A stretch of 64,000 nucleotides of DNA, from positions 124,001-188,000 of IMG/VR virus record IMGVR_UViG_3300042519_004024; one strand, given 5' to 3'. The notes under the pieces are model-generated. The model was not told the DNA's origin, searched no databases, and worked only from the letters and a program-made list of their open reading frames with translations. The position numbers and the translations under genes are program-made. This document shows positions 1 to 64,000 of the stretch, in pieces; positions within the stretch are counted from its first letter, which is position 1, and every line of letters begins with the position of its first letter.

Positions 1-2016
1 TGATGTATCTCCAGAATCTACAGTATTTAATCTACCACCTATAACTACACTCCAATCTCCATCAGCATAATTTAATTCTCCGTGTGAAAATGCTAATTCA
101 TTTGATCTTGAACCAACACCACCAGCATGTGAACTACTTCCGTAAGCATTTGTACCTTTATTTTGTGCGTGAGAATATTGCCCTGACGCTATTGAGGAGT
201 CTCCTTCAGCATGTGCAAAAACATTTGTCGCTTGTGAAGAACCTTCAGCGTGTGAGAACATTCCTGACGCTAACGAACCACTACCCTCTGAGTGTGAAAA
301 ATTACCTGAAGCGGTTGTTGATCCACCTTCAGCGTGGGCTCCAATACCTGTGGCGTTACTTCCTGAACCTTCACTATGTGAATAATCACCTGATGATGTT
401 GTTAAATTACCTTCAGCGTGACTATAAATACCATAACTATATGATTGCCCTTCAGCAGATGAAAATTGACCAATAGAATATGAACCAGACCCTTTTGAGG
501 TTGATCCTGTACCTATTGCGTAAGTCCTTATACCACTAGCATTACCATAATGTCCACCAAAAACTTGGTTCCCTCCCCAAAATGATGGTCCGTTAGTGTC
601 AGACATAATAGCATTGTCTCCTAAAGTATCAACTGACGTGTCATATAAATAAACAATAGTATTTGTACCATCAAATGTTACCGCACTAACACTAAATACG
701 GATGATGGATATAATGAAGAATATGAAGTATCATCAAAAAATACAAATGAAGATATTCCTGTTGAAAAATTTGAGGATACGTCTCCGTAGGTTGACTCTA
801 TAGCACAAATACCTGCGGTACACCCCGTTAATAAATAACCGTTATTTGATCCTGTTTCAGTCAGTTCACCATTCGCATGTGAATAATCACCATAAGTTTT
901 ACTGTTATTACCTAACGAAAAAGATAATGTTCCATAAGCGTTAGAACCATTAGTTTGTGTTTCATCCCAAATTGATATTGGTGAACATCCGTGAACGTTT
1001 CTTACATAAAAGTCTACAAAACAATTTCCTGAAGAAGAACCAGGTAAGTTATAATATGTTGTGGCACTTATTGTGTTTGCCGATAACCCGTTTGTAAAAT
1101 TAGTCGGTCCGTTAACTGTTCCTCCCGTAAATACACTACCACCCCCTGATGGTGCTTGCCAAGTTGCGTTTCCATCATTGTCAGATGTTAAAACCCACCC
1201 ATTCAATTCGTTTCCATCCACATATTTAAAAGTCCCTGTTGTTCCCGTTCCACCAACCTGTAAATTAGCTGTTGGGATTTCTGTTCCGTCAGGATTTAAC
1301 CTCAAACCTAAACTACCATCGGATGGTAGTGGACCACCTTTAAGATACATTACTGAATTACCATTTTGTTCAAACCATAAATTACCAGTATTTCCTGTTT
1401 GTGAGATGTTTATTACCATCCCGTCACTATTATTACCAAGAGATAGTATTCCTTTATTTTTATAAAAATTACTTCCCGTTACAGATACCCCGCTTGGTCT
1501 AACATAATTGTCTCCACCATATTCTAATTTTATATGTTTGTTAGATGCTAACGTTGAGGAAGCCATAATAACTGTATTACCACTTGTATTATTATTTGCC
1601 GATTGTATTGTGTTTGTGTCAGGATTATCAAAATTTACAATAAACCCTTTTCTATTTATTGCGTTATATCCAGCAACTATGGTATATGGATTAATTGAAT
1701 TGTCAGATTGTACATTAACACTTCCAAGATTCATAATGTTACCACCACTTGATATATCTATCGTTACTCCACTTGTGGATCCAAAATAAACATTACCTTC
1801 ATCAAGAGGGTTTATTCGTAAAGGTGAACACGAATGTATGTTAGAGACATATAAGTCACTAATACAATAACCTGTTATTGCATCAAACACTTGTTGTATT
1901 GATGCTTTATATGATGAACCCGCAGGGTCTTGTGATGTATCTCCTGTTATTACGATGTGAAGTAAATCGTTTACGGTTACTCCACTCGCTAAGGTTCTTG
2001 TTGTTAATTTTGCCAT
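1..2016 (-). CDS. Tail fibre/adhesin-like protein with SHAEG (YadA-head/Hep_Hag-like) repeats; 3'-truncated by the window edge, absent from the ORF track
   Basis: Manual translation from ATG at 2016 (MAKLTTRTLASGVTVNDLLHIVITGDTSQDPAGSSYKA...) stays open for 672 codons to position 1. The N-terminus is paralogous to 6958..8979 and the distal part has tandem (S/A)H(A/S)EG repeats. Confidence 0.85.
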   Translation of the reverse strand, partial: MAKLTTRTLASGVTVNDLLHIVITGDTSQDPAGSSYKASIQQVFDAITGYCISDLYVSNIHSCSPLRINPLDEGNVYFGSTSGVTIDISSGGNIMNLGSVNVQSDNSINPYTIVAGYNAINRKGFIVNFDNPDTNTIQSANNNTSGNTVIMASSTLASNKHIKLEYGGDNYVRPSGVSVTGSNFYKNKGILSLGNNSDGMVINISQTGNTGNLWFEQNGNSVMYLKGGPLPSDGSLGLRLNPDGTEIPTANLQVGGTGTTGTFKYVDGNELNGWVLTSDNDGNATWQAPSGGGSVFTGGTVNGPTNFTNGLSANTISATTYYNLPGSSSGNCFVDFYVRNVHGCSPISIWDETQTNGSNAYGTLSFSLGNNSKTYGDYSHANGELTETGSNNGYLLTGCTAGICAIESTYGDVSSNFSTGISSFVFFDDTSYSSLYPSSVFSVSAVTFDGTNTIVYLYDTSVDTLGDNAIMSDTNGPSFWGGNQVFGGHYGNASGIRTYAIGTGSTSKGSGSYSIGQFSSAEGQSYSYGIYSHAEGNLTTSSGDYSHSEGSGSNATGIGAHAEGGSTTASGNFSHSEGSGSLASGMFSHAEGSSQATNVFAHAEGDSSIASGQYSHAQNKGTNAYGSSSHAGGVGSRSNELAFSHGELNYADGDWSVVIGGRLNTVDSGDTS
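40..480 (-). repeat. About 10 tandem 13-14 aa SHAEG-type coding repeats
   Basis: Units such as GIYSHAEGNL, GDYSHSEGSG, GIGAHAEGGS, GNFSHSEGSG, GMFSHAEG, NVFAHAEG, GQYSHAQNKG, GSSSHAGGVG; seen on the + strand as recurring ccttcagcgtg. Confidence 0.85.
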
Positions 2017-2039
2017 TTCTTTTTATAATATATATAAGT

Positions 2040-2321
2040 TTATTGAAATTCATATGGTACTCCATCCATAAATTCAAATAAATCTGAATTTTGGAATTGT
2101 TTATAGAATATTTCGTTGTCACAATACACACAACCATTATCATCTATAATTTTTACAACATAACTACCATATGTTTCATATATCGCAGGTAATGTAAATG
2201 TATATGGTATGGTAGATGTCGTATTTATATACTGACAAGTACCATAACAAGTGTCACAAACCCATATATCGTATGGTGATGTTCCTGATGTTACTGAATT
2301 TATAGTTACTATTGTTGCCAT
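2040..2321 (-). CDS. Small single-domain SprB/Ig-like virion protein (paralogue of 9009..9293 and 9295..9504)
   Basis: SGTSPYDIWVCD...YVVKIIDDNGC pattern and C-terminal FMDGxxYxFQ tail shared with 9009..9293. Confidence 0.7.
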   Translation of the reverse strand: MATIVTINSVTSGTSPYDIWVCDTCYGTCQYINTTSTIPYTFTLPAIYETYGSYVVKIIDDNGCVYCDNEIFYKQFQNSDLFEFMDGVPYEFQ

Positions 2322-2325
2322 AATT

Positions 2326-4422
2326 TTAACAGTTTCCGTTTGGTGTACATTTGAATGTTAACTTACCATTACCGTCAACCTCAAATATCTGAGATATTGC
2401 GTTACCACTCTGATTGATTGGTACTTTTATGTATGTTACACTCAAAGGTGTGGTTAATGAACTATCTTCGTAAGCATATACACCTGTTTGTATCGTGTTA
2501 ACATTAAACGATGTAAAGAAATTTGCCGCTACTCCAAAATTTGTAAGTTCACAAATAGGACAAGATAGTGAGAACTCTCCTGACGCTCTCCATTCTTTAT
2601 ATTTTGGTGTTGGTGTAGGTTCAGGCGTTAAACATTCTAAACATGTTGTATATGTTGTTGCGGTTGTCGCAGTAAAAGTATCTTGTGTTACAGAAATAAA
2701 TCCTGATGGTGGTGTATAACCAACATAGTTACCAATGTAATTATAACAATCACCTGTTGTTTTTAAGATATCTCCAACAATTACATTAATTGGTGGATAA
2801 GCGTTTTGAATTATCATTGTATTATTAGTACATGATGTGAATATAAATTGTGTTCCCATAGGATATGATGGTGGTATTGGTAATGCGCATTCAGTATCTC
2901 CCGTACAAGTTCCTCCTGAAACAATAGTTGTTGTTCCTGTTATACAACTAAATGATATTGTGTTTTCTTGTGCACAAATACCAAAAGAAGTATCACCTGT
3001 CAATACTATTGATTCTGAATTACCTGAACAACCTGTCCATGTAACTGTACATCCACTATTAGATGTGATAGTATAACAATAACATTGTGGTACAGGAGTA
3101 GGTGTCGGTGTTGGTGTTGGTGTCACACAAACAGAACATCCACTGTAAACGTCCAATACTTGTATTAAATTTCTATTACTAGATGCTGTAGTTGTTCCTA
3201 AATATGTTACACACTGTATTTGATTGGATGCGCTTCCGTATAAAAGTGCTAAGAATGTAGTTCCTGTACTAACAACGGAACCTGAATATGTTATCGGTTC
3301 TGTTATATAATAATGTTCACCCGTATCACAGTCTAATAAATCTTTAACAGACGAACAAACAAAACTTCCACTATCAACAACAAATGTTACCGTATCAGCA
3401 GATGGCGTTACAGGACAATATGATGGTGTAGGGGGTGGGGTTGGTGTTGGTGTTGGGGTTGTTCCACTAGTTGTTGTACTAATTGTTGCAGTAAACCCAC
3501 TACAAATATCAGGAGTCGGTGTTGGAGTTGGTGGCACACAAATACCATAATCTGAAGATAATATTCTAAAAGGTATTACCGTTGTTACGACATCAACCCA
3601 AGGATATGTTATACTACTTTCAGGATAATACGCCGGATTATCATTATACGCAATTAAAGTTGTTGTTGGTGTGTATGATTGTTCCCACCTAACAGTAATA
3701 CTATTCCAATAAACAATAGTATCAGTAGAAGTTGAGCAATCGTTATAAAATAAACCATAGTAAGGTTTTCCATTAATAAAACCAATATAATTTAAAGTAC
3801 ATTGCCATGGGTTAGTTGATAACAATTCATTATCCAAAGTAAAACACATATCAGGACCTGGTGTCGGTGTTGGTGTTGGTATGTCACATTCCAACAATAC
3901 GTCAAAATCTAAATCTGAACACGGATCTGTAGGAATTGGTGTTATTAAACAAGTACCTTCGTACATTACAGTCGTATCTAAATCTGGACAACTGTACGAT
4001 GTTGGGTTTTGTCCAAAGAAATCACAACTACCACCTAAACTATTAGATAAACACCAATTTGTTCCGTTAAAAAACATATATCCAGGAGTAGTTCCTCCTG
4101 TCCAATAATAATCACCCCCATAAGTACCTTCTAATGTGTAGGTACCATTATATCCACTATATGAATTAATTGGTATGGATATGCAATAGTTATTTTGACA
4201 ATATCCAGTACAAAGAGTATCATTACAATCGAGTACCAAAGTTGCGGTACCATCCATAAATACTGTCATCATTGATAAAGAACCTATGGTATAACACCCG
4301 TCGGGTATAACCGTATCACCAACAATATTAAAAACTAATCCAAGTGTTGTTGTATAACTCCAGTTAGGAACCCTAAAGCTAATACTACTATTTATACAAC
4401 TTTCTATTTGTACTGTTGCCAT
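2326..4422 (-). CDS. Cys-rich multidomain virion-associated protein with five Pro/Thr linkers
   Basis: 698 aa, about 39 Cys counted by hand, PTPTPTP-type linkers between domains; TATTTATA motif upstream. Confidence 0.7.
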   Translation of the reverse strand: MATVQIESCINSSISFRVPNWSYTTTLGLVFNIVGDTVIPDGCYTIGSLSMMTVFMDGTATLVLDCNDTLCTGYCQNNYCISIPINSYSGYNGTYTLEGTYGGDYYWTGGTTPGYMFFNGTNWCLSNSLGGSCDFFGQNPTSYSCPDLDTTVMYEGTCLITPIPTDPCSDLDFDVLLECDIPTPTPTPGPDMCFTLDNELLSTNPWQCTLNYIGFINGKPYYGLFYNDCSTSTDTIVYWNSITVRWEQSYTPTTTLIAYNDNPAYYPESSITYPWVDVVTTVIPFRILSSDYGICVPPTPTPTPDICSGFTATISTTTSGTTPTPTPTPPPTPSYCPVTPSADTVTFVVDSGSFVCSSVKDLLDCDTGEHYYITEPITYSGSVVSTGTTFLALLYGSASNQIQCVTYLGTTTASSNRNLIQVLDVYSGCSVCVTPTPTPTPTPVPQCYCYTITSNSGCTVTWTGCSGNSESIVLTGDTSFGICAQENTISFSCITGTTTIVSGGTCTGDTECALPIPPSYPMGTQFIFTSCTNNTMIIQNAYPPINVIVGDILKTTGDCYNYIGNYVGYTPPSGFISVTQDTFTATTATTYTTCLECLTPEPTPTPKYKEWRASGEFSLSCPICELTNFGVAANFFTSFNVNTIQTGVYAYEDSSLTTPLSVTYIKVPINQSGNAISQIFEVDGNGKLTFKCTPNGNC

Positions 4423-4440
4423 TAAATTATTACTTTATTA

Positions 4441-4448
4441 TATAAATA
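4441..4448 (-). promoter_or_regulatory. TATTTATA putative late-promoter motif
   Basis: 18 nt upstream of the ATG at 4422; member of a recurring motif family. Confidence 0.55.
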
Positions 4449-4484
4449 ATCAAAAGTTTATTTTATTTAAAATGATTTATAAAA

Positions 4485-5687
4485 TTATAGAGTTAAAGAA
4501 AAATCAATTCTATTTTTCCATTCACCATCTTTATTATTAACCCAATAAACCCATTTGTGTGGTTTTTCCGTAGTTTTTAAGTCTATTTTTAAATACTCCT
4601 GATATTTGTATAAATCTTGTCTATGTATAACATTCCCCATTTCATCTTCAACACCAATATAAATAAACTTAAAGTTATCAGTAAATGGGATATAAAGATT
4701 TAAATTATATGTTTTTTCAACTTTTTTATACCATTCAGTATTATCGTTTATTGGTGGAAATATTCCTTTAATTGTGTCTTGATGTAACTTTCTATTTTTA
4801 AAATTTATCCCGGCATAATCCTCATATTCTTTATGTGTTCTAACCGAACCTAATCCATATATTGTTAAATCAATATTATTATCTTCTTCTTGTAACATGT
4901 GTCTTAATCTACGTTTGGATTCATTATCCATTTCCCACCATTGTTTTTCAATAATACCATTGTTTTTATTTTCTTGATTAAAATCTGTCCAATGTTTTGT
5001 TCTACCTTCTCTTGTGTATTCGTGCCAAACAACAGTTTTATGTGGATGAAACAAATCATAACCTAAAGTGTATGATCTAATTGATAGACTAATTTCGTCA
5101 CCAGCAAAATAAATGTTTGGGTCGTACTTATATTCTTCACAATGTTTACCTAGTGTGAAAAAGAAATGTCCACTTACAAATCTAGCCGGTATTGGGGTTT
5201 CCAATGTTTGCCAATTTGGGATTGCGTGTGGTCTAAAAAGTATAGTACCACCTGGTGTGAAATTAGATGCAACCATCATATATGGTTCAACATTTAATAA
5301 TTGGTTATCTGATGGTCGGTACATCCCAGCATATGATGTGATGATTGGTTTTTCTGAACCTGTCATATTCATCATTTCAATCAATTCTATATCCCAATCT
5401 TGTAAAAATCTATGATGTGAATCTAACTGCATTGTATATTCTTCACCATCCCACAATTTTTGGATTTCTGAACGAGCCCAACAAAGTCCTTTACTTTCTG
5501 TCCAATGATAATCTAAAATTTTAAATCTCTCATCGTCTGTAAATTCTTCCATTGACTCAGTTTCATCTCTTTGCCAACAAACACCAAATGTTAAATTTTC
5601 AGGGTGTTTTGCTTTATTAATACAATCTCTAATTGTTGGTAAAAGTTCGGGATCCCTATAAGATGCGATTTGTACAAATATTTTCAT
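4485..5687 (-). CDS. GT60-like UDP-GlcNAc:polypeptide GlcNAc-transferase (GlcNAc/PF11397-like, Skp1 Gnt1/mucin-type initiating family)
   Basis: N-terminal IFVQIASYRDPEL..TI, SKGLCWARSEIQKLWDGEEYTMQLDSHHRF (DxH metal motif), GHFFF and YFAGDEISLSIRSYTLGYDLFHP match the family pattern as I recall it. Confidence 0.8.
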   Translation of the reverse strand: MKIFVQIASYRDPELLPTIRDCINKAKHPENLTFGVCWQRDETESMEEFTDDERFKILDYHWTESKGLCWARSEIQKLWDGEEYTMQLDSHHRFLQDWDIELIEMMNMTGSEKPIITSYAGMYRPSDNQLLNVEPYMMVASNFTPGGTILFRPHAIPNWQTLETPIPARFVSGHFFFTLGKHCEEYKYDPNIYFAGDEISLSIRSYTLGYDLFHPHKTVVWHEYTREGRTKHWTDFNQENKNNGIIEKQWWEMDNESKRRLRHMLQEEDNNIDLTIYGLGSVRTHKEYEDYAGINFKNRKLHQDTIKGIFPPINDNTEWYKKVEKTYNLNLYIPFTDNFKFIYIGVEDEMGNVIHRQDLYKYQEYLKIDLKTTEKPHKWVYWVNNKDGEWKNRIDFSLTL

Positions 5688-5732
5688 AATTAAAATATAT
5701 TCTAAAATATTTTAAAGTGAATTTAATATATC

Positions 5733-6953
5733 TTATAAATAATATAATACTTCTGCAGTTCCTGCAAATGTTGCGTTTGCACCTAATGGTGTTATACATA
5801 TCCACATTTCGTCAAGTGTTCCGTTAACATTAGAACCAACCCTAATTTGATTATCATCAATTTTTAATGTGGTAAGTGCTGATGTTCCTGATTCACCAAT
5901 AAGTGATGACATAATGTGTCCGTTTGTTGTAACAGTTGCAGTTGTTGTTCCAGTAAATAAACTATACTGAAATGGTGAGTTCGGTATATCCACCCAAGTT
6001 GGTGTTGTAGATATTGTTGGGTTATATTCAACTGTAACCAAATAGTTATCATTTGATGTATTTAAAATACTTAAACTACTATATTGTGATGTAACTGACT
6101 TATAACTTTGTTTAAGCCTATAACCAATATACGGATATTTTGTATCTGAAGTTTCTAAGGTCGTTGTTGTTTGGTGTTGTATACCTACTGTCGAATAAAG
6201 TCCGTTTAACGCTCCTTCGGTTGATACTTGACTACATAACATATCAAAGTATCCTGAACCAACACCTACTTGTCTTATTTCATACCTAATTGGTTGATTT
6301 GGTGATGACATGTAAACGGTAGGTATATTATTTGCCGAAGTATATTCTAAAAAATAAAATGTTTGACCCGATAATACCATTCCAAACCTCATCCTACCAA
6401 CACCTAACCATTGATAATCTACTGTCATTAGATTTGTGTTACTCCAATCAAAATTGTTTACGTCAAAGTCTGTATTATTCCAAGTTGTTGTATCGGCACT
6501 ATAAGTACAAGAACCACTTAAATAAATGTTAAATGTTATCGCACTTGTTACACCATTACTTTCTAAAAAGAACCCGTCAAATACCGAATTGTACGTGGAT
6601 GCCGTTGTTGATGTGAAACATCCAATTCGTTTAATTATATTTGTTTCTATTTGGAAGTTTGAAAAACTGCCTTCAAATAGTTGACTTTTACCTGGTTGAT
6701 AAATTGGGTGTGTTTTAGTTTGTCTAACAACCAAATCGTTATTTGCCGATGTTGACATTCTAACTCTCGCATATTGTTGGTTAAATACTGATGTTGCAGT
6801 ACCTGCGGTTACTTCATTGACCTGTAAAGGATTTTTATCGTAAACGTGTTTAATGTCTAATAAATTTTGAACCGCTGCGGTCCTTAATCTACCGAAAGCG
6901 TCCATATTTGGTCCGTCCGCGTACTTTATTGAGTTGTTAAAAATAAATGACAT
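5733..6953 (-). CDS. Hypothetical virion protein, beta-rich (possible lectin-like fold)
   Basis: 406 aa; N-terminal DAFGRLR motif typical of aquatic phage structural proteins; located in the fibre cluster. Confidence 0.5.
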   Translation of the reverse strand: MSFIFNNSIKYADGPNMDAFGRLRTAAVQNLLDIKHVYDKNPLQVNEVTAGTATSVFNQQYARVRMSTSANNDLVVRQTKTHPIYQPGKSQLFEGSFSNFQIETNIIKRIGCFTSTTASTYNSVFDGFFLESNGVTSAITFNIYLSGSCTYSADTTTWNNTDFDVNNFDWSNTNLMTVDYQWLGVGRMRFGMVLSGQTFYFLEYTSANNIPTVYMSSPNQPIRYEIRQVGVGSGYFDMLCSQVSTEGALNGLYSTVGIQHQTTTTLETSDTKYPYIGYRLKQSYKSVTSQYSSLSILNTSNDNYLVTVEYNPTISTTPTWVDIPNSPFQYSLFTGTTTATVTTNGHIMSSLIGESGTSALTTLKIDDNQIRVGSNVNGTLDEMWICITPLGANATFAGTAEVLYYL

Positions 6954-6957
6954 AATA

Positions 6958-8979
6958 TTAAATTAAATACCAATTTCCGTTTCTCACCATAATGGTGAGA
7001 GACATATAGTTTATATTCATATCAACATATGAATTTCCGTCAATCAAACCCGATGCCGGTGTTAATCTTATTCTAAAAAACCCGGAAGTTCCGGCTTCGT
7101 CTTTTATGACTAAATAATACCCGTCTCTTGACGTTGTTGTTGGTAATGTTAAATCAACATTTGATGATCCACTAACACCCCAATATGATTTATCCCAAGT
7201 TAAGGTTTGTGATGATGTTATCGCGCTTGTTACAAATACATTGATGGGTAAATTTTGATAGGTTGTTGCAGAAATTGTGTTTGCGGTTAAACCATCAGTA
7301 AATGAAGTAGACCCTGTTACAGTACCACCTGTAAATCCATTACTTAACGAACCATCACCCATAACATATTTTGATGATGTACCGCCTTGTGTAATAAATT
7401 TATCTGCATTTATGTATTGAAAATAATCTATTGAATTAGTACTAGTTCCTGTAAGCGTAGAACCTGGTTTATCATATATGGTGTTAATAATTGTGTAAAT
7501 ACCTGCAACACTTATAGGTGCTACATTATTCCCCGCCGTAACAAGCACTTGACTATTTAGCAATGTTAATGTAGTCAAAGATCCCGTTATCGTTATACCA
7601 TTACCACCTAAAGCAGTAACAATACAATCAACTATTGCTAAGTTACCTGCACTAGCTGATGGTGTTACTACACTATTACATCCCTTTATAATAACTTGTG
7701 CTGAGGCATTGCTTACTGATACTCCAACATTTTTATTACCGTTGATAATAGTGATGCCAGCACCAGAAATTTGAATACCTAAAGTACATTGCAGTTCTGA
7801 GTTAATAATTTCAACATAACCACTAGATGATTTGGTTACTTGAGTATCAATAGTACAGTTGCTTATATAAGCTTGAGCTGTTCCACTAATGACAAGGTTA
7901 CTCATCTTCAAACCTGAAATGCGAGTACCAGAACCTAATGTACCAATAGTTAATGTACCTGATAATAGAGTATTTGCTCCTGTTAACTCTGATGTTGAAA
8001 TTGTCGTATTAGTGTTAGCGACCGTAACATTTTCTGAATAAGTACCAGGGTGGATAATTATTGTTTTACGAGACCCAGTAAGTAAGGTTAATGCCTTAGT
8101 AATGGTCGCAACAGGATTAAGTAAATCACCATTACCTGTAGTATCATTTCCATCTATTTGACTTACGTGTATCTCATATTGAAAATTTGACGAAACATTA
8201 TAATATGTTGTTGCCGAAATTGTGTTTGCGGTTAATCCACCATCAATTTTAGTATTACCACTTACATGTAGTTTTTGTGTTGGTGTGGTTGTTCCAATAC
8301 CAACATAACCTCTTGTCGCACCTAAACCTTGTATGTGTATATCAGGTGTTGTCCCATTAGCGGTTTGTCCTGCATAAAATCTAATGTAATCCTCAGTTCC
8401 TGTGCCAGGTGGGTTTAAAAAATTAAAACCATATGTTTCATTACCAGCATAAAAGAATGCGTCACCAACTTTACCATATCCAGGATACGAGACATCATTC
8501 CACGCCCTCATACCTAATTCAAATCCCGCAATTGGTTTTGTTAAATATGGTGTAATTGCGACAGAAATTCTTGGTACGTTTGTATTCCCACTTAAAAGTA
8601 ACCTACCTCCAACACTTTCAGAATCATAATATAATCTACTTTGGATACCTCTAGCGTCAAAAACATATTGTGGTGTGCTTGTATTAATACCTATTCTTTT
8701 ATTTAAAATATCTAAAGTAATTCCGCTTGTTGATCCAAAATACACATCACCCTCATCTAACGGATTTATGTTTAATGGGGAACATGAATGAATATTTGAG
8801 ACATAAAAATCGGTAAAACAATATCCCGAAATAGAATCAAATACTTGTGATATTTTTGCCTTATATGATGAACCATCAGGATCTTGTGAGGTATCTCCTG
8901 TTATTACAATATGTATTAAATCGTCTGTAGTTACACCTGACGCTAATACTCTTTCTGTAAGTCTTTGATAAACTGCCAT
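6958..8979 (-). CDS. Modular tail fibre/spike: shared N-terminal anchor, GIGT motifs, putative right-handed beta-helix, small C-terminal domain
   Basis: IGINTSTPQYVFD and YVGIGTTTPTQKLHVSGN motifs; HVSQIDGNDTTGNG...NPVATITKAL...IIIHPGTYSENV is a typical beta-helix cap; ends LTLP...IKDEAG...IDG...GNWYLI. Confidence 0.7.
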   Translation of the reverse strand: MAVYQRLTERVLASGVTTDDLIHIVITGDTSQDPDGSSYKAKISQVFDSISGYCFTDFYVSNIHSCSPLNINPLDEGDVYFGSTSGITLDILNKRIGINTSTPQYVFDARGIQSRLYYDSESVGGRLLLSGNTNVPRISVAITPYLTKPIAGFELGMRAWNDVSYPGYGKVGDAFFYAGNETYGFNFLNPPGTGTEDYIRFYAGQTANGTTPDIHIQGLGATRGYVGIGTTTPTQKLHVSGNTKIDGGLTANTISATTYYNVSSNFQYEIHVSQIDGNDTTGNGDLLNPVATITKALTLLTGSRKTIIIHPGTYSENVTVANTNTTISTSELTGANTLLSGTLTIGTLGSGTRISGLKMSNLVISGTAQAYISNCTIDTQVTKSSSGYVEIINSELQCTLGIQISGAGITIINGNKNVGVSVSNASAQVIIKGCNSVVTPSASAGNLAIVDCIVTALGGNGITITGSLTTLTLLNSQVLVTAGNNVAPISVAGIYTIINTIYDKPGSTLTGTSTNSIDYFQYINADKFITQGGTSSKYVMGDGSLSNGFTGGTVTGSTSFTDGLTANTISATTYQNLPINVFVTSAITSSQTLTWDKSYWGVSGSSNVDLTLPTTTSRDGYYLVIKDEAGTSGFFRIRLTPASGLIDGNSYVDMNINYMSLTIMVRNGNWYLI

Positions 8980-8988
8980 GTTTTATTC

Positions 8989-8996
8989 TATAAATA
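8989..8996 (-). promoter_or_regulatory. TATTTATA putative late-promoter motif
   Basis: 9 nt upstream of the ATG at 8979. Confidence 0.55.
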
Positions 8997-9008
8997 CTTT
9001 AATATTAT

Positions 9009-9293
9009 TTATTGGAATAAATAATTATTACCGTCCATAAAAGTGAAGTAATTGGCGTCTTGATAAATTTTTTGTCCACATATTAAGAAGTTATTTGCAA
9101 TACACCCATTAGTATCGATTATTTTAACATAAAGAATTTGTTCATAAGGAAAATAATCATCGGTATCAAATATCACACTTGGTGGAATAAATGTTGTTCC
9201 TGAAACATAAAAACAAGACGTGTTAGTTGCATCACATATATAAACGTCATATGGTGCCTGCCCACTTGTTACTCCTGTTATTTCTATATTCAT
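9009..9293 (-). CDS. Small single-domain SprB/Ig-like virion protein (paralogue of 2040..2321)
   Basis: SGQAPYDVYICD...LYVKIIDTNGC...FMDGNNYLFQ. Confidence 0.7.
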   Translation of the reverse strand: MNIEITGVTSGQAPYDVYICDATNTSCFYVSGTTFIPPSVIFDTDDYFPYEQILYVKIIDTNGCIANNFLICGQKIYQDANYFTFMDGNNYLFQ

Positions 9294-9294
9294 T

Positions 9295-9504
9295 TTATGT
9301 ACAATTTACTAATTCAAAATACTCACATCCTGTTGAATCGATAGTTTTAACCATTAATGTATTCGCACTTGAATAGAAGGGGTTAAGTGTATAAGTTCCT
9401 CCCGTTGTACTTATTAGATAACAGTTATTTCCATATTCATCACATAGATAAATACTTAATGGTGGTGTTCCACCTGTTGTTCCTGATATAGTAATAACAC
9501 TCAT
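9295..9504 (-). CDS. Small SprB/Ig-like protein, third paralogue lacking the FMDG tail
   Basis: GGTPPLSIYLCD...LMVKTIDSTGC; tightly coupled to its neighbours. Confidence 0.65.
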   Translation of the reverse strand: MSVITISGTTGGTPPLSIYLCDEYGNNCYLISTTGGTYTLNPFYSSANTLMVKTIDSTGCEYFELVNCT

Positions 9505-11981
9505 TATTGATAAACTAATATGAATCCATCTTCAGTCATCATAAAATAACTGTCTTCGGTTAATATTATAAATGTGTCTCCACAGTCATCTTGACAAGTC
9601 ACGTCATAATCAATTTTTAATCTTAGGTTAAAAATACAATCAGCCAATGGATCTTCATCACCATTACATTTAGAAACAATTTCAAGAGTGTTTGTCAATA
9701 AATCAACAGTATAACTTTGTATGTTTGGTATACTACTTAAAATACCTTCGATTGTTGATTGCCAAAGGGTGTCTTGTGGAATATCATTTAACGTAGTTGC
9801 AGTATAGAAAGGCACAGTGTATGTAGTATCACCGGATTGACAATCGGCGTACACTAAGAAATCACCATTTTCTGTTGTAATCGTAAATACGTCTTCAGTT
9901 AAAATAAAACACGTATCTCCCGATCCAGGACAATCGATTTCTATTTCACAACTAAACACCGCACCACTAAAACTACAACCTGAGTATCCCGAAATGATAT
10001 CAACATATCCTTCATTTAACATCTCTGAAAGTCCTCTTTTTGTCCCAACAGTTGTGGTAAAAGTACTATTACAAACATTAAATAGTTGGTAGGATGTTGG
10101 TGCGATTCCGTTACATATTATTGTAAAATATTGTATATCGTAACAACCGTTACTATCTGTTATTTCGACATAATAATTACCAGCAGATAATCCCGTAACT
10201 GTTGAACCTGTTTGTCCATTACTCCAATTATATGTGAATGTAGGTTCTCCCTGATATATAACAACCTCGGCAAATCCATCATTACCGTTTACACAATCAA
10301 CTTTTTGTATTGATGTAACTAATTGTCCGCTAGTTGTTATTGTAAATCCTGTCGATACTGCACATCCGACACTATCTGTAACCGTTATTGTATAGTTACC
10401 AGGTAATAAGTTATTATATGTTACTGCAGTTGTTGTTGTATCAATTAAAGTGTCACCATTACTTAACACATAATCTAATACACCACTATAACCACTATAC
10501 ACCTCAATATATGCAACTCCGTTTGAAACCCCACAAGTTGATCCGGTAGTTGTTGCACTTACCGTAAATTTTTGAGTAGAATTTATATTTATTGTTGTTG
10601 TATATTCACAGGCAGTTCCTGAACCTGAAATCGTTAAAACATAAGTATCATTTTGTAAATTTGTAAAATTATTAGTCTGATTTAAACTAGTGTTTTGAAT
10701 AACTTGATTTGAATTTTGTCCCGATAGTGTATAAGTATAGTATCCACCCAAACCAGCAATCTGTACGTCAATCTCACCATTATTTTGATTACAGTCTGAG
10801 TTGGTGACAATTATGTCGACTACATTAAATCCTCCTACGGGACTTAGAAACCCGCTTAATGTTGTTTCACAAAAATTAGCATCTCTTACAACTACTTGGT
10901 AGGTTCCTGCAGCTAAATTTGTTAATGTAAACGTGTTTGAAAGTGTGTATCCAACCTGCGCAGTTGATGCGGAATAATAAAAAGGTGCGGTTCCTCCTGT
11001 TAAAATATATGTTAAACTACCATCCGAAGCAAAACAAGAAGGTGTGGACGCACTTAATAATCCAATCCCTAATGGTGCCGCGTTTCCAACATATTCACTT
11101 TTTGTTAGTTCACATCCATTCGCATCAGTCACAGTACAAGTATATACTCCTTGTGTTAGTCCTGTTATTAATTGTGTTGTTTCACCATTACTCCATAAAT
11201 ACGTATAAGGCCCCGTACCCGTTAAACCTGTTACCGCTAACTTACCTTTATCAATAACACAATTTGAGGTGTTAACAACCCAAAACCCATAATCTAAAGA
11301 AGTACTTGCAGATATTATAGCATTTTCAGTGTTAGCAGTGGTACCACCTGAATCAAAAACAGTAGCATAATAAATACCACTAGGTAAACCGTTAAAATCG
11401 TATGGTAAAGTTCCTGTTGTTTCTACATCGTAAGGAACACCGTCTTGATAAAGAAGAATAGTGTATGGTGCACCTGAAGATGTTGCACTTATAGTCAAAA
11501 ATCCTGTATCTTGACCACAAGTAGTGCCCGATGCAGTAACCACATTCGCCTCAAAACATCCTGTTACATTAACATTAATATATAATTCATTATTTTGTAA
11601 ATTAAGAGTATCATTTAATCTGAACACATAAGTACCACCCGTTAATCCTGTAAATGTTATAGGTGAACTACTTGTTTGAGCGGTTAAAGTTCCCGGAATA
11701 ATATTATCAATTGTGTATGGTGCAACACCACCATATGAAGTGAAAGTTACACTACCTGTTGCTGCGGAGCAAACCCCCGTAACTTGGAATCCGTAACTAA
11801 GTGGTCCTGATGTACATGTTTGAGTACAAGTCACCCCTGTAGCAATATAAACTCCTCTTGCCGAACCGGAAAATGATTCATCTATACATATACTTTCACC
11901 AAGTGAAACACCGAATTGGTATAATCCACAACAATCAATATATTCATAAACACCATCGGTTAAACCTGATATACAAGCCAT
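9504..11981 (-). CDS. SprB-repeat adhesin-like virion protein
   Basis: Repeated GxxPY(T/Y)YxWSNGxTxxxITGLxxGxYxxTVTDxNGC units, e.g. GPYTYLWSNGETTQLITGLTQGVYTCTVTDANGC and PTFTYNWSNGQTGSTVTGLSAGNYYVEITDSNGC. Confidence 0.8.
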   Translation of the reverse strand: MACISGLTDGVYEYIDCCGLYQFGVSLGESICIDESFSGSARGVYIATGVTCTQTCTSGPLSYGFQVTGVCSAATGSVTFTSYGGVAPYTIDNIIPGTLTAQTSSSPITFTGLTGGTYVFRLNDTLNLQNNELYINVNVTGCFEANVVTASGTTCGQDTGFLTISATSSGAPYTILLYQDGVPYDVETTGTLPYDFNGLPSGIYYATVFDSGGTTANTENAIISASTSLDYGFWVVNTSNCVIDKGKLAVTGLTGTGPYTYLWSNGETTQLITGLTQGVYTCTVTDANGCELTKSEYVGNAAPLGIGLLSASTPSCFASDGSLTYILTGGTAPFYYSASTAQVGYTLSNTFTLTNLAAGTYQVVVRDANFCETTLSGFLSPVGGFNVVDIIVTNSDCNQNNGEIDVQIAGLGGYYTYTLSGQNSNQVIQNTSLNQTNNFTNLQNDTYVLTISGSGTACEYTTTININSTQKFTVSATTTGSTCGVSNGVAYIEVYSGYSGVLDYVLSNGDTLIDTTTTAVTYNNLLPGNYTITVTDSVGCAVSTGFTITTSGQLVTSIQKVDCVNGNDGFAEVVIYQGEPTFTYNWSNGQTGSTVTGLSAGNYYVEITDSNGCYDIQYFTIICNGIAPTSYQLFNVCNSTFTTTVGTKRGLSEMLNEGYVDIISGYSGCSFSGAVFSCEIEIDCPGSGDTCFILTEDVFTITTENGDFLVYADCQSGDTTYTVPFYTATTLNDIPQDTLWQSTIEGILSSIPNIQSYTVDLLTNTLEIVSKCNGDEDPLADCIFNLRLKIDYDVTCQDDCGDTFIILTEDSYFMMTEDGFILVYQ

Positions 11982-12012
11982 ATTATTTTTTTTTAATTTA
12001 TATTTTTATTTA

Positions 12013-14964
12013 TCATGGTGTTACCGATTGGGTACAATTAATTTGTAAATCAACACCGATATTTAAATAAAGTGTTTTATTTGTAAAATTATCATAACAC
12101 GTAGAATTACTAACAATTAGTGTACTTCCCGCAAAATAATAATTAAGTCCATAATTATATAACCCCACCAAATATGTATTTGCCGCATTTGAAAAATCAG
12201 TGAGTGTCGGATATCCGGATATTCCGTATCCCGTATAAAACTGTTCTTGTATCAATACTTGAGAATCTAATCGACAATCAATATACCAATTAGTAACAAT
12301 ACTATTCAAATCACAATCACTTTGTGTAAAACCACTATTAGTTAACACATTGTTTAGTGCAAAGTTTAAAACTGCTGCCGGATCAACTTTAGTCTCACAT
12401 TTTAGTGTTTGATCAATACAATCATAACTAAACGGTTCACCATTATATGTACAAGGAATACAGGCAACAGGTATAAACGCACAACCTCTTTGTCTTCTCC
12501 AAACAAATTTTTGTCTGTGGAAAATAGAATTTTCCATCTTTTGTCCTGTTAACCATAATGTTGTTCCAGGTACCACTTGTTCTAAAAGTCTTTGCCAATG
12601 ATCCCCTAATCCTAAAGTATAGTCAATCATCTTTTGGTAAGTAAATTTATTAGAAGGTATGCCCACTGTTTGTTCAGACTCTAAATACCTCCAATAAACT
12701 GACTGTAGTGTTGGGTATCCTCCTGTTTTACCATCAAATATTGTTTGTCTATTTCTTACATTAATAAAATTATTATAGAAACTTTGAGCGAACTCAAAGA
12801 ATGTTTTTTCTTTTGGTTTTGGATTAATAAAAGTCCAATCCACGTTTCCTGGGTAAGGGTATGGTGCGGTTAATCCTGAATTTGGTATTGGGTAATTATA
12901 CTTAACGGACATATCCCAAATGTCATAAGTAATACCTTGCCCCATATTAACATATACCTCAATATTTTTTGAATTAATAATTAACCTATCGTCACTAACA
13001 GTATAGTCAACACCATTAAAATTAGAATTATCTTTTCTATTTCCAATGTCATTAACCGCCCAAGATTTTTGGTTGTCATTTATTTTTGTTAGAGTATATC
13101 CTTCAGCAATGTCAGGAAAATCTCTAAATCTATCCATATATTCCTGTCCATAACTAAACGGTTTTAATGATGATATTAGATATGGATTTGTTGGATTAAA
13201 CGATGAATTGGCTGAATCCGCCACTTCAGGTGAACGATGTTTTGGGCTTTTTTCAAACCACCCAGCACCTTTTTGAAAAAAGTTATCGTCTGTAGTTGCA
13301 GGACTTTGTGGGTAACCGTCGGCACCAATACCATAATCTTCAAGTGTTGTTGATATTAAATTTATAACTCCACTCGTAGTGTATCCAGTATATATGTTAC
13401 CCATAATACTAAATGTATTTGCCGGATCTAACACAGGTGTTTCTACATATGAGGTACCTCCCGATATCTGACAATATTTTTCATAAAATTCATTATAGTT
13501 AATTTTGGTGTCCGCCAAATACACCACCTCATTAAATTCAAGTAATGCTTCAGGAGCACCAACAAATCTCATTATATATTCTAATGATTGTCTAGTCCCT
13601 TTTGTTCTAAACATATAAGCCGAATTTAATATTATATTTCTATAATATTCATAATTTAACTCTGTTGGTGTTGATGATACCGCCTGTCCCGGAAAAACTT
13701 GTTTTGCGTTAGGATCAAACACCGCATTAACAAAACTTTCATTTGTTATTGGTGAAATGTCCGAATTAATCCCTAAAGTTTGTGCTAAATTTGTTAATAA
13801 TTGTGATGGTATATCATTACCGACTTGGTAATTAACTGAATTCATGTATGCTAACGCATCTATAAATTTTTTAACTTCGTCAAAACTTCTACCGTAAATT
13901 TGTAATACTTTTTCTATTTTTTGATCCGAAGTATCAAATTCCTTAAAAGAACCTGTAATTAAAAAACGACTTATTAAGTCTGTTTTATATTCATCTAATT
14001 TTTCAGCAATTGATTGTATATCTGAAAGATATTTTTCAAACTTAGATCCATTAATATTTAAATTCCAATATTTGTCTAAAGGCCAAGTAACGGTTTTACT
14101 AAATAGTGTATATTTACCAGCTGAATCATAATCAGGGTAAGTAAATTTGGCACTATATTTAGGAAAAACATAACGATTTAATAAAAAATCTTCAACCTCA
14201 TCAAAATTATTTAAAAACTCTTTTTCTGTAACTTCATTATTAGGTTTAATAACTAAATTAAATGTTGATGCTGATTGTTCAGGAAACATTTCACCTTTAA
14301 CTGTTACGGTTAAAGTTCCTCCTGTCATATTCTCAACAGGAATCATATCTGTTATTTGATATTCAGTACTAAGATCCCTAAAATATACCGCATAATCTTC
14401 AAAATTATTAGTCATGTCACGATAAGGACTAACAGGTATTGGTCTTGTTGATACATTTCTCGCAGCATTATCAGAATAATCAATACTGAATGGGTTATAA
14501 ATTAAACCACTATCAATATCAAAAGTCGTTTCATCATTTTTTCTGTCGTACGTAATATTATATGCAGTGTTACCTGTATATAAACCTGAAGCTTGTCTTG
14601 GGTAGACTTCTAATCCGGCAGGAAAATAATTAATTATTTTTATTATGGATGTTGACAATCTTTTTTGTAATGATCCATATAATGAAAAACTTGTTATTTC
14701 AGAGATATCAAAATTAGGATAAACCTTAAAAGTTTTTTCAATAATTTTTTTTATTTCTTGTATATTATCAATTTTAAGATTCTCTAAAGTATAAGGATTA
14801 GAGAATACGCCGGTATCAAACTTTCTATTTGTTTTTTCGTATATAGCACTTGTAAACTCAAAGTTACCCTGCGTCAAACCACCCCCATCAACAATCTGAA
14901 GTCCTACTATATTATCGGAAAAGGTTTTTACTCCTCCAGGTGGGAAAAAAATTTTATTTGCCAT
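12013..14964 (-). CDS. Baseplate wedge protein (T4 gp7/P2 gpI-like domain)
   Basis: LLTNLAQTLGI...YYRNIILNSAYMFRTKGTRQSLEYIMRFVG resembles the gpI/gp7 KGT motif; located in the baseplate cluster. Confidence 0.55.
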   Translation of the reverse strand: MANKIFFPPGGVKTFSDNIVGLQIVDGGGLTQGNFEFTSAIYEKTNRKFDTGVFSNPYTLENLKIDNIQEIKKIIEKTFKVYPNFDISEITSFSLYGSLQKRLSTSIIKIINYFPAGLEVYPRQASGLYTGNTAYNITYDRKNDETTFDIDSGLIYNPFSIDYSDNAARNVSTRPIPVSPYRDMTNNFEDYAVYFRDLSTEYQITDMIPVENMTGGTLTVTVKGEMFPEQSASTFNLVIKPNNEVTEKEFLNNFDEVEDFLLNRYVFPKYSAKFTYPDYDSAGKYTLFSKTVTWPLDKYWNLNINGSKFEKYLSDIQSIAEKLDEYKTDLISRFLITGSFKEFDTSDQKIEKVLQIYGRSFDEVKKFIDALAYMNSVNYQVGNDIPSQLLTNLAQTLGINSDISPITNESFVNAVFDPNAKQVFPGQAVSSTPTELNYEYYRNIILNSAYMFRTKGTRQSLEYIMRFVGAPEALLEFNEVVYLADTKINYNEFYEKYCQISGGTSYVETPVLDPANTFSIMGNIYTGYTTSGVINLISTTLEDYGIGADGYPQSPATTDDNFFQKGAGWFEKSPKHRSPEVADSANSSFNPTNPYLISSLKPFSYGQEYMDRFRDFPDIAEGYTLTKINDNQKSWAVNDIGNRKDNSNFNGVDYTVSDDRLIINSKNIEVYVNMGQGITYDIWDMSVKYNYPIPNSGLTAPYPYPGNVDWTFINPKPKEKTFFEFAQSFYNNFINVRNRQTIFDGKTGGYPTLQSVYWRYLESEQTVGIPSNKFTYQKMIDYTLGLGDHWQRLLEQVVPGTTLWLTGQKMENSIFHRQKFVWRRQRGCAFIPVACIPCTYNGEPFSYDCIDQTLKCETKVDPAAVLNFALNNVLTNSGFTQSDCDLNSIVTNWYIDCRLDSQVLIQEQFYTGYGISGYPTLTDFSNAANTYLVGLYNYGLNYYFAGSTLIVSNSTCYDNFTNKTLYLNIGVDLQINCTQSVTP

Positions 14965-15872
14965 TAACTAATAATATTTGTGAAATTTTTACTAAAGTCT
15001 ATATTATTACCTCTATCTTGTCTAACCTCATAAAGTAACTCATTAAAGTTATCTCTAACCTCAAATAAGTTGTATTGTTTGTATATATTACCTCCACTAT
15101 CGTATAACGTGTAAATACCATCTTCAATACTCTTAGTTTGATTACCGTAAAGTGCGATTGCAATTGTATCTAAATCGTAATCCGCCATTTGTATATCTAT
15201 GGTTATTGGGTTAAAAAATGTGTTAGTAACAATAATATTTTGATTTGGTTGCCCAATAAAAGGTGTTGCGTTTGGTTTATTTGTTGGTGATGATGATGGT
15301 GATAAAGTACAAAATACTAAATCACTTCCTCCATCAACATATCTATATCTTATACTTTTCTGTGATGAATTAACTTGTTCAGTCACTACAGGTTCACAAA
15401 AAAATGATGAGGTTACTATTCTATAAAAATTAGGTATTTTTGTACCGTCTTGATTTAGGTATTCAACTCTATACCCAACAAGTCCTTGGTTTGTAAATTT
15501 ATTTCTAAATTGTGATGGTACCTGATTGATGTCTATTACGATACCTTTAACATTAGGTAGTGCAGATAAAATCCCACAATCACTAATAGTTGTTCTTATT
15601 TCTGCAGGACGTAAATAAACAGTATAAATTCCTTTTTTATTAAATTCCGATGCCGGTAATTTTAAACTATACAATCCACCTAATATTTCAACATTGGCAT
15701 TTCCACCTGTATTTGAGTTGTGAAAATACGGTGTTAAAATACTTCTTGAATTTAATTTTTTTAATAGAAAGTTATCTGTAACATCTCTTGATACGGTATA
15801 ATGTAATATTATATCAACGTCGTCAGGTGATACGTCAGCGGGTCTAACAATTCCATAAGTTCCTAATGCCAT
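14964..15872 (-). CDS. Hypothetical structural protein
   Basis: 302-aa ORF, coupled to 12013..14964, TATTTATA upstream. Confidence 0.55.
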   Translation of the reverse strand: MALGTYGIVRPADVSPDDVDIILHYTVSRDVTDNFLLKKLNSRSILTPYFHNSNTGGNANVEILGGLYSLKLPASEFNKKGIYTVYLRPAEIRTTISDCGILSALPNVKGIVIDINQVPSQFRNKFTNQGLVGYRVEYLNQDGTKIPNFYRIVTSSFFCEPVVTEQVNSSQKSIRYRYVDGGSDLVFCTLSPSSSPTNKPNATPFIGQPNQNIIVTNTFFNPITIDIQMADYDLDTIAIALYGNQTKSIEDGIYTLYDSGGNIYKQYNLFEVRDNFNELLYEVRQDRGNNIDFSKNFTNIIS

Positions 15873-15882
15873 TTTTTTATTT

Positions 15883-15890
15883 TATAAATA
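15883..15890 (-). promoter_or_regulatory. TATTTATA putative late-promoter motif
   Basis: 10 nt upstream of the ATG at 15872. Confidence 0.55.
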
Positions 15891-15905
15891 GTTTATATTG
15901 TTTTT

Positions 15906-17048
15906 TTATGTTGTCTTTATTCTATAATATCCATAACCATATCTTACAAGGTCACCAATATTATCCACCTCACCCAATCTTTGTAATGGTTCAAATGCTG
16001 AATATTTACCCCTCTCTATATAGACATCTGTTTGTATTTCTGGTGACATAACAAAATCAAGTAAGTACTCATTTTTTGTCATGGCAGATGCAACAATATC
16101 ATTTGACGTAATACCACTACTATTAACAATATAAAAAGTTTTACCATTAACTAAATCATAATAATTAACATTATTGATTGTGTAAGCAGTAAAATCAGGA
16201 GTAATAGAATCAACTTGCCCAAACACTTGATTATTTTTATTAAACACGTAACCAACCGTATATGGTGTTGGTCCCCATCTTTTTAAATCTTGTAACCTCG
16301 AACTTGTAAATCCTGAAATAGGGAATGGTACTGTTGTAAAGTTACTTGATATCTGATATGGTATATTATTTTGTGCGTCACCATCAAAAATATAGTTATA
16401 TGATACAGGAATATTAGCCCAATTACCTTGTTGTGGTATAAATGTTATTGTTCCTTGTGGGTTAGTAACTACTGCAGGTACTAAAGGTATGGTAATCGGT
16501 TTTTGAATTATTGTCACACCCCAAGGGTTGCTACCAGATAATGAAATAGTATAATTACCGGCAGATGAGTATGTATGATTTAAGGATGTTGTTGTTAATG
16601 GTTGTGAAAACCCATCGCCCCAATCAACACTATATGTTGTAAAATCTAAATAACTTACAGTAAAATCACCAGAAGTATTAAATAACGTTACTTCATACGT
16701 ATTCAATATATTTGTACCTGAAAATAAAAAATTAGTTACAATATCTTTTTGTAACATTAATCCATCAAATTCAGAATAAAAACCAATATCATTATATGTT
16801 TGTGTAAATACAACAGGTATTGTTAACCCTGTCAATAAAGAGTCTCCGTTTGTTCCTCCACTTAATATGTAAGACATACCTGAGTACACATATATTGAGT
16901 CGGTTCTAAATAATTGGTTGGGTGTTGCCACGTCTAAACATGGTTGTTCTTCATAGTTATACCCCGTATCTGCGGTGTACACAAAACCAAATAAATCTAA
17001 TGAAAGATTTTCAGGTGAAATTAAAACACTATATTTTTCAGCTTCCAT
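15906..17048 (-). CDS. Structural protein with a PKD domain
   Basis: YSVDWGDG...NHTYSSAGNYTISLSGSN is the PKD signature. Confidence 0.65.
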   Translation of the reverse strand: MEAEKYSVLISPENLSLDLFGFVYTADTGYNYEEQPCLDVATPNQLFRTDSIYVYSGMSYILSGGTNGDSLLTGLTIPVVFTQTYNDIGFYSEFDGLMLQKDIVTNFLFSGTNILNTYEVTLFNTSGDFTVSYLDFTTYSVDWGDGFSQPLTTTSLNHTYSSAGNYTISLSGSNPWGVTIIQKPITIPLVPAVVTNPQGTITFIPQQGNWANIPVSYNYIFDGDAQNNIPYQISSNFTTVPFPISGFTSSRLQDLKRWGPTPYTVGYVFNKNNQVFGQVDSITPDFTAYTINNVNYYDLVNGKTFYIVNSSGITSNDIVASAMTKNEYLLDFVMSPEIQTDVYIERGKYSAFEPLQRLGEVDNIGDLVRYGYGYYRIKTT

Positions 17049-17893
17049 TATGGGTTAACGTATTCATACCACATTATAGCTTCAGAGGCTAAAGGACCAA
17101 CACCAACTCTTGATGTTGCAGGATATTCTCTATAAATTTTATATTCATATGTTAAATAATTAAAATCTACTTTATAATAAAAGAAGTCGGCTTTGTCAAA
17201 ATTGTAAACATTAGGTCCAACTAATGACGATTGTGGTGTATTCATCATTCTAATAAATTGTCCTTTTTTTGCATTAAAAAATTTAGCACTCATATAAAAA
17301 GTCGTGTTAGTTAAATATGATGGATTTTTTAACCAATAAAAAAAGAAACCTTCTTTATCGGCACCAACATAGTCAAGTAAATATTTAGGTTTTTTAACAT
17401 CAACTTGTGTTGGGTTTAAAATTGGTCCAATAAAACCTGGTTCTTTTAACCCTTGTTGTGTTGGTAACACAACTGAGAATAATATCTTTTGATTTTCAGA
17501 ATTTTTAGTATCATAAAAATCTAATTTAAAAAAACTACCTTTAAATGAGTTTGCAAAATAATAAATTTCACTATCGGTAAATGTCGCATATTGATAATCG
17601 TCTAACCAATTTGTTGCCGTTGGTGGTGTTGTAATTAAGTCTGTGGGTGCGGTTGGGTCGAAAAAATTAAACTGATAATAAATTTCTGTCTTATCTTGAT
17701 TTAAATCCCATGGTGCGTGTGCAAATTTTGTAGTTTCAAAATCATCAATACCGTTTATCGCTTTTTTTACAACATCAGCTTCATATTCTTCAACACCCAT
17801 ATCTCTACCTTCATTATCAAATGAAAGTTCAACAGGTATGATGATGTCTCTATCATTAACGTTAAGATTAAATCTATAATAATTATTATTCAC
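17048..17893 (-). CDS. Hypothetical structural protein
   Basis: 281-aa ORF overlapping both neighbours in the structural operon. Confidence 0.55.
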   Translation of the reverse strand: MNNNYYRFNLNVNDRDIIIPVELSFDNEGRDMGVEEYEADVVKKAINGIDDFETTKFAHAPWDLNQDKTEIYYQFNFFDPTAPTDLITTPPTATNWLDDYQYATFTDSEIYYFANSFKGSFFKLDFYDTKNSENQKILFSVVLPTQQGLKEPGFIGPILNPTQVDVKKPKYLLDYVGADKEGFFFYWLKNPSYLTNTTFYMSAKFFNAKKGQFIRMMNTPQSSLVGPNVYNFDKADFFYYKVDFNYLTYEYKIYREYPATSRVGVGPLASEAIMWYEYVNP

Positions 17894-19637
17894 AATCGTC
17901 GTTAGTTGGTTCGTTTATTAGGTTTGTTGTTACAATATTTGTTCGTTTTATTGGTTTTTGTAAAAATAGAATGTTATTAAATGGGTAGTGTGATCCATTT
18001 ATAAAAGGATAATCAACCCCTAACCCATCAGCATCTATGTAACCGTATGTGTAAATGTCCCTCCATATGAAAGTTTCATTATACTGTGAATACCAAGCAT
18101 AATTAGGTATATTGTCCACCGCACCTTTATTTCCATATTCTAAATAATCACTAAAAACCCTAATAGGTACTGGATAATGTGGTTCATATGCGTATCCACT
18201 AGGTAAAGTTAATGGTGAGTTATCTAAAAAATAAATAGGGTTAAATGAGTATTTGTGATATAAAGGTGAGATAACATACTCTTTTTGTTCCATATAATTA
18301 TATTCACAAAAATCACCCTTAATAACATCACCTATAGATAAGAATGAGTTATAATAAAAATATTGCCCACTACCGGTAGGGTACTCATATGTAGATAAAG
18401 GAATATTATCTTTATTTAATACGGATGTATGATCCCACCAGTTATCTACGTTGTTTCTTTGGAAATTAAATCCCCAACCAACATCTAAACCAACAACATT
18501 ACCGTTTTGGTTTGTTGCGGGTGGATTAAACCAACCCATATACCCTCTTTCTATGATAGTAACAAATAAATCAGTTACAGGTTTACCGTTATTATCTACC
18601 AATGGTTTTATATTTATGTCTCTATCAAACGTATAACTAAAAGTTTTTGATCCGTCCTTCACAGAAACTCTTTGTACTTGGTTTGGTGTTAATGCCGAAT
18701 ATTCCAATTTTGATTTAATAGGAAACGGATTTGTTTCAAACCCAGCCTGTGTTATGTTAACGTCTTCAACATTAGTTAATAGTTTATGTAATCTAACATA
18801 ATATTTTGATTTTGTTTCTCCACTGTTTTGTAAATTAGCAATCCTTTTAAAATTACCGTAAGTACCTGTAGCCACTTGTGTGGTTGGGAACTTCAAATCA
18901 TATATACTAAAAACTGTTTCTTCTGATCCGTAAGATCCATTACCAACACCGTAAACTTCAAAGATATTTCTACCCCCTAAACCTGAAGGGTTTGTTGGTA
19001 TAGATATTTCCACATTTTCTCCGGGTTTTAAATTATGTCTTGTTCCACAATTAAAATATACCAATGATTTACCATTAAAAGATGAGGTATCAATTACAAA
19101 TGGAATACCGTCAGACGCTATAAAATTATTAGTGACGTTAAACACTTCACTTGTATAAGCCATACTTTGTTGTGTATCACTACTAAAAGCGTATGTTAAA
19201 TAAACTGCCCAATTATATGTTGTTGAACTTTTTGCAACAAAAGGAACATGCCCTGTAATCCCCTTATTTCTAATAAAAGTAAACTCTTCAAATTGTGGGT
19301 AACCTTCCCAAGCAACCGAAGGGTTTGGTGGTGTGTTTGATGTCGCATTTGCGATAGCATTTGTATAATAAAGATCATCCCTATAAGGTGTGTAAGTTGT
19401 TTTACCGCTAACAGTATTATTAAATACATTTACTATTTTACCTGAAACCCTAAACTCTCCACTCTCTTGTCTTTCTTGATTAAATAATTCTTCTTGGTTT
19501 ATAGTTACCGACCTATCCCCCTCAACCATGGTTCTTCTATCACCAATTAATGGTGGTTGAATCCAAACGTCTTTGTCTGTATTGGATGCGTATCGTTTTG
19601 AACCTAAAACTATTAATATTTCATTTTCATTAGACAT
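17886..19637 (-). CDS. Hypothetical structural (tail/baseplate) protein
   Basis: 583-aa ORF with 8-nt overlaps to both neighbours. Confidence 0.55.
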   Translation of the reverse strand: MSNENEILIVLGSKRYASNTDKDVWIQPPLIGDRRTMVEGDRSVTINQEELFNQERQESGEFRVSGKIVNVFNNTVSGKTTYTPYRDDLYYTNAIANATSNTPPNPSVAWEGYPQFEEFTFIRNKGITGHVPFVAKSSTTYNWAVYLTYAFSSDTQQSMAYTSEVFNVTNNFIASDGIPFVIDTSSFNGKSLVYFNCGTRHNLKPGENVEISIPTNPSGLGGRNIFEVYGVGNGSYGSEETVFSIYDLKFPTTQVATGTYGNFKRIANLQNSGETKSKYYVRLHKLLTNVEDVNITQAGFETNPFPIKSKLEYSALTPNQVQRVSVKDGSKTFSYTFDRDINIKPLVDNNGKPVTDLFVTIIERGYMGWFNPPATNQNGNVVGLDVGWGFNFQRNNVDNWWDHTSVLNKDNIPLSTYEYPTGSGQYFYYNSFLSIGDVIKGDFCEYNYMEQKEYVISPLYHKYSFNPIYFLDNSPLTLPSGYAYEPHYPVPIRVFSDYLEYGNKGAVDNIPNYAWYSQYNETFIWRDIYTYGYIDADGLGVDYPFINGSHYPFNNILFLQKPIKRTNIVTTNLINEPTNDDCE

Positions 19638-22600
19638 CTTGATTCAATATGTATTTAGTAATATATCTGTTTATTGCACTTTTTCCTTTACCTAAACCAA
19701 AATAATAATGATATGGTGCACCAACCAAGAATCGGTTTTGTTGTCCTGCTGGCATAGTCTCGTCAGTGGCACCTGCAGGTGTTGAGTTATATATATAACC
19801 TCTTCTACCTGTATTTAAGTTATTAAAGTACTGTGAATACGGTGATTGGTAAAAACTTAAACTTTGATACTTTTCTGAGTAGAACCCATTACCTAAAAGA
19901 TTTGTTTCCCATTCATTCAAGTCACTACCAAAAATAGTATTAACGGAACCTTGATTTAATTTCCACTGATAAAAAGGTACTTCTTGTGTTTTAGGGTATC
20001 CAAAATAATTTGTTAGTGTTGGTGTAAATGTTGTAATACCGGGTGATACTACAATTCTATTTTCAGTATTTGACGTAAAGAATACTCCAAATGTTGCGTC
20101 TCCCGCAGTGGCAATGTAAATGTCGCCAACACCATCATAACTATCCTCATCAAATCCTTCAACACCATATTCAGAGTTAATACTAAATAATTGTACAACA
20201 TCCCCATCCATTCTATCATCACTTCTAGAAAACATTCTATTAATAGACGCATCTCCAAAATTGAATATTTGTTGTAAAAAGCTAGTATTAATTAACCTTG
20301 ACACAATAAATAACTGTAATAAATCGGATGTGTCGTTATATGATGTAGATTTTAAAGTGTCAATAATATACCCTTCGAAATCAGGATTTGTACATATTTC
20401 TTTTGTAAACTCATCTCTTGGACCCATATCCATTACTGTTGTCGGGAAAAATAAATTTCTATCATTAGTTCCACCAAAGTTAACAGGTTGTAAAGTTGGG
20501 TTTGAGTATGTCCCTTGTTTTGGAATTTGTCCAACGAAGTTATTAGAATCATATGGTGTACATCTATAAAAAAGTGAGTTAGTTGTATTTTCAGTATAGA
20601 AAATTGGACCTTGTCCAGGTCTCAATGTACTATCATATGAACCACAGAATTTATATTTTTTAGGTTGCCCAATTATATTAAAAATTGTTTGTTTTTTAAA
20701 TGAAAACATATATAACGTACCATTAACCCAATTGTTTTGGAAAACGTGAGCAAATATCCCTCTACATGCACCAAACATCATTCTAAAACGTAACTTCCAT
20801 TCTGTGAAGTTTTCAAAGTCTTTTTTAATGTTTACCACATATGGTTTTTGAATGAACTGATAACAACCCGATTTAATTCTAACGGGATCCTCATTATCGT
20901 CACATGGTGTTTCAACACCAAAAGTATTATTTGCGGGATCGACTGTGTAACATTTTAATGGTACCATTCCCGCACAATCAAACGTTGAGAGAACACTACT
21001 CGCAGCGTTTGGTGTGTCAGGACCAAAGTCTTGTGCATTATTTGAAGAATCCGTTTGTCCCACTCCAACTATTATTGGATTAGCTCCCGAATCTACTCTA
21101 TATGCTGCGAAGTTATCATTTTGATGTAGGGCAAATGAGTTAGCATTTACACCTGAACCACCACCACTTTGCGTTAAATCGGAAGTTGGTAGTCTATCTG
21201 ATCTTAAAATAAGTTTTGGGTTAGTCCCTGCAGGTATTGTTACATTAAGTAAGGGGTTAGTTGTTACGTAAGCAGGGGCATAAACTCGAGCGTTAATACT
21301 TGATAATGCTCCAACGACGTTACCTGTTGATGATATTGATCCTATTAATGATCCTCCTTCAATATTACCTTGTAATGTGGTATTATAAAATTTTATAGTA
21401 TTTGTATTATTTGATGCGACACCAGGACCTGAAGTTATAGTACTAAGAGTTGGTCCTGAAGTTGGGTTCCATCCAGCCCCTCTTGATTTATCCAACGAAG
21501 AATAGTATTTAATAGAATCTGATGTTACCGCACTAAATTGTGTTCCTGTTATTTGAAAATTGTATGGTTCGTGATAAATAGATGATGAGGCATAAGATTG
21601 AGTATGTCCCTCTGGAGTAATATAATTGTTCCACCAAGAGTTAGATGCATTACCTGTGTTAGGTTGTATCGGTACATTTAAATAATACTGCCCATTAACA
21701 GTAACACTATTTGTAGGTTGCCCAAATAATGTTGATAAATCATATTTTATATTTTGTTTGTCTGTCCATGGATCCGTCCCTCTAACCAAAATCAATATTC
21801 CCATATTTTTCCAACCATCTCCATTTACAGTCAATGGATTTATTGTTTCGGTTCGTAGAGTTTGGCTAGTGTCTTCATACCTAATGTCTTGTAATTTATT
21901 TAAAATATATTTCCTTAATAAGTTTGTTGTAACCAACTGTAATGATGGGTTTGGTTGCACATTAATTTGTGTACCGGCAGCTAATAAATCAGCATCATAC
22001 GCAGTCATACCAGTTACCACTTGGAAGTATTCCAACCCTGTTTTAAATTTATATTCTTTTTCTGAACTTGTTCCTGATATTTGTATAGTACTTGTTCCTA
22101 ATCCTCCCGCAGCGGTAATATAACTAACTGTATAATTTGTAACCGCAGTGGTAGAAGTTCCTGTAATTGAATTTGTTTCAAATTGGTTTGTTGTTCCACT
22201 AACTAAATTTAAATCATTAATATTATTAGGGTTTGTAAATGTTAATAATGATCCGGGTTGGTAGGTACTTGCAACTGCAGGATCACATAATATTATTAAA
22301 ACATTATCAGTAAAAGACGCCCCATTATTTACTGTTGTTGTTATTCTATTTGGTGCCGTTGTGTCAAAATATCTTGCTCTAACATTTGCTAAATTTAATG
22401 ATTGTGCGTATGTCACATCTCTTTGTAAAATATATTGTGAGTCTGAAAATACACTTACTATTGGTACTCCAATTTCAGGAGTTGTCGGGTATCCAGCCAT
22501 CGCATATCTTATACCATAGGCGTCTGCTTGATATTTATTGTTCTTTTTTGTTTCACTACCTCCATATTCATCAACATTCAAATAACAAAAATAAGTAGGA

Positions 22601-24642
22601 TACCCTTGTTCTATTTGATTATCACTACCATCAACATCACATAATTGAATACTTGGTACTCCACCCCAAAAATCGTTTGAATTGACATTTGCAAGAAACG
22701 AATTATTACTTCTTGTATAAATCGTATATTTACCAATTTTATTTTCAGACGTACTTCCACCTCCACCAGGAGTATCATCAATTTCGTCTAATTCCAAATC
22801 AGGAGCATCACAAGAACACGCCTCACAATCAGGGTACGACATCATAGGTAAATTAATACCTTTAAAATTAAATGCCGTTAACATCGGTGATACTTTAGCA
22901 GCAAACAATACCGCAGCAGCAACAAAGAAAATTGCCGCTAAACCATAGAGTACTATTAAACCTATTGCTGGGTAAGCAGCAACCGCAGCGGCGATATATT
23001 GATATCCTAAATACGCTAAATAAATAGGAAAGAATATTGCAATCACCCATTTTAATATCGGCCAAACAAGGGCTAAAACGTGTAATACGGGTATCAACGC
23101 ATAAAGTACAGGACTGAAAATTGTGATTACTAAATTGAATAAAAAGAAAATAAAATCAAAATTTCTTACACCATCATTAACAGGAAACCTATTTGTTGTT
23201 GTTGTACATGTTCTATCAGTGATTTCTTTAATACCTAAATGTCTACTTCTATTATACCCCCATTTCCATCTATCTAAAAAGTTAGCAATTGTATACACTT
23301 TATTAAAGTGGAATTCATAGAACCTATCCTCACAATTGATAGCCTCTTGTATCATTTGGTTACCTATGGTTGTTGTTACATCCCCATAGTCATTCCAATC
23401 TAAACTAAATGCGTATGAATATAGTTGAGCATTTAAATCCACAGGTTGGTTAGTGTTACTTGGTGACCACCCCCATTCTTTTATATTTGGAACTAAGTAG
23501 TCCGCCCTTAATATACTACTTTCCATACCCTCTTCATTTTGGTATTGGATTCTAAATCTATATTTTGCTTTTGTCGGTATCCCTTGTGTTGGATCATTAG
23601 ATAATACTTGTTCACCAAATTCATTTGTTGTAATATAATCTAAATTCATAGGAACTTCGGTTAACCAAGTACCTTCATCGTCAATAATTTTACCTCCTTC
23701 AGGTAAACTATATTGTTCGAGTATTGGTCTACCATTAACATCGTAATCTATTGTTTGTCTAATTGCTAAGATTTTTCCTGAAGCGGAAACTAAATCACAC
23801 AAATTCCCTGAATTTCTTTTTGGTTTACAATTTGTTTTTAAGAAATCTTCATCTGCAGTTGAAAATATTGATCCCATAAAAACCGCCTGTGGTTTTATTT
23901 CTATCCCAACATCCCTTAAGTCAAAATCAACTCTTGTGATTCCAATATCACAAAGATCCTGTTCACCCCAAAATGATGTTACATCGGCATCTTTTTTTAT
24001 ATTAATTATTTGTGGTAATGATGCTAAGTCTGTTGATGATTTAAATTGATCACCATTAAACTGTTCAGATGATGCCATTCCCATTCTTATCAAATCGGAA
24101 GGACGTAAAGAGAAACAACCGATGTTTGATAAATCTAAATCTAAAACGACTGTTTGTATACCAAGTGGTACACCTATAATCATAAAGTCACCACTCTCAT
24201 TAGTTTTAACTGTAAATTTGTAGTATTTTTCGTATACCTCAAGAACTTCTTTTCTTGTTAGTATGTCTTCTCTATCAGGAAATGTTCCTGTTGGTGTGTG
24301 CCCACCATATTCTTGAACGTATGGTAAAAGATTATACCTATAACCGTCCTCATTTTTATCTTCAAGTGTTTTGTATGGGTATAATGTCGATATTACAATA
24401 TCATCTTCGTCTTCAGGCTTTAAAGGTACAAAAACAGATACCGTTGCGTTTGGTATTCCATACCCTCCATTAACAATAATTCTTCCTGCGATAACACCAT
24501 AGTCGGCACAGAATCTTGTATATACATCATCTTGTCTTAATTTTAATGATAAAATTTCAAGAAAATCAAAATCTTGATTAACGTTAATTCTTATGTTTTT
24601 GTCTACTCCCGGCTGTGTTCTTATTCTATAACTTTTAGTCAT
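19630..24642 (-). CDS. Large baseplate-region protein with carboxypeptidase-regulatory-like N-terminal domain and an internal hydrophobic multi-helix segment
   Basis: YGVIAGRII...GIPNATVSVF...KTNESGDFMIIGVP; about 90 consecutive mostly hydrophobic residues followed by DCEACSC. Confidence 0.55.
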   Translation of the reverse strand: MTKSYRIRTQPGVDKNIRINVNQDFDFLEILSLKLRQDDVYTRFCADYGVIAGRIIVNGGYGIPNATVSVFVPLKPEDEDDIVISTLYPYKTLEDKNEDGYRYNLLPYVQEYGGHTPTGTFPDREDILTRKEVLEVYEKYYKFTVKTNESGDFMIIGVPLGIQTVVLDLDLSNIGCFSLRPSDLIRMGMASSEQFNGDQFKSSTDLASLPQIINIKKDADVTSFWGEQDLCDIGITRVDFDLRDVGIEIKPQAVFMGSIFSTADEDFLKTNCKPKRNSGNLCDLVSASGKILAIRQTIDYDVNGRPILEQYSLPEGGKIIDDEGTWLTEVPMNLDYITTNEFGEQVLSNDPTQGIPTKAKYRFRIQYQNEEGMESSILRADYLVPNIKEWGWSPSNTNQPVDLNAQLYSYAFSLDWNDYGDVTTTIGNQMIQEAINCEDRFYEFHFNKVYTIANFLDRWKWGYNRSRHLGIKEITDRTCTTTTNRFPVNDGVRNFDFIFFLFNLVITIFSPVLYALIPVLHVLALVWPILKWVIAIFFPIYLAYLGYQYIAAAVAAYPAIGLIVLYGLAAIFFVAAAVLFAAKVSPMLTAFNFKGINLPMMSYPDCEACSCDAPDLELDEIDDTPGGGGSTSENKIGKYTIYTRSNNSFLANVNSNDFWGGVPSIQLCDVDGSDNQIEQGYPTYFCYLNVDEYGGSETKKNNKYQADAYGIRYAMAGYPTTPEIGVPIVSVFSDSQYILQRDVTYAQSLNLANVRARYFDTTAPNRITTTVNNGASFTDNVLIILCDPAVASTYQPGSLLTFTNPNNINDLNLVSGTTNQFETNSITGTSTTAVTNYTVSYITAAGGLGTSTIQISGTSSEKEYKFKTGLEYFQVVTGMTAYDADLLAAGTQINVQPNPSLQLVTTNLLRKYILNKLQDIRYEDTSQTLRTETINPLTVNGDGWKNMGILILVRGTDPWTDKQNIKYDLSTLFGQPTNSVTVNGQYYLNVPIQPNTGNASNSWWNNYITPEGHTQSYASSSIYHEPYNFQITGTQFSAVTSDSIKYYSSLDKSRGAGWNPTSGPTLSTITSGPGVASNNTNTIKFYNTTLQGNIEGGSLIGSISSTGNVVGALSSINARVYAPAYVTTNPLLNVTIPAGTNPKLILRSDRLPTSDLTQSGGGSGVNANSFALHQNDNFAAYRVDSGANPIIVGVGQTDSSNNAQDFGPDTPNAASSVLSTFDCAGMVPLKCYTVDPANNTFGVETPCDDNEDPVRIKSGCYQFIQKPYVVNIKKDFENFTEWKLRFRMMFGACRGIFAHVFQNNWVNGTLYMFSFKKQTIFNIIGQPKKYKFCGSYDSTLRPGQGPIFYTENTTNSLFYRCTPYDSNNFVGQIPKQGTYSNPTLQPVNFGGTNDRNLFFPTTVMDMGPRDEFTKEICTNPDFEGYIIDTLKSTSYNDTSDLLQLFIVSRLINTSFLQQIFNFGDASINRMFSRSDDRMDGDVVQLFSINSEYGVEGFDEDSYDGVGDIYIATAGDATFGVFFTSNTENRIVVSPGITTFTPTLTNYFGYPKTQEVPFYQWKLNQGSVNTIFGSDLNEWETNLLGNGFYSEKYQSLSFYQSPYSQYFNNLNTGRRGYIYNSTPAGATDETMPAGQQNRFLVGAPYHYYFGLGKGKSAINRYITKYILNQDV

Positions 24643-24715
24643 TTGCCTTTTTAAAAATAAATAGTTATGTTCCTATTTTTTAAAAATAGGTGTTATAGAA
24701 ATAAAATAAAGAATC

Positions 24716-26554
24716 TTATGAAAAGTCTACCGTTTTAAGGCTCTTAACCCTAACCTTAATATCCTTATTGTCAAATTTAACTTGATAAATTTGATCTGGT
24801 TCCGCAAAAATAGTATCGTCAATTAATCCAATTTCTCTTGTAACTTTATTAACATATTTTTGTGATGTTTCAGATGAAGAATATTGTCCACCAACTTTAT
24901 TGTATATTTTTAAATCAGATAGTGTAGAAACACCGGCTACGTTTTGTATTAATCGTCTAACATCAGATACGTTAACATTTTGTCCTAACTCCCTATTGCC
25001 AGGTTCCATATAGTTTGCAACAGAATTAATGATTTCGGTAATGACTTGTCCTTGGTTTCTATCCGATTCCATCACTACAAAAATTTCAAATTCCAAATCA
25101 ACTACCTTCGCAACATCAATAGAAATGTAATCGTTTATCATTCTATATTTAGAAAGGTATGTTGCTAAATTAGATTTCAAGTTATTTGAAACGACTTGTG
25201 TTAGTTTTCCTGAAGTATCGTAAGATAATATTTGAATTCTAATTTTATTGTTATTTTCAGTTATTGAAACTTTTGCAGGAGCCCCAAACTTACCCGGCAT
25301 TGTATCTATTAATGATTTATAATCATTCACAGTTACCGCTCTTTTTTGTGCCGCAAAATTAAAAGACACCATATTTCTAACCTCTTCTGTTGTTGGTGGG
25401 TTTGATCCTCCAATCGCAGCGGTAACATTTGTTATTGATAATGAATTTTGTACGTTTGTGTTTACTATGTCTGAAGGTCCTGTTATTGAAAAATCTATGG
25501 TACCTACTTGATTAATTACCCCTACACCAACATTTGATGCAATCCCACCACCTATTCTATATTGAACAAAAACTGTAGTATTTGGTTGTACGGTTAAACC
25601 TAACCCTATATTATTTTGGTAATTCGCCAAATCTAATTTAATGCCATTTCTTGCAAAGTCAGCCAATTGTTGGTTTGGGGTGTTAGTTCCCCCACCAAAT
25701 TGTACCTTCATAAACCCTTCAGGTGTGTATTCTGTTATAAATCTATTTTCAGTCTTTATATATTTACCAACTTTAACACCCGCATTATCTGTTGGTTTTG
25801 TTGGGTCCTCAATAAATACAGTATCTTCAGCTAAAGCGTCCACCTCATACCATCTATTTTGTGAACTTAAAAAATCACCGTATGATGGTATATTAGGGTA
25901 ACTAGTCCCATCTTTTTGTATTATGGATGTTACTCCAAGTACGTTTCTTTCAGGTAAAAAGAAATTAAAAAACGGAACAACGTCAGCAGGATTAATAACC
26001 CTTTTGAATACCTTTGTTGTACCATTAACAACCACTTCCCTTTTTGTTATAATATAATTTATAATTTTATTATTAGCATCAAAAGTAGGTACTTTTGTTC
26101 TATTTACGAAACCTTCTTGATTATACTGTGTTGAGAAGTCGATATCGTAAACAGTCTCAAAGGATGTCCCCGCACCATTAAATTGTGATCCGGCCCTTAA
26201 AATACCTAAATATCTATAATCCTCACTATCACCTAATGGTGGTACTGTAATAGATATGTCAACAACTGCAACTGATGGGCGATAACCTGGTATTTTTAAA
26301 CCATAAGTTCTTGCAATATTGTAAATTGATGATCTTTGTTGAGCATACTGTAGAACAGTTTCTTGTATACTTCTATCAATATGAAAATGTAAATTATCAG
26401 CAACCGCAGCATTCAAATCCATTAGAACTGAAAACACCGATGCGTCATTAAAATTTTGTACTAATTCAGGGTAATACTGTTTAGTATAATTTATCAAGTC
26501 TTGTCTTATCCCTTGAAAGTCCCTCGTTGTATAATTTATCTTTTGGTTAGCCAT
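24716..26554 (-). CDS. Baseplate wedge subunit (T4 gp6/baseplate J-like)
   Basis: INYTTRDFQGIRQDLINY...DLNAAVADNLHFHIDRSIQE...A..R.SIY..A...G and AQKRAVTVNDY are gp6 hallmarks. Confidence 0.85.
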   Translation of the reverse strand: MANQKINYTTRDFQGIRQDLINYTKQYYPELVQNFNDASVFSVLMDLNAAVADNLHFHIDRSIQETVLQYAQQRSSIYNIARTYGLKIPGYRPSVAVVDISITVPPLGDSEDYRYLGILRAGSQFNGAGTSFETVYDIDFSTQYNQEGFVNRTKVPTFDANNKIINYIITKREVVVNGTTKVFKRVINPADVVPFFNFFLPERNVLGVTSIIQKDGTSYPNIPSYGDFLSSQNRWYEVDALAEDTVFIEDPTKPTDNAGVKVGKYIKTENRFITEYTPEGFMKVQFGGGTNTPNQQLADFARNGIKLDLANYQNNIGLGLTVQPNTTVFVQYRIGGGIASNVGVGVINQVGTIDFSITGPSDIVNTNVQNSLSITNVTAAIGGSNPPTTEEVRNMVSFNFAAQKRAVTVNDYKSLIDTMPGKFGAPAKVSITENNNKIRIQILSYDTSGKLTQVVSNNLKSNLATYLSKYRMINDYISIDVAKVVDLEFEIFVVMESDRNQGQVITEIINSVANYMEPGNRELGQNVNVSDVRRLIQNVAGVSTLSDLKIYNKVGGQYSSSETSQKYVNKVTREIGLIDDTIFAEPDQIYQVKFDNKDIKVRVKSLKTVDFS

Positions 26555-26556
26555 AA

Positions 26557-27021
26557 TTAAATATTAATAATTACGAATTCTCTACTTCCGAATGCTTTAT
26601 TTTCGTCAGTATAATCGATTTTTAGTTTTGCTGTGTATTCCGCAGTATTTGCCCCCGGTATTTTATATATACTTGCTTGACCCAATAATTCATAATCTAA
26701 TTGCCCAACAACTTCGTCGGTTTCGGTGTAGGGTTCTATAGTAATACTATTAATTAACAAATTTGGTATATATTTTGCAACTTGTTCTTCAATGTCAGAT
26801 TTTATATTTTCAAACGTTTCACCATCTAATGGTTCAAAAATAAATTCATAAATTCTAGTTCCAAAATCGGGCAAATAATATCTACTTCCCTTTCTTGTTA
26901 ATATTAAATGCAATAAGTCTGTCCTAATCTCTTCATCTGATTGTTGAGTTAGTAACAAATAATCTCCTACATTACTTTGTCTAAACGGAAAACTTATTCC
27001 ATATGTTCTACCATCTGCCAT
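26557..27021 (-). CDS. Baseplate wedge subunit, gp25/GPW-like
   Basis: GISFPF...EEIRTDLLHLILTRKGSRYYLPDFGTRIYEFIFEP. Confidence 0.9.
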   Translation of the reverse strand: MADGRTYGISFPFRQSNVGDYLLLTQQSDEEIRTDLLHLILTRKGSRYYLPDFGTRIYEFIFEPLDGETFENIKSDIEEQVAKYIPNLLINSITIEPYTETDEVVGQLDYELLGQASIYKIPGANTAEYTAKLKIDYTDENKAFGSREFVIINI

Positions 27022-27068
27022 ATTAAATAAATATAATGTTGTGAATTTTTGAATAAATAGATATAAAA

Positions 27069-27095
27069 TAAAAAATCACCGATTTCTCAGTGATT
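27069..27095 (-). terminator. Rho-independent terminator after the RNR/DUF5522 genes
   Basis: Minus strand AATCACTGA-GAAA-TCGGTGATT followed by a T-run. Confidence 0.7.
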
Positions 27096-27306
27096 CTTTT
27101 AAATTTATATTTCCTTTTTCGTAACTTGGTTCGTAAGGACAATGTAAACACCTGTTACCACAACATTTACCTCTCTTCTTATGATATTCTTCAGTCATAA
27201 CCATTCTACCTTGTTTATCATAATAAAAATCGTCTTGTTGTAATTTAGGTCCAAATTCTCTAACATATAATTGTTGTACCCAATCCTTAGATGCTCCTAC
27301 ATTCAT
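27076..27306 (-). CDS. DUF5522-like small Cys-rich protein
   Basis: DFYYDKQGRMVMTEEYHKKRGKCCGNRCLHCPY. Confidence 0.75.
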   Translation of the reverse strand: MNVGASKDWVQQLYVREFGPKLQQDDFYYDKQGRMVMTEEYHKKRGKCCGNRCLHCPYEPSYEKGNINLKESLRNR

Positions 27307-27307
27307 T

Positions 27308-27388
27308 TTAATTAGTTTTTCTTTGGTTATAAAACGCTAACAAAACTTGGTATGTTATCGTTATATTGTTTCCCCATTGTACTTTCAT
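27308..27388 (-). CDS. Putative 26-aa microprotein (not in the ORF track)
   Basis: MKVQWGNNITITYQVLLAFYNQRKTN; fills the gap between nrdJ (3 nt) and the DUF5522 gene (1 nt). Confidence 0.5.
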   Translation of the reverse strand: MKVQWGNNITITYQVLLAFYNQRKTN

Positions 27389-27391
27389 AAC

Positions 27392-29251
27392 TTAAACGAT
27401 TTCACATGCGCCACCCGCACACGCAGCTTCTCCTCGTAGATCGGTGTTATCTTGTAACTCAATTACTTTTGTAAGATTAACATCTGATAATGTTTTAACC
27501 AATCTTTCAAAATCTTCTTTTGTACAATCTTCAAAAGGGGCTTGTGTGTAAGTTCCTCCGTTGTAAGGTAGTACTGACAAACCGTTATAGAAATCTCTAT
27601 TGTTCCACATCCAATCACCAACTAAACTCCACTCGTCTTCTTTAATTGATACTGTAGCAGATACGTTGTGTGTGTTTTGTCCGTTTCTATGTCCAGGTTT
27701 AATCCATTCTTGAGATACTTTCTTAACTCTTTCCAACATTTGGAACACTGATTCATGTCTTACGATTGAACCTTCAGGTGCTCTTTGTGGGATAGTAATT
27801 ACCGCAGTATCGTGAGGACGGAAAAACTCATCTTCAATCAACTCAGGATGATTAATCGCCAAGTATGAATAGATTGATTCGTTTTTACCAACACGGATTC
27901 TTCTTAGGTAATAATCATTATGCCATGCGTGGATTCCTGATGATGTACCCAATACCAATGATGAGGTACCTGATGGTTTAACTGTTGTTGTTCTTGCGGA
28001 TTTGTTGATTCCAATAAGACCAGCAACTCTTTCGTTTTCTTCTTTAACCATCTTAGCCGCTTTTTTCATATCATAACCCAACACAACACCTGAACCAATT
28101 CCTGTCATACCTACACCGATAAGTGCATCTTTTTCAGTTGTTCTTTTCCAAATATCTCTTAAATAATGGAAGTCTGTGTATCCTGCCTGTAGTGTACCAA
28201 TGAACGATGCCGCCCTAACTCTTGCATCAAAGTCTTCTTGTGATTCAATATCTGAAGCGTTAACCTCACATAAGTTACAGAATTGGAATGGACGAAGTGC
28301 GATTTCACAACAAGGGTTTGTTCCCCAATCTTTATCGTTAGATAAGTAGATTCCAGGTTCACCTGCGCCTGACAACTCAATACGTTTCCACAAATCCATA
28401 AAAAATTCTTTTGTGATTTTGTGACGAAGAAGAACCGCCGAGTTATTTGCTCTACCTCTTTGTGCGTTTTGTTCCCACCAACTTCCTGATTTACAAGAAA
28501 TCATTTCTTCATCATCTGCCGAAAATAATGAGATAAGAGCCGCACGTCTGATACCACCCGCTAGTACTGCATCCGCAATATGACATACGATATCGTGAGT
28601 TTCAATTGGTGTTAGTTTTTCTCCATCTTTTTTGTTATCCAATACTTTTGTAATGTTATGGATACAATCTTTTAATGGTTGAGGGCCCGGAGCCTTTCCC
28701 CCTGATGTTACAAGCATCGCACCTTTTTGTCTAATATCTGAAAAGTCGAATATAGGTGTTGATGACTTATAACCTAAATATGATTCCATTAATACTTTAA
28801 TGGCATCTGCCCACCCTTCAATAGAATCACCAATAAGGTATCTTCTTGTTCTTTCAGGATTTGGTTTTTTAATATCTGGTAGTTTTTCAACGTGGTGTTT
28901 TTGAACTGAGTAACCAACTCCTGTTCCACCTAAAAGTAAAAACATTGTTTCAGAAAACGAGTCAACGTGATCGATTGGCATATATGCACAATTATAAACT
29001 CTGTTTGGTGAGATTTCAATTGGCTTTCCACCAAATTGTAAAGATCTCATAGATGGTAAAACTTTCTTGTCGTACACCATTTTATATACCTCTTCAATCT
29101 CATCTTTGATGTGTGGGTACTTTCTTTGGTGCATCTCTTTGTTACGTGTTACCAACTCTTCCCAAGTCTCTCTCCGATTCTTTTCGGGTTGAAACTTAGC
29201 GTATTTCATAAAGACAGTAATGTCACTTAATATTTTTTGCGAAATATCCAT
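27392..29251 (-). CDS. nrdJ: Class II (adenosylcobalamin-dependent) ribonucleotide reductase, RTPR/NrdJ type
   Basis: RVYNCAY, GTNPCCEI, FCNLCEVN, TTVKPSGT and C-terminal ACAGGACEIV; no ATP cone and no intein seen. Confidence 0.9.
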   Translation of the reverse strand: MDISQKILSDITVFMKYAKFQPEKNRRETWEELVTRNKEMHQRKYPHIKDEIEEVYKMVYDKKVLPSMRSLQFGGKPIEISPNRVYNCAYMPIDHVDSFSETMFLLLGGTGVGYSVQKHHVEKLPDIKKPNPERTRRYLIGDSIEGWADAIKVLMESYLGYKSSTPIFDFSDIRQKGAMLVTSGGKAPGPQPLKDCIHNITKVLDNKKDGEKLTPIETHDIVCHIADAVLAGGIRRAALISLFSADDEEMISCKSGSWWEQNAQRGRANNSAVLLRHKITKEFFMDLWKRIELSGAGEPGIYLSNDKDWGTNPCCEIALRPFQFCNLCEVNASDIESQEDFDARVRAASFIGTLQAGYTDFHYLRDIWKRTTEKDALIGVGMTGIGSGVVLGYDMKKAAKMVKEENERVAGLIGINKSARTTTVKPSGTSSLVLGTSSGIHAWHNDYYLRRIRVGKNESIYSYLAINHPELIEDEFFRPHDTAVITIPQRAPEGSIVRHESVFQMLERVKKVSQEWIKPGHRNGQNTHNVSATVSIKEDEWSLVGDWMWNNRDFYNGLSVLPYNGGTYTQAPFEDCTKEDFERLVKTLSDVNLTKVIELQDNTDLRGEAACAGGACEIV

Positions 29252-29276
29252 TTTTAATTTATTTTAATAATTTATT

Positions 29277-30656
29277 TTAAGATTCTTGTTCTTTTTGTTT
29301 TTTTCTTTCCAACAGTTCTTTTATTCTGTTCCTGTTCTTTTCTTCCTTTTGTTCTTCATGACCAAGGAAAGTAACACTTTGTTCAGTGTCTATGTCTAAC
29401 ATACCATTGTCAAACTTACAATTTTCAAAGATAATTCCATCTTTACCGATTCTTGATTTAGTTATTGCAATCGTTGCTAAATTCATTTCTTTTTGTTGTA
29501 ACGATTTAGCCACTGTTATAATAACGTGTCCAACTTGTGCTTTCTTGATTGAACCCCCCATTTGATCTGTGGTTACAACTTCAGATGAAATTGAATTTCT
29601 ATTACCCTGCGTTGCTGTCCATCCTGCGATATCCAACTCGTGACACATTGCTTCAAATCCTCGCATTACTGATCCTTCACTCTTCCATTCATCACCTAAC
29701 ATTTTGTCCGGTACAACACAATCAATATAATCTAAAATAATAATATCAACCTTTATCCCTTCGGCAATCATTTTTCTAACCTGATTTTTAATCTGATTCA
29801 TTGTTACAGTATCAGATGCCAATTTTTTCATAATCAACTTATTTTTTCTTGTTGATTGAATTTCTTTGACTCTTTCAGTAACTTCTTTTCTATTTTCAGA
29901 AAGGTCGTCGGGGTGTATTCCAGTCCAAAGTGTAAAGTGTTTTCTTTGGATAATTTTTGGGTTGTCCTCAAAAAATATTTGAAGAACGTTATACCCTAAG
30001 TTAAATGCGTGGTTAGCAATCTTTGTTGTAAACGTTGATTTACCAACACCGGTTGGTGCTAAAATTACACCGATTTCACCTTTAGCAAGTCCACCTTTTA
30101 ATAGGTTATCTATGCCAGGTACTCCAATTGGAATTGGGTGTCTGTAATCATCATCCAATACCTCATCAAGGTTAAAAAACACATCCGTAGTTCCCTTATC
30201 TACTTCACCAACTTGAAGTGCTCCCCTAACCATTTCTTCTAACTTATCATAACTCTCGAAATCACCTTTATCGATGATTGATTGAGCCTTTGTCATTACT
30301 TTTTGGAGTTCTTGTTGTTTACAGAATTTAAGGGATTTTTCTTGAACAAAGATTGAACCTTCGTCAGATACGTTCTTAACCTGATTTAATGTGTCTAAAA
30401 TACTCTTTTGAGCCATCGGTGAACTGATTTCTGACTTAGTCAACTGTTCAAGGGTATCAAATGTCGGTGTATGCTCATACTTAGAATAATATTCTTTAAT
30501 CATCTGACAAATGATTTTAAAATATTGATTATCAAAGTAGTGAGGATCTATAACTTCTATGATGGAATTAGAGAAATCTTTGTAAGTAATAATGTTATTT
30601 AATAATTGAATTTGAAAAGTATTTCCTAAGTATCCGAAGTTTTTTTTGTCTGACAT
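29277..30656 (-). CDS. dnaB: Replicative DnaB-like helicase
   Basis: Walker A APTGVGKST, IILDYID, WTATQGNR. Confidence 0.88.
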   Translation of the reverse strand: MSDKKNFGYLGNTFQIQLLNNIITYKDFSNSIIEVIDPHYFDNQYFKIICQMIKEYYSKYEHTPTFDTLEQLTKSEISSPMAQKSILDTLNQVKNVSDEGSIFVQEKSLKFCKQQELQKVMTKAQSIIDKGDFESYDKLEEMVRGALQVGEVDKGTTDVFFNLDEVLDDDYRHPIPIGVPGIDNLLKGGLAKGEIGVILAPTGVGKSTFTTKIANHAFNLGYNVLQIFFEDNPKIIQRKHFTLWTGIHPDDLSENRKEVTERVKEIQSTRKNKLIMKKLASDTVTMNQIKNQVRKMIAEGIKVDIIILDYIDCVVPDKMLGDEWKSEGSVMRGFEAMCHELDIAGWTATQGNRNSISSEVVTTDQMGGSIKKAQVGHVIITVAKSLQQKEMNLATIAITKSRIGKDGIIFENCKFDNGMLDIDTEQSVTFLGHEEQKEEKNRNRIKELLERKKQKEQES

Positions 30657-30693
30657 ATTGTTGAGATTTTGTTCCTTGTTTTAATAAATATTG

Positions 30694-31146
30694 TTAAACT
30701 AATGAATAATTCATCATCTCAAAAGATAAATTTTTCTCTGATAAAATGTCAGTCAACTCTCTTAAAATGTTTTTTATGTCTGGGCGTACATCCAGCGTAT
30801 ATCTTACTTTTGGTGGGTACAGTTTCGCATCAATAATTCTATGACAAATTGTCTCATTTCCAACCTTTAAAATAATGTTAAATATTTCAGGTCCATCTGT
30901 ATTTGACGTTTCAAGGATTGATGAGTCCTCTTCGATTTGGAATCTGTTCTCAAGCATATAAACAACACATTTGTTTCGTAGTTTTGTTTGTAGTGTGTTT
31001 GAAAGTGATTTTATAAAATCATACAATTCTACACTACCTTTAACTTTAGGGTTATACCCTTTTACGTTAAAGAATCTTTGAACTACAAAGTTGTTGTTTA
31101 GCGTGATTAAGAACTCAACCTTTGTTACATCATTCTGCTCTTTCAT
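30694..31146 (-). CDS. Hypothetical protein in the replication block
   Basis: 150-aa ORF between the exonuclease and helicase genes. Confidence 0.6.
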   Translation of the reverse strand: MKEQNDVTKVEFLITLNNNFVVQRFFNVKGYNPKVKGSVELYDFIKSLSNTLQTKLRNKCVVYMLENRFQIEEDSSILETSNTDGPEIFNIILKVGNETICHRIIDAKLYPPKVRYTLDVRPDIKNILRELTDILSEKNLSFEMMNYSLV

Positions 31147-31150
31147 AATT

Positions 31151-32158
31151 TTACTTTTTTGTTTTAAACTTTGTTTTTTCTTTTCTTGTTAACTTTAAAA
31201 ATGGTTTTAAAAAATATACCCACTGTTCGTCTCCTTTAGGTAGGTATTTAAATAATCCATCATCCATCATCATTCTAATTAGATTCTTATACCCTCTTCC
31301 GTCAGGATCCAATGACTCAGAGTAATATGCCATTACTAATTTTTTTCCTTCTTCACTAATTAGTGGTTCCGATAAATCTACAATCTTTTTATTGATTTCA
31401 AAAAACTCGTCACCAAAAATACCTTCTTTTGTTTTACCCGTCAGTAAATTTTTTAAAACCGTATTTTCTTTTTGTTCTTTTAAGAGTTCTTCACCCTTTG
31501 TTAAAATATCGGTAAAAGAAACTTCTTTTTCAAGTAGCTCAGGAAATAATTTGATAATGGTTTTTTCACCTAAGTAATAGATACCATCAATATTATCTGA
31601 TTTGTCACCAGATATTATTTTAAATGTTTTAACGTTATAGTGTGGGATTTCAATTTCTTTTAATTTAATTTTATCTCCCTTCTTATAATACTTCTTGGTA
31701 TTAGGCGAATAGATAGTCACATCATCTGTAATAAGCTGTGTAAGGTCTCTATCTCCACTAAAAATAGTTTTATCTTCTCCTTTAGATATTTGACAATAAT
31801 ATGCAATTAAATCATCAGCCTCTGAGTTTGGGAACTCGACTTGTCTTACAAACATTTCTTCAAGGTACTCCTTTACTCTATGTTTTTGTTTGTTAAATGA
31901 TTCCTCCTTCATTTCATTTTCAGGAGACTTTCGGTGAAGTTTATATTTTGGGTAGATTAACCTTCTCTGTGAAGAGCTTGTTTCTCCGTCCCAAAATACA
32001 ACTACCTTACAGAAGTTTTCTTCGTCTATGAACCTACGTAATGTATTTAGAAAGTGCCAAAGACCTCCAATATGTTCACCTTTGTTAAAGTAATCTTTAA
32101 CACCGTGAAATCCAATTTTTAATAGGTTGTTACCGTCAACCAATAACGTCTTTGTCAT
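31151..32158 (-). CDS. 5'-3' exonuclease/flap endonuclease (Pol I N-terminal or T4 RNase H-like)
   Basis: LLVDGNNLL, EADDLIAY, SGDRDLTQL, GDKSDNIDGI..LGEKT. Confidence 0.9.
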   Translation of the reverse strand: MTKTLLVDGNNLLKIGFHGVKDYFNKGEHIGGLWHFLNTLRRFIDEENFCKVVVFWDGETSSSQRRLIYPKYKLHRKSPENEMKEESFNKQKHRVKEYLEEMFVRQVEFPNSEADDLIAYYCQISKGEDKTIFSGDRDLTQLITDDVTIYSPNTKKYYKKGDKIKLKEIEIPHYNVKTFKIISGDKSDNIDGIYYLGEKTIIKLFPELLEKEVSFTDILTKGEELLKEQKENTVLKNLLTGKTKEGIFGDEFFEINKKIVDLSEPLISEEGKKLVMAYYSESLDPDGRGYKNLIRMMMDDGLFKYLPKGDEQWVYFLKPFLKLTRKEKTKFKTKK

Positions 32159-32179
32159 TTCTGTATTATTACAGGGTTC

Positions 32180-33187
32180 TTACTCTACTTCTTCTTTTTC
32201 TGATTTCAAATCAAAGTCACCATCAACTCCAATTATTTCTTTCCAATACTCAGCATATTCTTTTTTGTATTGTTCAATCGAAGCCTTCTCTTCGGAAGCT
32301 TCTTTTCCAGGTAAAAACCCGTGTGGTGTTACAATAATCTTTCCGTCTTCAAACCCAAGTCCATTAATGTGGTTTTTCATAACTGACACTTTTGTTCTTG
32401 ATGCAAACTTTACTGTACGTTTGTCTTTAGTTGCAGTAATCTTTGTTGTTCCTGCCCCTTTTTGATTTCCAAATAAGAATACTAATGATGAATTTAACCA
32501 AATTGCTTCACCACCCTTTGCTTTAATTTTTGGTTGTCCAAATGGATTGTCAGGTAATTCTACCCAAGGTTGGTTTACGATAATCAAAGTATTCTCAAAT
32601 TTTGAATCCGCTTTACGAGAACCTGAAATTCTTTGGTTGATTCCCATTCCTATCTTGTCCGCCAAAACACTTGCATTGTGTTGTTTACCTCCTTTACCTT
32701 CATAAGTCATCTTACAAGGAACTGAACCAACAGAATCCCACATGATACATAATGAATAGTCTAAATCGCCTTTTTCTTGTGCATCTAACAATTCATTAAT
32801 GTAATCGGTAATTTGTTCAATGTAATCAAAATTATTGTTAAAGATATAAAAACCATCCCACTCTAATTCACCCGTTTCAGTATCAACCACTTCATCACAT
32901 TCAAACCCCATTAGTTTTGCGTGTTCAAAACTCCATTTTTGTTCCGTAATAATGAATACAGGAAGTATACCTTTCTTTTGAGCATCAACCGCAGTTTTAA
33001 CTAAGGCAGTTGTCTTACCCGTATCACTATGACCAAGAAACATATTTATGTGTCCCATCGCAGGACCAGGTAATCCAACTGCGTCTAAAAATGGTGCCCC
33101 AAGATCAAAAAATCTCTGTGGTTTATATTTTGCAGACGTAGAAAATTTCTTTTTTAATGACCCAAAGTCAGTCTTTTTAATTGCCAT
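32180..33187 (-). CDS. recA: RecA/UvsX-like recombinase
   Basis: Walker A GHSDTGKT, IMWDSVGS, IIVNQ, GGEAI, KNHING. Confidence 0.88.
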   Translation of the reverse strand: MAIKKTDFGSLKKKFSTSAKYKPQRFFDLGAPFLDAVGLPGPAMGHINMFLGHSDTGKTTALVKTAVDAQKKGILPVFIITEQKWSFEHAKLMGFECDEVVDTETGELEWDGFYIFNNNFDYIEQITDYINELLDAQEKGDLDYSLCIMWDSVGSVPCKMTYEGKGGKQHNASVLADKIGMGINQRISGSRKADSKFENTLIIVNQPWVELPDNPFGQPKIKAKGGEAIWLNSSLVFLFGNQKGAGTTKITATKDKRTVKFASRTKVSVMKNHINGLGFEDGKIIVTPHGFLPGKEASEEKASIEQYKKEYAEYWKEIIGVDGDFDLKSEKEEVE

Positions 33188-33211
33188 ATATTGTTTGTTT
33201 TTTTAAAAGTT

Positions 33212-33244
33212 AAAAAAAGGTAGTGACTTTATCAATCACTACCT
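33212..33244 (-). terminator. Rho-independent terminator after the SSB gene
   Basis: 9-bp stem AGGTAGTGA/TCACTACCT with a 9-nt loop and a minus-strand T-run. Confidence 0.7.
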
Positions 33245-33263
33245 ATCTTTTATAGGATTTTTA

Positions 33264-34121
33264 TTAGAATGGTAATTCCTCAGATGGTTCATCATTTGCT
33301 TGTGGATCAACGATTGGCGTTTCTTCTTTCGTTTCGTTTCCGCCACCTAATGAAATTTCCGCTTCATCTCCGTAAACATATTTTTTAAGTTCTGAACTCC
33401 ACATTGGTGTTTCACCTACAGCAACTGCCTCTAAATATTCAACAGGTTTTTTAGAGTAAACGTCTTTCCAAGTAAGTTCATCTATCATCCAACCTTCCAT
33501 AATTTCACTATCAGTGTGGATTGGTGCTGGATCATCATACATAATAGTTTGTACTACAGTATACTCTTTTCCTTGTGGTGTTTTTGCTTTTATTAGTTCA
33601 ATAATCAAATCACGTCCTTTTTCAGAATCAGTTAAGTCACCTTTTGCTTTCCAAATAGGAAGGATTTTATCCAAGACACCTTCTTGTTTGTAGTTATGTT
33701 TGAATCTCCAAAACTTAACCCCATCTTGTTCGTTATCACGATCAATAACTTTTACGATGTAGAATAAACGTGAACGGTATTGAGACGCCAATTCTTTATC
33801 TTCTTTTTTCCCTGTAGCAATAAGTTCGTTATAAACTTCTGTAAGTGGGGAACGCTCGTTGTCGTTTTTTTCAGGATCATACAACTTAACCCATTGTCCA
33901 TTAACTTGGATTTCGTGATACCAAACTTCAACAAATGGTGAAGAACCATCTTTTGTAGGTAGAATACGAATTCTTCTTTGTGCTGATTTTTCATTTTTTT
34001 GAAGAATTGCTGAAAAATATCTTTTCATTCTGTCTTCTTGTGAGATGTTTTGTCTCTGTGAACTACTTGGTGTTGAGTTCTTTTCGTACTGTGCAAGTAC
34101 TGCGTCAATTGAATTTGCCAT
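33264..34121 (-). CDS. Single-stranded DNA-binding protein (T4 gp32-like)
   Basis: RRIRILP...PFVEVWYHEI, acidic C-terminal tail ending EELPF; next to recA. Confidence 0.8.
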   Translation of the reverse strand: MANSIDAVLAQYEKNSTPSSSQRQNISQEDRMKRYFSAILQKNEKSAQRRIRILPTKDGSSPFVEVWYHEIQVNGQWVKLYDPEKNDNERSPLTEVYNELIATGKKEDKELASQYRSRLFYIVKVIDRDNEQDGVKFWRFKHNYKQEGVLDKILPIWKAKGDLTDSEKGRDLIIELIKAKTPQGKEYTVVQTIMYDDPAPIHTDSEIMEGWMIDELTWKDVYSKKPVEYLEAVAVGETPMWSSELKKYVYGDEAEISLGGGNETKEETPIVDPQANDEPSEELPF

Positions 34122-34160
34122 AGATTTTTGTTTTTAATTTATACTCTTTTATCTATAACA

Positions 34161-34188
34161 ATTATAAGTGATTTTTAATAAATGTCAA
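34161..34188 (-). promoter_or_regulatory. Perfect sigma70-type promoter TTGACA-N16-TATAAT upstream of the SSB gene
   Basis: Minus strand TTGACA (34188-34183), 16-nt spacer, TATAAT (34166-34161), 39 nt before the ATG at 34121. Confidence 0.7.
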
Positions 34189-34190
34189 AT

Positions 34191-34214
34191 AAAAAAGGGA
34201 CTTTTCAGTCCCTT
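34191..34214 (-). terminator. Rho-independent terminator separating the structural and replication blocks
   Basis: Perfect 8-bp stem AAGGGACT-GAAA-AGTCCCTT plus T-run, just after the stop at 34219. Confidence 0.8.
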
Positions 34215-34218
34215 CTTA

Positions 34219-34875
34219 TCAAAACGTTTGTTCGTCGTTTTCGTTGTAATTATTGAATGTTTTTTTAACTTCGTTTGGTGAAAAATTCTCAACTTCATCT
34301 GATGTTAGAATATATTCATTTTTACCTGTTTCTTCCATCTCATCTTTTTTGTCATCAAAAAAATCAGTTAGTTTTTGATTGTATGGATAAGAATCTAATG
34401 ATCTTAACATTAATTTTTCTTCAGGTGTTTTTTCTCTATATCTATCAAATTTAGTTTCTAATGAATTTATCTTATCCATTATACTATCCATGTGTTGTAG
34501 TTTTTTTTCTAAATCATCTAATTTAGTAAAAATCCCATCCATGAATTCGTCTTGTTTTGCTTTAATGTCCTGTTGTGCGGTAACTAAATCTGTGATGTCA
34601 ACTTCCTCTGTTTCAGCATCACCTTCTTTGTCGTCAGTCACTTCTTCAACATCAGGATCATTTTCAACATCTATTGGTTCAGGTATTGGTGCTCCCGCTG
34701 CAGGTGCATCTCCTCCTGCCGCAGGTGGCGGTGGTACATCTCCCCCCGCTGCCGGTGGTGGCGGTGGAGCATCTCCTCCTGCCGGTGGTGGCGGTGGAGC
34801 GTCTTGTTCATTTATATAAGAATTAATATTATTAAATCTTCTTAATTCCTCTAAAATTTTATTATCTATACTCAT
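34219..34875 (-). CDS. Hypothetical acidic protein with PPPPPA(A)GGD repeats and a coiled coil
   Basis: 218 aa; three Pro/Ala/Gly repeats after an N-terminal ...INEQ leader. Confidence 0.65.
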   Translation of the reverse strand: MSIDNKILEELRRFNNINSYINEQDAPPPPPAGGDAPPPPPAAGGDVPPPPAAGGDAPAAGAPIPEPIDVENDPDVEEVTDDKEGDAETEEVDITDLVTAQQDIKAKQDEFMDGIFTKLDDLEKKLQHMDSIMDKINSLETKFDRYREKTPEEKLMLRSLDSYPYNQKLTDFFDDKKDEMEETGKNEYILTSDEVENFSPNEVKKTFNNYNENDEQTF

Positions 34876-34888
34876 TTTTTTTAGTTTT

Positions 34889-35116
34889 TTAACCGTTTAA
34901 TAATGTTTTAACACCTGCTGGTGTCTCGACTCTTAATGTTCTATTAGTTTTAACGGTGTTGTCAAATCTTTCTATTAAACCGTCTTTCATTCTTATTGTA
35001 TAACAGTCACCTGTATCTAGATCACAAACTTGTTTGTGATCGGCATCTATTTGTTTTTCAGACACTCTAGTGTCTTTTCTCAAATAATCATCTAATAAAT
35101 TTTTAACGTTACTCAT
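34889..35116 (-). CDS. Small hypothetical protein
   Basis: 75 aa with CDLDTGDC; TATTTATA upstream. Confidence 0.6.
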   Translation of the reverse strand: MSNVKNLLDDYLRKDTRVSEKQIDADHKQVCDLDTGDCYTIRMKDGLIERFDNTVKTNRTLRVETPAGVKTLLNG

Positions 35117-35130
35117 ATTTTTATTTTTTA

Positions 35131-35138
35131 TATAAATA
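35131..35138 (-). promoter_or_regulatory. TATTTATA putative late-promoter motif
   Basis: 14 nt upstream of the ATG at 35116. Confidence 0.55.
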
Positions 35139-35142
35139 TATC

Positions 35143-38100
35143 TTAATTAGGATTAAGTACAAAATATTCGTAATATTCTGTAAAAACAACAACGTAATCA
35201 TTATAAGTATTGATAACACCACTACTTACATTATTAACAACTTCATTTTTAATTTCTTCTGCAGTTAGTGGTGGCGGTCCAAAAGCCACAGGAGTGTCCC
35301 AAGTAGTTAAATACAATTGTGATAACGCTTTACCATATTGTTTATATTCATTTGTATCGGGGTTTATAGTTTTTAGTGATTCTATAAGTGGTACCATAGA
35401 TTGATAGAATGATACCATAAAACTACTAGATGTAGTATTTTCAGTAAAACTAGCAAATACTCTGGATGTTCCAGCAACATCAACACATGTTTGTTCTTTT
35501 AGGTAAGTGTCCAAACTTCCATTGTGTTTAGTCTCTGTTGATATCTCGTAAAAATTATTATTAATACTATTCAATTCTGTTGTTACCGGATCGTAAGAAT
35601 TTAATGGTCTTGTTAACGCAATACCTAAAAGTAATGTCCTTAATCTACTATCATTTGTTACTGATTTTATTATTGGTATAATTTCCTCTAAAGAGAATGG
35701 TGTTCGTTTAACTTCAACAAATGGTAATGTTGTGTATTTAGTTATTTCTCTACACTTATCTAAACCTGTTTTTGTTACCGTTATTGTTGGGTCAGTATTA
35801 ACAAGTGTTTCTTTTTTTATTTCCTCATCAGTTTTTGTTTTCTTAATTTTTTCTTTATATGATTGTAGAATTTTTTGATTTACATTAATCAACAAATTAT
35901 CAACATTTGGTAAACTATATTTTGGGATTCTTGTTCCTTTAAATTTAGTGGTAAATCCGTTTTCTGAAATGTTATGATCAACTTCATAAATCCAATATGG
36001 ACCATAAAATAATGGTACGTGCCTTAAAACAAAATACATTGTTGGTTGTATCATAGCATTACCCATAGACTCGACCCCACAACTATAAGACCTAGATTTA
36101 TAAATACTATACATCGATACTGATTGTTGGGCAACTTTATCTCCAGACACCGAACCACCAATATCCGCAAACACTTTAAAAGACTCTGAAGTATTTTTCA
36201 TTTCAGACATATCTAAATCTAAATTTTTAAACATGTTCTGATTTTGTATACCAAAATCAACACTAAACCCAACTACTTTGTTTGTTTTAGAGTAATCCCT
36301 ATTAGGGTCAGAAATTCTTAATGGGTTGTCAGGCATTCTTAAATCAAAACTATCATCATCAAATCTAATAAAAGAGTTTTCTTTTGGTTTTGGGTATTCT
36401 GAAGGATTACCCATGTAAAGACATAAAAACTTAGGACTTGATTTTGTATAATCCACTTCTAGATATGTTCCAAACATTGAGTTGGGTATTTCAATATCTA
36501 TTGGTTGTCCGTTTTTAACTGCCGATTGTATACCATAAAAATTTATATATGCAGGCATTGGGAAAAACATAAACTGATTATCACCTAATATGTTGCTAAC
36601 TAATGTCATCAAATTCATATCAGGGTTGTTTGTTGTGTCCATTCTTTTTATAACTTTATCTATGTCAACAACGTATGTATCACCAATATCACTATTAGCC
36701 CTATCCATAAATAAAAAGTCTTCAAACAAGGTTACATATTTTAAATCAGACCCTGCAATCCATTTATCATTAAACGCCTTTAATGTATTATAAAGGGTTA
36801 ATTTACCAACATCTCCAGTTACGGCATTTGTTGTATTATTATTTACAGTAATATTACTTAAGTTTTTATTTAAATTTAAAAAAGTTTGGTTTAATATTTT
36901 TTCTTGTATTGATTTTTGATCAGTTAAATACTGATTTATTAATGTTGTAAACGTTTGTTTATTTAAATTAGAATCTTCTAATTTTTTCTGCGAATATAAT
37001 CTTATTAATGGGTACGTCAGTATTATATTGTCAGATGTAAATTCAATATCATTATCAATAAAAAAATCTGCAACCGTCGATTTTGGTGTTCCCGGTAATG
37101 GTATAGTTGTTTGTGGTTGGGTTACAGGTAATTGTTGTTGTACTGTTTGTGTTTGTTGTGGTTGTGGTTGTTGTAAACAATTTGAAGTTAATATCTCATT
37201 AGTAACACAAACAACCGCAGCATTAGGTTCACCAACATAATTATCATCATCAAAATCTAACGTATATGTTTTAATCGCATTTGCAGATTGATTTTGATTA
37301 ACAGGATTAAAAGTTGAGGTATTTGCAATTTTTCTTGCACAAAACTGTACTCCGTTAGGAATATTAAATTCTTCAACTTCAAGATAGTAAACTTCTCCTT
37401 CTAAATATGTTGTACCTGTACCTACAACGTTTGAAATAACATTATTTGGTATTACAACATTGAATATTTCATTTGAATTGCAACAACTTTGAAAAGTATA
37501 ATGTGTTGATGGTGGTATAGTTACATTTGTAGTGGATGTAGGTGGTACCACAGTTGTTGCCAAAGGTGTAGCCGTTGGCGGTGTTGATGGGAATACGGGA
37601 CTTGGTTGCCCTGGATAGTCAACTCCGGCAATCGATGAAAACCCTAAATATGTTCTTAATGTATTCCAAGCATCTTGGTTTTGAGTAACACTTTGTAGTA
37701 ACGTAACATTTGTACCGTCACCAGGTAATGTTCCTTTTACGTATGGTTTAAATTCGTATTTATCAAATTCAGGGACAAACTCTTTAAGATTAGAAAACGA
37801 ATTAAATAACCTTCTGTCAAAATTTCCTGGATTTCCTAATTTTAAAACACAATCAAAATTTAAAAATTCTTTTAAAGATGAGGTAAATGTTAATATCTGT
37901 TTTTGTCCTAATGTTTTACCATCAACGTCCTCGTTAACAAAAGTAATACCTGTTTTATTAACTAAAAATAAATTAAGTATTTGACTGTATAATCTTTTTT
38001 GTGCGGAATTCGCAATTTTATTACTTGACGTATAAGATGGATCAATTATCTCGTCTTTTAAAATTAAATTTTTAGAAAGTGGCTTATAATTACAAAACCC

Positions 38101-41100
38101 AATAAATTGTTCTTCAAACTTATCAAGGATTTCCGGTGTAAAAATTGCAAATATTTCTTCAATAGAAGAATACTCGGATTGTGCGGATTTTAAATCAAAA
38201 GGCGTTTGTTCGTCAGTATTTAATTTTATAGCCTTTAAATACTGTGTAGGTGCCGGTTTTACTATTAATGAATTATCAAAATATCCAAAATGCGATGATG
38301 CCCATAAACTTCTTACAGAACCATTGTAAACTGATTTATTATTAAATAATTCTTTTGTTAATATGTTATTTGGATTAACAGATTCATATATTGACTGATC
38401 TATTGGGATACCCCCCATAGATGGGAACAACATCATAAATTGTTGTGTTGTTGCACTTAATTCCGCATAACTATAGTAGTTTGTTTTTTGTAAAGATCTA
38501 TTTGGGTTTGATGTATCAAATCCAAAGTTTAGATAAGTGTTTGATTGATTATTTTTACCTAACCTAAAATTATTTTGATTATATATGTTTTGAAAATTAG
38601 TTGTCGTATAACCAGTTAATAAATCTTTACCTTCAATAAAATTATAAACCGCATTAATTACTTTAGGGTAAAATCCCGTACCTATATAGTCTTTAGATTG
38701 TAATGAAGGTAATGGGAAATTTTCAGTTTTTTGTAAAAGTACAGTTTGATTGTTACCACTATAATCAGGAATTATGTATTGTAATGTGGATGCTGAAGTT
38801 GCCGGATCATACGCACCAATATAGTCAAAATTTTTCCAAACAGAATCTAAAATATCAACCCCATCATTTACAAATTTTTTATATCTATACCAAATAGAAC
38901 CATATTTTAATACCCAAGCATATGGTACTTGATGTATTGATGAATATTTTTTTAGTGTGGACGCCAAATAATCTAAATCAGTATATGAACCATTATCAAT
39001 AGATTTAATTTTTTCTTTTGTTGTGATTAATGGTAATGAATTTAAATATAAGTAACCTAAAGTGGTAAATGCATTATCTGTGTTTGTTTTATTATCCTCA
39101 ACACCTTTAATAAGTGCATTTACAAAATATGGTGTGTTTAATAATGAAGTTGTCTGTATTTGTGTACCAACATTACCAGAATATGAATTACCGTAATTGA
39201 TATAACTTTCTGTTGGGTAAAAATCTTTTATTTTTCTATCTTGATAGAAACTCTTAAGTATTAATTGATTGTTTATTGGTGCATTTAACGTTGATACGTA
39301 AGGTTGGTTTGCGGTTTCTAAAATCCTAAAATCACTTAAAAGAGATAACTTTTGGTATTTTTCAGTTTCATTTATTCTTGCAATAGTTTTTTTATCATCT
39401 AAATAAATAAAGGTTTTTGTTGTATCGTTGAATTGTTCTAAACTACTAACAGTATTACCGTTAGATGTGTTACCACTAATCCAATTTATATCAGTAAAAG
39501 GGTATGTATCTAAAAAATTCATTTTAGATGATTCGGTACTCTCTAAATATTCTTTTAGATTATTTGCCAATTCTAAATCAGAAGATATTTTAATGGATCT
39601 ATTAGAAATTGTATCAATACTATATATGTCGTTAGTAGTTTTTAATAAATTATCAATATATTCTGTCTTATATTTACTTCTAATATATGTTTGCCAACTT
39701 TCACCATTCCCGTCGTTTGATATTTTTTTAAGGTATGCGATAAAACTATTATAATCAAACTTATAATTTTTTAATATTTGGTTTAGTTCTATACTATTAC
39801 CTACTGAGTTTTCAATATTTTTACTTTCAATATTACCATAAAACTTATCTATTTGTTTTTTTGATATTTCATCATTAATAAATTTAGTATAAAATGACGA
39901 TAGGTATGTTCTTTCAAATAATTCATAAAAAAATGGTATAGCCCCTAAATCTTGATACGGAGTTGTTTTAAATGGAAATTCTATAGCATTTGCCGAAACA
40001 TATTTACTATAATCGGAAGGATTATTATAAACATTAGAACTAACCGGTTTTGACGTTTCAGTAGTACCTTTTAAGTATGCCTCAACAAATCCTATTTCAG
40101 GCCATAATCTATAATCATACCCTTTTGTTTGTTGTATTACTTTAGCATCACCAGGATATTGTATAGTATAAACTTCTCTACCGTCTTTTTGTTTTTCTTT
40201 AACAAAATATAACGGCCAAGGGTAAACCACATTATCTTTATTTAATTCACCGCTAGATGTTTGCAAAGTTCTCAAGGCATCCACTGAAAAGTTTTTTTCG
40301 GGTGGTATTACCGCAAGTAGTCTTGATGGGTCATTCCTAACGTCCCACGCCGATTCGTGAACTTCTTCCATTAACCTATAAAATGCATCTGCACCTGCAA
40401 AAATAATTGCAAAAACATTCCTTATTGTTGGTTTAAACCCTAACCCACCTTCACTTGGATTTTTTAAAGCCCTGTCCGCCAATACTTGAGATAAAATGTT
40501 TTCTATCTCTTCTTCATTAGTTTGTAGTGATTTTTCAGCATCGTCTATATCATCCAAAAAACTATTTGGTACATAAGTTGAGTCTGCAACAATTTTATCA
40601 CCAAAAACAAAATAGGTTACATTATCTTCAACCCACTCACCTTTTTCATTTAAAACCTTTTCTTTTAGTAGTTTATTTTTATCTTCATCTAATTTGAATT
40701 TTTCAAATTCCTTTATTCCATTTTCAGTAGATAAGTCTACAGGTTTGTTAAACCTATAAAAAAAAGTATTTTTTAAATCTTCATCATTATTAATCCAAGA
40801 CTCAAAATCTAATTTTTTTAACACATCACTTTTATCTTTTATTTTTAATGGTATTTCTCTTTTACCTCCTTTACCAAAAGTTGCGTTATCGTTTAATTTT
40901 TTAATGTAATATGTTATTCTTTCATTAATTTTTGTTTTGTAGTCTTCTTTTGTCTGATCTTGTATATCTTTTTTAAATGGATAATAAATTAATTTTTGAT
41001 TTCCACTTACATAAAAACTACTTTTATCTAAAAACTTATCTAATGAATTAGTGTACACACTTTTTCTTAACCCCGCTAATGAATCTCTATAATCTTGTAT

Positions 41101-42105
41101 ATCATTTAGTTGGGTGAAGTCCCCCTTTTTTTCTGCGTCTTTTTGTAGTTTAGAAGTATATCCATCTACTCTTTGTTTAAATTCGTCTATTGATAATTGT
41201 GGGAAATTTTGTGGTATTAACCCTTTTCTTTTATATATCTCATAAACCTCATCTAATTTTTGTCTGCCCTTATATGTGTTTATTGTTTGTACAGTACTGT
41301 TATTATTATTCTTATAGGTTATTTCAGTGTTATACATTTTAGGTGCCGTAACAGCATATTGTAAAGGAGTATCAAATAAAAGTGCCGTAAATTTACCGAC
41401 AAGTTTTAAACTTATATCATAATTTCCTGTGTTAGCATCAAATCTAGCATTAAAAGATAATAAAGACAAACGATATCTAATCGCCTTCCCGTAATAACCT
41501 TTTAATGTTAAATAAAATAAAGGGTATGGAAAATTAAAAAATGCAGAGTATATTGAATTTTCCCCCTGTTCAAATAAAGCCCTCCCTTGAATATCAGTCA
41601 TTTCAATATTAACTTCAGGTACTCCAGTTCCTTTTATATTAACTCTTATTGACTTAATACCTAACATTTGGGTATCTTCGTACTTAGCGACAGAGTTTTT
41701 AAATCTAGGTTTACCGTCTATTGTTACTATTTCTTCGGTTTTTTGATTTGCACCTTTACCTAATCTTGATTCAAACCCCGTTAGTTGATCCGACCAACTC
41801 GTATCAAATGCGGTTTTACCTTTTGGCTTTAAAAAGTTAATTTTTAAATCTTCTTCACCACCAAAAACAGTCGCTATGGTGGTATTGACAACGGGAGAGT
41901 CAAAAGTCTCACCAATAGCCAATTTTGTTCTTGGTATAATAAATGTTTCTAAATTTGCATAATAAACCAAGTCTTCGTGATCTACAAGTCTTGGTGCTCG
42001 TAAATTATTTGCGTCGTAAATCTCATTAGGGTTTACAACGATAATGTTATCATACTCAGTTTCGACGTATATTTTTTTTGTTTGTTTTAATCTCTTATCT
42101 GCCAT
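35143..42105 (-). CDS. Giant baseplate hub-like protein (gp27/GpD-like C-terminal motif); likely start 42105 (MADKRLK), not 42156
   Basis: C-terminal region SCGVESMGNAMIQPTMYF..VPLFYGPYWIYEVDHNISENGFTTKFKGTR fits the hub G.Y.I..V.H.I...F.T motif; ATG at 42105 overlaps the stop of the upstream LysM-like gene. Confidence 0.55.
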   Translation of the reverse strand: MADKRLKQTKKIYVETEYDNIIVVNPNEIYDANNLRAPRLVDHEDLVYYANLETFIIPRTKLAIGETFDSPVVNTTIATVFGGEEDLKINFLKPKGKTAFDTSWSDQLTGFESRLGKGANQKTEEIVTIDGKPRFKNSVAKYEDTQMLGIKSIRVNIKGTGVPEVNIEMTDIQGRALFEQGENSIYSAFFNFPYPLFYLTLKGYYGKAIRYRLSLLSFNARFDANTGNYDISLKLVGKFTALLFDTPLQYAVTAPKMYNTEITYKNNNNSTVQTINTYKGRQKLDEVYEIYKRKGLIPQNFPQLSIDEFKQRVDGYTSKLQKDAEKKGDFTQLNDIQDYRDSLAGLRKSVYTNSLDKFLDKSSFYVSGNQKLIYYPFKKDIQDQTKEDYKTKINERITYYIKKLNDNATFGKGGKREIPLKIKDKSDVLKKLDFESWINNDEDLKNTFFYRFNKPVDLSTENGIKEFEKFKLDEDKNKLLKEKVLNEKGEWVEDNVTYFVFGDKIVADSTYVPNSFLDDIDDAEKSLQTNEEEIENILSQVLADRALKNPSEGGLGFKPTIRNVFAIIFAGADAFYRLMEEVHESAWDVRNDPSRLLAVIPPEKNFSVDALRTLQTSSGELNKDNVVYPWPLYFVKEKQKDGREVYTIQYPGDAKVIQQTKGYDYRLWPEIGFVEAYLKGTTETSKPVSSNVYNNPSDYSKYVSANAIEFPFKTTPYQDLGAIPFFYELFERTYLSSFYTKFINDEISKKQIDKFYGNIESKNIENSVGNSIELNQILKNYKFDYNSFIAYLKKISNDGNGESWQTYIRSKYKTEYIDNLLKTTNDIYSIDTISNRSIKISSDLELANNLKEYLESTESSKMNFLDTYPFTDINWISGNTSNGNTVSSLEQFNDTTKTFIYLDDKKTIARINETEKYQKLSLLSDFRILETANQPYVSTLNAPINNQLILKSFYQDRKIKDFYPTESYINYGNSYSGNVGTQIQTTSLLNTPYFVNALIKGVEDNKTNTDNAFTTLGYLYLNSLPLITTKEKIKSIDNGSYTDLDYLASTLKKYSSIHQVPYAWVLKYGSIWYRYKKFVNDGVDILDSVWKNFDYIGAYDPATSASTLQYIIPDYSGNNQTVLLQKTENFPLPSLQSKDYIGTGFYPKVINAVYNFIEGKDLLTGYTTTNFQNIYNQNNFRLGKNNQSNTYLNFGFDTSNPNRSLQKTNYYSYAELSATTQQFMMLFPSMGGIPIDQSIYESVNPNNILTKELFNNKSVYNGSVRSLWASSHFGYFDNSLIVKPAPTQYLKAIKLNTDEQTPFDLKSAQSEYSSIEEIFAIFTPEILDKFEEQFIGFCNYKPLSKNLILKDEIIDPSYTSSNKIANSAQKRLYSQILNLFLVNKTGITFVNEDVDGKTLGQKQILTFTSSLKEFLNFDCVLKLGNPGNFDRRLFNSFSNLKEFVPEFDKYEFKPYVKGTLPGDGTNVTLLQSVTQNQDAWNTLRTYLGFSSIAGVDYPGQPSPVFPSTPPTATPLATTVVPPTSTTNVTIPPSTHYTFQSCCNSNEIFNVVIPNNVISNVVGTGTTYLEGEVYYLEVEEFNIPNGVQFCARKIANTSTFNPVNQNQSANAIKTYTLDFDDDNYVGEPNAAVVCVTNEILTSNCLQQPQPQQTQTVQQQLPVTQPQTTIPLPGTPKSTVADFFIDNDIEFTSDNIILTYPLIRLYSQKKLEDSNLNKQTFTTLINQYLTDQKSIQEKILNQTFLNLNKNLSNITVNNNTTNAVTGDVGKLTLYNTLKAFNDKWIAGSDLKYVTLFEDFLFMDRANSDIGDTYVVDIDKVIKRMDTTNNPDMNLMTLVSNILGDNQFMFFPMPAYINFYGIQSAVKNGQPIDIEIPNSMFGTYLEVDYTKSSPKFLCLYMGNPSEYPKPKENSFIRFDDDSFDLRMPDNPLRISDPNRDYSKTNKVVGFSVDFGIQNQNMFKNLDLDMSEMKNTSESFKVFADIGGSVSGDKVAQQSVSMYSIYKSRSYSCGVESMGNAMIQPTMYFVLRHVPLFYGPYWIYEVDHNISENGFTTKFKGTRIPKYSLPNVDNLLINVNQKILQSYKEKIKKTKTDEEIKKETLVNTDPTITVTKTGLDKCREITKYTTLPFVEVKRTPFSLEEIIPIIKSVTNDSRLRTLLLGIALTRPLNSYDPVTTELNSINNNFYEISTETKHNGSLDTYLKEQTCVDVAGTSRVFASFTENTTSSSFMVSFYQSMVPLIESLKTINPDTNEYKQYGKALSQLYLTTWDTPVAFGPPPLTAEEIKNEVVNNVSSGVINTYNDYVVVFTEYYEYFVLNPN

Positions 42106-42412
42106 AATAAAAAATATGTGTATCCAATGCAGATTTGTAGTCTTGCAGTGCCGCAACTAGCGGAAAAGGTATAACTAATATTGTTCCATCAGGTATATTT
42201 GTTTCCAAACCACCATAAAGCGGATTTGCCATCATAATTAACCAACCAAAATAAGGTGCTCCGTATTTTTCATAACTTATCTTATCCAATCTACTTTGAT
42301 TTTTTCTATACACATATCTTTGATCCGAAGACCTTAGTGGTAAGTTTAAGAATGGTACTACCGTTTGTTTACCATTTATTAAAAAGTTTTGGTATCTATC
42401 GTAATATTGCAT
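42095..42412 (-). CDS. LysM-like baseplate protein (T4 gp53/tail X-like)
   Basis: SRLDKISYEKYGAPYFGWLIMMANP...IPDGTILVIP. Confidence 0.75.
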   Translation of the reverse strand: MQYYDRYQNFLINGKQTVVPFLNLPLRSSDQRYVYRKNQSRLDKISYEKYGAPYFGWLIMMANPLYGGLETNIPDGTILVIPFPLVAALQDYKSALDTHIFYYGR

Positions 42413-42414
42413 TA

Positions 42415-45400
42415 TTAATTAAATGTTTTTTTCAAATTAAATTTATTCCATCCTGAATTTTGATCTGACCACAGTTCTTTTAAGTTGTTATCATTTGGTG
42501 GTATGATTGGACTTTGTGTTTCATAATTAAGTATTCTAGTTTTACTTTTATTATATGGATTATATGTGTTATATTTGTTTTTATAAAAATTGTCATTAAA
42601 ACTTTTAAATCTATCATCCACAATTTTCTTTGATTTGTTATAACTATCTACTAACCCTTCGTCTTTTACATAGAACGATTCGCCAAAATAAAATTTCCAA
42701 TTTTCTTTAACTTGTGTATCTTCATTTTTTAATGCCTCGTCAACAATGCTATTACTAAACCCTTCGGCATCAATCGCAATATCTTTACCAAATAACATGA
42801 AAAATCTATTTTCGGCGGGTGATGTAAGTGAAGGGTCACTTTCAATGTATGTATTAAACACAAATTGATCGTTATACTCATCTGTAGTTCCTGAGGCTAT
42901 TATTTTATCTTGATAAAGTTTATCATAATATTCATTTAAGTCTGAACGTACTTTAAGAAAGTCTTGTACTAATTCTGAATATGTATCCGTTACACCAACA
43001 CTTGATGGGTCAACCCCAGTCCCTCCGCTTAAACTATATATAACGACATCACCATTTTTAGCGATGTAACCATCATTTTTACTTGTTACAAAATTTAACT
43101 TATCTATTGTAAAAATTAATTTAAGTTCTTCGTTTGCAATAGTTGAGTTACAATTTTCAAGTAACGCTAACATGTCGTTACCTTTTTTTTCAATTAAATC
43201 TTTAATTCGTTTTTTAATTTTTCTAATGTTTGCGTCCGTAAAATTTTGGTATTGTACTTCAGGTAATAATGGACAACTCCCGTCGTCAACATCTTTTTTC
43301 GCCTTTTCTACTAACAATTTAATTTTATCTTGTATCGTATCTGTCTTACCGTAAATGTTAGCATTATTAGATGTGTTACCGGTTAAGTAATCAAATAAAC
43401 CTTCAGTATATTTTCTATCTTTAGTAGACATTAAAAGTCCCCCTAATAAGAAATTGTCGTTTATTTTTTGTAAATTACTTATAACGGTATCCGCATATGA
43501 TTTTGTACCATCAGCCAATGTTTTCATTATTTCTTCATATGAAATAGTACCATAAGCCTTTTGAGTATTTAAATCATAACTATTAGTTTTTATAAGCCCT
43601 ATAGTATCTCCAGCATCATTTGTTCTTTGTTTATTTGGATCGTCTTGTATACCAAGTTGGTTTTTAATGTCCGCTAAAATTTCTGCATCGTACTGTGATG
43701 TAACATCTTCAGTTACATCTGCCCTTTCATCATACATTTCAGTATTTGCATAAAAATTAAATGAAAGCGCATTTTGTAATTTAGCAACAGGTCCCGCTAA
43801 TCCATGTCCACCAATAAAATTAAATGAAATACTTACATCAGCAATCATTGGTTGAACTCCAATACCTTCAGGGTTAAGGTCAAACCTACCATCTTCGTAT
43901 TTTATACTTAAAGAATCAATTACTATTTTTGTATGGAAAAAGTCACCGATTCTTAAAACACAAACAGGTGGTGCACCAAATACACTATTTGTTACATCAT
44001 TATACACTAACGTAAAGTTTTCCCCATCTTTAGAAACCGTAGGTATTGTATCGCCCGGACGCATACATTGTTGTAAAAACGTTAGTCTAGAATTTAAACC
44101 TTCAGGTGTTATAGAGTGGAAAACAGGATGAAAATGTTTTAATTTACTTTTTAACCCGTCGTATATCATAGGGTCACTTTGTTTAACTAATTCAAAATAG
44201 TTACATTCTGTTAATAATTTTCTTGCAAGTCTTTTTGTTAAATCTGATCTCACTACTGTGGTTTTTTTAACTATAGGGTCTTGTTTTTGTCTTATTGTTG
44301 TATAACCAGCGGGATCAGCTTTAATTGTTTCACCATTAGCTGTGGTTGTTGTTTCACTTCCTGGGTTTTCTTCAGGTTCTGTAAACGTTCTACCCTCTAA
44401 TGGTTGTGATTCCTCACTACTTGGTGGCGGGGTGTCTATAGTTTCTGCAGGAGGAGCTTCGTGTTTAACGTCTAAAATTCTTACTCTTCTACAAGCCATA
44501 GCATTAACCGACACAGTTCCCTCATTACTATTACTCTTATACTCTTTATTACAATTAATAAATTTATATTTTGGATCCAAAATACTTGTAGTTTCACCTT
44601 TAGGTTCTTGTTTTACTAATAAATTTTTATTATATTCATTTTTTAATTTTACGCCGTCGTACTCAAAATTTAAAATATATTGTAGAGCAGCATCAATTCT
44701 TCTTTTTGAAAGGGTGACGTTATACGCATCATCAGTAACTGCAGAAGCTGAAGATAATAGTGTGAATGATATTTTACCTCCCTGTTTTATTGCAATACAA
44801 ACTTGGGTTAAAAATGTTTTTATTTCTTCAAATTCAGATTTTATATAATTAAAAAATTCAGATATTGATTCATCTCTTGTGTCAATATAAGAATCTAAAT
44901 ATTTTTCTTTTAGCTCATCACTACCCGATAAAATAAAATTAGTATAGTCAACATATGTTCCGTCACCATATTTTATAATTTTATCTCTAGCACCTCCAAA
45001 GTTTCTTGTTCCGTCACTACCACCTGTTGTTAAATATTTTTCTTCTAAAGCTAAATAATCTGCCAACCATTTTTCATAAGATTTTGACGCATAAATTCTA
45101 GTCGTGTTAGGATCTGGAAAGTCATTATGGAAAAAGAATAACGGTTCTTTAAAATTATAATCCTCAACTTCCGGTGGTTCAGTAAACACTTTTCCTCCTG
45201 TACCTGTAGGTGTTGGTGTGGGTGTTGGTGATGTCGTTGGTGGTAGTGTTACCGGTGGAATAGTATCTTCATCAATAAAATTGTCTACAACCTCGTTAGG
45301 TAAATTCTCAACAACAGTCACCACATCTTCAGGATATATTATTTCTTCCATTACTTGGAACACGTCGTTTGGTGTAAACATTGGGTATTTTTTTACCAAA

Positions 45401-48400
45401 TCATATAAATCGTACTTGGTACATCCAGCAAAAAACGAATCTAAAACTTTAGTTATTTGTGAGTCGGGTGTTGCGTTTTCTAACTCCCTATCTAAAATAA
45501 CGTTCATTATTGACGGGTGATCAACAACTATTTTAAAACTTACGTTACCTTTTCTACTTGTATTGTTATATGTATAAATTGGTTCAGGTCTACCTAAAAA
45601 TGTATTATCTGTCCAATTGGTGTTAATGGATTCGTCAAAAGTTAAATCATATGGTGGAAACCACATTATTCTACCTCCATTAGGTCCTCTTTCACAATCA
45701 GGCAAATCTTCATAAGTATAACCAGGCCTATTAGATGTTCTCCATGATAAATTCTCTAAAGAGAACATATACTTTTTTACTTTTCCGTTTTGGATATTTG
45801 TTGATCCAGGATTTTGCCAAGGAGCAATATTCAAATTGTATGTGTTATCTAAAATTGAATTTGTGTATTTTCTAATATTACCGTCGGTTTTTTGTAATTC
45901 ATCAAATGAATAATATGGTCTATCTTTTGTGAAAACCCTACAGTACTCATATCCTGTTGGTGTTGCGGTTCTTTCTCCTTCAGGTAAAGATGTTTTTGTT
46001 GTATATCTAACAACTCTTGAACCTTTTGTTAATTCAATATATCCGTCATTAAAAACTTTAGACACTTGATTAATGGCGTTACCAACATGTTGTAATTTAT
46101 TATTAGAACGGTTACCGGCATCAATTAATTTTTGAGTTACGTCTAAAATTGAATTTTCAGTAAATTCATAATTAGTCGACTTTGTTGGGTCATATGTAGA
46201 ACTAAGATTTGAAAAATTAAATTCACTGTTGTCTTGAAATATCGATGCTCCTGGACCAGCAAAATCCCCCGGTATCATCCAATTTTGTCCACCTTTACCT
46301 GCCTTAGATAACCATGTGAATCCCGCTTGTACACCATTTAAACCATCAAAATATGATCTACTATTTAGCCCTGTGTATAAATTACTAATTTTAGTTCCTT
46401 CATATTCTTCACCAATTTTACCATAAGAAAAAACGGGACTTCTATCTGTTGCAACGCCTTTTATTTTACTTTCAGGTAATTCACCATCAGGTGAGACTAT
46501 TTCTGTGATTGATGATTTTCTATTTCCAATATAATATTTACCTTGTGGTGCTAATAAATTATTACCTATCTTATAATCAGGCCTAAAGTTATTAAGCCTT
46601 AACTGATCATATAATAAATCTCTTGTTGCTATAGATGTGTACTCAACAAATAATTCAGATGCAGTTTGGTTTTTAGGTTGTAACATTCTAAATACCCCTC
46701 CAATAGCACCACCAATAGCAGACAATGGATTATTAAATATTGCGGAACCTTTTTTATCGGGATAATCAAAATACTCACCAGGAATATATGAATATGGTGA
46801 GTATGTTCCTGCAAGTTTAGCGGCAAAATTAATTGCCTGCCCTAAAAATAAATCAGGATTTGTAATTGAATAATTTCTAGCAATGATTGGTACTTGTCCT
46901 GATAATAATCCTATCGCATTAAATGGGTCTAAATTTGGTTCTGCAGATATTTCTCCCGTATCAGGATTAACATTAGAATTTAAAATATTAACTCTACCTA
47001 ATGTTTGTTGTAGTAATTCTAAAGCAACTCTATGTTTAAATTCTTTTTGTAATTGTTTTGCTGCTAAATTAGCAAGAGAAGAATCTTGAGATAAAGTACC
47101 GTCTGAACCTGATGGGTCATTACTTAATAATATACTAACAGGACTATATGATGATGGTAAAAATATAAATGTATTGTCAGAATTAGCGTAAGGTAACCCT
47201 GTATTTGGTATTTCTAAATCGTCAATAGTTACAAGTTCAGGGTCACCATAAGTACCACTTCCTGTAACGTACTTATTTATTACATAAGCATCGTTTTCTT
47301 TTATTTCACTAATATTTTCTAAAGGACTATTAATACTATCAGGGTACCCATACTCACCTTCATTAGAATTTGTTTGTAAATTTTGGTTAATGTTTACCGA
47401 CCCGTTTACTATGTTTTGAGGACCATATTGATTAATAGCAATTAATAATGGTCTGTCATTAACACCTTCAGTATATAAATCACTATTAACTGTGTCAGCA
47501 TATGTATATTCACCTTCGTTTGAACCTATAGTTAAAATATTATTTATATCGTATCTCGGTTCACCGTATTGTACACTATTTTCAGGTGTATATTTATTTT
47601 TTGTTATTAGTTGTATTTCTTGGGAATTACCTATTTGGTATAGGAAACTATTCAAGGTGTCTCCAATATCATATAACCCACTACCATTTGTTTGTAGTGT
47701 TTGATCGTTGTTAATATACCAAACAGTGTTACCATAATCTAAAGGTGATCCAGGTTTGTATACGTTTCTTACTTTGTGTACAATTTCTTGATTATTACCT
47801 ATTTGGAATAAATTACTATTAAGTGTATCTCCAATATCATAAATCCCACTACCGTTAGTTTGTATTGTTTGATCATTGTTAATATACCAAACAGTGTTAC
47901 CATAATCTTGTGGGGATGCTGGTTTATAAATGTTTCTTACTTTATGTACAATTTCTTGACTATTACCTATTTGAAATAAAAAGCTGTTAAGGGTATCATC
48001 TATACCATAGATTCCTCCCCCCATACTTTGTATGTTTTGATCATTATTAATATACCAAACAGTGTTACCGTAATCTTCAGGTGTCGTTGGTTTGTATAAA
48101 TTTCTTACTTTATGGTAAACTTCTTGTGTATTTCCAATCTGATATAAGTAACTATTTAAAGTGTCGGTAATGGTATATTCACCATCACCCATAGTTAAAA
48201 TATTTTGATCGTTATTAATATACCAAACAGTACTACCAAAATCGCCTAACCCAAAAGGTTTATAAACGTTTCTTACTTTATGTATGACTTCTTGATCATC
48301 ACCTATCGTTTCTAATTTACTACCAATAGTTAATGGGTAACCATAATTACCTAAATTAGCATTACTAAGTAATGTATTATTAATTGTAACCGTTTCACCA

Positions 48401-48804
48401 TAGTTTGTTCCTAAACCAATAGGTCCATAAAGATTTTTTACATAAAGAAGAGTTTCTTGATTATCACCAATTCTTTCTAAATCACTACCTAAACTGTCAG
48501 GATATCCATATTCACCTTCATTAGTTTTTGTTCCTAAATCTAAATTAATTAATACCATGTCACCATAGTATGTTTTATTTTCGGGTGTATATTGGTTTTT
48601 TGTGTATAATGTTTTTTCTTGAATGTCACCAACAACTTCTATTTTTGGTGAATCTATTATTGCGTAGTCCAATATTAAGAAGTCATTAACCCCAGGTACA
48701 TCTCCTGTTGAAAATGCATTTTCTACTTTATATGGTGGTAAATTTCTTAAAAGTAGTTTCTTTCTGAAATTTTCACTTGAATTGAATGATAAAGGACTCT
48801 CCAT
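42415..48804 (-). CDS. Giant tail-tube-initiator/baseplate protein (gp48/gp54-like domains) with N-terminal 56-aa repeats and an OmpA-like domain
   Basis: IMWFPPYDLTFDESINTNWTDNTFLGRPEPIYTYNNTSRKG and PPVCVLRIGDFFHTKIVIDSLSIKYE...PMIADVSISF tube-like motifs; position right after the tape measure. Confidence 0.55.
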   Translation of the reverse strand: MESPLSFNSSENFRKKLLLRNLPPYKVENAFSTGDVPGVNDFLILDYAIIDSPKIEVVGDIQEKTLYTKNQYTPENKTYYGDMVLINLDLGTKTNEGEYGYPDSLGSDLERIGDNQETLLYVKNLYGPIGLGTNYGETVTINNTLLSNANLGNYGYPLTIGSKLETIGDDQEVIHKVRNVYKPFGLGDFGSTVWYINNDQNILTMGDGEYTITDTLNSYLYQIGNTQEVYHKVRNLYKPTTPEDYGNTVWYINNDQNIQSMGGGIYGIDDTLNSFLFQIGNSQEIVHKVRNIYKPASPQDYGNTVWYINNDQTIQTNGSGIYDIGDTLNSNLFQIGNNQEIVHKVRNVYKPGSPLDYGNTVWYINNDQTLQTNGSGLYDIGDTLNSFLYQIGNSQEIQLITKNKYTPENSVQYGEPRYDINNILTIGSNEGEYTYADTVNSDLYTEGVNDRPLLIAINQYGPQNIVNGSVNINQNLQTNSNEGEYGYPDSINSPLENISEIKENDAYVINKYVTGSGTYGDPELVTIDDLEIPNTGLPYANSDNTFIFLPSSYSPVSILLSNDPSGSDGTLSQDSSLANLAAKQLQKEFKHRVALELLQQTLGRVNILNSNVNPDTGEISAEPNLDPFNAIGLLSGQVPIIARNYSITNPDLFLGQAINFAAKLAGTYSPYSYIPGEYFDYPDKKGSAIFNNPLSAIGGAIGGVFRMLQPKNQTASELFVEYTSIATRDLLYDQLRLNNFRPDYKIGNNLLAPQGKYYIGNRKSSITEIVSPDGELPESKIKGVATDRSPVFSYGKIGEEYEGTKISNLYTGLNSRSYFDGLNGVQAGFTWLSKAGKGGQNWMIPGDFAGPGASIFQDNSEFNFSNLSSTYDPTKSTNYEFTENSILDVTQKLIDAGNRSNNKLQHVGNAINQVSKVFNDGYIELTKGSRVVRYTTKTSLPEGERTATPTGYEYCRVFTKDRPYYSFDELQKTDGNIRKYTNSILDNTYNLNIAPWQNPGSTNIQNGKVKKYMFSLENLSWRTSNRPGYTYEDLPDCERGPNGGRIMWFPPYDLTFDESINTNWTDNTFLGRPEPIYTYNNTSRKGNVSFKIVVDHPSIMNVILDRELENATPDSQITKVLDSFFAGCTKYDLYDLVKKYPMFTPNDVFQVMEEIIYPEDVVTVVENLPNEVVDNFIDEDTIPPVTLPPTTSPTPTPTPTGTGGKVFTEPPEVEDYNFKEPLFFFHNDFPDPNTTRIYASKSYEKWLADYLALEEKYLTTGGSDGTRNFGGARDKIIKYGDGTYVDYTNFILSGSDELKEKYLDSYIDTRDESISEFFNYIKSEFEEIKTFLTQVCIAIKQGGKISFTLLSSASAVTDDAYNVTLSKRRIDAALQYILNFEYDGVKLKNEYNKNLLVKQEPKGETTSILDPKYKFINCNKEYKSNSNEGTVSVNAMACRRVRILDVKHEAPPAETIDTPPPSSEESQPLEGRTFTEPEENPGSETTTTANGETIKADPAGYTTIRQKQDPIVKKTTVVRSDLTKRLARKLLTECNYFELVKQSDPMIYDGLKSKLKHFHPVFHSITPEGLNSRLTFLQQCMRPGDTIPTVSKDGENFTLVYNDVTNSVFGAPPVCVLRIGDFFHTKIVIDSLSIKYEDGRFDLNPEGIGVQPMIADVSISFNFIGGHGLAGPVAKLQNALSFNFYANTEMYDERADVTEDVTSQYDAEILADIKNQLGIQDDPNKQRTNDAGDTIGLIKTNSYDLNTQKAYGTISYEEIMKTLADGTKSYADTVISNLQKINDNFLLGGLLMSTKDRKYTEGLFDYLTGNTSNNANIYGKTDTIQDKIKLLVEKAKKDVDDGSCPLLPEVQYQNFTDANIRKIKKRIKDLIEKKGNDMLALLENCNSTIANEELKLIFTIDKLNFVTSKNDGYIAKNGDVVIYSLSGGTGVDPSSVGVTDTYSELVQDFLKVRSDLNEYYDKLYQDKIIASGTTDEYNDQFVFNTYIESDPSLTSPAENRFFMLFGKDIAIDAEGFSNSIVDEALKNEDTQVKENWKFYFGESFYVKDEGLVDSYNKSKKIVDDRFKSFNDNFYKNKYNTYNPYNKSKTRILNYETQSPIIPPNDNNLKELWSDQNSGWNKFNLKKTFN
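44465..45150 (-). other. OmpA-like peptidoglycan-binding domain within the 2129-aa protein
   Basis: FFFHNDFPDP...SSASAVTDDAYNVTLSKRRIDAALQYI...KGET...ACRRVRI. Confidence 0.65.
47230..48640 (-). repeat. About 9 tandem 52-56 aa coding repeats; core copies have an exact 168-bp period
   Basis: ttaatataccaaacagt starts at 47711, 47879, 48047 and 48215; consensus QIGNxQExxHKVRNxYKPxxPxDYGNTVWYINNDQ. Confidence 0.9.
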
Positions 48805-48819
48805 TTAGTCTATTTTATT

Positions 48820-48827
48820 TATAAATA
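48820..48827 (-). promoter_or_regulatory. TATTTATA putative late-promoter motif
   Basis: 15 nt upstream of the ATG at 48804. Confidence 0.55.
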
Positions 48828-48844
48828 GATAAATTTTTATTTTT

Positions 48845-50683
48845 TTATGCGATTACGCCTTGTTGTTTTTTGTAAGAATTAAGATTATATAATACGGTAT
48901 CCATTATTTGTTTTTTAACTCTTGAGTCTTCAAACATTTTAGATATGTTATTTGCGGAATCTCCTCCAACAGTACCATTAATATTTATATTAATATCTAA
49001 TTTTCCTGATCCACCACCAACTTGATTTAAATAGTTTGATAAATTTGTTCCTACCGCAATTTGATCCTCAGGTAATGTTTTATACATTTCACCTCTACCT
49101 TTAATAATTGCAGCACCTGAAGAAGGGAAAAAACCATCTCCAACTTTTTTTCCTTCTTCCAATTCTTTTTTCTTCTTTTTTAACTCTTCTTTTCTATTTT
49201 CCATGTCCATTTCATCAGTAGCACTAATAACTTCCGCAATTTTAGAAGCACCTGTTGCCGCCGCTTGATTAAGCCCTCCAAGTCCTTCTGCGGTTACTGG
49301 TGCCGCTTTGTCGGCTGCGGTTTTGAATGAATTGCCTAAACTCTCATTACTTGTTTTTATATCTTCAAGAAATTTATCTCTATCGGGTATATTTCTTATA
49401 ACTGCCTCTTTAATAATATTAACATCTTTTGCTTGATTTTCAGTTATAGTCATTTGTGCAGTAGCTAAATCTTTCTCTGACATCGCTGCTTTGTCTTGAT
49501 AATCTTTTAATGCTTTTTGTGTGTCCGCATTTTGAAGTTGTGCCTTTAATTGTTCGGCACTATCCGCTTCTATTTTTTTAAACCCTGGAATATCAATAGA
49601 TACCTTTCCGTCTTTACCAATTTCTGCTAACCCAGCAACTAATGATTGTGTGTCTTCAGACATTGATCCTAAATCAAATTTATCTTTTAAATAATCCATT
49701 TTTGATGCTTCTTTTCCTGCTTCAAGTAATTCATCAAAATTTTGTCCTGTTATTTGTGCTTGTTGTCTAAGTCTATATAAATCTTCTGTTGATGCCTCAA
49801 ATCCTCCGGTAGCCTTATTAAAAGTAAATGCTGCTTTTGTTGAGTTTACAAGTTCTTTTTGAAGTCCTTCCATGTCACTCTGTGCCATGTGCATTAGTTG
49901 GAACGGGTCTGCTAATTTTCCAACCGCACCTCCTAACATTTGCATATTTGCTGCAGCTTCAATTGCCTTTTCGGGATCCAATAAATTATTCGCAAACTGT
50001 TTAGCACCTATTTTATCTACGGTAGTTCTTAATAACATAGCTTGTTTAACCATATTTTTCATACCGTCAATACCGGTTTTAAACCCAAAACCACTAACTG
50101 ACTTTACGTTTGATCCAATCTCTTTAAGATAACTTTTAGCACTTAATCCTGCCTGTCTAGCCTCAACCGATAATTCATGTATTTTTTTTGTTGCTTCTTC
50201 TTGAGTCCCCCCAAATCTAGTCATTTCTGTAATTAAAGTTGAGATTTCTTTTGTAGATGCTCCTGTTCCTTTTGACAACTCTACGATATTTTCTAAAACT
50301 TGTGTGCTTGGGTTAACAATTCTACCCATACCTTCAGCTAGTCCAGCAACAGCATCAGTTACGTCTTTAAATGATGAACCAAGTTCTAATGTTGCCTCAT
50401 ATGCGGTGTACATTCTTTCTCTAAAATTATTGGTTCCCATTGCAACTCCACCCATAGATCTTTGTAAAGACAATGCTTGATCATTCAAAGAAATCATTTC
50501 TTTGTTTGCATTCTCCAAAATGATTTTCCAATTGGTACTTACTACAAAATTTGTTAGGGCAGACTTTAAATCTTCTATTTGATCAATTGTTCCTTGAACA
50601 CTACTACCATATGCACTTGTAGAACCTCCTGCGGTAGAATTTGTACTTGCATTTGGATCTGTTGTTACACCTTCTAAAAACAT
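48845..50683 (-). CDS. Tail tape measure protein
   Basis: Ala/Gly/Met-rich helical 612-aa protein directly downstream of the tube and chaperone genes. Confidence 0.7.
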   Translation of the reverse strand: MFLEGVTTDPNASTNSTAGGSTSAYGSSVQGTIDQIEDLKSALTNFVVSTNWKIILENANKEMISLNDQALSLQRSMGGVAMGTNNFRERMYTAYEATLELGSSFKDVTDAVAGLAEGMGRIVNPSTQVLENIVELSKGTGASTKEISTLITEMTRFGGTQEEATKKIHELSVEARQAGLSAKSYLKEIGSNVKSVSGFGFKTGIDGMKNMVKQAMLLRTTVDKIGAKQFANNLLDPEKAIEAAANMQMLGGAVGKLADPFQLMHMAQSDMEGLQKELVNSTKAAFTFNKATGGFEASTEDLYRLRQQAQITGQNFDELLEAGKEASKMDYLKDKFDLGSMSEDTQSLVAGLAEIGKDGKVSIDIPGFKKIEADSAEQLKAQLQNADTQKALKDYQDKAAMSEKDLATAQMTITENQAKDVNIIKEAVIRNIPDRDKFLEDIKTSNESLGNSFKTAADKAAPVTAEGLGGLNQAAATGASKIAEVISATDEMDMENRKEELKKKKKELEEGKKVGDGFFPSSGAAIIKGRGEMYKTLPEDQIAVGTNLSNYLNQVGGGSGKLDINININGTVGGDSANNISKMFEDSRVKKQIMDTVLYNLNSYKKQQGVIA

Positions 50684-50698
50684 ATTTTTTATTTTCTA

Positions 50699-50706
50699 TA
50701 TAAATA
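50699..50706 (-). promoter_or_regulatory. TATTTATA putative late-promoter motif
   Basis: 15 nt upstream of the ATG at 50683. Confidence 0.55.
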
Positions 50707-50719
50707 GACAGTTATAATG

Positions 50720-50905
50720 TTATTTATTATAGCTTTCAATCAATTTATCTATGAAGTACCTTCTTTCAAATGTTGGCATTGTCATAATATCACTATACGT
50801 AAAATGACACTTACTTACTAAATAAAAAATTTCATCTAGTAATGACTGTTTATATTGAGAAGAAAGGACGAAAAAACTCAACCCCAAAAGCGATGTCAAC
50901 ATCAA
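50720..50905 (-). CDS. gp51-like baseplate hub/tail assembly chaperone segment; probably reached by frameshift from 50850..51608
   Basis: LLDEIFYL....FTYSDIMTMPTFERRYFI; 56-nt overlap with the upstream gene across a T6 run. Confidence 0.65.
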   Translation of the reverse strand: MMLTSLLGLSFFVLSSQYKQSLLDEIFYLVSKCHFTYSDIMTMPTFERRYFIDKLIESYNK

Positions 50906-51608
50906 CTCTTTCTCCAGACGGGGCTATAATACTTCTTTTAAGATTTATTGATGGTTCAGCTTCGTTTAAAAATTTTCTTAGATTTTTAGAGTCTGATATT
51001 GGCATTTGATTAACAAATGATGCTATTTTCATTCTATCGGTATCACCATTTAATTCAACAATATGTTTTTCTAATCTTTTAGTCACTATTGGTGCAACCA
51101 TACCTTGTGGATACGAATCTTTTAATTTATCAATTTCATTAGTATCACCTAAAGTTAAAAGTTTACATTTAACTGTTGTTTTAGAAACCGGCAATACAAA
51201 CTCAAATAATCCATTATCGTTAGGTTTATGGATTACTTCAGTAAAATTTATTTCATCTAATTTTAGATTATATTCAAATTTTCTATTTGTTTGTGGGTCT
51301 ATTGCAGATATTAAATAATCTGAACCAAAAGAAGTGTTTCTTAAAAACAATAATATTGCTTTAGCATCCGCATCTATTAATTGGTTCACGTCGAACCCCG
51401 GTTCATAGATTTTGTTTTTTAATAAAGTAGTGATTAATCCATCAATTGGTATATTTTGTGACATTAAAAGATTCTCGTCTGATGCGGTTAAATAACCAAC
51501 TTTTACTGACTCTTTTCTTGGTTTATAAAATATTCCTTTTGAAGGTAACTTGACTACGTCGTGTGGTAAGTTAAAATCTTGTTGTCCATAAATTGCTGAT
51601 TGATCCAT
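50850..51608 (-). CDS. gp26-like baseplate hub assembly/tail assembly chaperone
   Basis: VVKLPSKGIFY, YLTASDENLL, LRNTSFGSDY, ends FGVEFFRPFF; located between tube and tape measure. Confidence 0.75.
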   Translation of the reverse strand: MDQSAIYGQQDFNLPHDVVKLPSKGIFYKPRKESVKVGYLTASDENLLMSQNIPIDGLITTLLKNKIYEPGFDVNQLIDADAKAILLFLRNTSFGSDYLISAIDPQTNRKFEYNLKLDEINFTEVIHKPNDNGLFEFVLPVSKTTVKCKLLTLGDTNEIDKLKDSYPQGMVAPIVTKRLEKHIVELNGDTDRMKIASFVNQMPISDSKNLRKFLNEAEPSINLKRSIIAPSGERVDVDIAFGVEFFRPFFSI

Positions 51609-51653
51609 AATAAATTTTTCTTAAAAAATAAAGGATAAATATTGTATGTAAAC

Positions 51654-51681
51654 AAAAAAACCCCACTTTGTTAGTGAGGTT
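51654..51681 (-). terminator. Rho-independent terminator after the tail tube gene
   Basis: AACCTCACT-AACAA-AGTGGGGTT followed by a T-run. Confidence 0.7.
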
Positions 51682-51705
51682 CTTAAAATTATTTTTATAT
51701 TTGTA

Positions 51706-52194
51706 TTAGTAAACTAAAATACATCTATCAGGTCTAAGAGATGCTTTAACCGTGATTAATCCATCTTCACTATATCCTAATGAATCAAAGTCAACACTAG
51801 TTAAAAATACACCTTGTAGAATCCATTTTTCAACCGCAACTCCTGTTGGGTCTAACATTTCTAAGTCAATATCTTTTTTATAACCAGCAGCATAACCCAT
51901 ACGTCCTGTTACTGATTCAGCATGTAAACGAACCCACTCCATAAGTGCTTGTGAAGCTGAAGGACCGATTGGATCACGAAAAGTAACATCCATAGCCTCC
52001 CAATTGAATCGTCCTGCAACATATGTAGAAGTGTTTAAGAATGGAATCTCAACATCTTTAATTGTAACTTTAGGTCTTGTGGTTGACTCAACATACCACG
52101 AGTTAATCCCCAAAGAAGATGGGAATGTCAATATAAACCTATTTTTTCTTTTAGGTTCGTACTGAAAGGGCATTTTCATTAATAAATCAGCCAT
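51706..52194 (-). CDS. Tail tube protein (T4 gp19-like)
   Basis: EPKRKNRF, RPKV, YVAGRFNWEAMDVTFRDP, YKKDI.LEMLDPTG..VEKW.L.G. Confidence 0.9.
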   Translation of the reverse strand: MADLLMKMPFQYEPKRKNRFILTFPSSLGINSWYVESTTRPKVTIKDVEIPFLNTSTYVAGRFNWEAMDVTFRDPIGPSASQALMEWVRLHAESVTGRMGYAAGYKKDIDLEMLDPTGVAVEKWILQGVFLTSVDFDSLGYSEDGLITVKASLRPDRCILVY

Positions 52195-52224
52195 GTCTTA
52201 TTTTTTTAATTTGTTTTATTTATT

Positions 52225-52232
52225 TATAAATA
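52225..52232 (-). promoter_or_regulatory. TATTTATA putative late-promoter motif
   Basis: 30 nt upstream of the tube ATG at 52194. Confidence 0.55.
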
Positions 52233-52306
52233 TCTATTGTTTTATTTTTTTTCTATTTACTTTTTTCTGGTTTAAAATTATCCTTCTACTAGACCGGACT
52301 TAATTA

Positions 52307-53182
52307 TTAAACTTCTTTTTTTTCTCCTCCTTTAGTTAAATATAATCTTATAGGTTTTTTTTCATATTCTTTTTCTACAAAATCTTTAATCTTTTCCATA
52401 TTTCTAGGGTCATCATCTGAAAAACCAATAATTGGGATTATTTCTTGGTTGATAACATCATTTTTAAAATAACTCTTCTTTCCAATTTCATTAGCCAACT
52501 CTATACAATATGAAACAAATTTTCTAATTGCAATTATTTTACCTTCTTCGGGACTCGCAGCACTACCCTTACCAAAAGTAACAGGTTCAAAACGACATAA
52601 ATCAAGATACTCCATTATTATGTCTTTATCATTAAAATTTAAATTAACCGATTCATCAATTGGGTTATCTGCCCAATTTCTATATGTCTTTAAAGAATTA
52701 ACGACTTCTTTACTATTAATACCATTATGATTGGATAGTATATAATTAAGGACAGCTTCTTTTAATGTTTCAGGATTATGTCCCCTTGCTGTGATAATTG
52801 CAAATACAGAACCACCATTTATACACTCAACAAAATCATTCCAAGAAGGTCCTGGACTTGCCGACATTGCATCAATAATAAATCTCTTATCCCCTTTAAT
52901 ACCAAAATTTCTAAAAGGATCAGTTGCATAACCAACAACAGTTGTACCTTTATATGAAAAAGGTTCCTCACCTATTTGGTGTCTATGTTCCGCAAAATCT
53001 TCGGTAGACATAGGGATTTCTTCTTCATTTTCTGTCATTAAAATGATTGTAGTTGGCATAAAAACGATGTTGTCGTCCCAGTCAAAACCATAATATTTAG
53101 AATCGGGAGTACCTTCGGCGGTTATCCCCTCATTAATATTTCTACGGTTAACATAGTTTAATACATGTTTTTTAATATCCAT
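52307..53182 (-). CDS. HAD-superfamily-like hydrolase/phosphatase
   Basis: Motif I FDWDDNI, motif II IITARGH, motif IV IGFSDDDPRN. Confidence 0.6.
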   Translation of the reverse strand: MDIKKHVLNYVNRRNINEGITAEGTPDSKYYGFDWDDNIVFMPTTIILMTENEEEIPMSTEDFAEHRHQIGEEPFSYKGTTVVGYATDPFRNFGIKGDKRFIIDAMSASPGPSWNDFVECINGGSVFAIITARGHNPETLKEAVLNYILSNHNGINSKEVVNSLKTYRNWADNPIDESVNLNFNDKDIIMEYLDLCRFEPVTFGKGSAASPEEGKIIAIRKFVSYCIELANEIGKKSYFKNDVINQEIIPIIGFSDDDPRNMEKIKDFVEKEYEKKPIRLYLTKGGEKKEV

Positions 53183-53319
53183 TATTTTTGAAGTTTTGAC
53201 AAAAGTTTTTCAAGTTGTTTTTCGGTGATTATTATATTTTGTTTTTTAACCGAAAATGTTTTAGGACTTTTTTGATTGTCTCCAATAGATTCTTTAATAA
53301 GTTTTTTCTCTATTTTCAT
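53182..53319 (-). CDS. 45-aa basic peptide (not in the ORF track)
   Basis: MKIEKKLIKESIGDNQKSPKTFSVKKQNIIITEKQLEKLLSKLQK; TAATG overlap with the HAD gene; own TATTTATA motif. Confidence 0.65.
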   Translation of the reverse strand: MKIEKKLIKESIGDNQKSPKTFSVKKQNIIITEKQLEKLLSKLQK

Positions 53320-53332
53320 AATTATTTTATTT

Positions 53333-53340
53333 TATAAATA
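53333..53340 (-). promoter_or_regulatory. TATTTATA putative late-promoter motif
   Basis: 13 nt upstream of the ATG at 53319. Confidence 0.55.
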
Positions 53341-53344
53341 TTAA

Positions 53345-53368
53345 GTGGGGAATATTTCTACTCCCCAC
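53345..53368 (-). terminator. Hairpin terminator after the tail sheath gene
   Basis: GTGGGGAGTA-GAAA-TATTCCCCAC; T-rich on both sides. Confidence 0.65.
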
Positions 53369-53383
53369 ATTTTTATTTTTTAA

Positions 53384-56300
53384 TTATACATCATCAAAAG
53401 ATGCTCCTGTTGGTGTAATAACGAATTCGATATCAATGTATTCTAATGCTCTTGTAGGTTTTAAGAAAATTTTACCTGTTAAAGTATTTGAATCCAAATC
53501 TTCAGGAGTGTTTGATACTGTCACACGGAAATCTATCAAACCTCTATCTCTTCTGATTCCATCTAATATTGGGTTAACTGAATCCAAGAAGTCTTGTCTT
53601 ACTTTGTTATCGTTTTGTTCGAATAGTAATCTAATAGCCACTGCTGAAATCAACTTACGTGCTTGTAGTAACAATCTTCTAACGTTAATTCTATCAAGTG
53701 CAGACTCTCTAATTTGTAAAGTTTTGTTACCCCAAATCACTGTACCAACATCAGAGAAAGTTGCGATTGGGTTAATTCTACCTTTATAAAGTGTGTCTCT
53801 ATCGTCTTGTGTCAATTTACGTCTTGCTCTAATTGCGTTTACCAAACCTCTTGTGTAACCTGCAGATGCGAACCAAGGGAATGCGATATTGTCTGTCAAA
53901 GCTAAGTTCTTAACAACTTCAGAAGTTGGTGGAATGTATATTTGTGTATTGTTAACCGAATCTCTTGTTAAAATCCAAGGGTAATAAGTGGCGGTATAGT
54001 TAGAGTCTATTCCTGTTGCTTCTAAGTTATCTACCGTCTGTTGAGGGAAAATTAACCCTTCCTCAATATCGTTATATGTTGGTAAAAACAAATCAAAGTC
54101 AGGTGTAGTACAGATATAAATAGAGTCCGCTCTATCAGTTTCAATCATATCAATAGCGTCCTCAACAAGATTTGAGTTATTAACATAATCAATACCAGGT
54201 GTTGCAAATACATTTATGTTTGTTGCTTCAGGGTTAGCAAAAGTACTTTGTCCCCATTTGTATGCGTAAAAGTCAGTATTTGCCCAATTTTCTTGGTTTG
54301 GTCCTGAAATCGCTTTAAATGCTCCCCAACCCGTTGCGGTAGGATAAGTTATACTTGCTTCTGCACCATATTTAAATCCTGTTTGTCCTAATGCGAATGA
54401 ATCTGAATTTGTTCTATATTCTCTATATATGTCCCATCCATCAAAACCACCATAAGCCATTACCGTAAATTTACGAGTATTAAGTCTATAATATGGACTT
54501 GAACTATCTGTAGGTTCAGAGTTAAATGACCCGGCACCTACTTCAAACGCCGACTGTCCTGATGTTACATAACCATTTGCGATTGTTACAACAGTTGCTC
54601 CGCTATCCATGTGGAAACCTTTTGTTAAATAACCCCAAGCCATACCTGTGGTATCAGTACCTAAATTTGCAGGTAACTGCTTTCCTTTGTATTCAAAGAA
54701 ATCGTAATCAATTCCTGATATATTAGAAATACCTAAGTATGCCTTTCTTGGATTTTCACCACTTGAAATAACAGGGTTGTCACCTCCGTTAGATGAACCA
54801 AAAGGTGGGTTATACACAACGTCACCAGGTTTGAAATATTTAGTTTTATATACTAAGAATGGTGGTGTTGCATTTGCGTATTCTCTTGAGATAAATCCTT
54901 CAAAACCACAAGGTAGTGCGTCTATCGGGGCTTCATCACTCATTTCTAACATTACGTATTTAGACTTAACTTGGTATTCTCCGTTTGATGTTCCTATCTT
55001 ATTTGCTACGTAATTATTTTGACTTGGGTCTAATGAACAATTAGTGAAACTTTCAATAACTCTTGGGTTTTGATCGGTATCATAAAAATCTCTAATAAAT
55101 ACGTCAAACGTACTACTATTAAATGATATATTACCTATAGACATTTTTACAAGTCTATTAGCTGCGTTACCGTCAGAAATTAAAACAAACTTAAATAATT
55201 TATAAACTTTATTACCTCTAAGTTCTGAAACTAAATACGGTGTTTCAGGTGTTTGATATTGTTCTAAATAGAAACCTATTGAGTCGGTATCTAATGATCT
55301 CGCTCCTGGTAATTCGATAATATCACAGTCTAATCCTCTAATTCTACCTAATCTATATCCACTTGTTAACAAACTAGTATACGTCTCCTCGACAAATAAA
55401 GGAACCTCATTTCTGTCTTTACCAAAATTACTTCTACCAAATACTTTAGAAATAAAGTTCTTATCAGTAGATAACATTGATGTTTGGAATTCAAAATTGT
55501 CCCCGTCATAGGTTACCCCTGAAATAAGGAATGGTGAGTATGGGTTTTTAGTAACCGCAGAATAAGAACCTGTACAAATCATTTGTACATCAGTTGTACC
55601 CGTTACTTCATAATTCGGTCCTGCTTGTGTTGCACTGTAGTTAGATATACCTCTTGATCTTAAAGTTGCAACAACTAAATCATCATAATCTAAATAAGGC
55701 GTACCTGAATAGTTTGTGTTGTAAAAAACACAAGAACCTGAGAAATTACCTCCTGATCCCGATAGTGTGTTTACCGCGGCACCAAAACCTTGTCCGTAAT
55801 AACTACTTACATCGTTTACTTGTGAGTAATTAAACAATGCGTAATACCAAGCATCGTTAGTAGATGCTGATAAGTTAGCCAAAGATAGATTAACATTATT
55901 AACCCCAAAGTTTTCAGTGTATGCAGTAATAGTACCCGTACCATTAAGTGTTGTACCCGTTACTAAGTTAAATGTTCCTGCACTAACAGTACCCCAAAAG
56001 ACTGCCGATGAACCTGAAGAAGGTGAGCCAACGGCAAATAAATTTACTTGGTTTGATATATAAGTTCTTAAATCTTGATCAATAGTTGATGTACCACCAT
56101 TAAATTCAGTATATGTATTATAAAAATTATTATTTACATTAATAATACCAGGGACTGACATATTATATGCAATATTTGAACTTGTTCCTGTTGTTCCTGT
56201 AAATGTTAATACTGTGGATGATACTCCTGTTGCTGCGATTGTTGCCGGATTAACGTTACCTATTGTCGTTATTGACCAAGAAGGTCCTGCGTCATATCCT

Positions 56301-56599
56301 GATAAACCAAGAACTCTTGTAACAAATAATTGATTCGATTGTTGCAAATATGCCTTTGTAATATACGCTAATTCATATTTAGGTATTTGTGTATTAACAA
56401 ATTTTTCAGGACTAGTTCCTCCAAAATATACTTGGAACTCGTCAAAATTAGTTATGAATATTGGTTCAAACGCCGGACCCTGAAGAGTTTCTCCAGCCAA
56501 ACCTAAAGTTGTTACACCTACACTTTGTGCAACAAAAGTTAAATCTCTTTCTGACGTATAAACCCCAGGTGAAACGAAAACTTTGTTTGATGATGCCAT
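53384..56599 (-). CDS. Tail sheath protein (T4 gp18-like) with large insertion domains
   Basis: SPGVYTSERDLT, LFVTRV, WFASAGYTRG, RINPI, WGNKTLQ, RINVRRL, PTRALEYIDIEF. Confidence 0.95.
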   Translation of the reverse strand: MASSNKVFVSPGVYTSERDLTFVAQSVGVTTLGLAGETLQGPAFEPIFITNFDEFQVYFGGTSPEKFVNTQIPKYELAYITKAYLQQSNQLFVTRVLGLSGYDAGPSWSITTIGNVNPATIAATGVSSTVLTFTGTTGTSSNIAYNMSVPGIINVNNNFYNTYTEFNGGTSTIDQDLRTYISNQVNLFAVGSPSSGSSAVFWGTVSAGTFNLVTGTTLNGTGTITAYTENFGVNNVNLSLANLSASTNDAWYYALFNYSQVNDVSSYYGQGFGAAVNTLSGSGGNFSGSCVFYNTNYSGTPYLDYDDLVVATLRSRGISNYSATQAGPNYEVTGTTDVQMICTGSYSAVTKNPYSPFLISGVTYDGDNFEFQTSMLSTDKNFISKVFGRSNFGKDRNEVPLFVEETYTSLLTSGYRLGRIRGLDCDIIELPGARSLDTDSIGFYLEQYQTPETPYLVSELRGNKVYKLFKFVLISDGNAANRLVKMSIGNISFNSSTFDVFIRDFYDTDQNPRVIESFTNCSLDPSQNNYVANKIGTSNGEYQVKSKYVMLEMSDEAPIDALPCGFEGFISREYANATPPFLVYKTKYFKPGDVVYNPPFGSSNGGDNPVISSGENPRKAYLGISNISGIDYDFFEYKGKQLPANLGTDTTGMAWGYLTKGFHMDSGATVVTIANGYVTSGQSAFEVGAGSFNSEPTDSSSPYYRLNTRKFTVMAYGGFDGWDIYREYRTNSDSFALGQTGFKYGAEASITYPTATGWGAFKAISGPNQENWANTDFYAYKWGQSTFANPEATNINVFATPGIDYVNNSNLVEDAIDMIETDRADSIYICTTPDFDLFLPTYNDIEEGLIFPQQTVDNLEATGIDSNYTATYYPWILTRDSVNNTQIYIPPTSEVVKNLALTDNIAFPWFASAGYTRGLVNAIRARRKLTQDDRDTLYKGRINPIATFSDVGTVIWGNKTLQIRESALDRINVRRLLLQARKLISAVAIRLLFEQNDNKVRQDFLDSVNPILDGIRRDRGLIDFRVTVSNTPEDLDSNTLTGKIFLKPTRALEYIDIEFVITPTGASFDDV

Positions 56600-56637
56600 T
56601 TTTTTCTGTATTTTTTATTTATGGTTTTATTTTTTTA

Positions 56638-56645
56638 TATAAATA
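56638..56645 (-). promoter_or_regulatory. TATTTATA putative late-promoter motif
   Basis: 38 nt upstream of the sheath ATG at 56599. Confidence 0.55.
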
Positions 56646-56687
56646 CCTTGAAAAAAACCAAAAAACTTTACATTTAAATAATATTTA

Positions 56688-56730
56688 TTATGTGGTGAGA
56701 AAAAATTCTGCCTTTTTTCTACCCACATAA
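56688..56730. promoter_or_regulatory. Imperfect 18-bp inverted repeat (candidate operator or 5'-UTR hairpin)
   Basis: TTATGTGGTGAGAAAAAA-7 nt-TTTTTTCTACCCACATAA, 16/18 paired, directly before the ATG at 56741. Confidence 0.55.
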
Positions 56731-56740
56731 TTTATTAAAA

Positions 56741-56896
56741 ATGAAAAAGATAAAAAACATAAAAATATCAGTAGAAACACACCAAATCCTAAAAAACTAT
56801 TGTGATGACAATAATTTAAAGATGTATAAATTTTTAGAATCTTTAATTAAAAAAAATTGTGAAAAGAAAAAGGATATATATGGTGATGCTATTTAA
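56741..56896 (+). CDS. Ribbon-helix-helix-like DNA-binding protein, 51 aa (not in the ORF track)
   Basis: MKKIKNIKISVETHQILKNYCDDNNLKMYKFLESLIKKNC...: alternating beta-strand KNIKIS followed by two amphipathic helices; A-rich start context. Confidence 0.65.
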   Translation: MKKIKNIKISVETHQILKNYCDDNNLKMYKFLESLIKKNCEKKKDIYGDAI

Positions 56897-58122
56897 ACTA
56901 AGTACGCTACCGTTTTTATTGATGATGTTTTTGTGATATCATCTTTATACGCCTGTATTAATAATGTATCCCCATCATTAATTTGTATCACATCTAAGTC
57001 ATCACCAACATAGTTACCATTGATATAAACTGAGTACCCCGATGCGCATGACGAACCTTGAGTTAATGTTCCTCCAGTAACGCCACTAAAATTAGGTACT
57101 GTTCCTCCTTTAACACATATTGTGTTTGAGTTTCCTGAGTTTAAAGATAATGTTATTGTATTTCCTGAACAATTGGTGTATGTTAAATTAGTATTTGTTA
57201 TTGCACTATATGTTGTGTTATAACAATTAATTAAATTTTCTTGTCCTGTAACTTTTAAATCTGCAGTGTATCTAAATACTTCACTTAACTGAGTTACACC
57301 ACTTAAAAAAGTGATGTCCAAGTCAAAAAAGTTAGGTTTTGGTGGATTATTAATTACTTTTTTACCTCTTACTTTAGTGTCTACTTCAAACATAGTCACT
57401 TGTCTTGAAATTGCGGGTGATATTTGGAACTCTTCTTCATCAATTAATAATCCTTTCATTGTGAATTTATAATTCGCTATATAGTATTTTCTTTTTTCTA
57501 AGTCTTTAGCCGATTCATCCGAAACGTCATCTAATATAATTGGTATGTAATGTCCTTTAATTTGTTGGTACGCCTGTTTCGATGTGAATGTTTGCATAAC
57601 AATTTTATTAAATTGATTGATTTCTCTCATTCTATTACAGAACAATTTAACGTTATAAGTTATGTCAACGGGAATTGGTTGTGGTATTTTATAAACATCA
57701 GCCCCCTTTCTTTGTCCATCCCAAGTGGGTACGGTATAGTAAAAAAACTGTCTTCTATTTGGTATGTTAGCCGCTCCACCTTGGAATGTCCCATATTTTA
57801 CTTCGGGCATTCTTACTGTAGCAATAAACGGTAAAGAAATGTTTTTATCTAAATCTTGAAAATTCCAAGTCTCAACAAATTGACTCCAATTCTGATTGGT
57901 TATTATCTTATCAATTGTTGGAACATTTTTTTCACTAACAACTAGCTTTAATCTATCCTTTACAAAGTCTATCATTCCAAGATCCAAATCTTCATGTAAA
58001 ACTCCTTTAGGTAAAAAAGTGCCGTCATCGGTAATATCATCAAGCATTTGTTGTCTTCTTTCCCTACCAACTTTTTCAGGAATTAAAGGTAAATGTTTTT
58101 TTATTTTTTTTGGTAACGCCAT
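56893..58122 (-). CDS. Tail terminator/sheath stabiliser (T4 gp15/gp3-like) with a Cys-rich C-terminal insertion
   Basis: PQPIPVDITYNVKLFCNRMREINQFNKIVMQTF...KGHYIPIILDDVSDES; located between the neck and sheath genes. Confidence 0.55.
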   Translation of the reverse strand: MALPKKIKKHLPLIPEKVGRERRQQMLDDITDDGTFLPKGVLHEDLDLGMIDFVKDRLKLVVSEKNVPTIDKIITNQNWSQFVETWNFQDLDKNISLPFIATVRMPEVKYGTFQGGAANIPNRRQFFYYTVPTWDGQRKGADVYKIPQPIPVDITYNVKLFCNRMREINQFNKIVMQTFTSKQAYQQIKGHYIPIILDDVSDESAKDLEKRKYYIANYKFTMKGLLIDEEEFQISPAISRQVTMFEVDTKVRGKKVINNPPKPNFFDLDITFLSGVTQLSEVFRYTADLKVTGQENLINCYNTTYSAITNTNLTYTNCSGNTITLSLNSGNSNTICVKGGTVPNFSGVTGGTLTQGSSCASGYSVYINGNYVGDDLDVIQINDGDTLLIQAYKDDITKTSSIKTVAYLV

Positions 58123-58124
58123 TA

Positions 58125-58640
58125 TTATATTCCTTTAAATTCGTTATCATTAACAGGAGCTCCTATTATTGAACGATAAAATGGTTTGTAACCACCATAA
58201 GTATGTTTATTATCTGATAGTACACGACCATCATTTACTACTGAATAATATCTAACCCTCGTTTCCGTTTCGTAATACCCTATGTAATCACCATAGTTAA
58301 TATCAACACCTAAATTATCCAATTCTTTTTGGTAAACACCAACCTTAACATTACCAGGCTCTGTTTGTGATAATTTTGATGATCCGTAATCCGCATTTGT
58401 AGGAGCCTCTACCTGAACATATCCTTTAAATTCTACCGGAGGTAAGAATTGTATTGCATTCTCTAACGCTTCCCCATAAACATCGTCATTATTTGTTCGT
58501 TGTCTATCAACTCTGTATAAAACTAAAGTAAAATTCATATCTCCACCAAGCCATTCCTCACCCATAGAAATGTCTAAGTCAAAATCTTCTTCAGAGAAGA
58601 ATTTGTTTAATCTAGTAATTGGAACTTTATTTTGTGTCAT
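58125..58640 (-). CDS. Neck/head-closure protein (T4 gp14-like)
   Basis: FTLVLYRVD....DDVYGEA....FLPPVE, GDYIGY...RYY.V; typical position. Confidence 0.55.
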   Translation of the reverse strand: MTQNKVPITRLNKFFSEEDFDLDISMGEEWLGGDMNFTLVLYRVDRQRTNNDDVYGEALENAIQFLPPVEFKGYVQVEAPTNADYGSSKLSQTEPGNVKVGVYQKELDNLGVDINYGDYIGYYETETRVRYYSVVNDGRVLSDNKHTYGGYKPFYRSIIGAPVNDNEFKGI

Positions 58641-58644
58641 ATAA

Positions 58645-58652
58645 TATAAATA
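58645..58652 (-). promoter_or_regulatory. TATTTATA putative late-promoter motif
   Basis: 4 nt upstream of the ATG at 58640. Confidence 0.5.
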
Positions 58653-58686
58653 CTTTGATTGATTTTTTATTAATATTTACTATTTT

Positions 58687-58694
58687 TATTTATA
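58687..58694 (+). promoter_or_regulatory. TATTTATA motif on the plus strand
   Basis: 5 nt upstream of the probable ATG at 58700. Confidence 0.45.
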
Positions 58695-58699
58695 ATATA

Positions 58700-60463
58700 A
58701 TGGAAGAATTAATTTCAAAAACTCCCGAAACAAGGGCTCTTCAACTATTAGACGAATATGAAGGGTCAAATAACTATATCCTGTCGTTAAAACACAAAAA
58801 ACAAAATAGTAAATCATTTACTCCCACAAGATCACAAGCAGAATACATAATCAACTTTCATGGAAGAACCCCAAAAGTGGCAAAAAAATGGGTAAAGCTG
58901 GATGCTTACTTTGGAAAAAAGATGATGGAAGATAAAATGTACACAAAAGAACCATCAGAAATTTACGTTGAGAAGTTGTTGGTTGAAAAAGATAAATCAT
59001 ATCATATTTGGGGTAAAATATTTTCAGGTGATACTATACACGATTTCTGGGTTCCTAAATCTGCCCTTATTAAAGATAACGAAGTAAAAAATGTCGTTAT
59101 TGAATACTCAAAGTATGATCATAGATCACCTATGGAACACCAAAAAGAGGCTATCGAAAAACTTGTAAGAAACAAAAAGTTTATTTTGGCTGATGATATG
59201 GGACTTGGAAAAACTACATCAACAATTATTTCTGCATTAGAGACGGGAGCAAAAAAAATATTAATTGTTTGTCCAGCATCTTTAAAAATAAATTGGCAAC
59301 GTGAAATTGAAAATTATTCAGACAGAACCATTTATATTGCAGAAGGTAAAAAATTTTCAAGTGAACACGATTTTGTAATAATTAATTATGATATTTTAAA
59401 AAACTTTCACGACCCAAAAAAGAAAGACGAATCCATCATTTTAAATTCTAAATTTGATTTAGTTATTATGGATGAAGCCCATATGATATCAAACCCACAA
59501 GCACAAAGAACAAAAATAGTTAATGACTTATGTGATAAGGTTGAAAGGGTTTGGTTACTAACAGGAACTCCGATGACATCAAGACCAATGAATTATTATA
59601 ATCTTTTAAGTTTAGTTGAAAGCCCCGTTGCGGCAAATTGGATGGCTTACGCAAGAAGGTACTGTAACGGATTTCAATTTAGTGTAGGTAAAAGAAAAGT
59701 ATGGAACGTAACAGGGGCATCTAACTTAGATGAGTTGAGAGAACGAACACAATCTCACATTTTAAGAAGATTAAAAGAAGATGTTTTAGATTTACCTGAT
59801 AAAATTATCACACCTGTTTATTTGAGACTAAAGTCTAAGGACTACGAAGAACTTATGGGTGAGTATTTTAATTGGTATGATAATAACTCAGAAGAGTCTT
59901 CATCTTTAACTATTCAGTTTGGTAAATTAATGAAAGTTAGAAAAGTAATTGCTGAAGAAAAAGTAAAAAATACAATTGAATTGGCTGAAAATATTATTGA
60001 ACAAGGAAAAAAAGTTATCATATTTACAAATTTTACTGACACCTTAAGAACCATTTATGAACATTTTGGAAAACAGGCGGTATATTTAGACGGTAGTTGT
60101 TCAAAACCTCATAGACAAAAAGCAGTGGACGATTTTCAAGAAAACGATAAAATAAAAGTTTTTGTTGGTAATTTAAAGGCTGCGGGTGTGGGTATTACTT
60201 TAACATCTGCAGAAGCAGTAATCATGAATGATTTATCATTTGTTCCTGCAGAACATGCACAAGCAGAGGATCGATCACACAGAATCGGACAGAAAAAATC
60301 AACGTCAGTTTATTATCCATTATTTGAAAACACAATAGAAGGTGCAATTTATGATATTTTAAATAGAAAGAAAAAAATCATATCAACAGTAATGGGAGAT
60401 GATATGATGGACGACGCATCTTCAATTGAAGAAATGTTAAATATGATTTCTAATAAGAGGTGA
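58700..60463 (+). CDS. SNF2/SWI2-family helicase (SMARCAL1/HARP-like); likely start 58700
   Basis: ILADDMGLGKT, VCPASLKINW, IMDEAH, LTGTP, AAGVGITLT, QAEDRSHRIGQ. Confidence 0.9.
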   Translation: MEELISKTPETRALQLLDEYEGSNNYILSLKHKKQNSKSFTPTRSQAEYIINFHGRTPKVAKKWVKLDAYFGKKMMEDKMYTKEPSEIYVEKLLVEKDKSYHIWGKIFSGDTIHDFWVPKSALIKDNEVKNVVIEYSKYDHRSPMEHQKEAIEKLVRNKKFILADDMGLGKTTSTIISALETGAKKILIVCPASLKINWQREIENYSDRTIYIAEGKKFSSEHDFVIINYDILKNFHDPKKKDESIILNSKFDLVIMDEAHMISNPQAQRTKIVNDLCDKVERVWLLTGTPMTSRPMNYYNLLSLVESPVAANWMAYARRYCNGFQFSVGKRKVWNVTGASNLDELRERTQSHILRRLKEDVLDLPDKIITPVYLRLKSKDYEELMGEYFNWYDNNSEESSSLTIQFGKLMKVRKVIAEEKVKNTIELAENIIEQGKKVIIFTNFTDTLRTIYEHFGKQAVYLDGSCSKPHRQKAVDDFQENDKIKVFVGNLKAAGVGITLTSAEAVIMNDLSFVPAEHAQAEDRSHRIGQKKSTSVYYPLFENTIEGAIYDILNRKKKIISTVMGDDMMDDASSIEEMLNMISNKR

Positions 60464-60471
60464 TATTTATA
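60464..60471 (+). promoter_or_regulatory. TATTTATA motif on the plus strand
   Basis: 3 nt upstream of the ATG at 60475. Confidence 0.5.
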
Positions 60472-60474
60472 GTT

Positions 60475-61194
60475 ATGATATTTAAAAACTTTAATCAAAA
60501 AATAACCCTTTTAGAAACAAAATTAAAAACACATTCGTTTTCAAATGAATTGTTAATTACTGAAATTAAAAAAATTTCAATAGAAAAATTACCTTATGAG
60601 TTTGATGATTTAGATATGTTTATTGACGGTGAAACTATGAGAACTCACTATAATAAACATTACAAAGGTTACGTTGAAAAATTAAATTCTGAATTAGAAA
60701 AAATAAAAGGTAAAGATTTAGATTTAGAAGAGATTGTAAGTAGTATCACAAAATTTAACACGAAAGTTAGAAATAACGGTGGTGGAGCATTTAACCACGC
60801 ACTATTTTGGAAAATGTTAACACCTAAAAAAACAAAATTAGAAAATCCTTTATTATATAAAATAGAATCAACATTTGGTTCATTTGAAAAATTTAAACAA
60901 AAATTTGAAGAGGAAGCAAAATCAAGATTCGGTTCTGGTTGGGTTTGGTTAGTAATTACTAAAGCAAATAGATTAAAAATTATAACCACCGCAAATCAAG
61001 ATAATCCATTAATGTTAAAAGGTAGTAATAAAGCGTACCCACTATTAGGATTGGATTTATGGGAACATGCATATTATTTAAAATATAAAAACGAAAGAGA
61101 TAGATACATCCATAATTTTTGGAAAGTAGTTAATTGGGATTTTGTTTCCGATTTATATTCAACACAAGTAAAATTAAATAAAGTTAATCAGTAA
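60475..61194 (+). CDS. sodA: Mn/Fe superoxide dismutase (Mn-type signature) with N-terminal extension
   Basis: KLPY...TMRTHYNKH..Y, RNNGGGAFNHALFW, FGSGWVWL, TANQDNP, LDLWEHAYY; all four metal ligands present. Confidence 0.92.
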   Translation: MIFKNFNQKITLLETKLKTHSFSNELLITEIKKISIEKLPYEFDDLDMFIDGETMRTHYNKHYKGYVEKLNSELEKIKGKDLDLEEIVSSITKFNTKVRNNGGGAFNHALFWKMLTPKKTKLENPLLYKIESTFGSFEKFKQKFEEEAKSRFGSGWVWLVITKANRLKIITTANQDNPLMLKGSNKAYPLLGLDLWEHAYYLKYKNERDRYIHNFWKVVNWDFVSDLYSTQVKLNKVNQ

Positions 61195-61196
61195 GA

Positions 61197-61204
61197 TATT
61201 TATA
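61197..61204 (+). promoter_or_regulatory. TATTTATA motif on the plus strand
   Basis: 13 nt upstream of the ATG at 61218. Confidence 0.55.
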
Positions 61205-61217
61205 TAAAAAATATCAT

Positions 61218-62339
61218 ATGTCAACTACTGTTATTATCACAGAACCAGAAAGAAGTAAAATGTACAAAAGAATTAGAAATCTTTTGGGCGCACCTTTACG
61301 TGGTGTAGAATTGGAGGATGAAATGATGGATTCATTATTAGAACTCTCAATAGAAGACTACGAACAAGCGGTTCAAGATTGGTTAATTGAGTCACAATGG
61401 GCTTCAGTTGCCGGATTAAATGTTGAAGAACAATCTATTGCTAGAGCACTCACAACAAGAGATATGAATTGGGAGACTCAGTATACTTACGCTTACTCAA
61501 AAATTGTTGGGTTACAAGCTGGTGGTGATTGGGTTTTAAAAAAAGATTATATCGACTTAGTACCTAATCAACAAATCTACGAAATACCAAAATGTAGAGA
61601 AATGAATGAACTACTTTGGTTTGCGAGATCAGAATTAGATGCTGCGTATTTCGATCCTTTTATGGGTGGATTTGGTGGATTTGGTGGTATTGGTTTAGGT
61701 GGTGGTGCTGGATTTTCACAAATGGGTACTACAGGTAACTATGCTATTACACCGGCGTTTGACATTCTTTTAAGAATGGCTGACATACAATTAAAAAGAA
61801 GAGTGATAACGGGTGATTTAACATATAGAGTTACTGCACTTCCTGATGGTAAAAAGGCGTTACACCTATACAATGTACCTGGCGGTAAGTTTGATTTTGG
61901 TAATTTAAAAAGAAATGAATCAAGAGTTTGGTATTGGTATTACGATACTTGTGATAGGGAGGATTGTTTAGCAAATAATCCAGATGTGATAAGACTACCA
62001 TCTGATGTTACAGTTGAAAGACTTAGATGGGATAAGTTGAACTATCCTGCACAAACATGGGTAAGAAGATGGTTCACGGCATACTGTAAAGAAACATTAG
62101 CGAGAGTTAGAGGTAAATTTAGCGGTAATTTAAAAACCCCCGATTCTGAATTAACTTTAGAATATCAATCTTTACAAACTGAAGCTAAAGACGAAAAAAC
62201 GCAACTTCAAGAAGAACTTAAAACAAGACTTGAAAGATTAAGACCTGAAAAACTTATGGAAGCGAAAGCGATGCAGGCTGAGAATTTAAATAAATTATTA
62301 AAATTCAGAGCGTTTAATAGTCCTTATAATGTAATTTAA
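61218..62339 (+). CDS. Neck/head-tail adaptor protein (T4 gp13-like)
   Basis: RIRNLLGAPLRGVELEDEMMD..LE.SIEDY and WVRRWFTAYCKETLARVRGKFSG.L..P. Confidence 0.8.
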   Translation: MSTTVIITEPERSKMYKRIRNLLGAPLRGVELEDEMMDSLLELSIEDYEQAVQDWLIESQWASVAGLNVEEQSIARALTTRDMNWETQYTYAYSKIVGLQAGGDWVLKKDYIDLVPNQQIYEIPKCREMNELLWFARSELDAAYFDPFMGGFGGFGGIGLGGGAGFSQMGTTGNYAITPAFDILLRMADIQLKRRVITGDLTYRVTALPDGKKALHLYNVPGGKFDFGNLKRNESRVWYWYYDTCDREDCLANNPDVIRLPSDVTVERLRWDKLNYPAQTWVRRWFTAYCKETLARVRGKFSGNLKTPDSELTLEYQSLQTEAKDEKTQLQEELKTRLERLRPEKLMEAKAMQAENLNKLLKFRAFNSPYNVI

Positions 62340-62343
62340 TTTT

Positions 62344-62676
62344 ATGGCAATATTTAGAAGTCAACCATCAAAAAGAATAATAAATGGAAATGAAATAATA
62401 ACTTCAGACTCATCAGTTGTGACTAATCAAAAGTACACAACTGATGGTGAATATGTAATTGTTATTAAAGATGTTGAGTTTTGTGAACTAACATTAGATG
62501 AAAATAAAACCGATCACGTCGTAGTAAAATCTTTAACTCACGTTTTAGTTAAAACAGATAAACTAATCGATGATGAATACAATGAAGTAGAACTAGGTAA
62601 GGGTTCTTGTGTTGAATTTAAATTTATTGGCGGTAGATGGTATATACTATCATCTGATGGTTTAAAAAATTCTTAA
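62344..62676 (+). CDS. Small beta-rich structural protein resembling the fibre C-terminal domain
   Basis: LTL...VVK....LID....L......F..G.WYI pattern, similar to the end of 6958..8979. Confidence 0.45.
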   Translation: MAIFRSQPSKRIINGNEIITSDSSVVTNQKYTTDGEYVIVIKDVEFCELTLDENKTDHVVVKSLTHVLVKTDKLIDDEYNEVELGKGSCVEFKFIGGRWYILSSDGLKNS

Positions 62677-64000
62677 TCAAACACTAAAGATATTAAATCC
62701 CCATCCACATCAAATTCGTAGAATTCGTCTTCATCTACCTTAGATACCTTAGTTACTTTTTCCATTAATACCCTGTTATTGTTAACTCTACTGTCATCTA
62801 CTAAATTGATAGTGTCATCAATATACATATAGTAAGGATCGATACCTACCGATTGCCAAAAATTAATTTCCATATCTGATAGGGTTAATACCTCATCTAA
62901 ATTATCTTGATCCTTCTCTTTCATTGGGTATCCTCTACCTAATTCTGTTTGTGATTTAGTAAATATTGGTTGATCGTTAGGATCCTCAATTAAAATATCT
63001 TTTCTAATGTCAGGACTATAAACAACAAGTAATGGTTCGATTCTTTTATTAAATGCTGCTAATGCTCTTGATACATTATAATCACCTAATAAGTCAGGGT
63101 TATTTTCAATTTCCTTTTCATCAATTAAATAACAATTTAAAATAACTTCACTTTTTGATAACATTTCAGGTGGTACCGCTCCGTGAATTTGGGTATACTC
63201 CTCGATTTGTTTTTTAGTCATTTTTGTGGTTTTTTTCTGAACATCTCCGTGAGATTTTTTTTCACCATTATTAACATAATAAATTGTATCACCTAAACCT
63301 GGAGTTTTGCCAGCATTAATCAAAAGTTCCATATGAGCTTGTCTTGACATTAAACTTCCCGATTTTGTTGTTTTTGTGACGTGAACTTTATAATCCTCTA
63401 TAGATTGTTTAACACGAGCCTTGTTTGCCATCTTAGCCAACGGAATCTCTTTATTATAAATTTTACTAACATATTCGTAGTAGAAATCTAAAAACTCACC
63501 ACCTTTACCGTCAAGTAACATTCTTAACCCTTTATCTAAAAACTCAGCAACATATGTTTGAAGTTTTTTAGATTTAATGGAGTTACCTGTAAGTTTAACT
63601 TTACCTTTATCTGTAAGAAGTGCATAGTTTTTACGAGCCACATTTATTGTTGCCGGCCACACACCGTCAATATCAAGACCCATTTCATTTCTCATGAACA
63701 AATCGTTATACTCAGCAACATCAGCTTCAGCCCCTATATATTCTTTACCCTCTTTAACCAAACCATTAAGTCCTTTACCAATATACTTATAGTTTTCTCT
63801 ATCTTTTGGTGTCTCAAAGTTCACACCATCCGTATCCATCACTAGAGGTACGTAACCTCTTTTCATGAAGTACATAATCATCTGACGAAGATATTGTCTA
63901 CCCGTACAAGTAATCTGTTCACCCATGTCGATATCACCCCAAGGGAAAACGTGAGGGGCAGATAATGAACCAAAGAATGCGTTGATAAAGATTTTAATTG
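62673..64000 (-). CDS. polB: Family B DNA polymerase, C-terminal part (5'-truncated by the window edge)
   Basis: The frame is open to the window end: IKIFINAFFGSL (motif B), MDTDG (motif C), KNYAL. Confidence 0.9.
   Translation of the reverse strand, partial: IKIFINAFFGSLSAPHVFPWGDIDMGEQITCTGRQYLRQMIMYFMKRGYVPLVMDTDGVNFETPKDRENYKYIGKGLNGLVKEGKEYIGAEADVAEYNDLFMRNEMGLDIDGVWPATINVARKNYALLTDKGKVKLTGNSIKSKKLQTYVAEFLDKGLRMLLDGKGGEFLDFYYEYVSKIYNKEIPLAKMANKARVKQSIEDYKVHVTKTTKSGSLMSRQAHMELLINAGKTPGLGDTIYYVNNGEKKSHGDVQKKTTKMTKKQIEEYTQIHGAVPPEMLSKSEVILNCYLIDEKEIENNPDLLGDYNVSRALAAFNKRIEPLLVVYSPDIRKDILIEDPNDQPIFTKSQTELGRGYPMKEKDQDNLDEVLTLSDMEINFWQSVGIDPYYMYIDDTINLVDDSRVNNNRVLMEKVTKVSKVDEDEFYEFDVDGDLISLVFD

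What the first reader, a model, noticed from the sequence alone, without database searches (positions are those of the whole stretch)
9504..11981. Phage protein built from SprB gliding-adhesin repeats
Seen: multiple YxWSNGxT..ITGLxxGxYxVTVTDxNGC repeats, no signal peptide and no T9SS C-terminal domain. Known: SprB repeats characterise the Bacteroidota gliding adhesin. Inference: captured from a Bacteroidota host and reused as an extended virion fibre or spacer, possibly binding the surfaces or polysaccharides the host glides on.
Basis: partly seen in the sequence, partly recalled or inferred. Interest (0 to 1): 0.6.

Follow-up and report, generated by a model that had tools for sequence, protein, structure and literature searches.

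The report
Phage fibre built from SprB-type domains
A large freshwater phage that probably infects Bacteroidota encodes, beside its baseplate genes, an old and widely conserved protein made of seven SprB-type immunoglobulin-like domains with a swappable tip, most likely a virion surface fibre, which is a new example of a known way phages decorate their particles.

Summary
Window 9504-11981 (minus strand) is one 825-aa ORF. It passes Pfam's SprB cut-off (53 bits against 28) and has no signal peptide, membrane segment or T9SS sorting domain.

Layout: a ~58-aa Cys-rich N-terminal domain, seven ~75-85-aa SprB-type Ig-like domains, a family-specific alpha/beta C-terminal domain and a variable tail.

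The domain type has a real Bacteroidota affinity:
- All 12 plasmid matches are Bacteroidota.
- The nearest solved fold is Aureispira GhpA.
- Cultured-phage matches are Flavobacteriia phages only, including a proteomics-verified structural protein.

The element is a roughly 300-kb lake myophage with Bacteroidia-style start regions (no Shine-Dalgarno motif; A at -3, -6 and -10 to -13).

"Captured from the host" is only partly right:
- The gene is an old core gene (565 IMG/VR contigs, more than 2,800 proteins, conserved gene order).
- Each of the seven domain positions forms its own clade across the family.
- Whole-protein patterns found it in no genuine bacterial genome.

Most likely role (inferred, not shown): a virion-exposed accessory fibre near the baseplate, anchored by its N-terminus, with the Ig domains as stalk and a swappable C-terminal tip. 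This is a new member of a known kind, of moderate interest.

The parts
9504..11981 (-). Whole ORF, 825 aa (P0001): SprB-type multi-domain phage protein.
   Evidence: ORF list and translation. Pfam SprB 53 bits. Full-length homologues at 43-97% identity.
11808..11981 (-). N-terminal ~58-aa small beta domain with six conserved Cys (C3, C17, C18, C32, C52, C56). Proposed virion anchor (inferred).
   Evidence: AF2 model has strands 3-16, 21-34 and 42-51 at pLDDT about 80. The Cys are invariant or nearly so in 68 sequences.
11556..11807 (-). SprB-type Ig-like domain D1 (aa 59-142).
   Evidence: Repeat alignment. Position-specific clade with SH-aLRT 99. All-beta in the model.
11298..11555 (-). SprB-type Ig-like domain D2 (aa 143-228); it lacks the closing Cys.
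   Evidence: (clade support 98).
11076..11297 (-). SprB-type Ig-like domain D3 (aa 229-302). It has the most canonical motif and is the best conserved block in the family.
   Evidence: Identity 0.84 over residues 251-275. It is the part matched by the T5 pb10 Ig domain 5LXK.
10833..11075 (-). SprB-type Ig-like domain D4 (aa 303-383).
   Evidence: clade support 91.
10575..10832 (-). SprB-type Ig-like domain D5 (aa 384-469), with a degenerate motif.
   Evidence: clade support 89. Best Pfam stretch at 391-421.
10332..10574 (-). SprB-type Ig-like domain D6 (aa 470-550).
   Evidence: clade support 93.
10110..10331 (-). SprB-type Ig-like domain D7 (aa 551-624), with a canonical motif.
   Evidence: clade support 99.
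9582..10109 (-). C-terminal alpha/beta domain (aa 625-800). It is conserved across the family and has no assigned fold.
   Evidence: Conservation. AF2 model of 614-825, with core blocks at pLDDT 78-93. Best PDB Z only 5.3. The Atlas returns only the same viral family, then weak HMA-like rows.
9807..9956 (-). About 50-aa insertion (aa 676-725) carrying the first ILTED..F..TE(N/D)G.FLVY motif. It is present in only about a third of the 120 listed homologues.
   Evidence: Occupancy 0.31-0.39. Motif scan. Low pLDDT.
9507..9581 (-). Variable C-terminal tail (aa 801-825) with the second ILTED..F..TEDGF.LVY motif. It occupies the family's module-swap slot after the conserved I.YD..C.
   Evidence: Tails of 120 homologues compared. 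Occupancy 0.43. Motif scan.
12013..14964 (-). Upstream neighbour, 983 aa, no family assigned. It is always next to the SprB gene in related contigs.
   Evidence: No Pfam, PHROG, NCBIfam or PDB match. Synteny.
24716..27021 (-). Baseplate wedge genes (gp6-like, 612 aa, and gp25-like, 154 aa) that head the gene run containing the SprB gene.
   Evidence: phrog_219 and phrog_10646. phrog_261 and phrog_43.
5733..8979 (-). Downstream structural genes: a 673-aa tail protein and a 406-aa virion structural protein.
   Evidence: phrog_4577 'tail protein' at 4.7e-07 and phrog_1645 'virion structural protein' at 1.7e-51.

Best explanation
The ORF encodes a virion-exposed accessory fibre of a roughly 300-kb freshwater myophage that most probably infects Bacteroidota. 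In the proposed model the small Cys-rich N-terminal domain fixes the protein to the particle, probably at the baseplate or tail periphery. Seven tandem SprB-type Ig-like domains form an acidic, Thr/Ser/Gly-rich, beads-on-a-string stalk. My estimate of its length is 25-30 nm, taking 3.5-4 nm per Ig domain. The conserved alpha/beta C-terminal domain plus an exchangeable terminal module form the distal tip. The fibre would make weak, reversible contacts with glycans on host cells or on particles, raising the chance of a productive encounter, as proposed for other phage Ig-like domains.

Shown here: the domain architecture, its homology to Bacteroidota T9SS adhesin repeats, the phage context, the gene's age and conservation, and the variable C-terminal slot.

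Inferred: presence in the virion, the attachment site, the orientation, the oligomeric state and any ligand.
For: Architecture and domain type:
- Pfam SprB is above cut-off, and seven units align with each other.
- The AF2 model is all-beta through residues 59-624, at pLDDT mostly 80-90.
- The top Foldseek hits are GhpA of Aureispira (E 1e-18 to 1e-20), a T9SS fibre made of SprB-like Ig repeats (preprint 10.1101/2024.01.29.577165).

Structural gene context:
- The run reads gp25-like, gp6-like, six unassigned or PKD-bearing ORFs (1670, 583, 281, 380, 302 and 983 aa), the SprB gene, two small ORFs, a tail protein and a virion structural protein, all on one strand.
- The same order holds in 175-228-kb contigs.

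Distal C-terminus:
- The core is collinear and evenly conserved over residues 1-675 and 726-800.
- After I.YD..C, homologues carry nothing, short tags, Pro-Thr linkers with modules of 110-380 aa, or a Fib_succ_major domain.

Precedent in virions:
- Cellulophaga phage phi19:1 gp98 is annotated as structural from MS/MS proteomics and lies two genes after the tape measure gene.
- It contains two SprB-type domains by the phage-domain HMM (E 8.5e-13).
- A second protein of this phage (P0177) has two such domains and matches phrog_26672 'virion structural protein'.
- Weak profile matches to Ig domains of T5 decoration protein pb10 (5LXK) and to a neck whisker protein (PMC5292684).

Host:
- No Shine-Dalgarno use, and A enriched at -3, -5/-6 and -10 to -13, as in Flavobacterium johnsoniae (PMC6847099).
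- The Bacteroidota promoter element TAnnTTTG is enriched upstream of genes (22 against 8.6 +/- 2.8).
Against: - There is no direct evidence that the protein is in the particle. No PHROG family matches it.
- None of the six ORFs between the gp6-like gene and it, nor the two small ORFs just downstream, has a recognised structural family or PDB relative.
- Fibres of tailed phages are usually trimers with coiled-coil or beta-helical shafts, whereas strings of Ig domains are typical of monomeric decoration proteins. A capsid or neck location is therefore equally compatible with the fold.
- The C-terminal domain has no assigned fold or ligand.
- The 31 conserved Cys suggest disulfides, which are unusual for proteins assembled in the cytoplasm.
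- The host assignment is indirect.
Confidence: 0.55

Rival explanations
1. It is a capsid or neck decoration protein of the Hoc/pb10/whisker type, not a baseplate or tail fibre. One end would bind the head or neck, and the Ig string would project as a monomer.
For: - Beads-on-a-string Ig architecture.
- The only PDB sequence-profile matches are Ig domains of decoration proteins (5LXK, 8ZVI) and of a neck whisker protein (9OCC), at E 6e-4 to 5e-3.
- In pb10 the Ig domain is solvent-exposed and the other domain binds the capsid (PMC5292684).
Against: - The gene sits in the baseplate-wedge-to-tail-protein run, not beside head genes.
- The PDB matches cover only one Ig domain and are weak.
- There is no similarity to a known capsid-binding domain.
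Confidence: 0.2
2. It is the primary receptor-binding tail fibre that sets host range, with the C-terminal domain and its modules as the specific receptor-binding tip.
For: - Position after the baseplate genes.
- Variable C-terminal modules joined by Pro-Thr linkers.
- One module is a Fib_succ_major domain.
Against: - Many homologues end right after the conserved core with no tip module.
- The C-terminal alpha/beta domain is as conserved as the stalk (identity about 0.5-0.7), unlike typical fast-evolving receptor-binding tips.
- There is no trimeric fibre signature or chaperone motif.
- Larger unassigned proteins nearby (983, 1670, 673, 698 and 791 aa) are equally good candidates.
Confidence: 0.15
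3. It is a recently acquired host gene fragment (a moron) with a non-structural role, for example interfering with the host's gliding or T9SS machinery by mimicking SprB.
For: - The domain type is shared only with Bacteroidota T9SS substrates.
- The lack of a signal peptide would keep it in the cytoplasm.
Against: - 565 IMG/VR contigs and more than 2,800 proteins carry it with conserved synteny.
- Each domain position is its own old clade.
- Identity to bacterial repeats is only 27-37%.
- A scan of 185,579 species genomes with whole-protein patterns found only two short mis-binned contigs.
- It lies inside a structural gene run.
Confidence: 0.05

Closest known systems
SprB / RemA / GhpA-type T9SS surface adhesins of Bacteroidota (Pfam PF13573 repeats)
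   Same: - It shares the same ~75-aa Ig-like domain, with the C...(N/D)G start and the GL..G.Y.V.V.D..GC end.
- The phage-domain HMM finds 31, 10 and 7 tandem copies in Runella and Aureispira proteins.
- GhpA is the nearest solved fold.
- Both have an extended fibre-like build.
   Different: - It has no Sec signal peptide and no T9SS C-terminal sorting domain. An 823-aa Aureispira protein with seven such domains has both.
- It has 825 aa rather than thousands.
- Its seven domains are individually diverged at fixed positions, whereas the bacterial arrays are homogenised within each protein.
- Its N- and C-terminal domains are phage-specific.
- It is encoded in a phage structural gene run.
Cellulophaga phage phi19:1 gp98 and its homologues in Nekkels and Polaribacter P12002 phages
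   Same: - It is a phage protein carrying SprB-type domains (HMM E 8.5e-13) in the tail-distal gene region.
- The host is Flavobacteriia.
- It is annotated as structural from MS/MS proteomics.
   Different: - It belongs to a siphophage of about 57 kb.
- It has only two SprB-type domains inside a 707-aa protein that is otherwise unrelated.
- It falls below Pfam's SprB threshold.
- It is not an orthologue. Only the paralogue P0177 finds it by tblastn; P0001 domains D3-D4 do not.
Phage Ig-like decoration and appendage proteins (T4 Hoc, T5 pb10, lambda gpV C-domain)
   Same: - Ig-like domains are displayed on virions, are dispensable in the laboratory, and are proposed to give weak carbohydrate or surface adhesion (PMC5292684; review PMC7602432, listed).
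- There is a weak profile match to the pb10 Ig domain.
   Different: - The Ig subfamily differs (SprB-type).
- It has seven domains rather than one to three.
- It shows no homology to their capsid-binding parts.
- Its gene context is baseplate rather than head.
'Moraphages', aquatic jumbo phages up to 307 kb with predicted Bacteroidota hosts (PMC12619734)
   Same: - Aquatic habitat, genome size class, a myophage core (gp6, gp25, sheath, tube), a sigma factor gene and a predicted Bacteroidota host.
   Different: - Membership was not tested, because none of their sequences were held here.
- The 214 kb held lacks the DnaK and ClpA-type genes listed for most moraphages, but the record is only about 71% complete.
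- The paper does not mention SprB or Ig-like proteins.

Membership tests
SprB repeat domain family (Pfam PF13573) | Score above Pfam's gathering threshold | tested here: met
   53 bits against a 28-bit cut-off, in 5 stretches.
SprB repeat domain family (Pfam PF13573) | Homology over the whole ~75-aa domain to the repeats of Bacteroidota T9SS adhesins, not only the 37-residue Pfam motif | tested here: met
   An HMM of the phage units matches 48 bacterial domains end to end, at i-E 1e-10 to 1e-21. tblastn gives 27-37% identity over 4-5 domains.
SprB repeat domain family (Pfam PF13573) | Ig-like beta-sandwich fold | tested here: met
   The AF2 model is all-beta with pLDDT mostly 80-90. The best Foldseek hits are GhpA Ig repeats, followed by other multi-Ig chains.
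SprB/RemA-type gliding adhesins (T9SS substrates) | N-terminal Sec signal peptide | tested here: not met
   No basic n-region or hydrophobic core; the highest KD19 in the first 40 windows is 1.11. The start is conserved in the family.
SprB/RemA-type gliding adhesins (T9SS substrates) | C-terminal T9SS sorting domain (type A TIGR04183/PF18962, or type B gliding C-terminal domain) | tested here: not met
   PF18962 is absent. TIGR04183 gives 13.5 bits, below the 23-bit cut-off and internal to the protein; no type B domain was listed.
SprB/RemA-type gliding adhesins (T9SS substrates) | Encoded in a Bacteroidota genome | tested here: not met
   The record is a virus with a sheath, tube, baseplate and 24 tRNAs. 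The genome-wide scan found only two contigs under 5 kb in unrelated MAGs.
Phage Ig-like decoration proteins (Hoc / pb10) | Sequence homology to the capsid-binding domain | tested here: not met
   Only single Ig domains match, weakly. There is no Pfam or PHROG hit to Hoc or pb10 families.
Phage Ig-like decoration proteins (Hoc / pb10) | Presence on the virion surface | not testable with these tools
   This needs virion proteomics or cryo-EM. Only context and the phi19:1 gp98 precedent are available.
T4-type baseplate-peripheral or fibre proteins (gp9-gp12, wac) | Sequence or profile similarity to those families | tested here: not met
   No PHROG, Pfam or NCBIfam match.
T4-type baseplate-peripheral or fibre proteins (gp9-gp12, wac) | Position downstream of gp25/gp6-like wedge genes in one co-oriented run | tested here: met
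   The order is conserved in related contigs.

The most novel reading that the evidence does not exclude
The SprB-type stalk may be more than a spacer. By copying the host's own gliding-adhesin domain, the fibre might engage the same partners as SprB-type filaments. Those partners could be the surfaces and polysaccharides that gliding Bacteroidota adhere to, or the host's SprB-type filaments themselves through lateral Ig-Ig contacts like those that bundle GhpA. Either way the phage would be concentrated exactly where its gliding, particle-attached hosts are. The swappable C-terminal modules would then tune the fibre to different particles or hosts.
Probability: 0.07. Interest if true: 0.8.

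Novelty: new member of a known kind. Interest (0 to 1): 0.4.

Why it matters
Ig-like domains on phage particles are a long-known theme. Here the domain is the specific type used by Bacteroidota for their T9SS-secreted gliding and grappling fibres, and among cultured phages it turns up only in phages of Flavobacteriia.

That makes the SprB-type domain a possible sequence marker for linking uncultured phages to Bacteroidota hosts.

It also marks a very abundant, conserved lake-phage protein (565 IMG/VR contigs, near-identical copies in at least 16 lake metagenome runs) whose exchangeable C-terminal modules are natural candidates for adhesion specificity. If binding were shown, it would give a handle on how large phages find particle-attached freshwater Bacteroidota.

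Tried and rejected
- A BLASTP self-comparison listed no internal repeat pairs. The units are too diverged (27% identity), so motif, HMM and alignment methods were used instead.
- PHROGs gave nothing for the protein or for most neighbours.
- phmmer against the PDB gave nothing for four neighbours.
- C-terminal domain: the VIA wide search reached at best Z 5.3 (FliC D2, podophage nozzle domains, LPMO modules), which is within the noise for that tool. The Atlas shape search returned only the same viral family and weak HMA-like rows. I assign no fold. The weak Pfam HMA hit (E 0.029) is not taken as membership.
- The ILTED..TEDG..LVY motif occurs nowhere else in the 214 kb, and residues 676-825 have no match in 50,697 phage records. 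It stays unexplained.
- The genome-contig scan used patterns outside the SprB motif. It therefore tests for whole-protein relatives, not for bacterial SprB repeats. The plasmid tblastn filled that gap.
- Relatives cannot be drawn for a virus record, so no phylum-wide genome census of PF13573 could be run.
- The 'provirus' label is rejected as evidence of lysogeny. No tyrosine integrase was found in the record, the record carries 24 tRNAs, and related contigs reach 282-292 kb.
- Precomputed PF18962 tags on some homologues are faint internal hits like the one here, not real sorting domains. For example, P0013 ends with the same ILTED tail.
- RNA evidence is only three 151-227-nt contigs at about 99% identity in two metatranscriptomes. 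That is too little to claim expression.
- Moraphage membership could not be tested.
- My recollection that the 642-kb LR756502 phage was predicted to infect Bacteroidetes could not be confirmed in the held library, and the record names no host. It is not used as evidence.
- Not run: the large representative protein search (the family was already well populated) and complex prediction (no binding claim is made).
Full report
**1. What is there**

Window 9504-11981 holds one minus-strand ORF of 825 aa. The start is reliable: M1, A2 and C3 are nearly invariant in 68 aligned homologues.

The protein is very acidic and rich in hydroxyl residues:
- T 125, G 89 and S 73 residues; D+E 75 against K+R 13; no His; 31 Cys.
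- Nearly all the Cys are conserved across the family.

Pfam's SprB repeat scores 53 bits against a cut-off of 28, in five stretches.

Motif scanning, self-alignment and an AlphaFold2 model built on 68 homologues (mean pLDDT 77.6) give this layout:
- residues 1-58: a small three-stranded domain with six Cys;
- residues 59-624: seven Ig-like units of 74-86 residues. Each usually starts with C...(N/D)G and ends with GL..G.Y.V.V.D..GC;
- residues 625-800: an alpha/beta domain;
- residues 801-825: a short tail.

The other five units are degenerate; mean pairwise identity between units is 27%.

There is no signal peptide or membrane segment and no T9SS sorting domain. TIGR04183 gives 13.5 bits, which is below its cut-off and lies inside unit 7.

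**2. It is a phage, and the gene sits among tail and baseplate genes**

The window is bases 124001-188000 of a 213,924-base IMG/VR record that CheckV rates about 71% complete.

The record carries:
- tail genes: a sheath, a tail tube and a baseplate hub;
- wedge genes: gp25-like and gp6-like;
- replication genes: RNR, DnaB, UvsX, SSB and an exonuclease;
- 24 tRNA genes;
- no tyrosine integrase.

Related contigs reach 282 and 292 kb. The 'provirus' label is therefore probably a classification artefact for a large lytic-type myophage.

On the minus strand the order of ORFs (products in aa where no family is assigned) is: gp25-like, gp6-like, 1670, 583, 281, 380 (with a PKD domain), 302, 983, the SprB protein, 69, 94, a 673-aa 'tail protein' (phrog_4577), a 406-aa 'virion structural protein' (phrog_1645), then a glycosyltransferase. 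The same order recurs in contigs of 175 and 228 kb whose SprB proteins are only 49-56% identical to this one.

**3. It is an old, abundant core gene and not a visible capture**

The word-based protein search scored more than 2,800 relatives. The best 120 are nearly all full-length, at 43-97% identity, and lie on contigs of up to 228 kb.

Further counts:
- 565 IMG/VR contigs encode a relative.
- The nearest ESM Atlas clusters are 100% viral.
- Near-identical DNA occurs in at least 16 lake-water metagenome runs from many studies.

A pattern scan of one genome for each of 185,579 prokaryote species found only two hits. Both are contigs under 5 kb, binned into a Woesearchaeota MAG and a Polynucleobacter MAG, and are best explained as mis-binned phage DNA.

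Across the family the protein is collinear and evenly conserved over residues 1-675 and 726-800.

In a tree of single domains, each of the seven positions forms its own clade across six family members (SH-aLRT 89-99; D3 also draws in one long-branched bacterial unit). The bacterial arrays instead cluster by protein. The seven-domain array was therefore fixed before the family diversified. The deep branches are unresolved, so the tree supports neither a single capture nor a direction of transfer.

**4. The Bacteroidota affinity is real**

tblastn of units 3-7 against 72,556 plasmids matched 12 records. All are Bacteroidota: Runella, Spirosoma, Aureispira, Persicobacter, Emticicia, Hymenobacter, Flavobacterium and Bergeyella. 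The matching genes are annotated as T9SS sorting-domain or SprB repeat-containing proteins.

An HMM built from the phage units alone finds 31 consecutive domains in the Runella protein, and 10 and 7 in two Aureispira proteins.

One Aureispira protein has 823 aa and seven such domains. It carries a signal peptide and a typical C-terminal sorting domain. Only its repeat region aligns with the phage protein, at 27% identity over about 520 residues.

The best structural matches of the model are fragments of GhpA, the heptameric T9SS 'grappling hook' of Aureispira. Its authors describe it as SprB-like, built of 52 Ig-like repeats with disulfides between neighbouring domains (preprint 10.1101/2024.01.29.577165).

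**5. The host is probably a Bacteroidota member (indirect evidence)**

- Only 4.5% of 198 ORFs have a Shine-Dalgarno-like motif upstream, which is below the 9% background. G is depleted, and A peaks at -3, -5/-6 and -10 to -13.
- This is the pattern reported for Flavobacterium johnsoniae, whose phylum does not use Shine-Dalgarno pairing: A at -3 and -6, and an A-rich stretch from -14 to -11 (PMC6847099).
- From my own knowledge, TAnnTTTG is the Bacteroidota -7 promoter element. It is enriched on the sense strand of upstream intergenic DNA (22 observed; shuffles 8.6 +/- 2.8; antisense 13). TATAAT is not enriched.
- Among 50,697 cultured or deposited phage records, a SprB-type domain from this phage's second such protein matches only Cellulophaga and Polaribacter phages, plus one uncultured 642-kb phage.
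- G+C is about 32%.

None of this is proof.

**6. What it most likely does**

Direct evidence for a place in the virion is lacking. The case rests on four points.

(a) The structural gene run (section 2).

(b) A precedent. Cellulophaga phage phi19:1 gp98 lies two genes after the tape measure gene and is annotated as structural from MS/MS proteomics. The phage-domain HMM finds two SprB-type domains in it (E 8.5e-13), although it falls below Pfam's threshold.

(c) A paralogous use in the same phage. A 533-aa protein about 10 kb downstream of the SprB gene in the direction of transcription, just outside the window's low-coordinate end (G000 122038-123639), has two SprB-type domains. It matches phrog_26672 'virion structural protein'.

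(d) The C-terminus behaves like an exposed tip. After the conserved I.YD..C at about residue 796, homologues carry one of several endings:
- nothing at all;
- a short CSMSGYTFEINQP-type tag;
- Pro-Thr linkers followed by unrelated modules of about 110 to 380 residues;
- a Fib_succ_major domain.

In this phage the slot holds a 25-residue ILTED..F..TEDGF.LVY element. A second copy sits in a 50-residue insertion that only about a third of the 120 listed homologues have.

I therefore read the N-terminal Cys-rich domain as the anchor, the seven Ig domains as a stalk, and the C-terminal domain plus its module as the distal end.

The function would be accessory and reversible adhesion, as proposed for other phage Ig-like domains (PMC5292684). 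The ligand is unknown. The C-terminal domain has no assignable fold: the best PDB match has Z 5.3, and the Atlas returns only the same viral family.

A capsid or neck decoration role is the main rival. Its support is the set of weak profile matches to Ig domains of T5 pb10 and of a neck whisker protein. A primary receptor-binding role is a second rival. A non-structural host-mimic role is unlikely.

**7. Comparison and novelty**

The protein belongs to the SprB repeat domain family. It is not an SprB/RemA-type adhesin, because it lacks both secretion signals, the size and the bacterial genomic setting.

It works most like the Ig-bearing appendages and decoration proteins of other phages, but it is not a sequence member of those families.

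In the held library the phrase 'SprB repeat' occurs in two papers, neither about phages, and the moraphage paper mentions no SprB or Ig-like protein. Databases do already tag the family with PF13573. I rate it a new member of a known kind, of moderate interest because of three things: its abundance in lakes, the clear restriction of the domain to Bacteroidota and their phages, and the modular tip.

**8. Limits**

- Host, virion location, orientation, oligomeric state and ligand are all inferred.
- The domain tree rests on 75 columns.
- RNA evidence is three short contigs in two metatranscriptomes and is not used as proof of expression.
- Read laying was given 2,478 letters.
- No alternative genetic code was needed.

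Noticed in passing
G000:C1:122038-123639 (-), just outside the window's low end (= L012:18038-19639): A second SprB-type protein (P0177, 533 aa) with two SprB-type domains (about residues 18-91 and 268-343) separated by other modules. It scores 40 bits on Pfam SprB and matches phrog_26672 'virion structural protein'. Related contigs keep it as a 527-543-aa protein. Part of it (around residues 175-235) looks by eye like the ~110-aa C-terminal add-on module of some P0001 homologues; I did not test this.
   Followed up: partly
window 35143-42156 (-) and 42415-48804 (-): Two giant ORFs (2337 aa and 2129 aa) lie between the baseplate hub/tube/sheath genes and the replication genes. Neither has a named PHROG family: there is no hit for the first, and the second matches only phrog_16450, of unknown function.
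   Followed up: no
window 27392-34121 (-): A block of replication and nucleotide genes (RNR, DnaB-like helicase, exonuclease, UvsX-like recombinase, SSB) splits the tail genes (sheath, tube, hub) from the baseplate wedge and fibre genes, all on one strand.
   Followed up: no
G000:C1:70388-82201 (-), outside the window: A cluster of 24 tRNA genes, two of them with unassigned anticodon calls by ARAGORN.
   Followed up: no
whole G000 record, upstream regions of ORFs: Shine-Dalgarno motifs are absent, and A peaks at -3, -5/-6 and -10 to -13. TAnnTTTG is enriched upstream of genes, with five copies starting exactly 12 bases before the ATG. This could be a conserved promoter or leader element of one gene class.
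   Followed up: partly
L010 (CAYGYN010000032.1) and L011 (CAYVBV010000144.1): Two contigs under 5 kb that encode this phage protein sit in GTDB species-representative MAGs labelled Woesearchaeota and Polynucleobacter. They are most likely phage contigs mis-binned into those MAGs.
   Followed up: partly
window 9807-9956 and 9507-9581 (-): The motif ILTED..F..TE(N/D)G.FLVY occurs twice in this protein. It occurs nowhere else in the 214-kb record and in no deposited phage. It is found in only a subset of the family, and it was modelled with low confidence as short strands.
   Followed up: partly
homologues P0007, P0021, P0043, P0053, P0084, P0094-P0101, P0114, P0119, P0120: Long Pro-Thr (PTPTPT) linkers join the conserved core to diverse C-terminal modules. 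Such linkers are typical of secreted carbohydrate-active proteins (my knowledge) and unusual in phage structural proteins.
   Followed up: partly
L020 (Aureispira anguillae plasmid pAUEb, 58730-65925): The bacterial 823-aa 'SprB repeat-containing protein' sits between an RHS repeat protein and a gene annotated 'tail fiber domain-containing protein'. This is a neighbourhood of polymorphic-toxin or adhesin type.
   Followed up: no
window 4485-5687 (-) and G000 199-214 kb: A glycosyltransferase (phrog_24687) lies inside the structural gene run, and related contigs have GlcNAc-transferase and HtrL_YibB genes at the same place. A second glycosyltransferase lies in a run of similar-sized plus-strand ORFs of about 190-475 aa at the record's right end. 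This hints at glycan modification of virion proteins or of the host surface.
   Followed up: no
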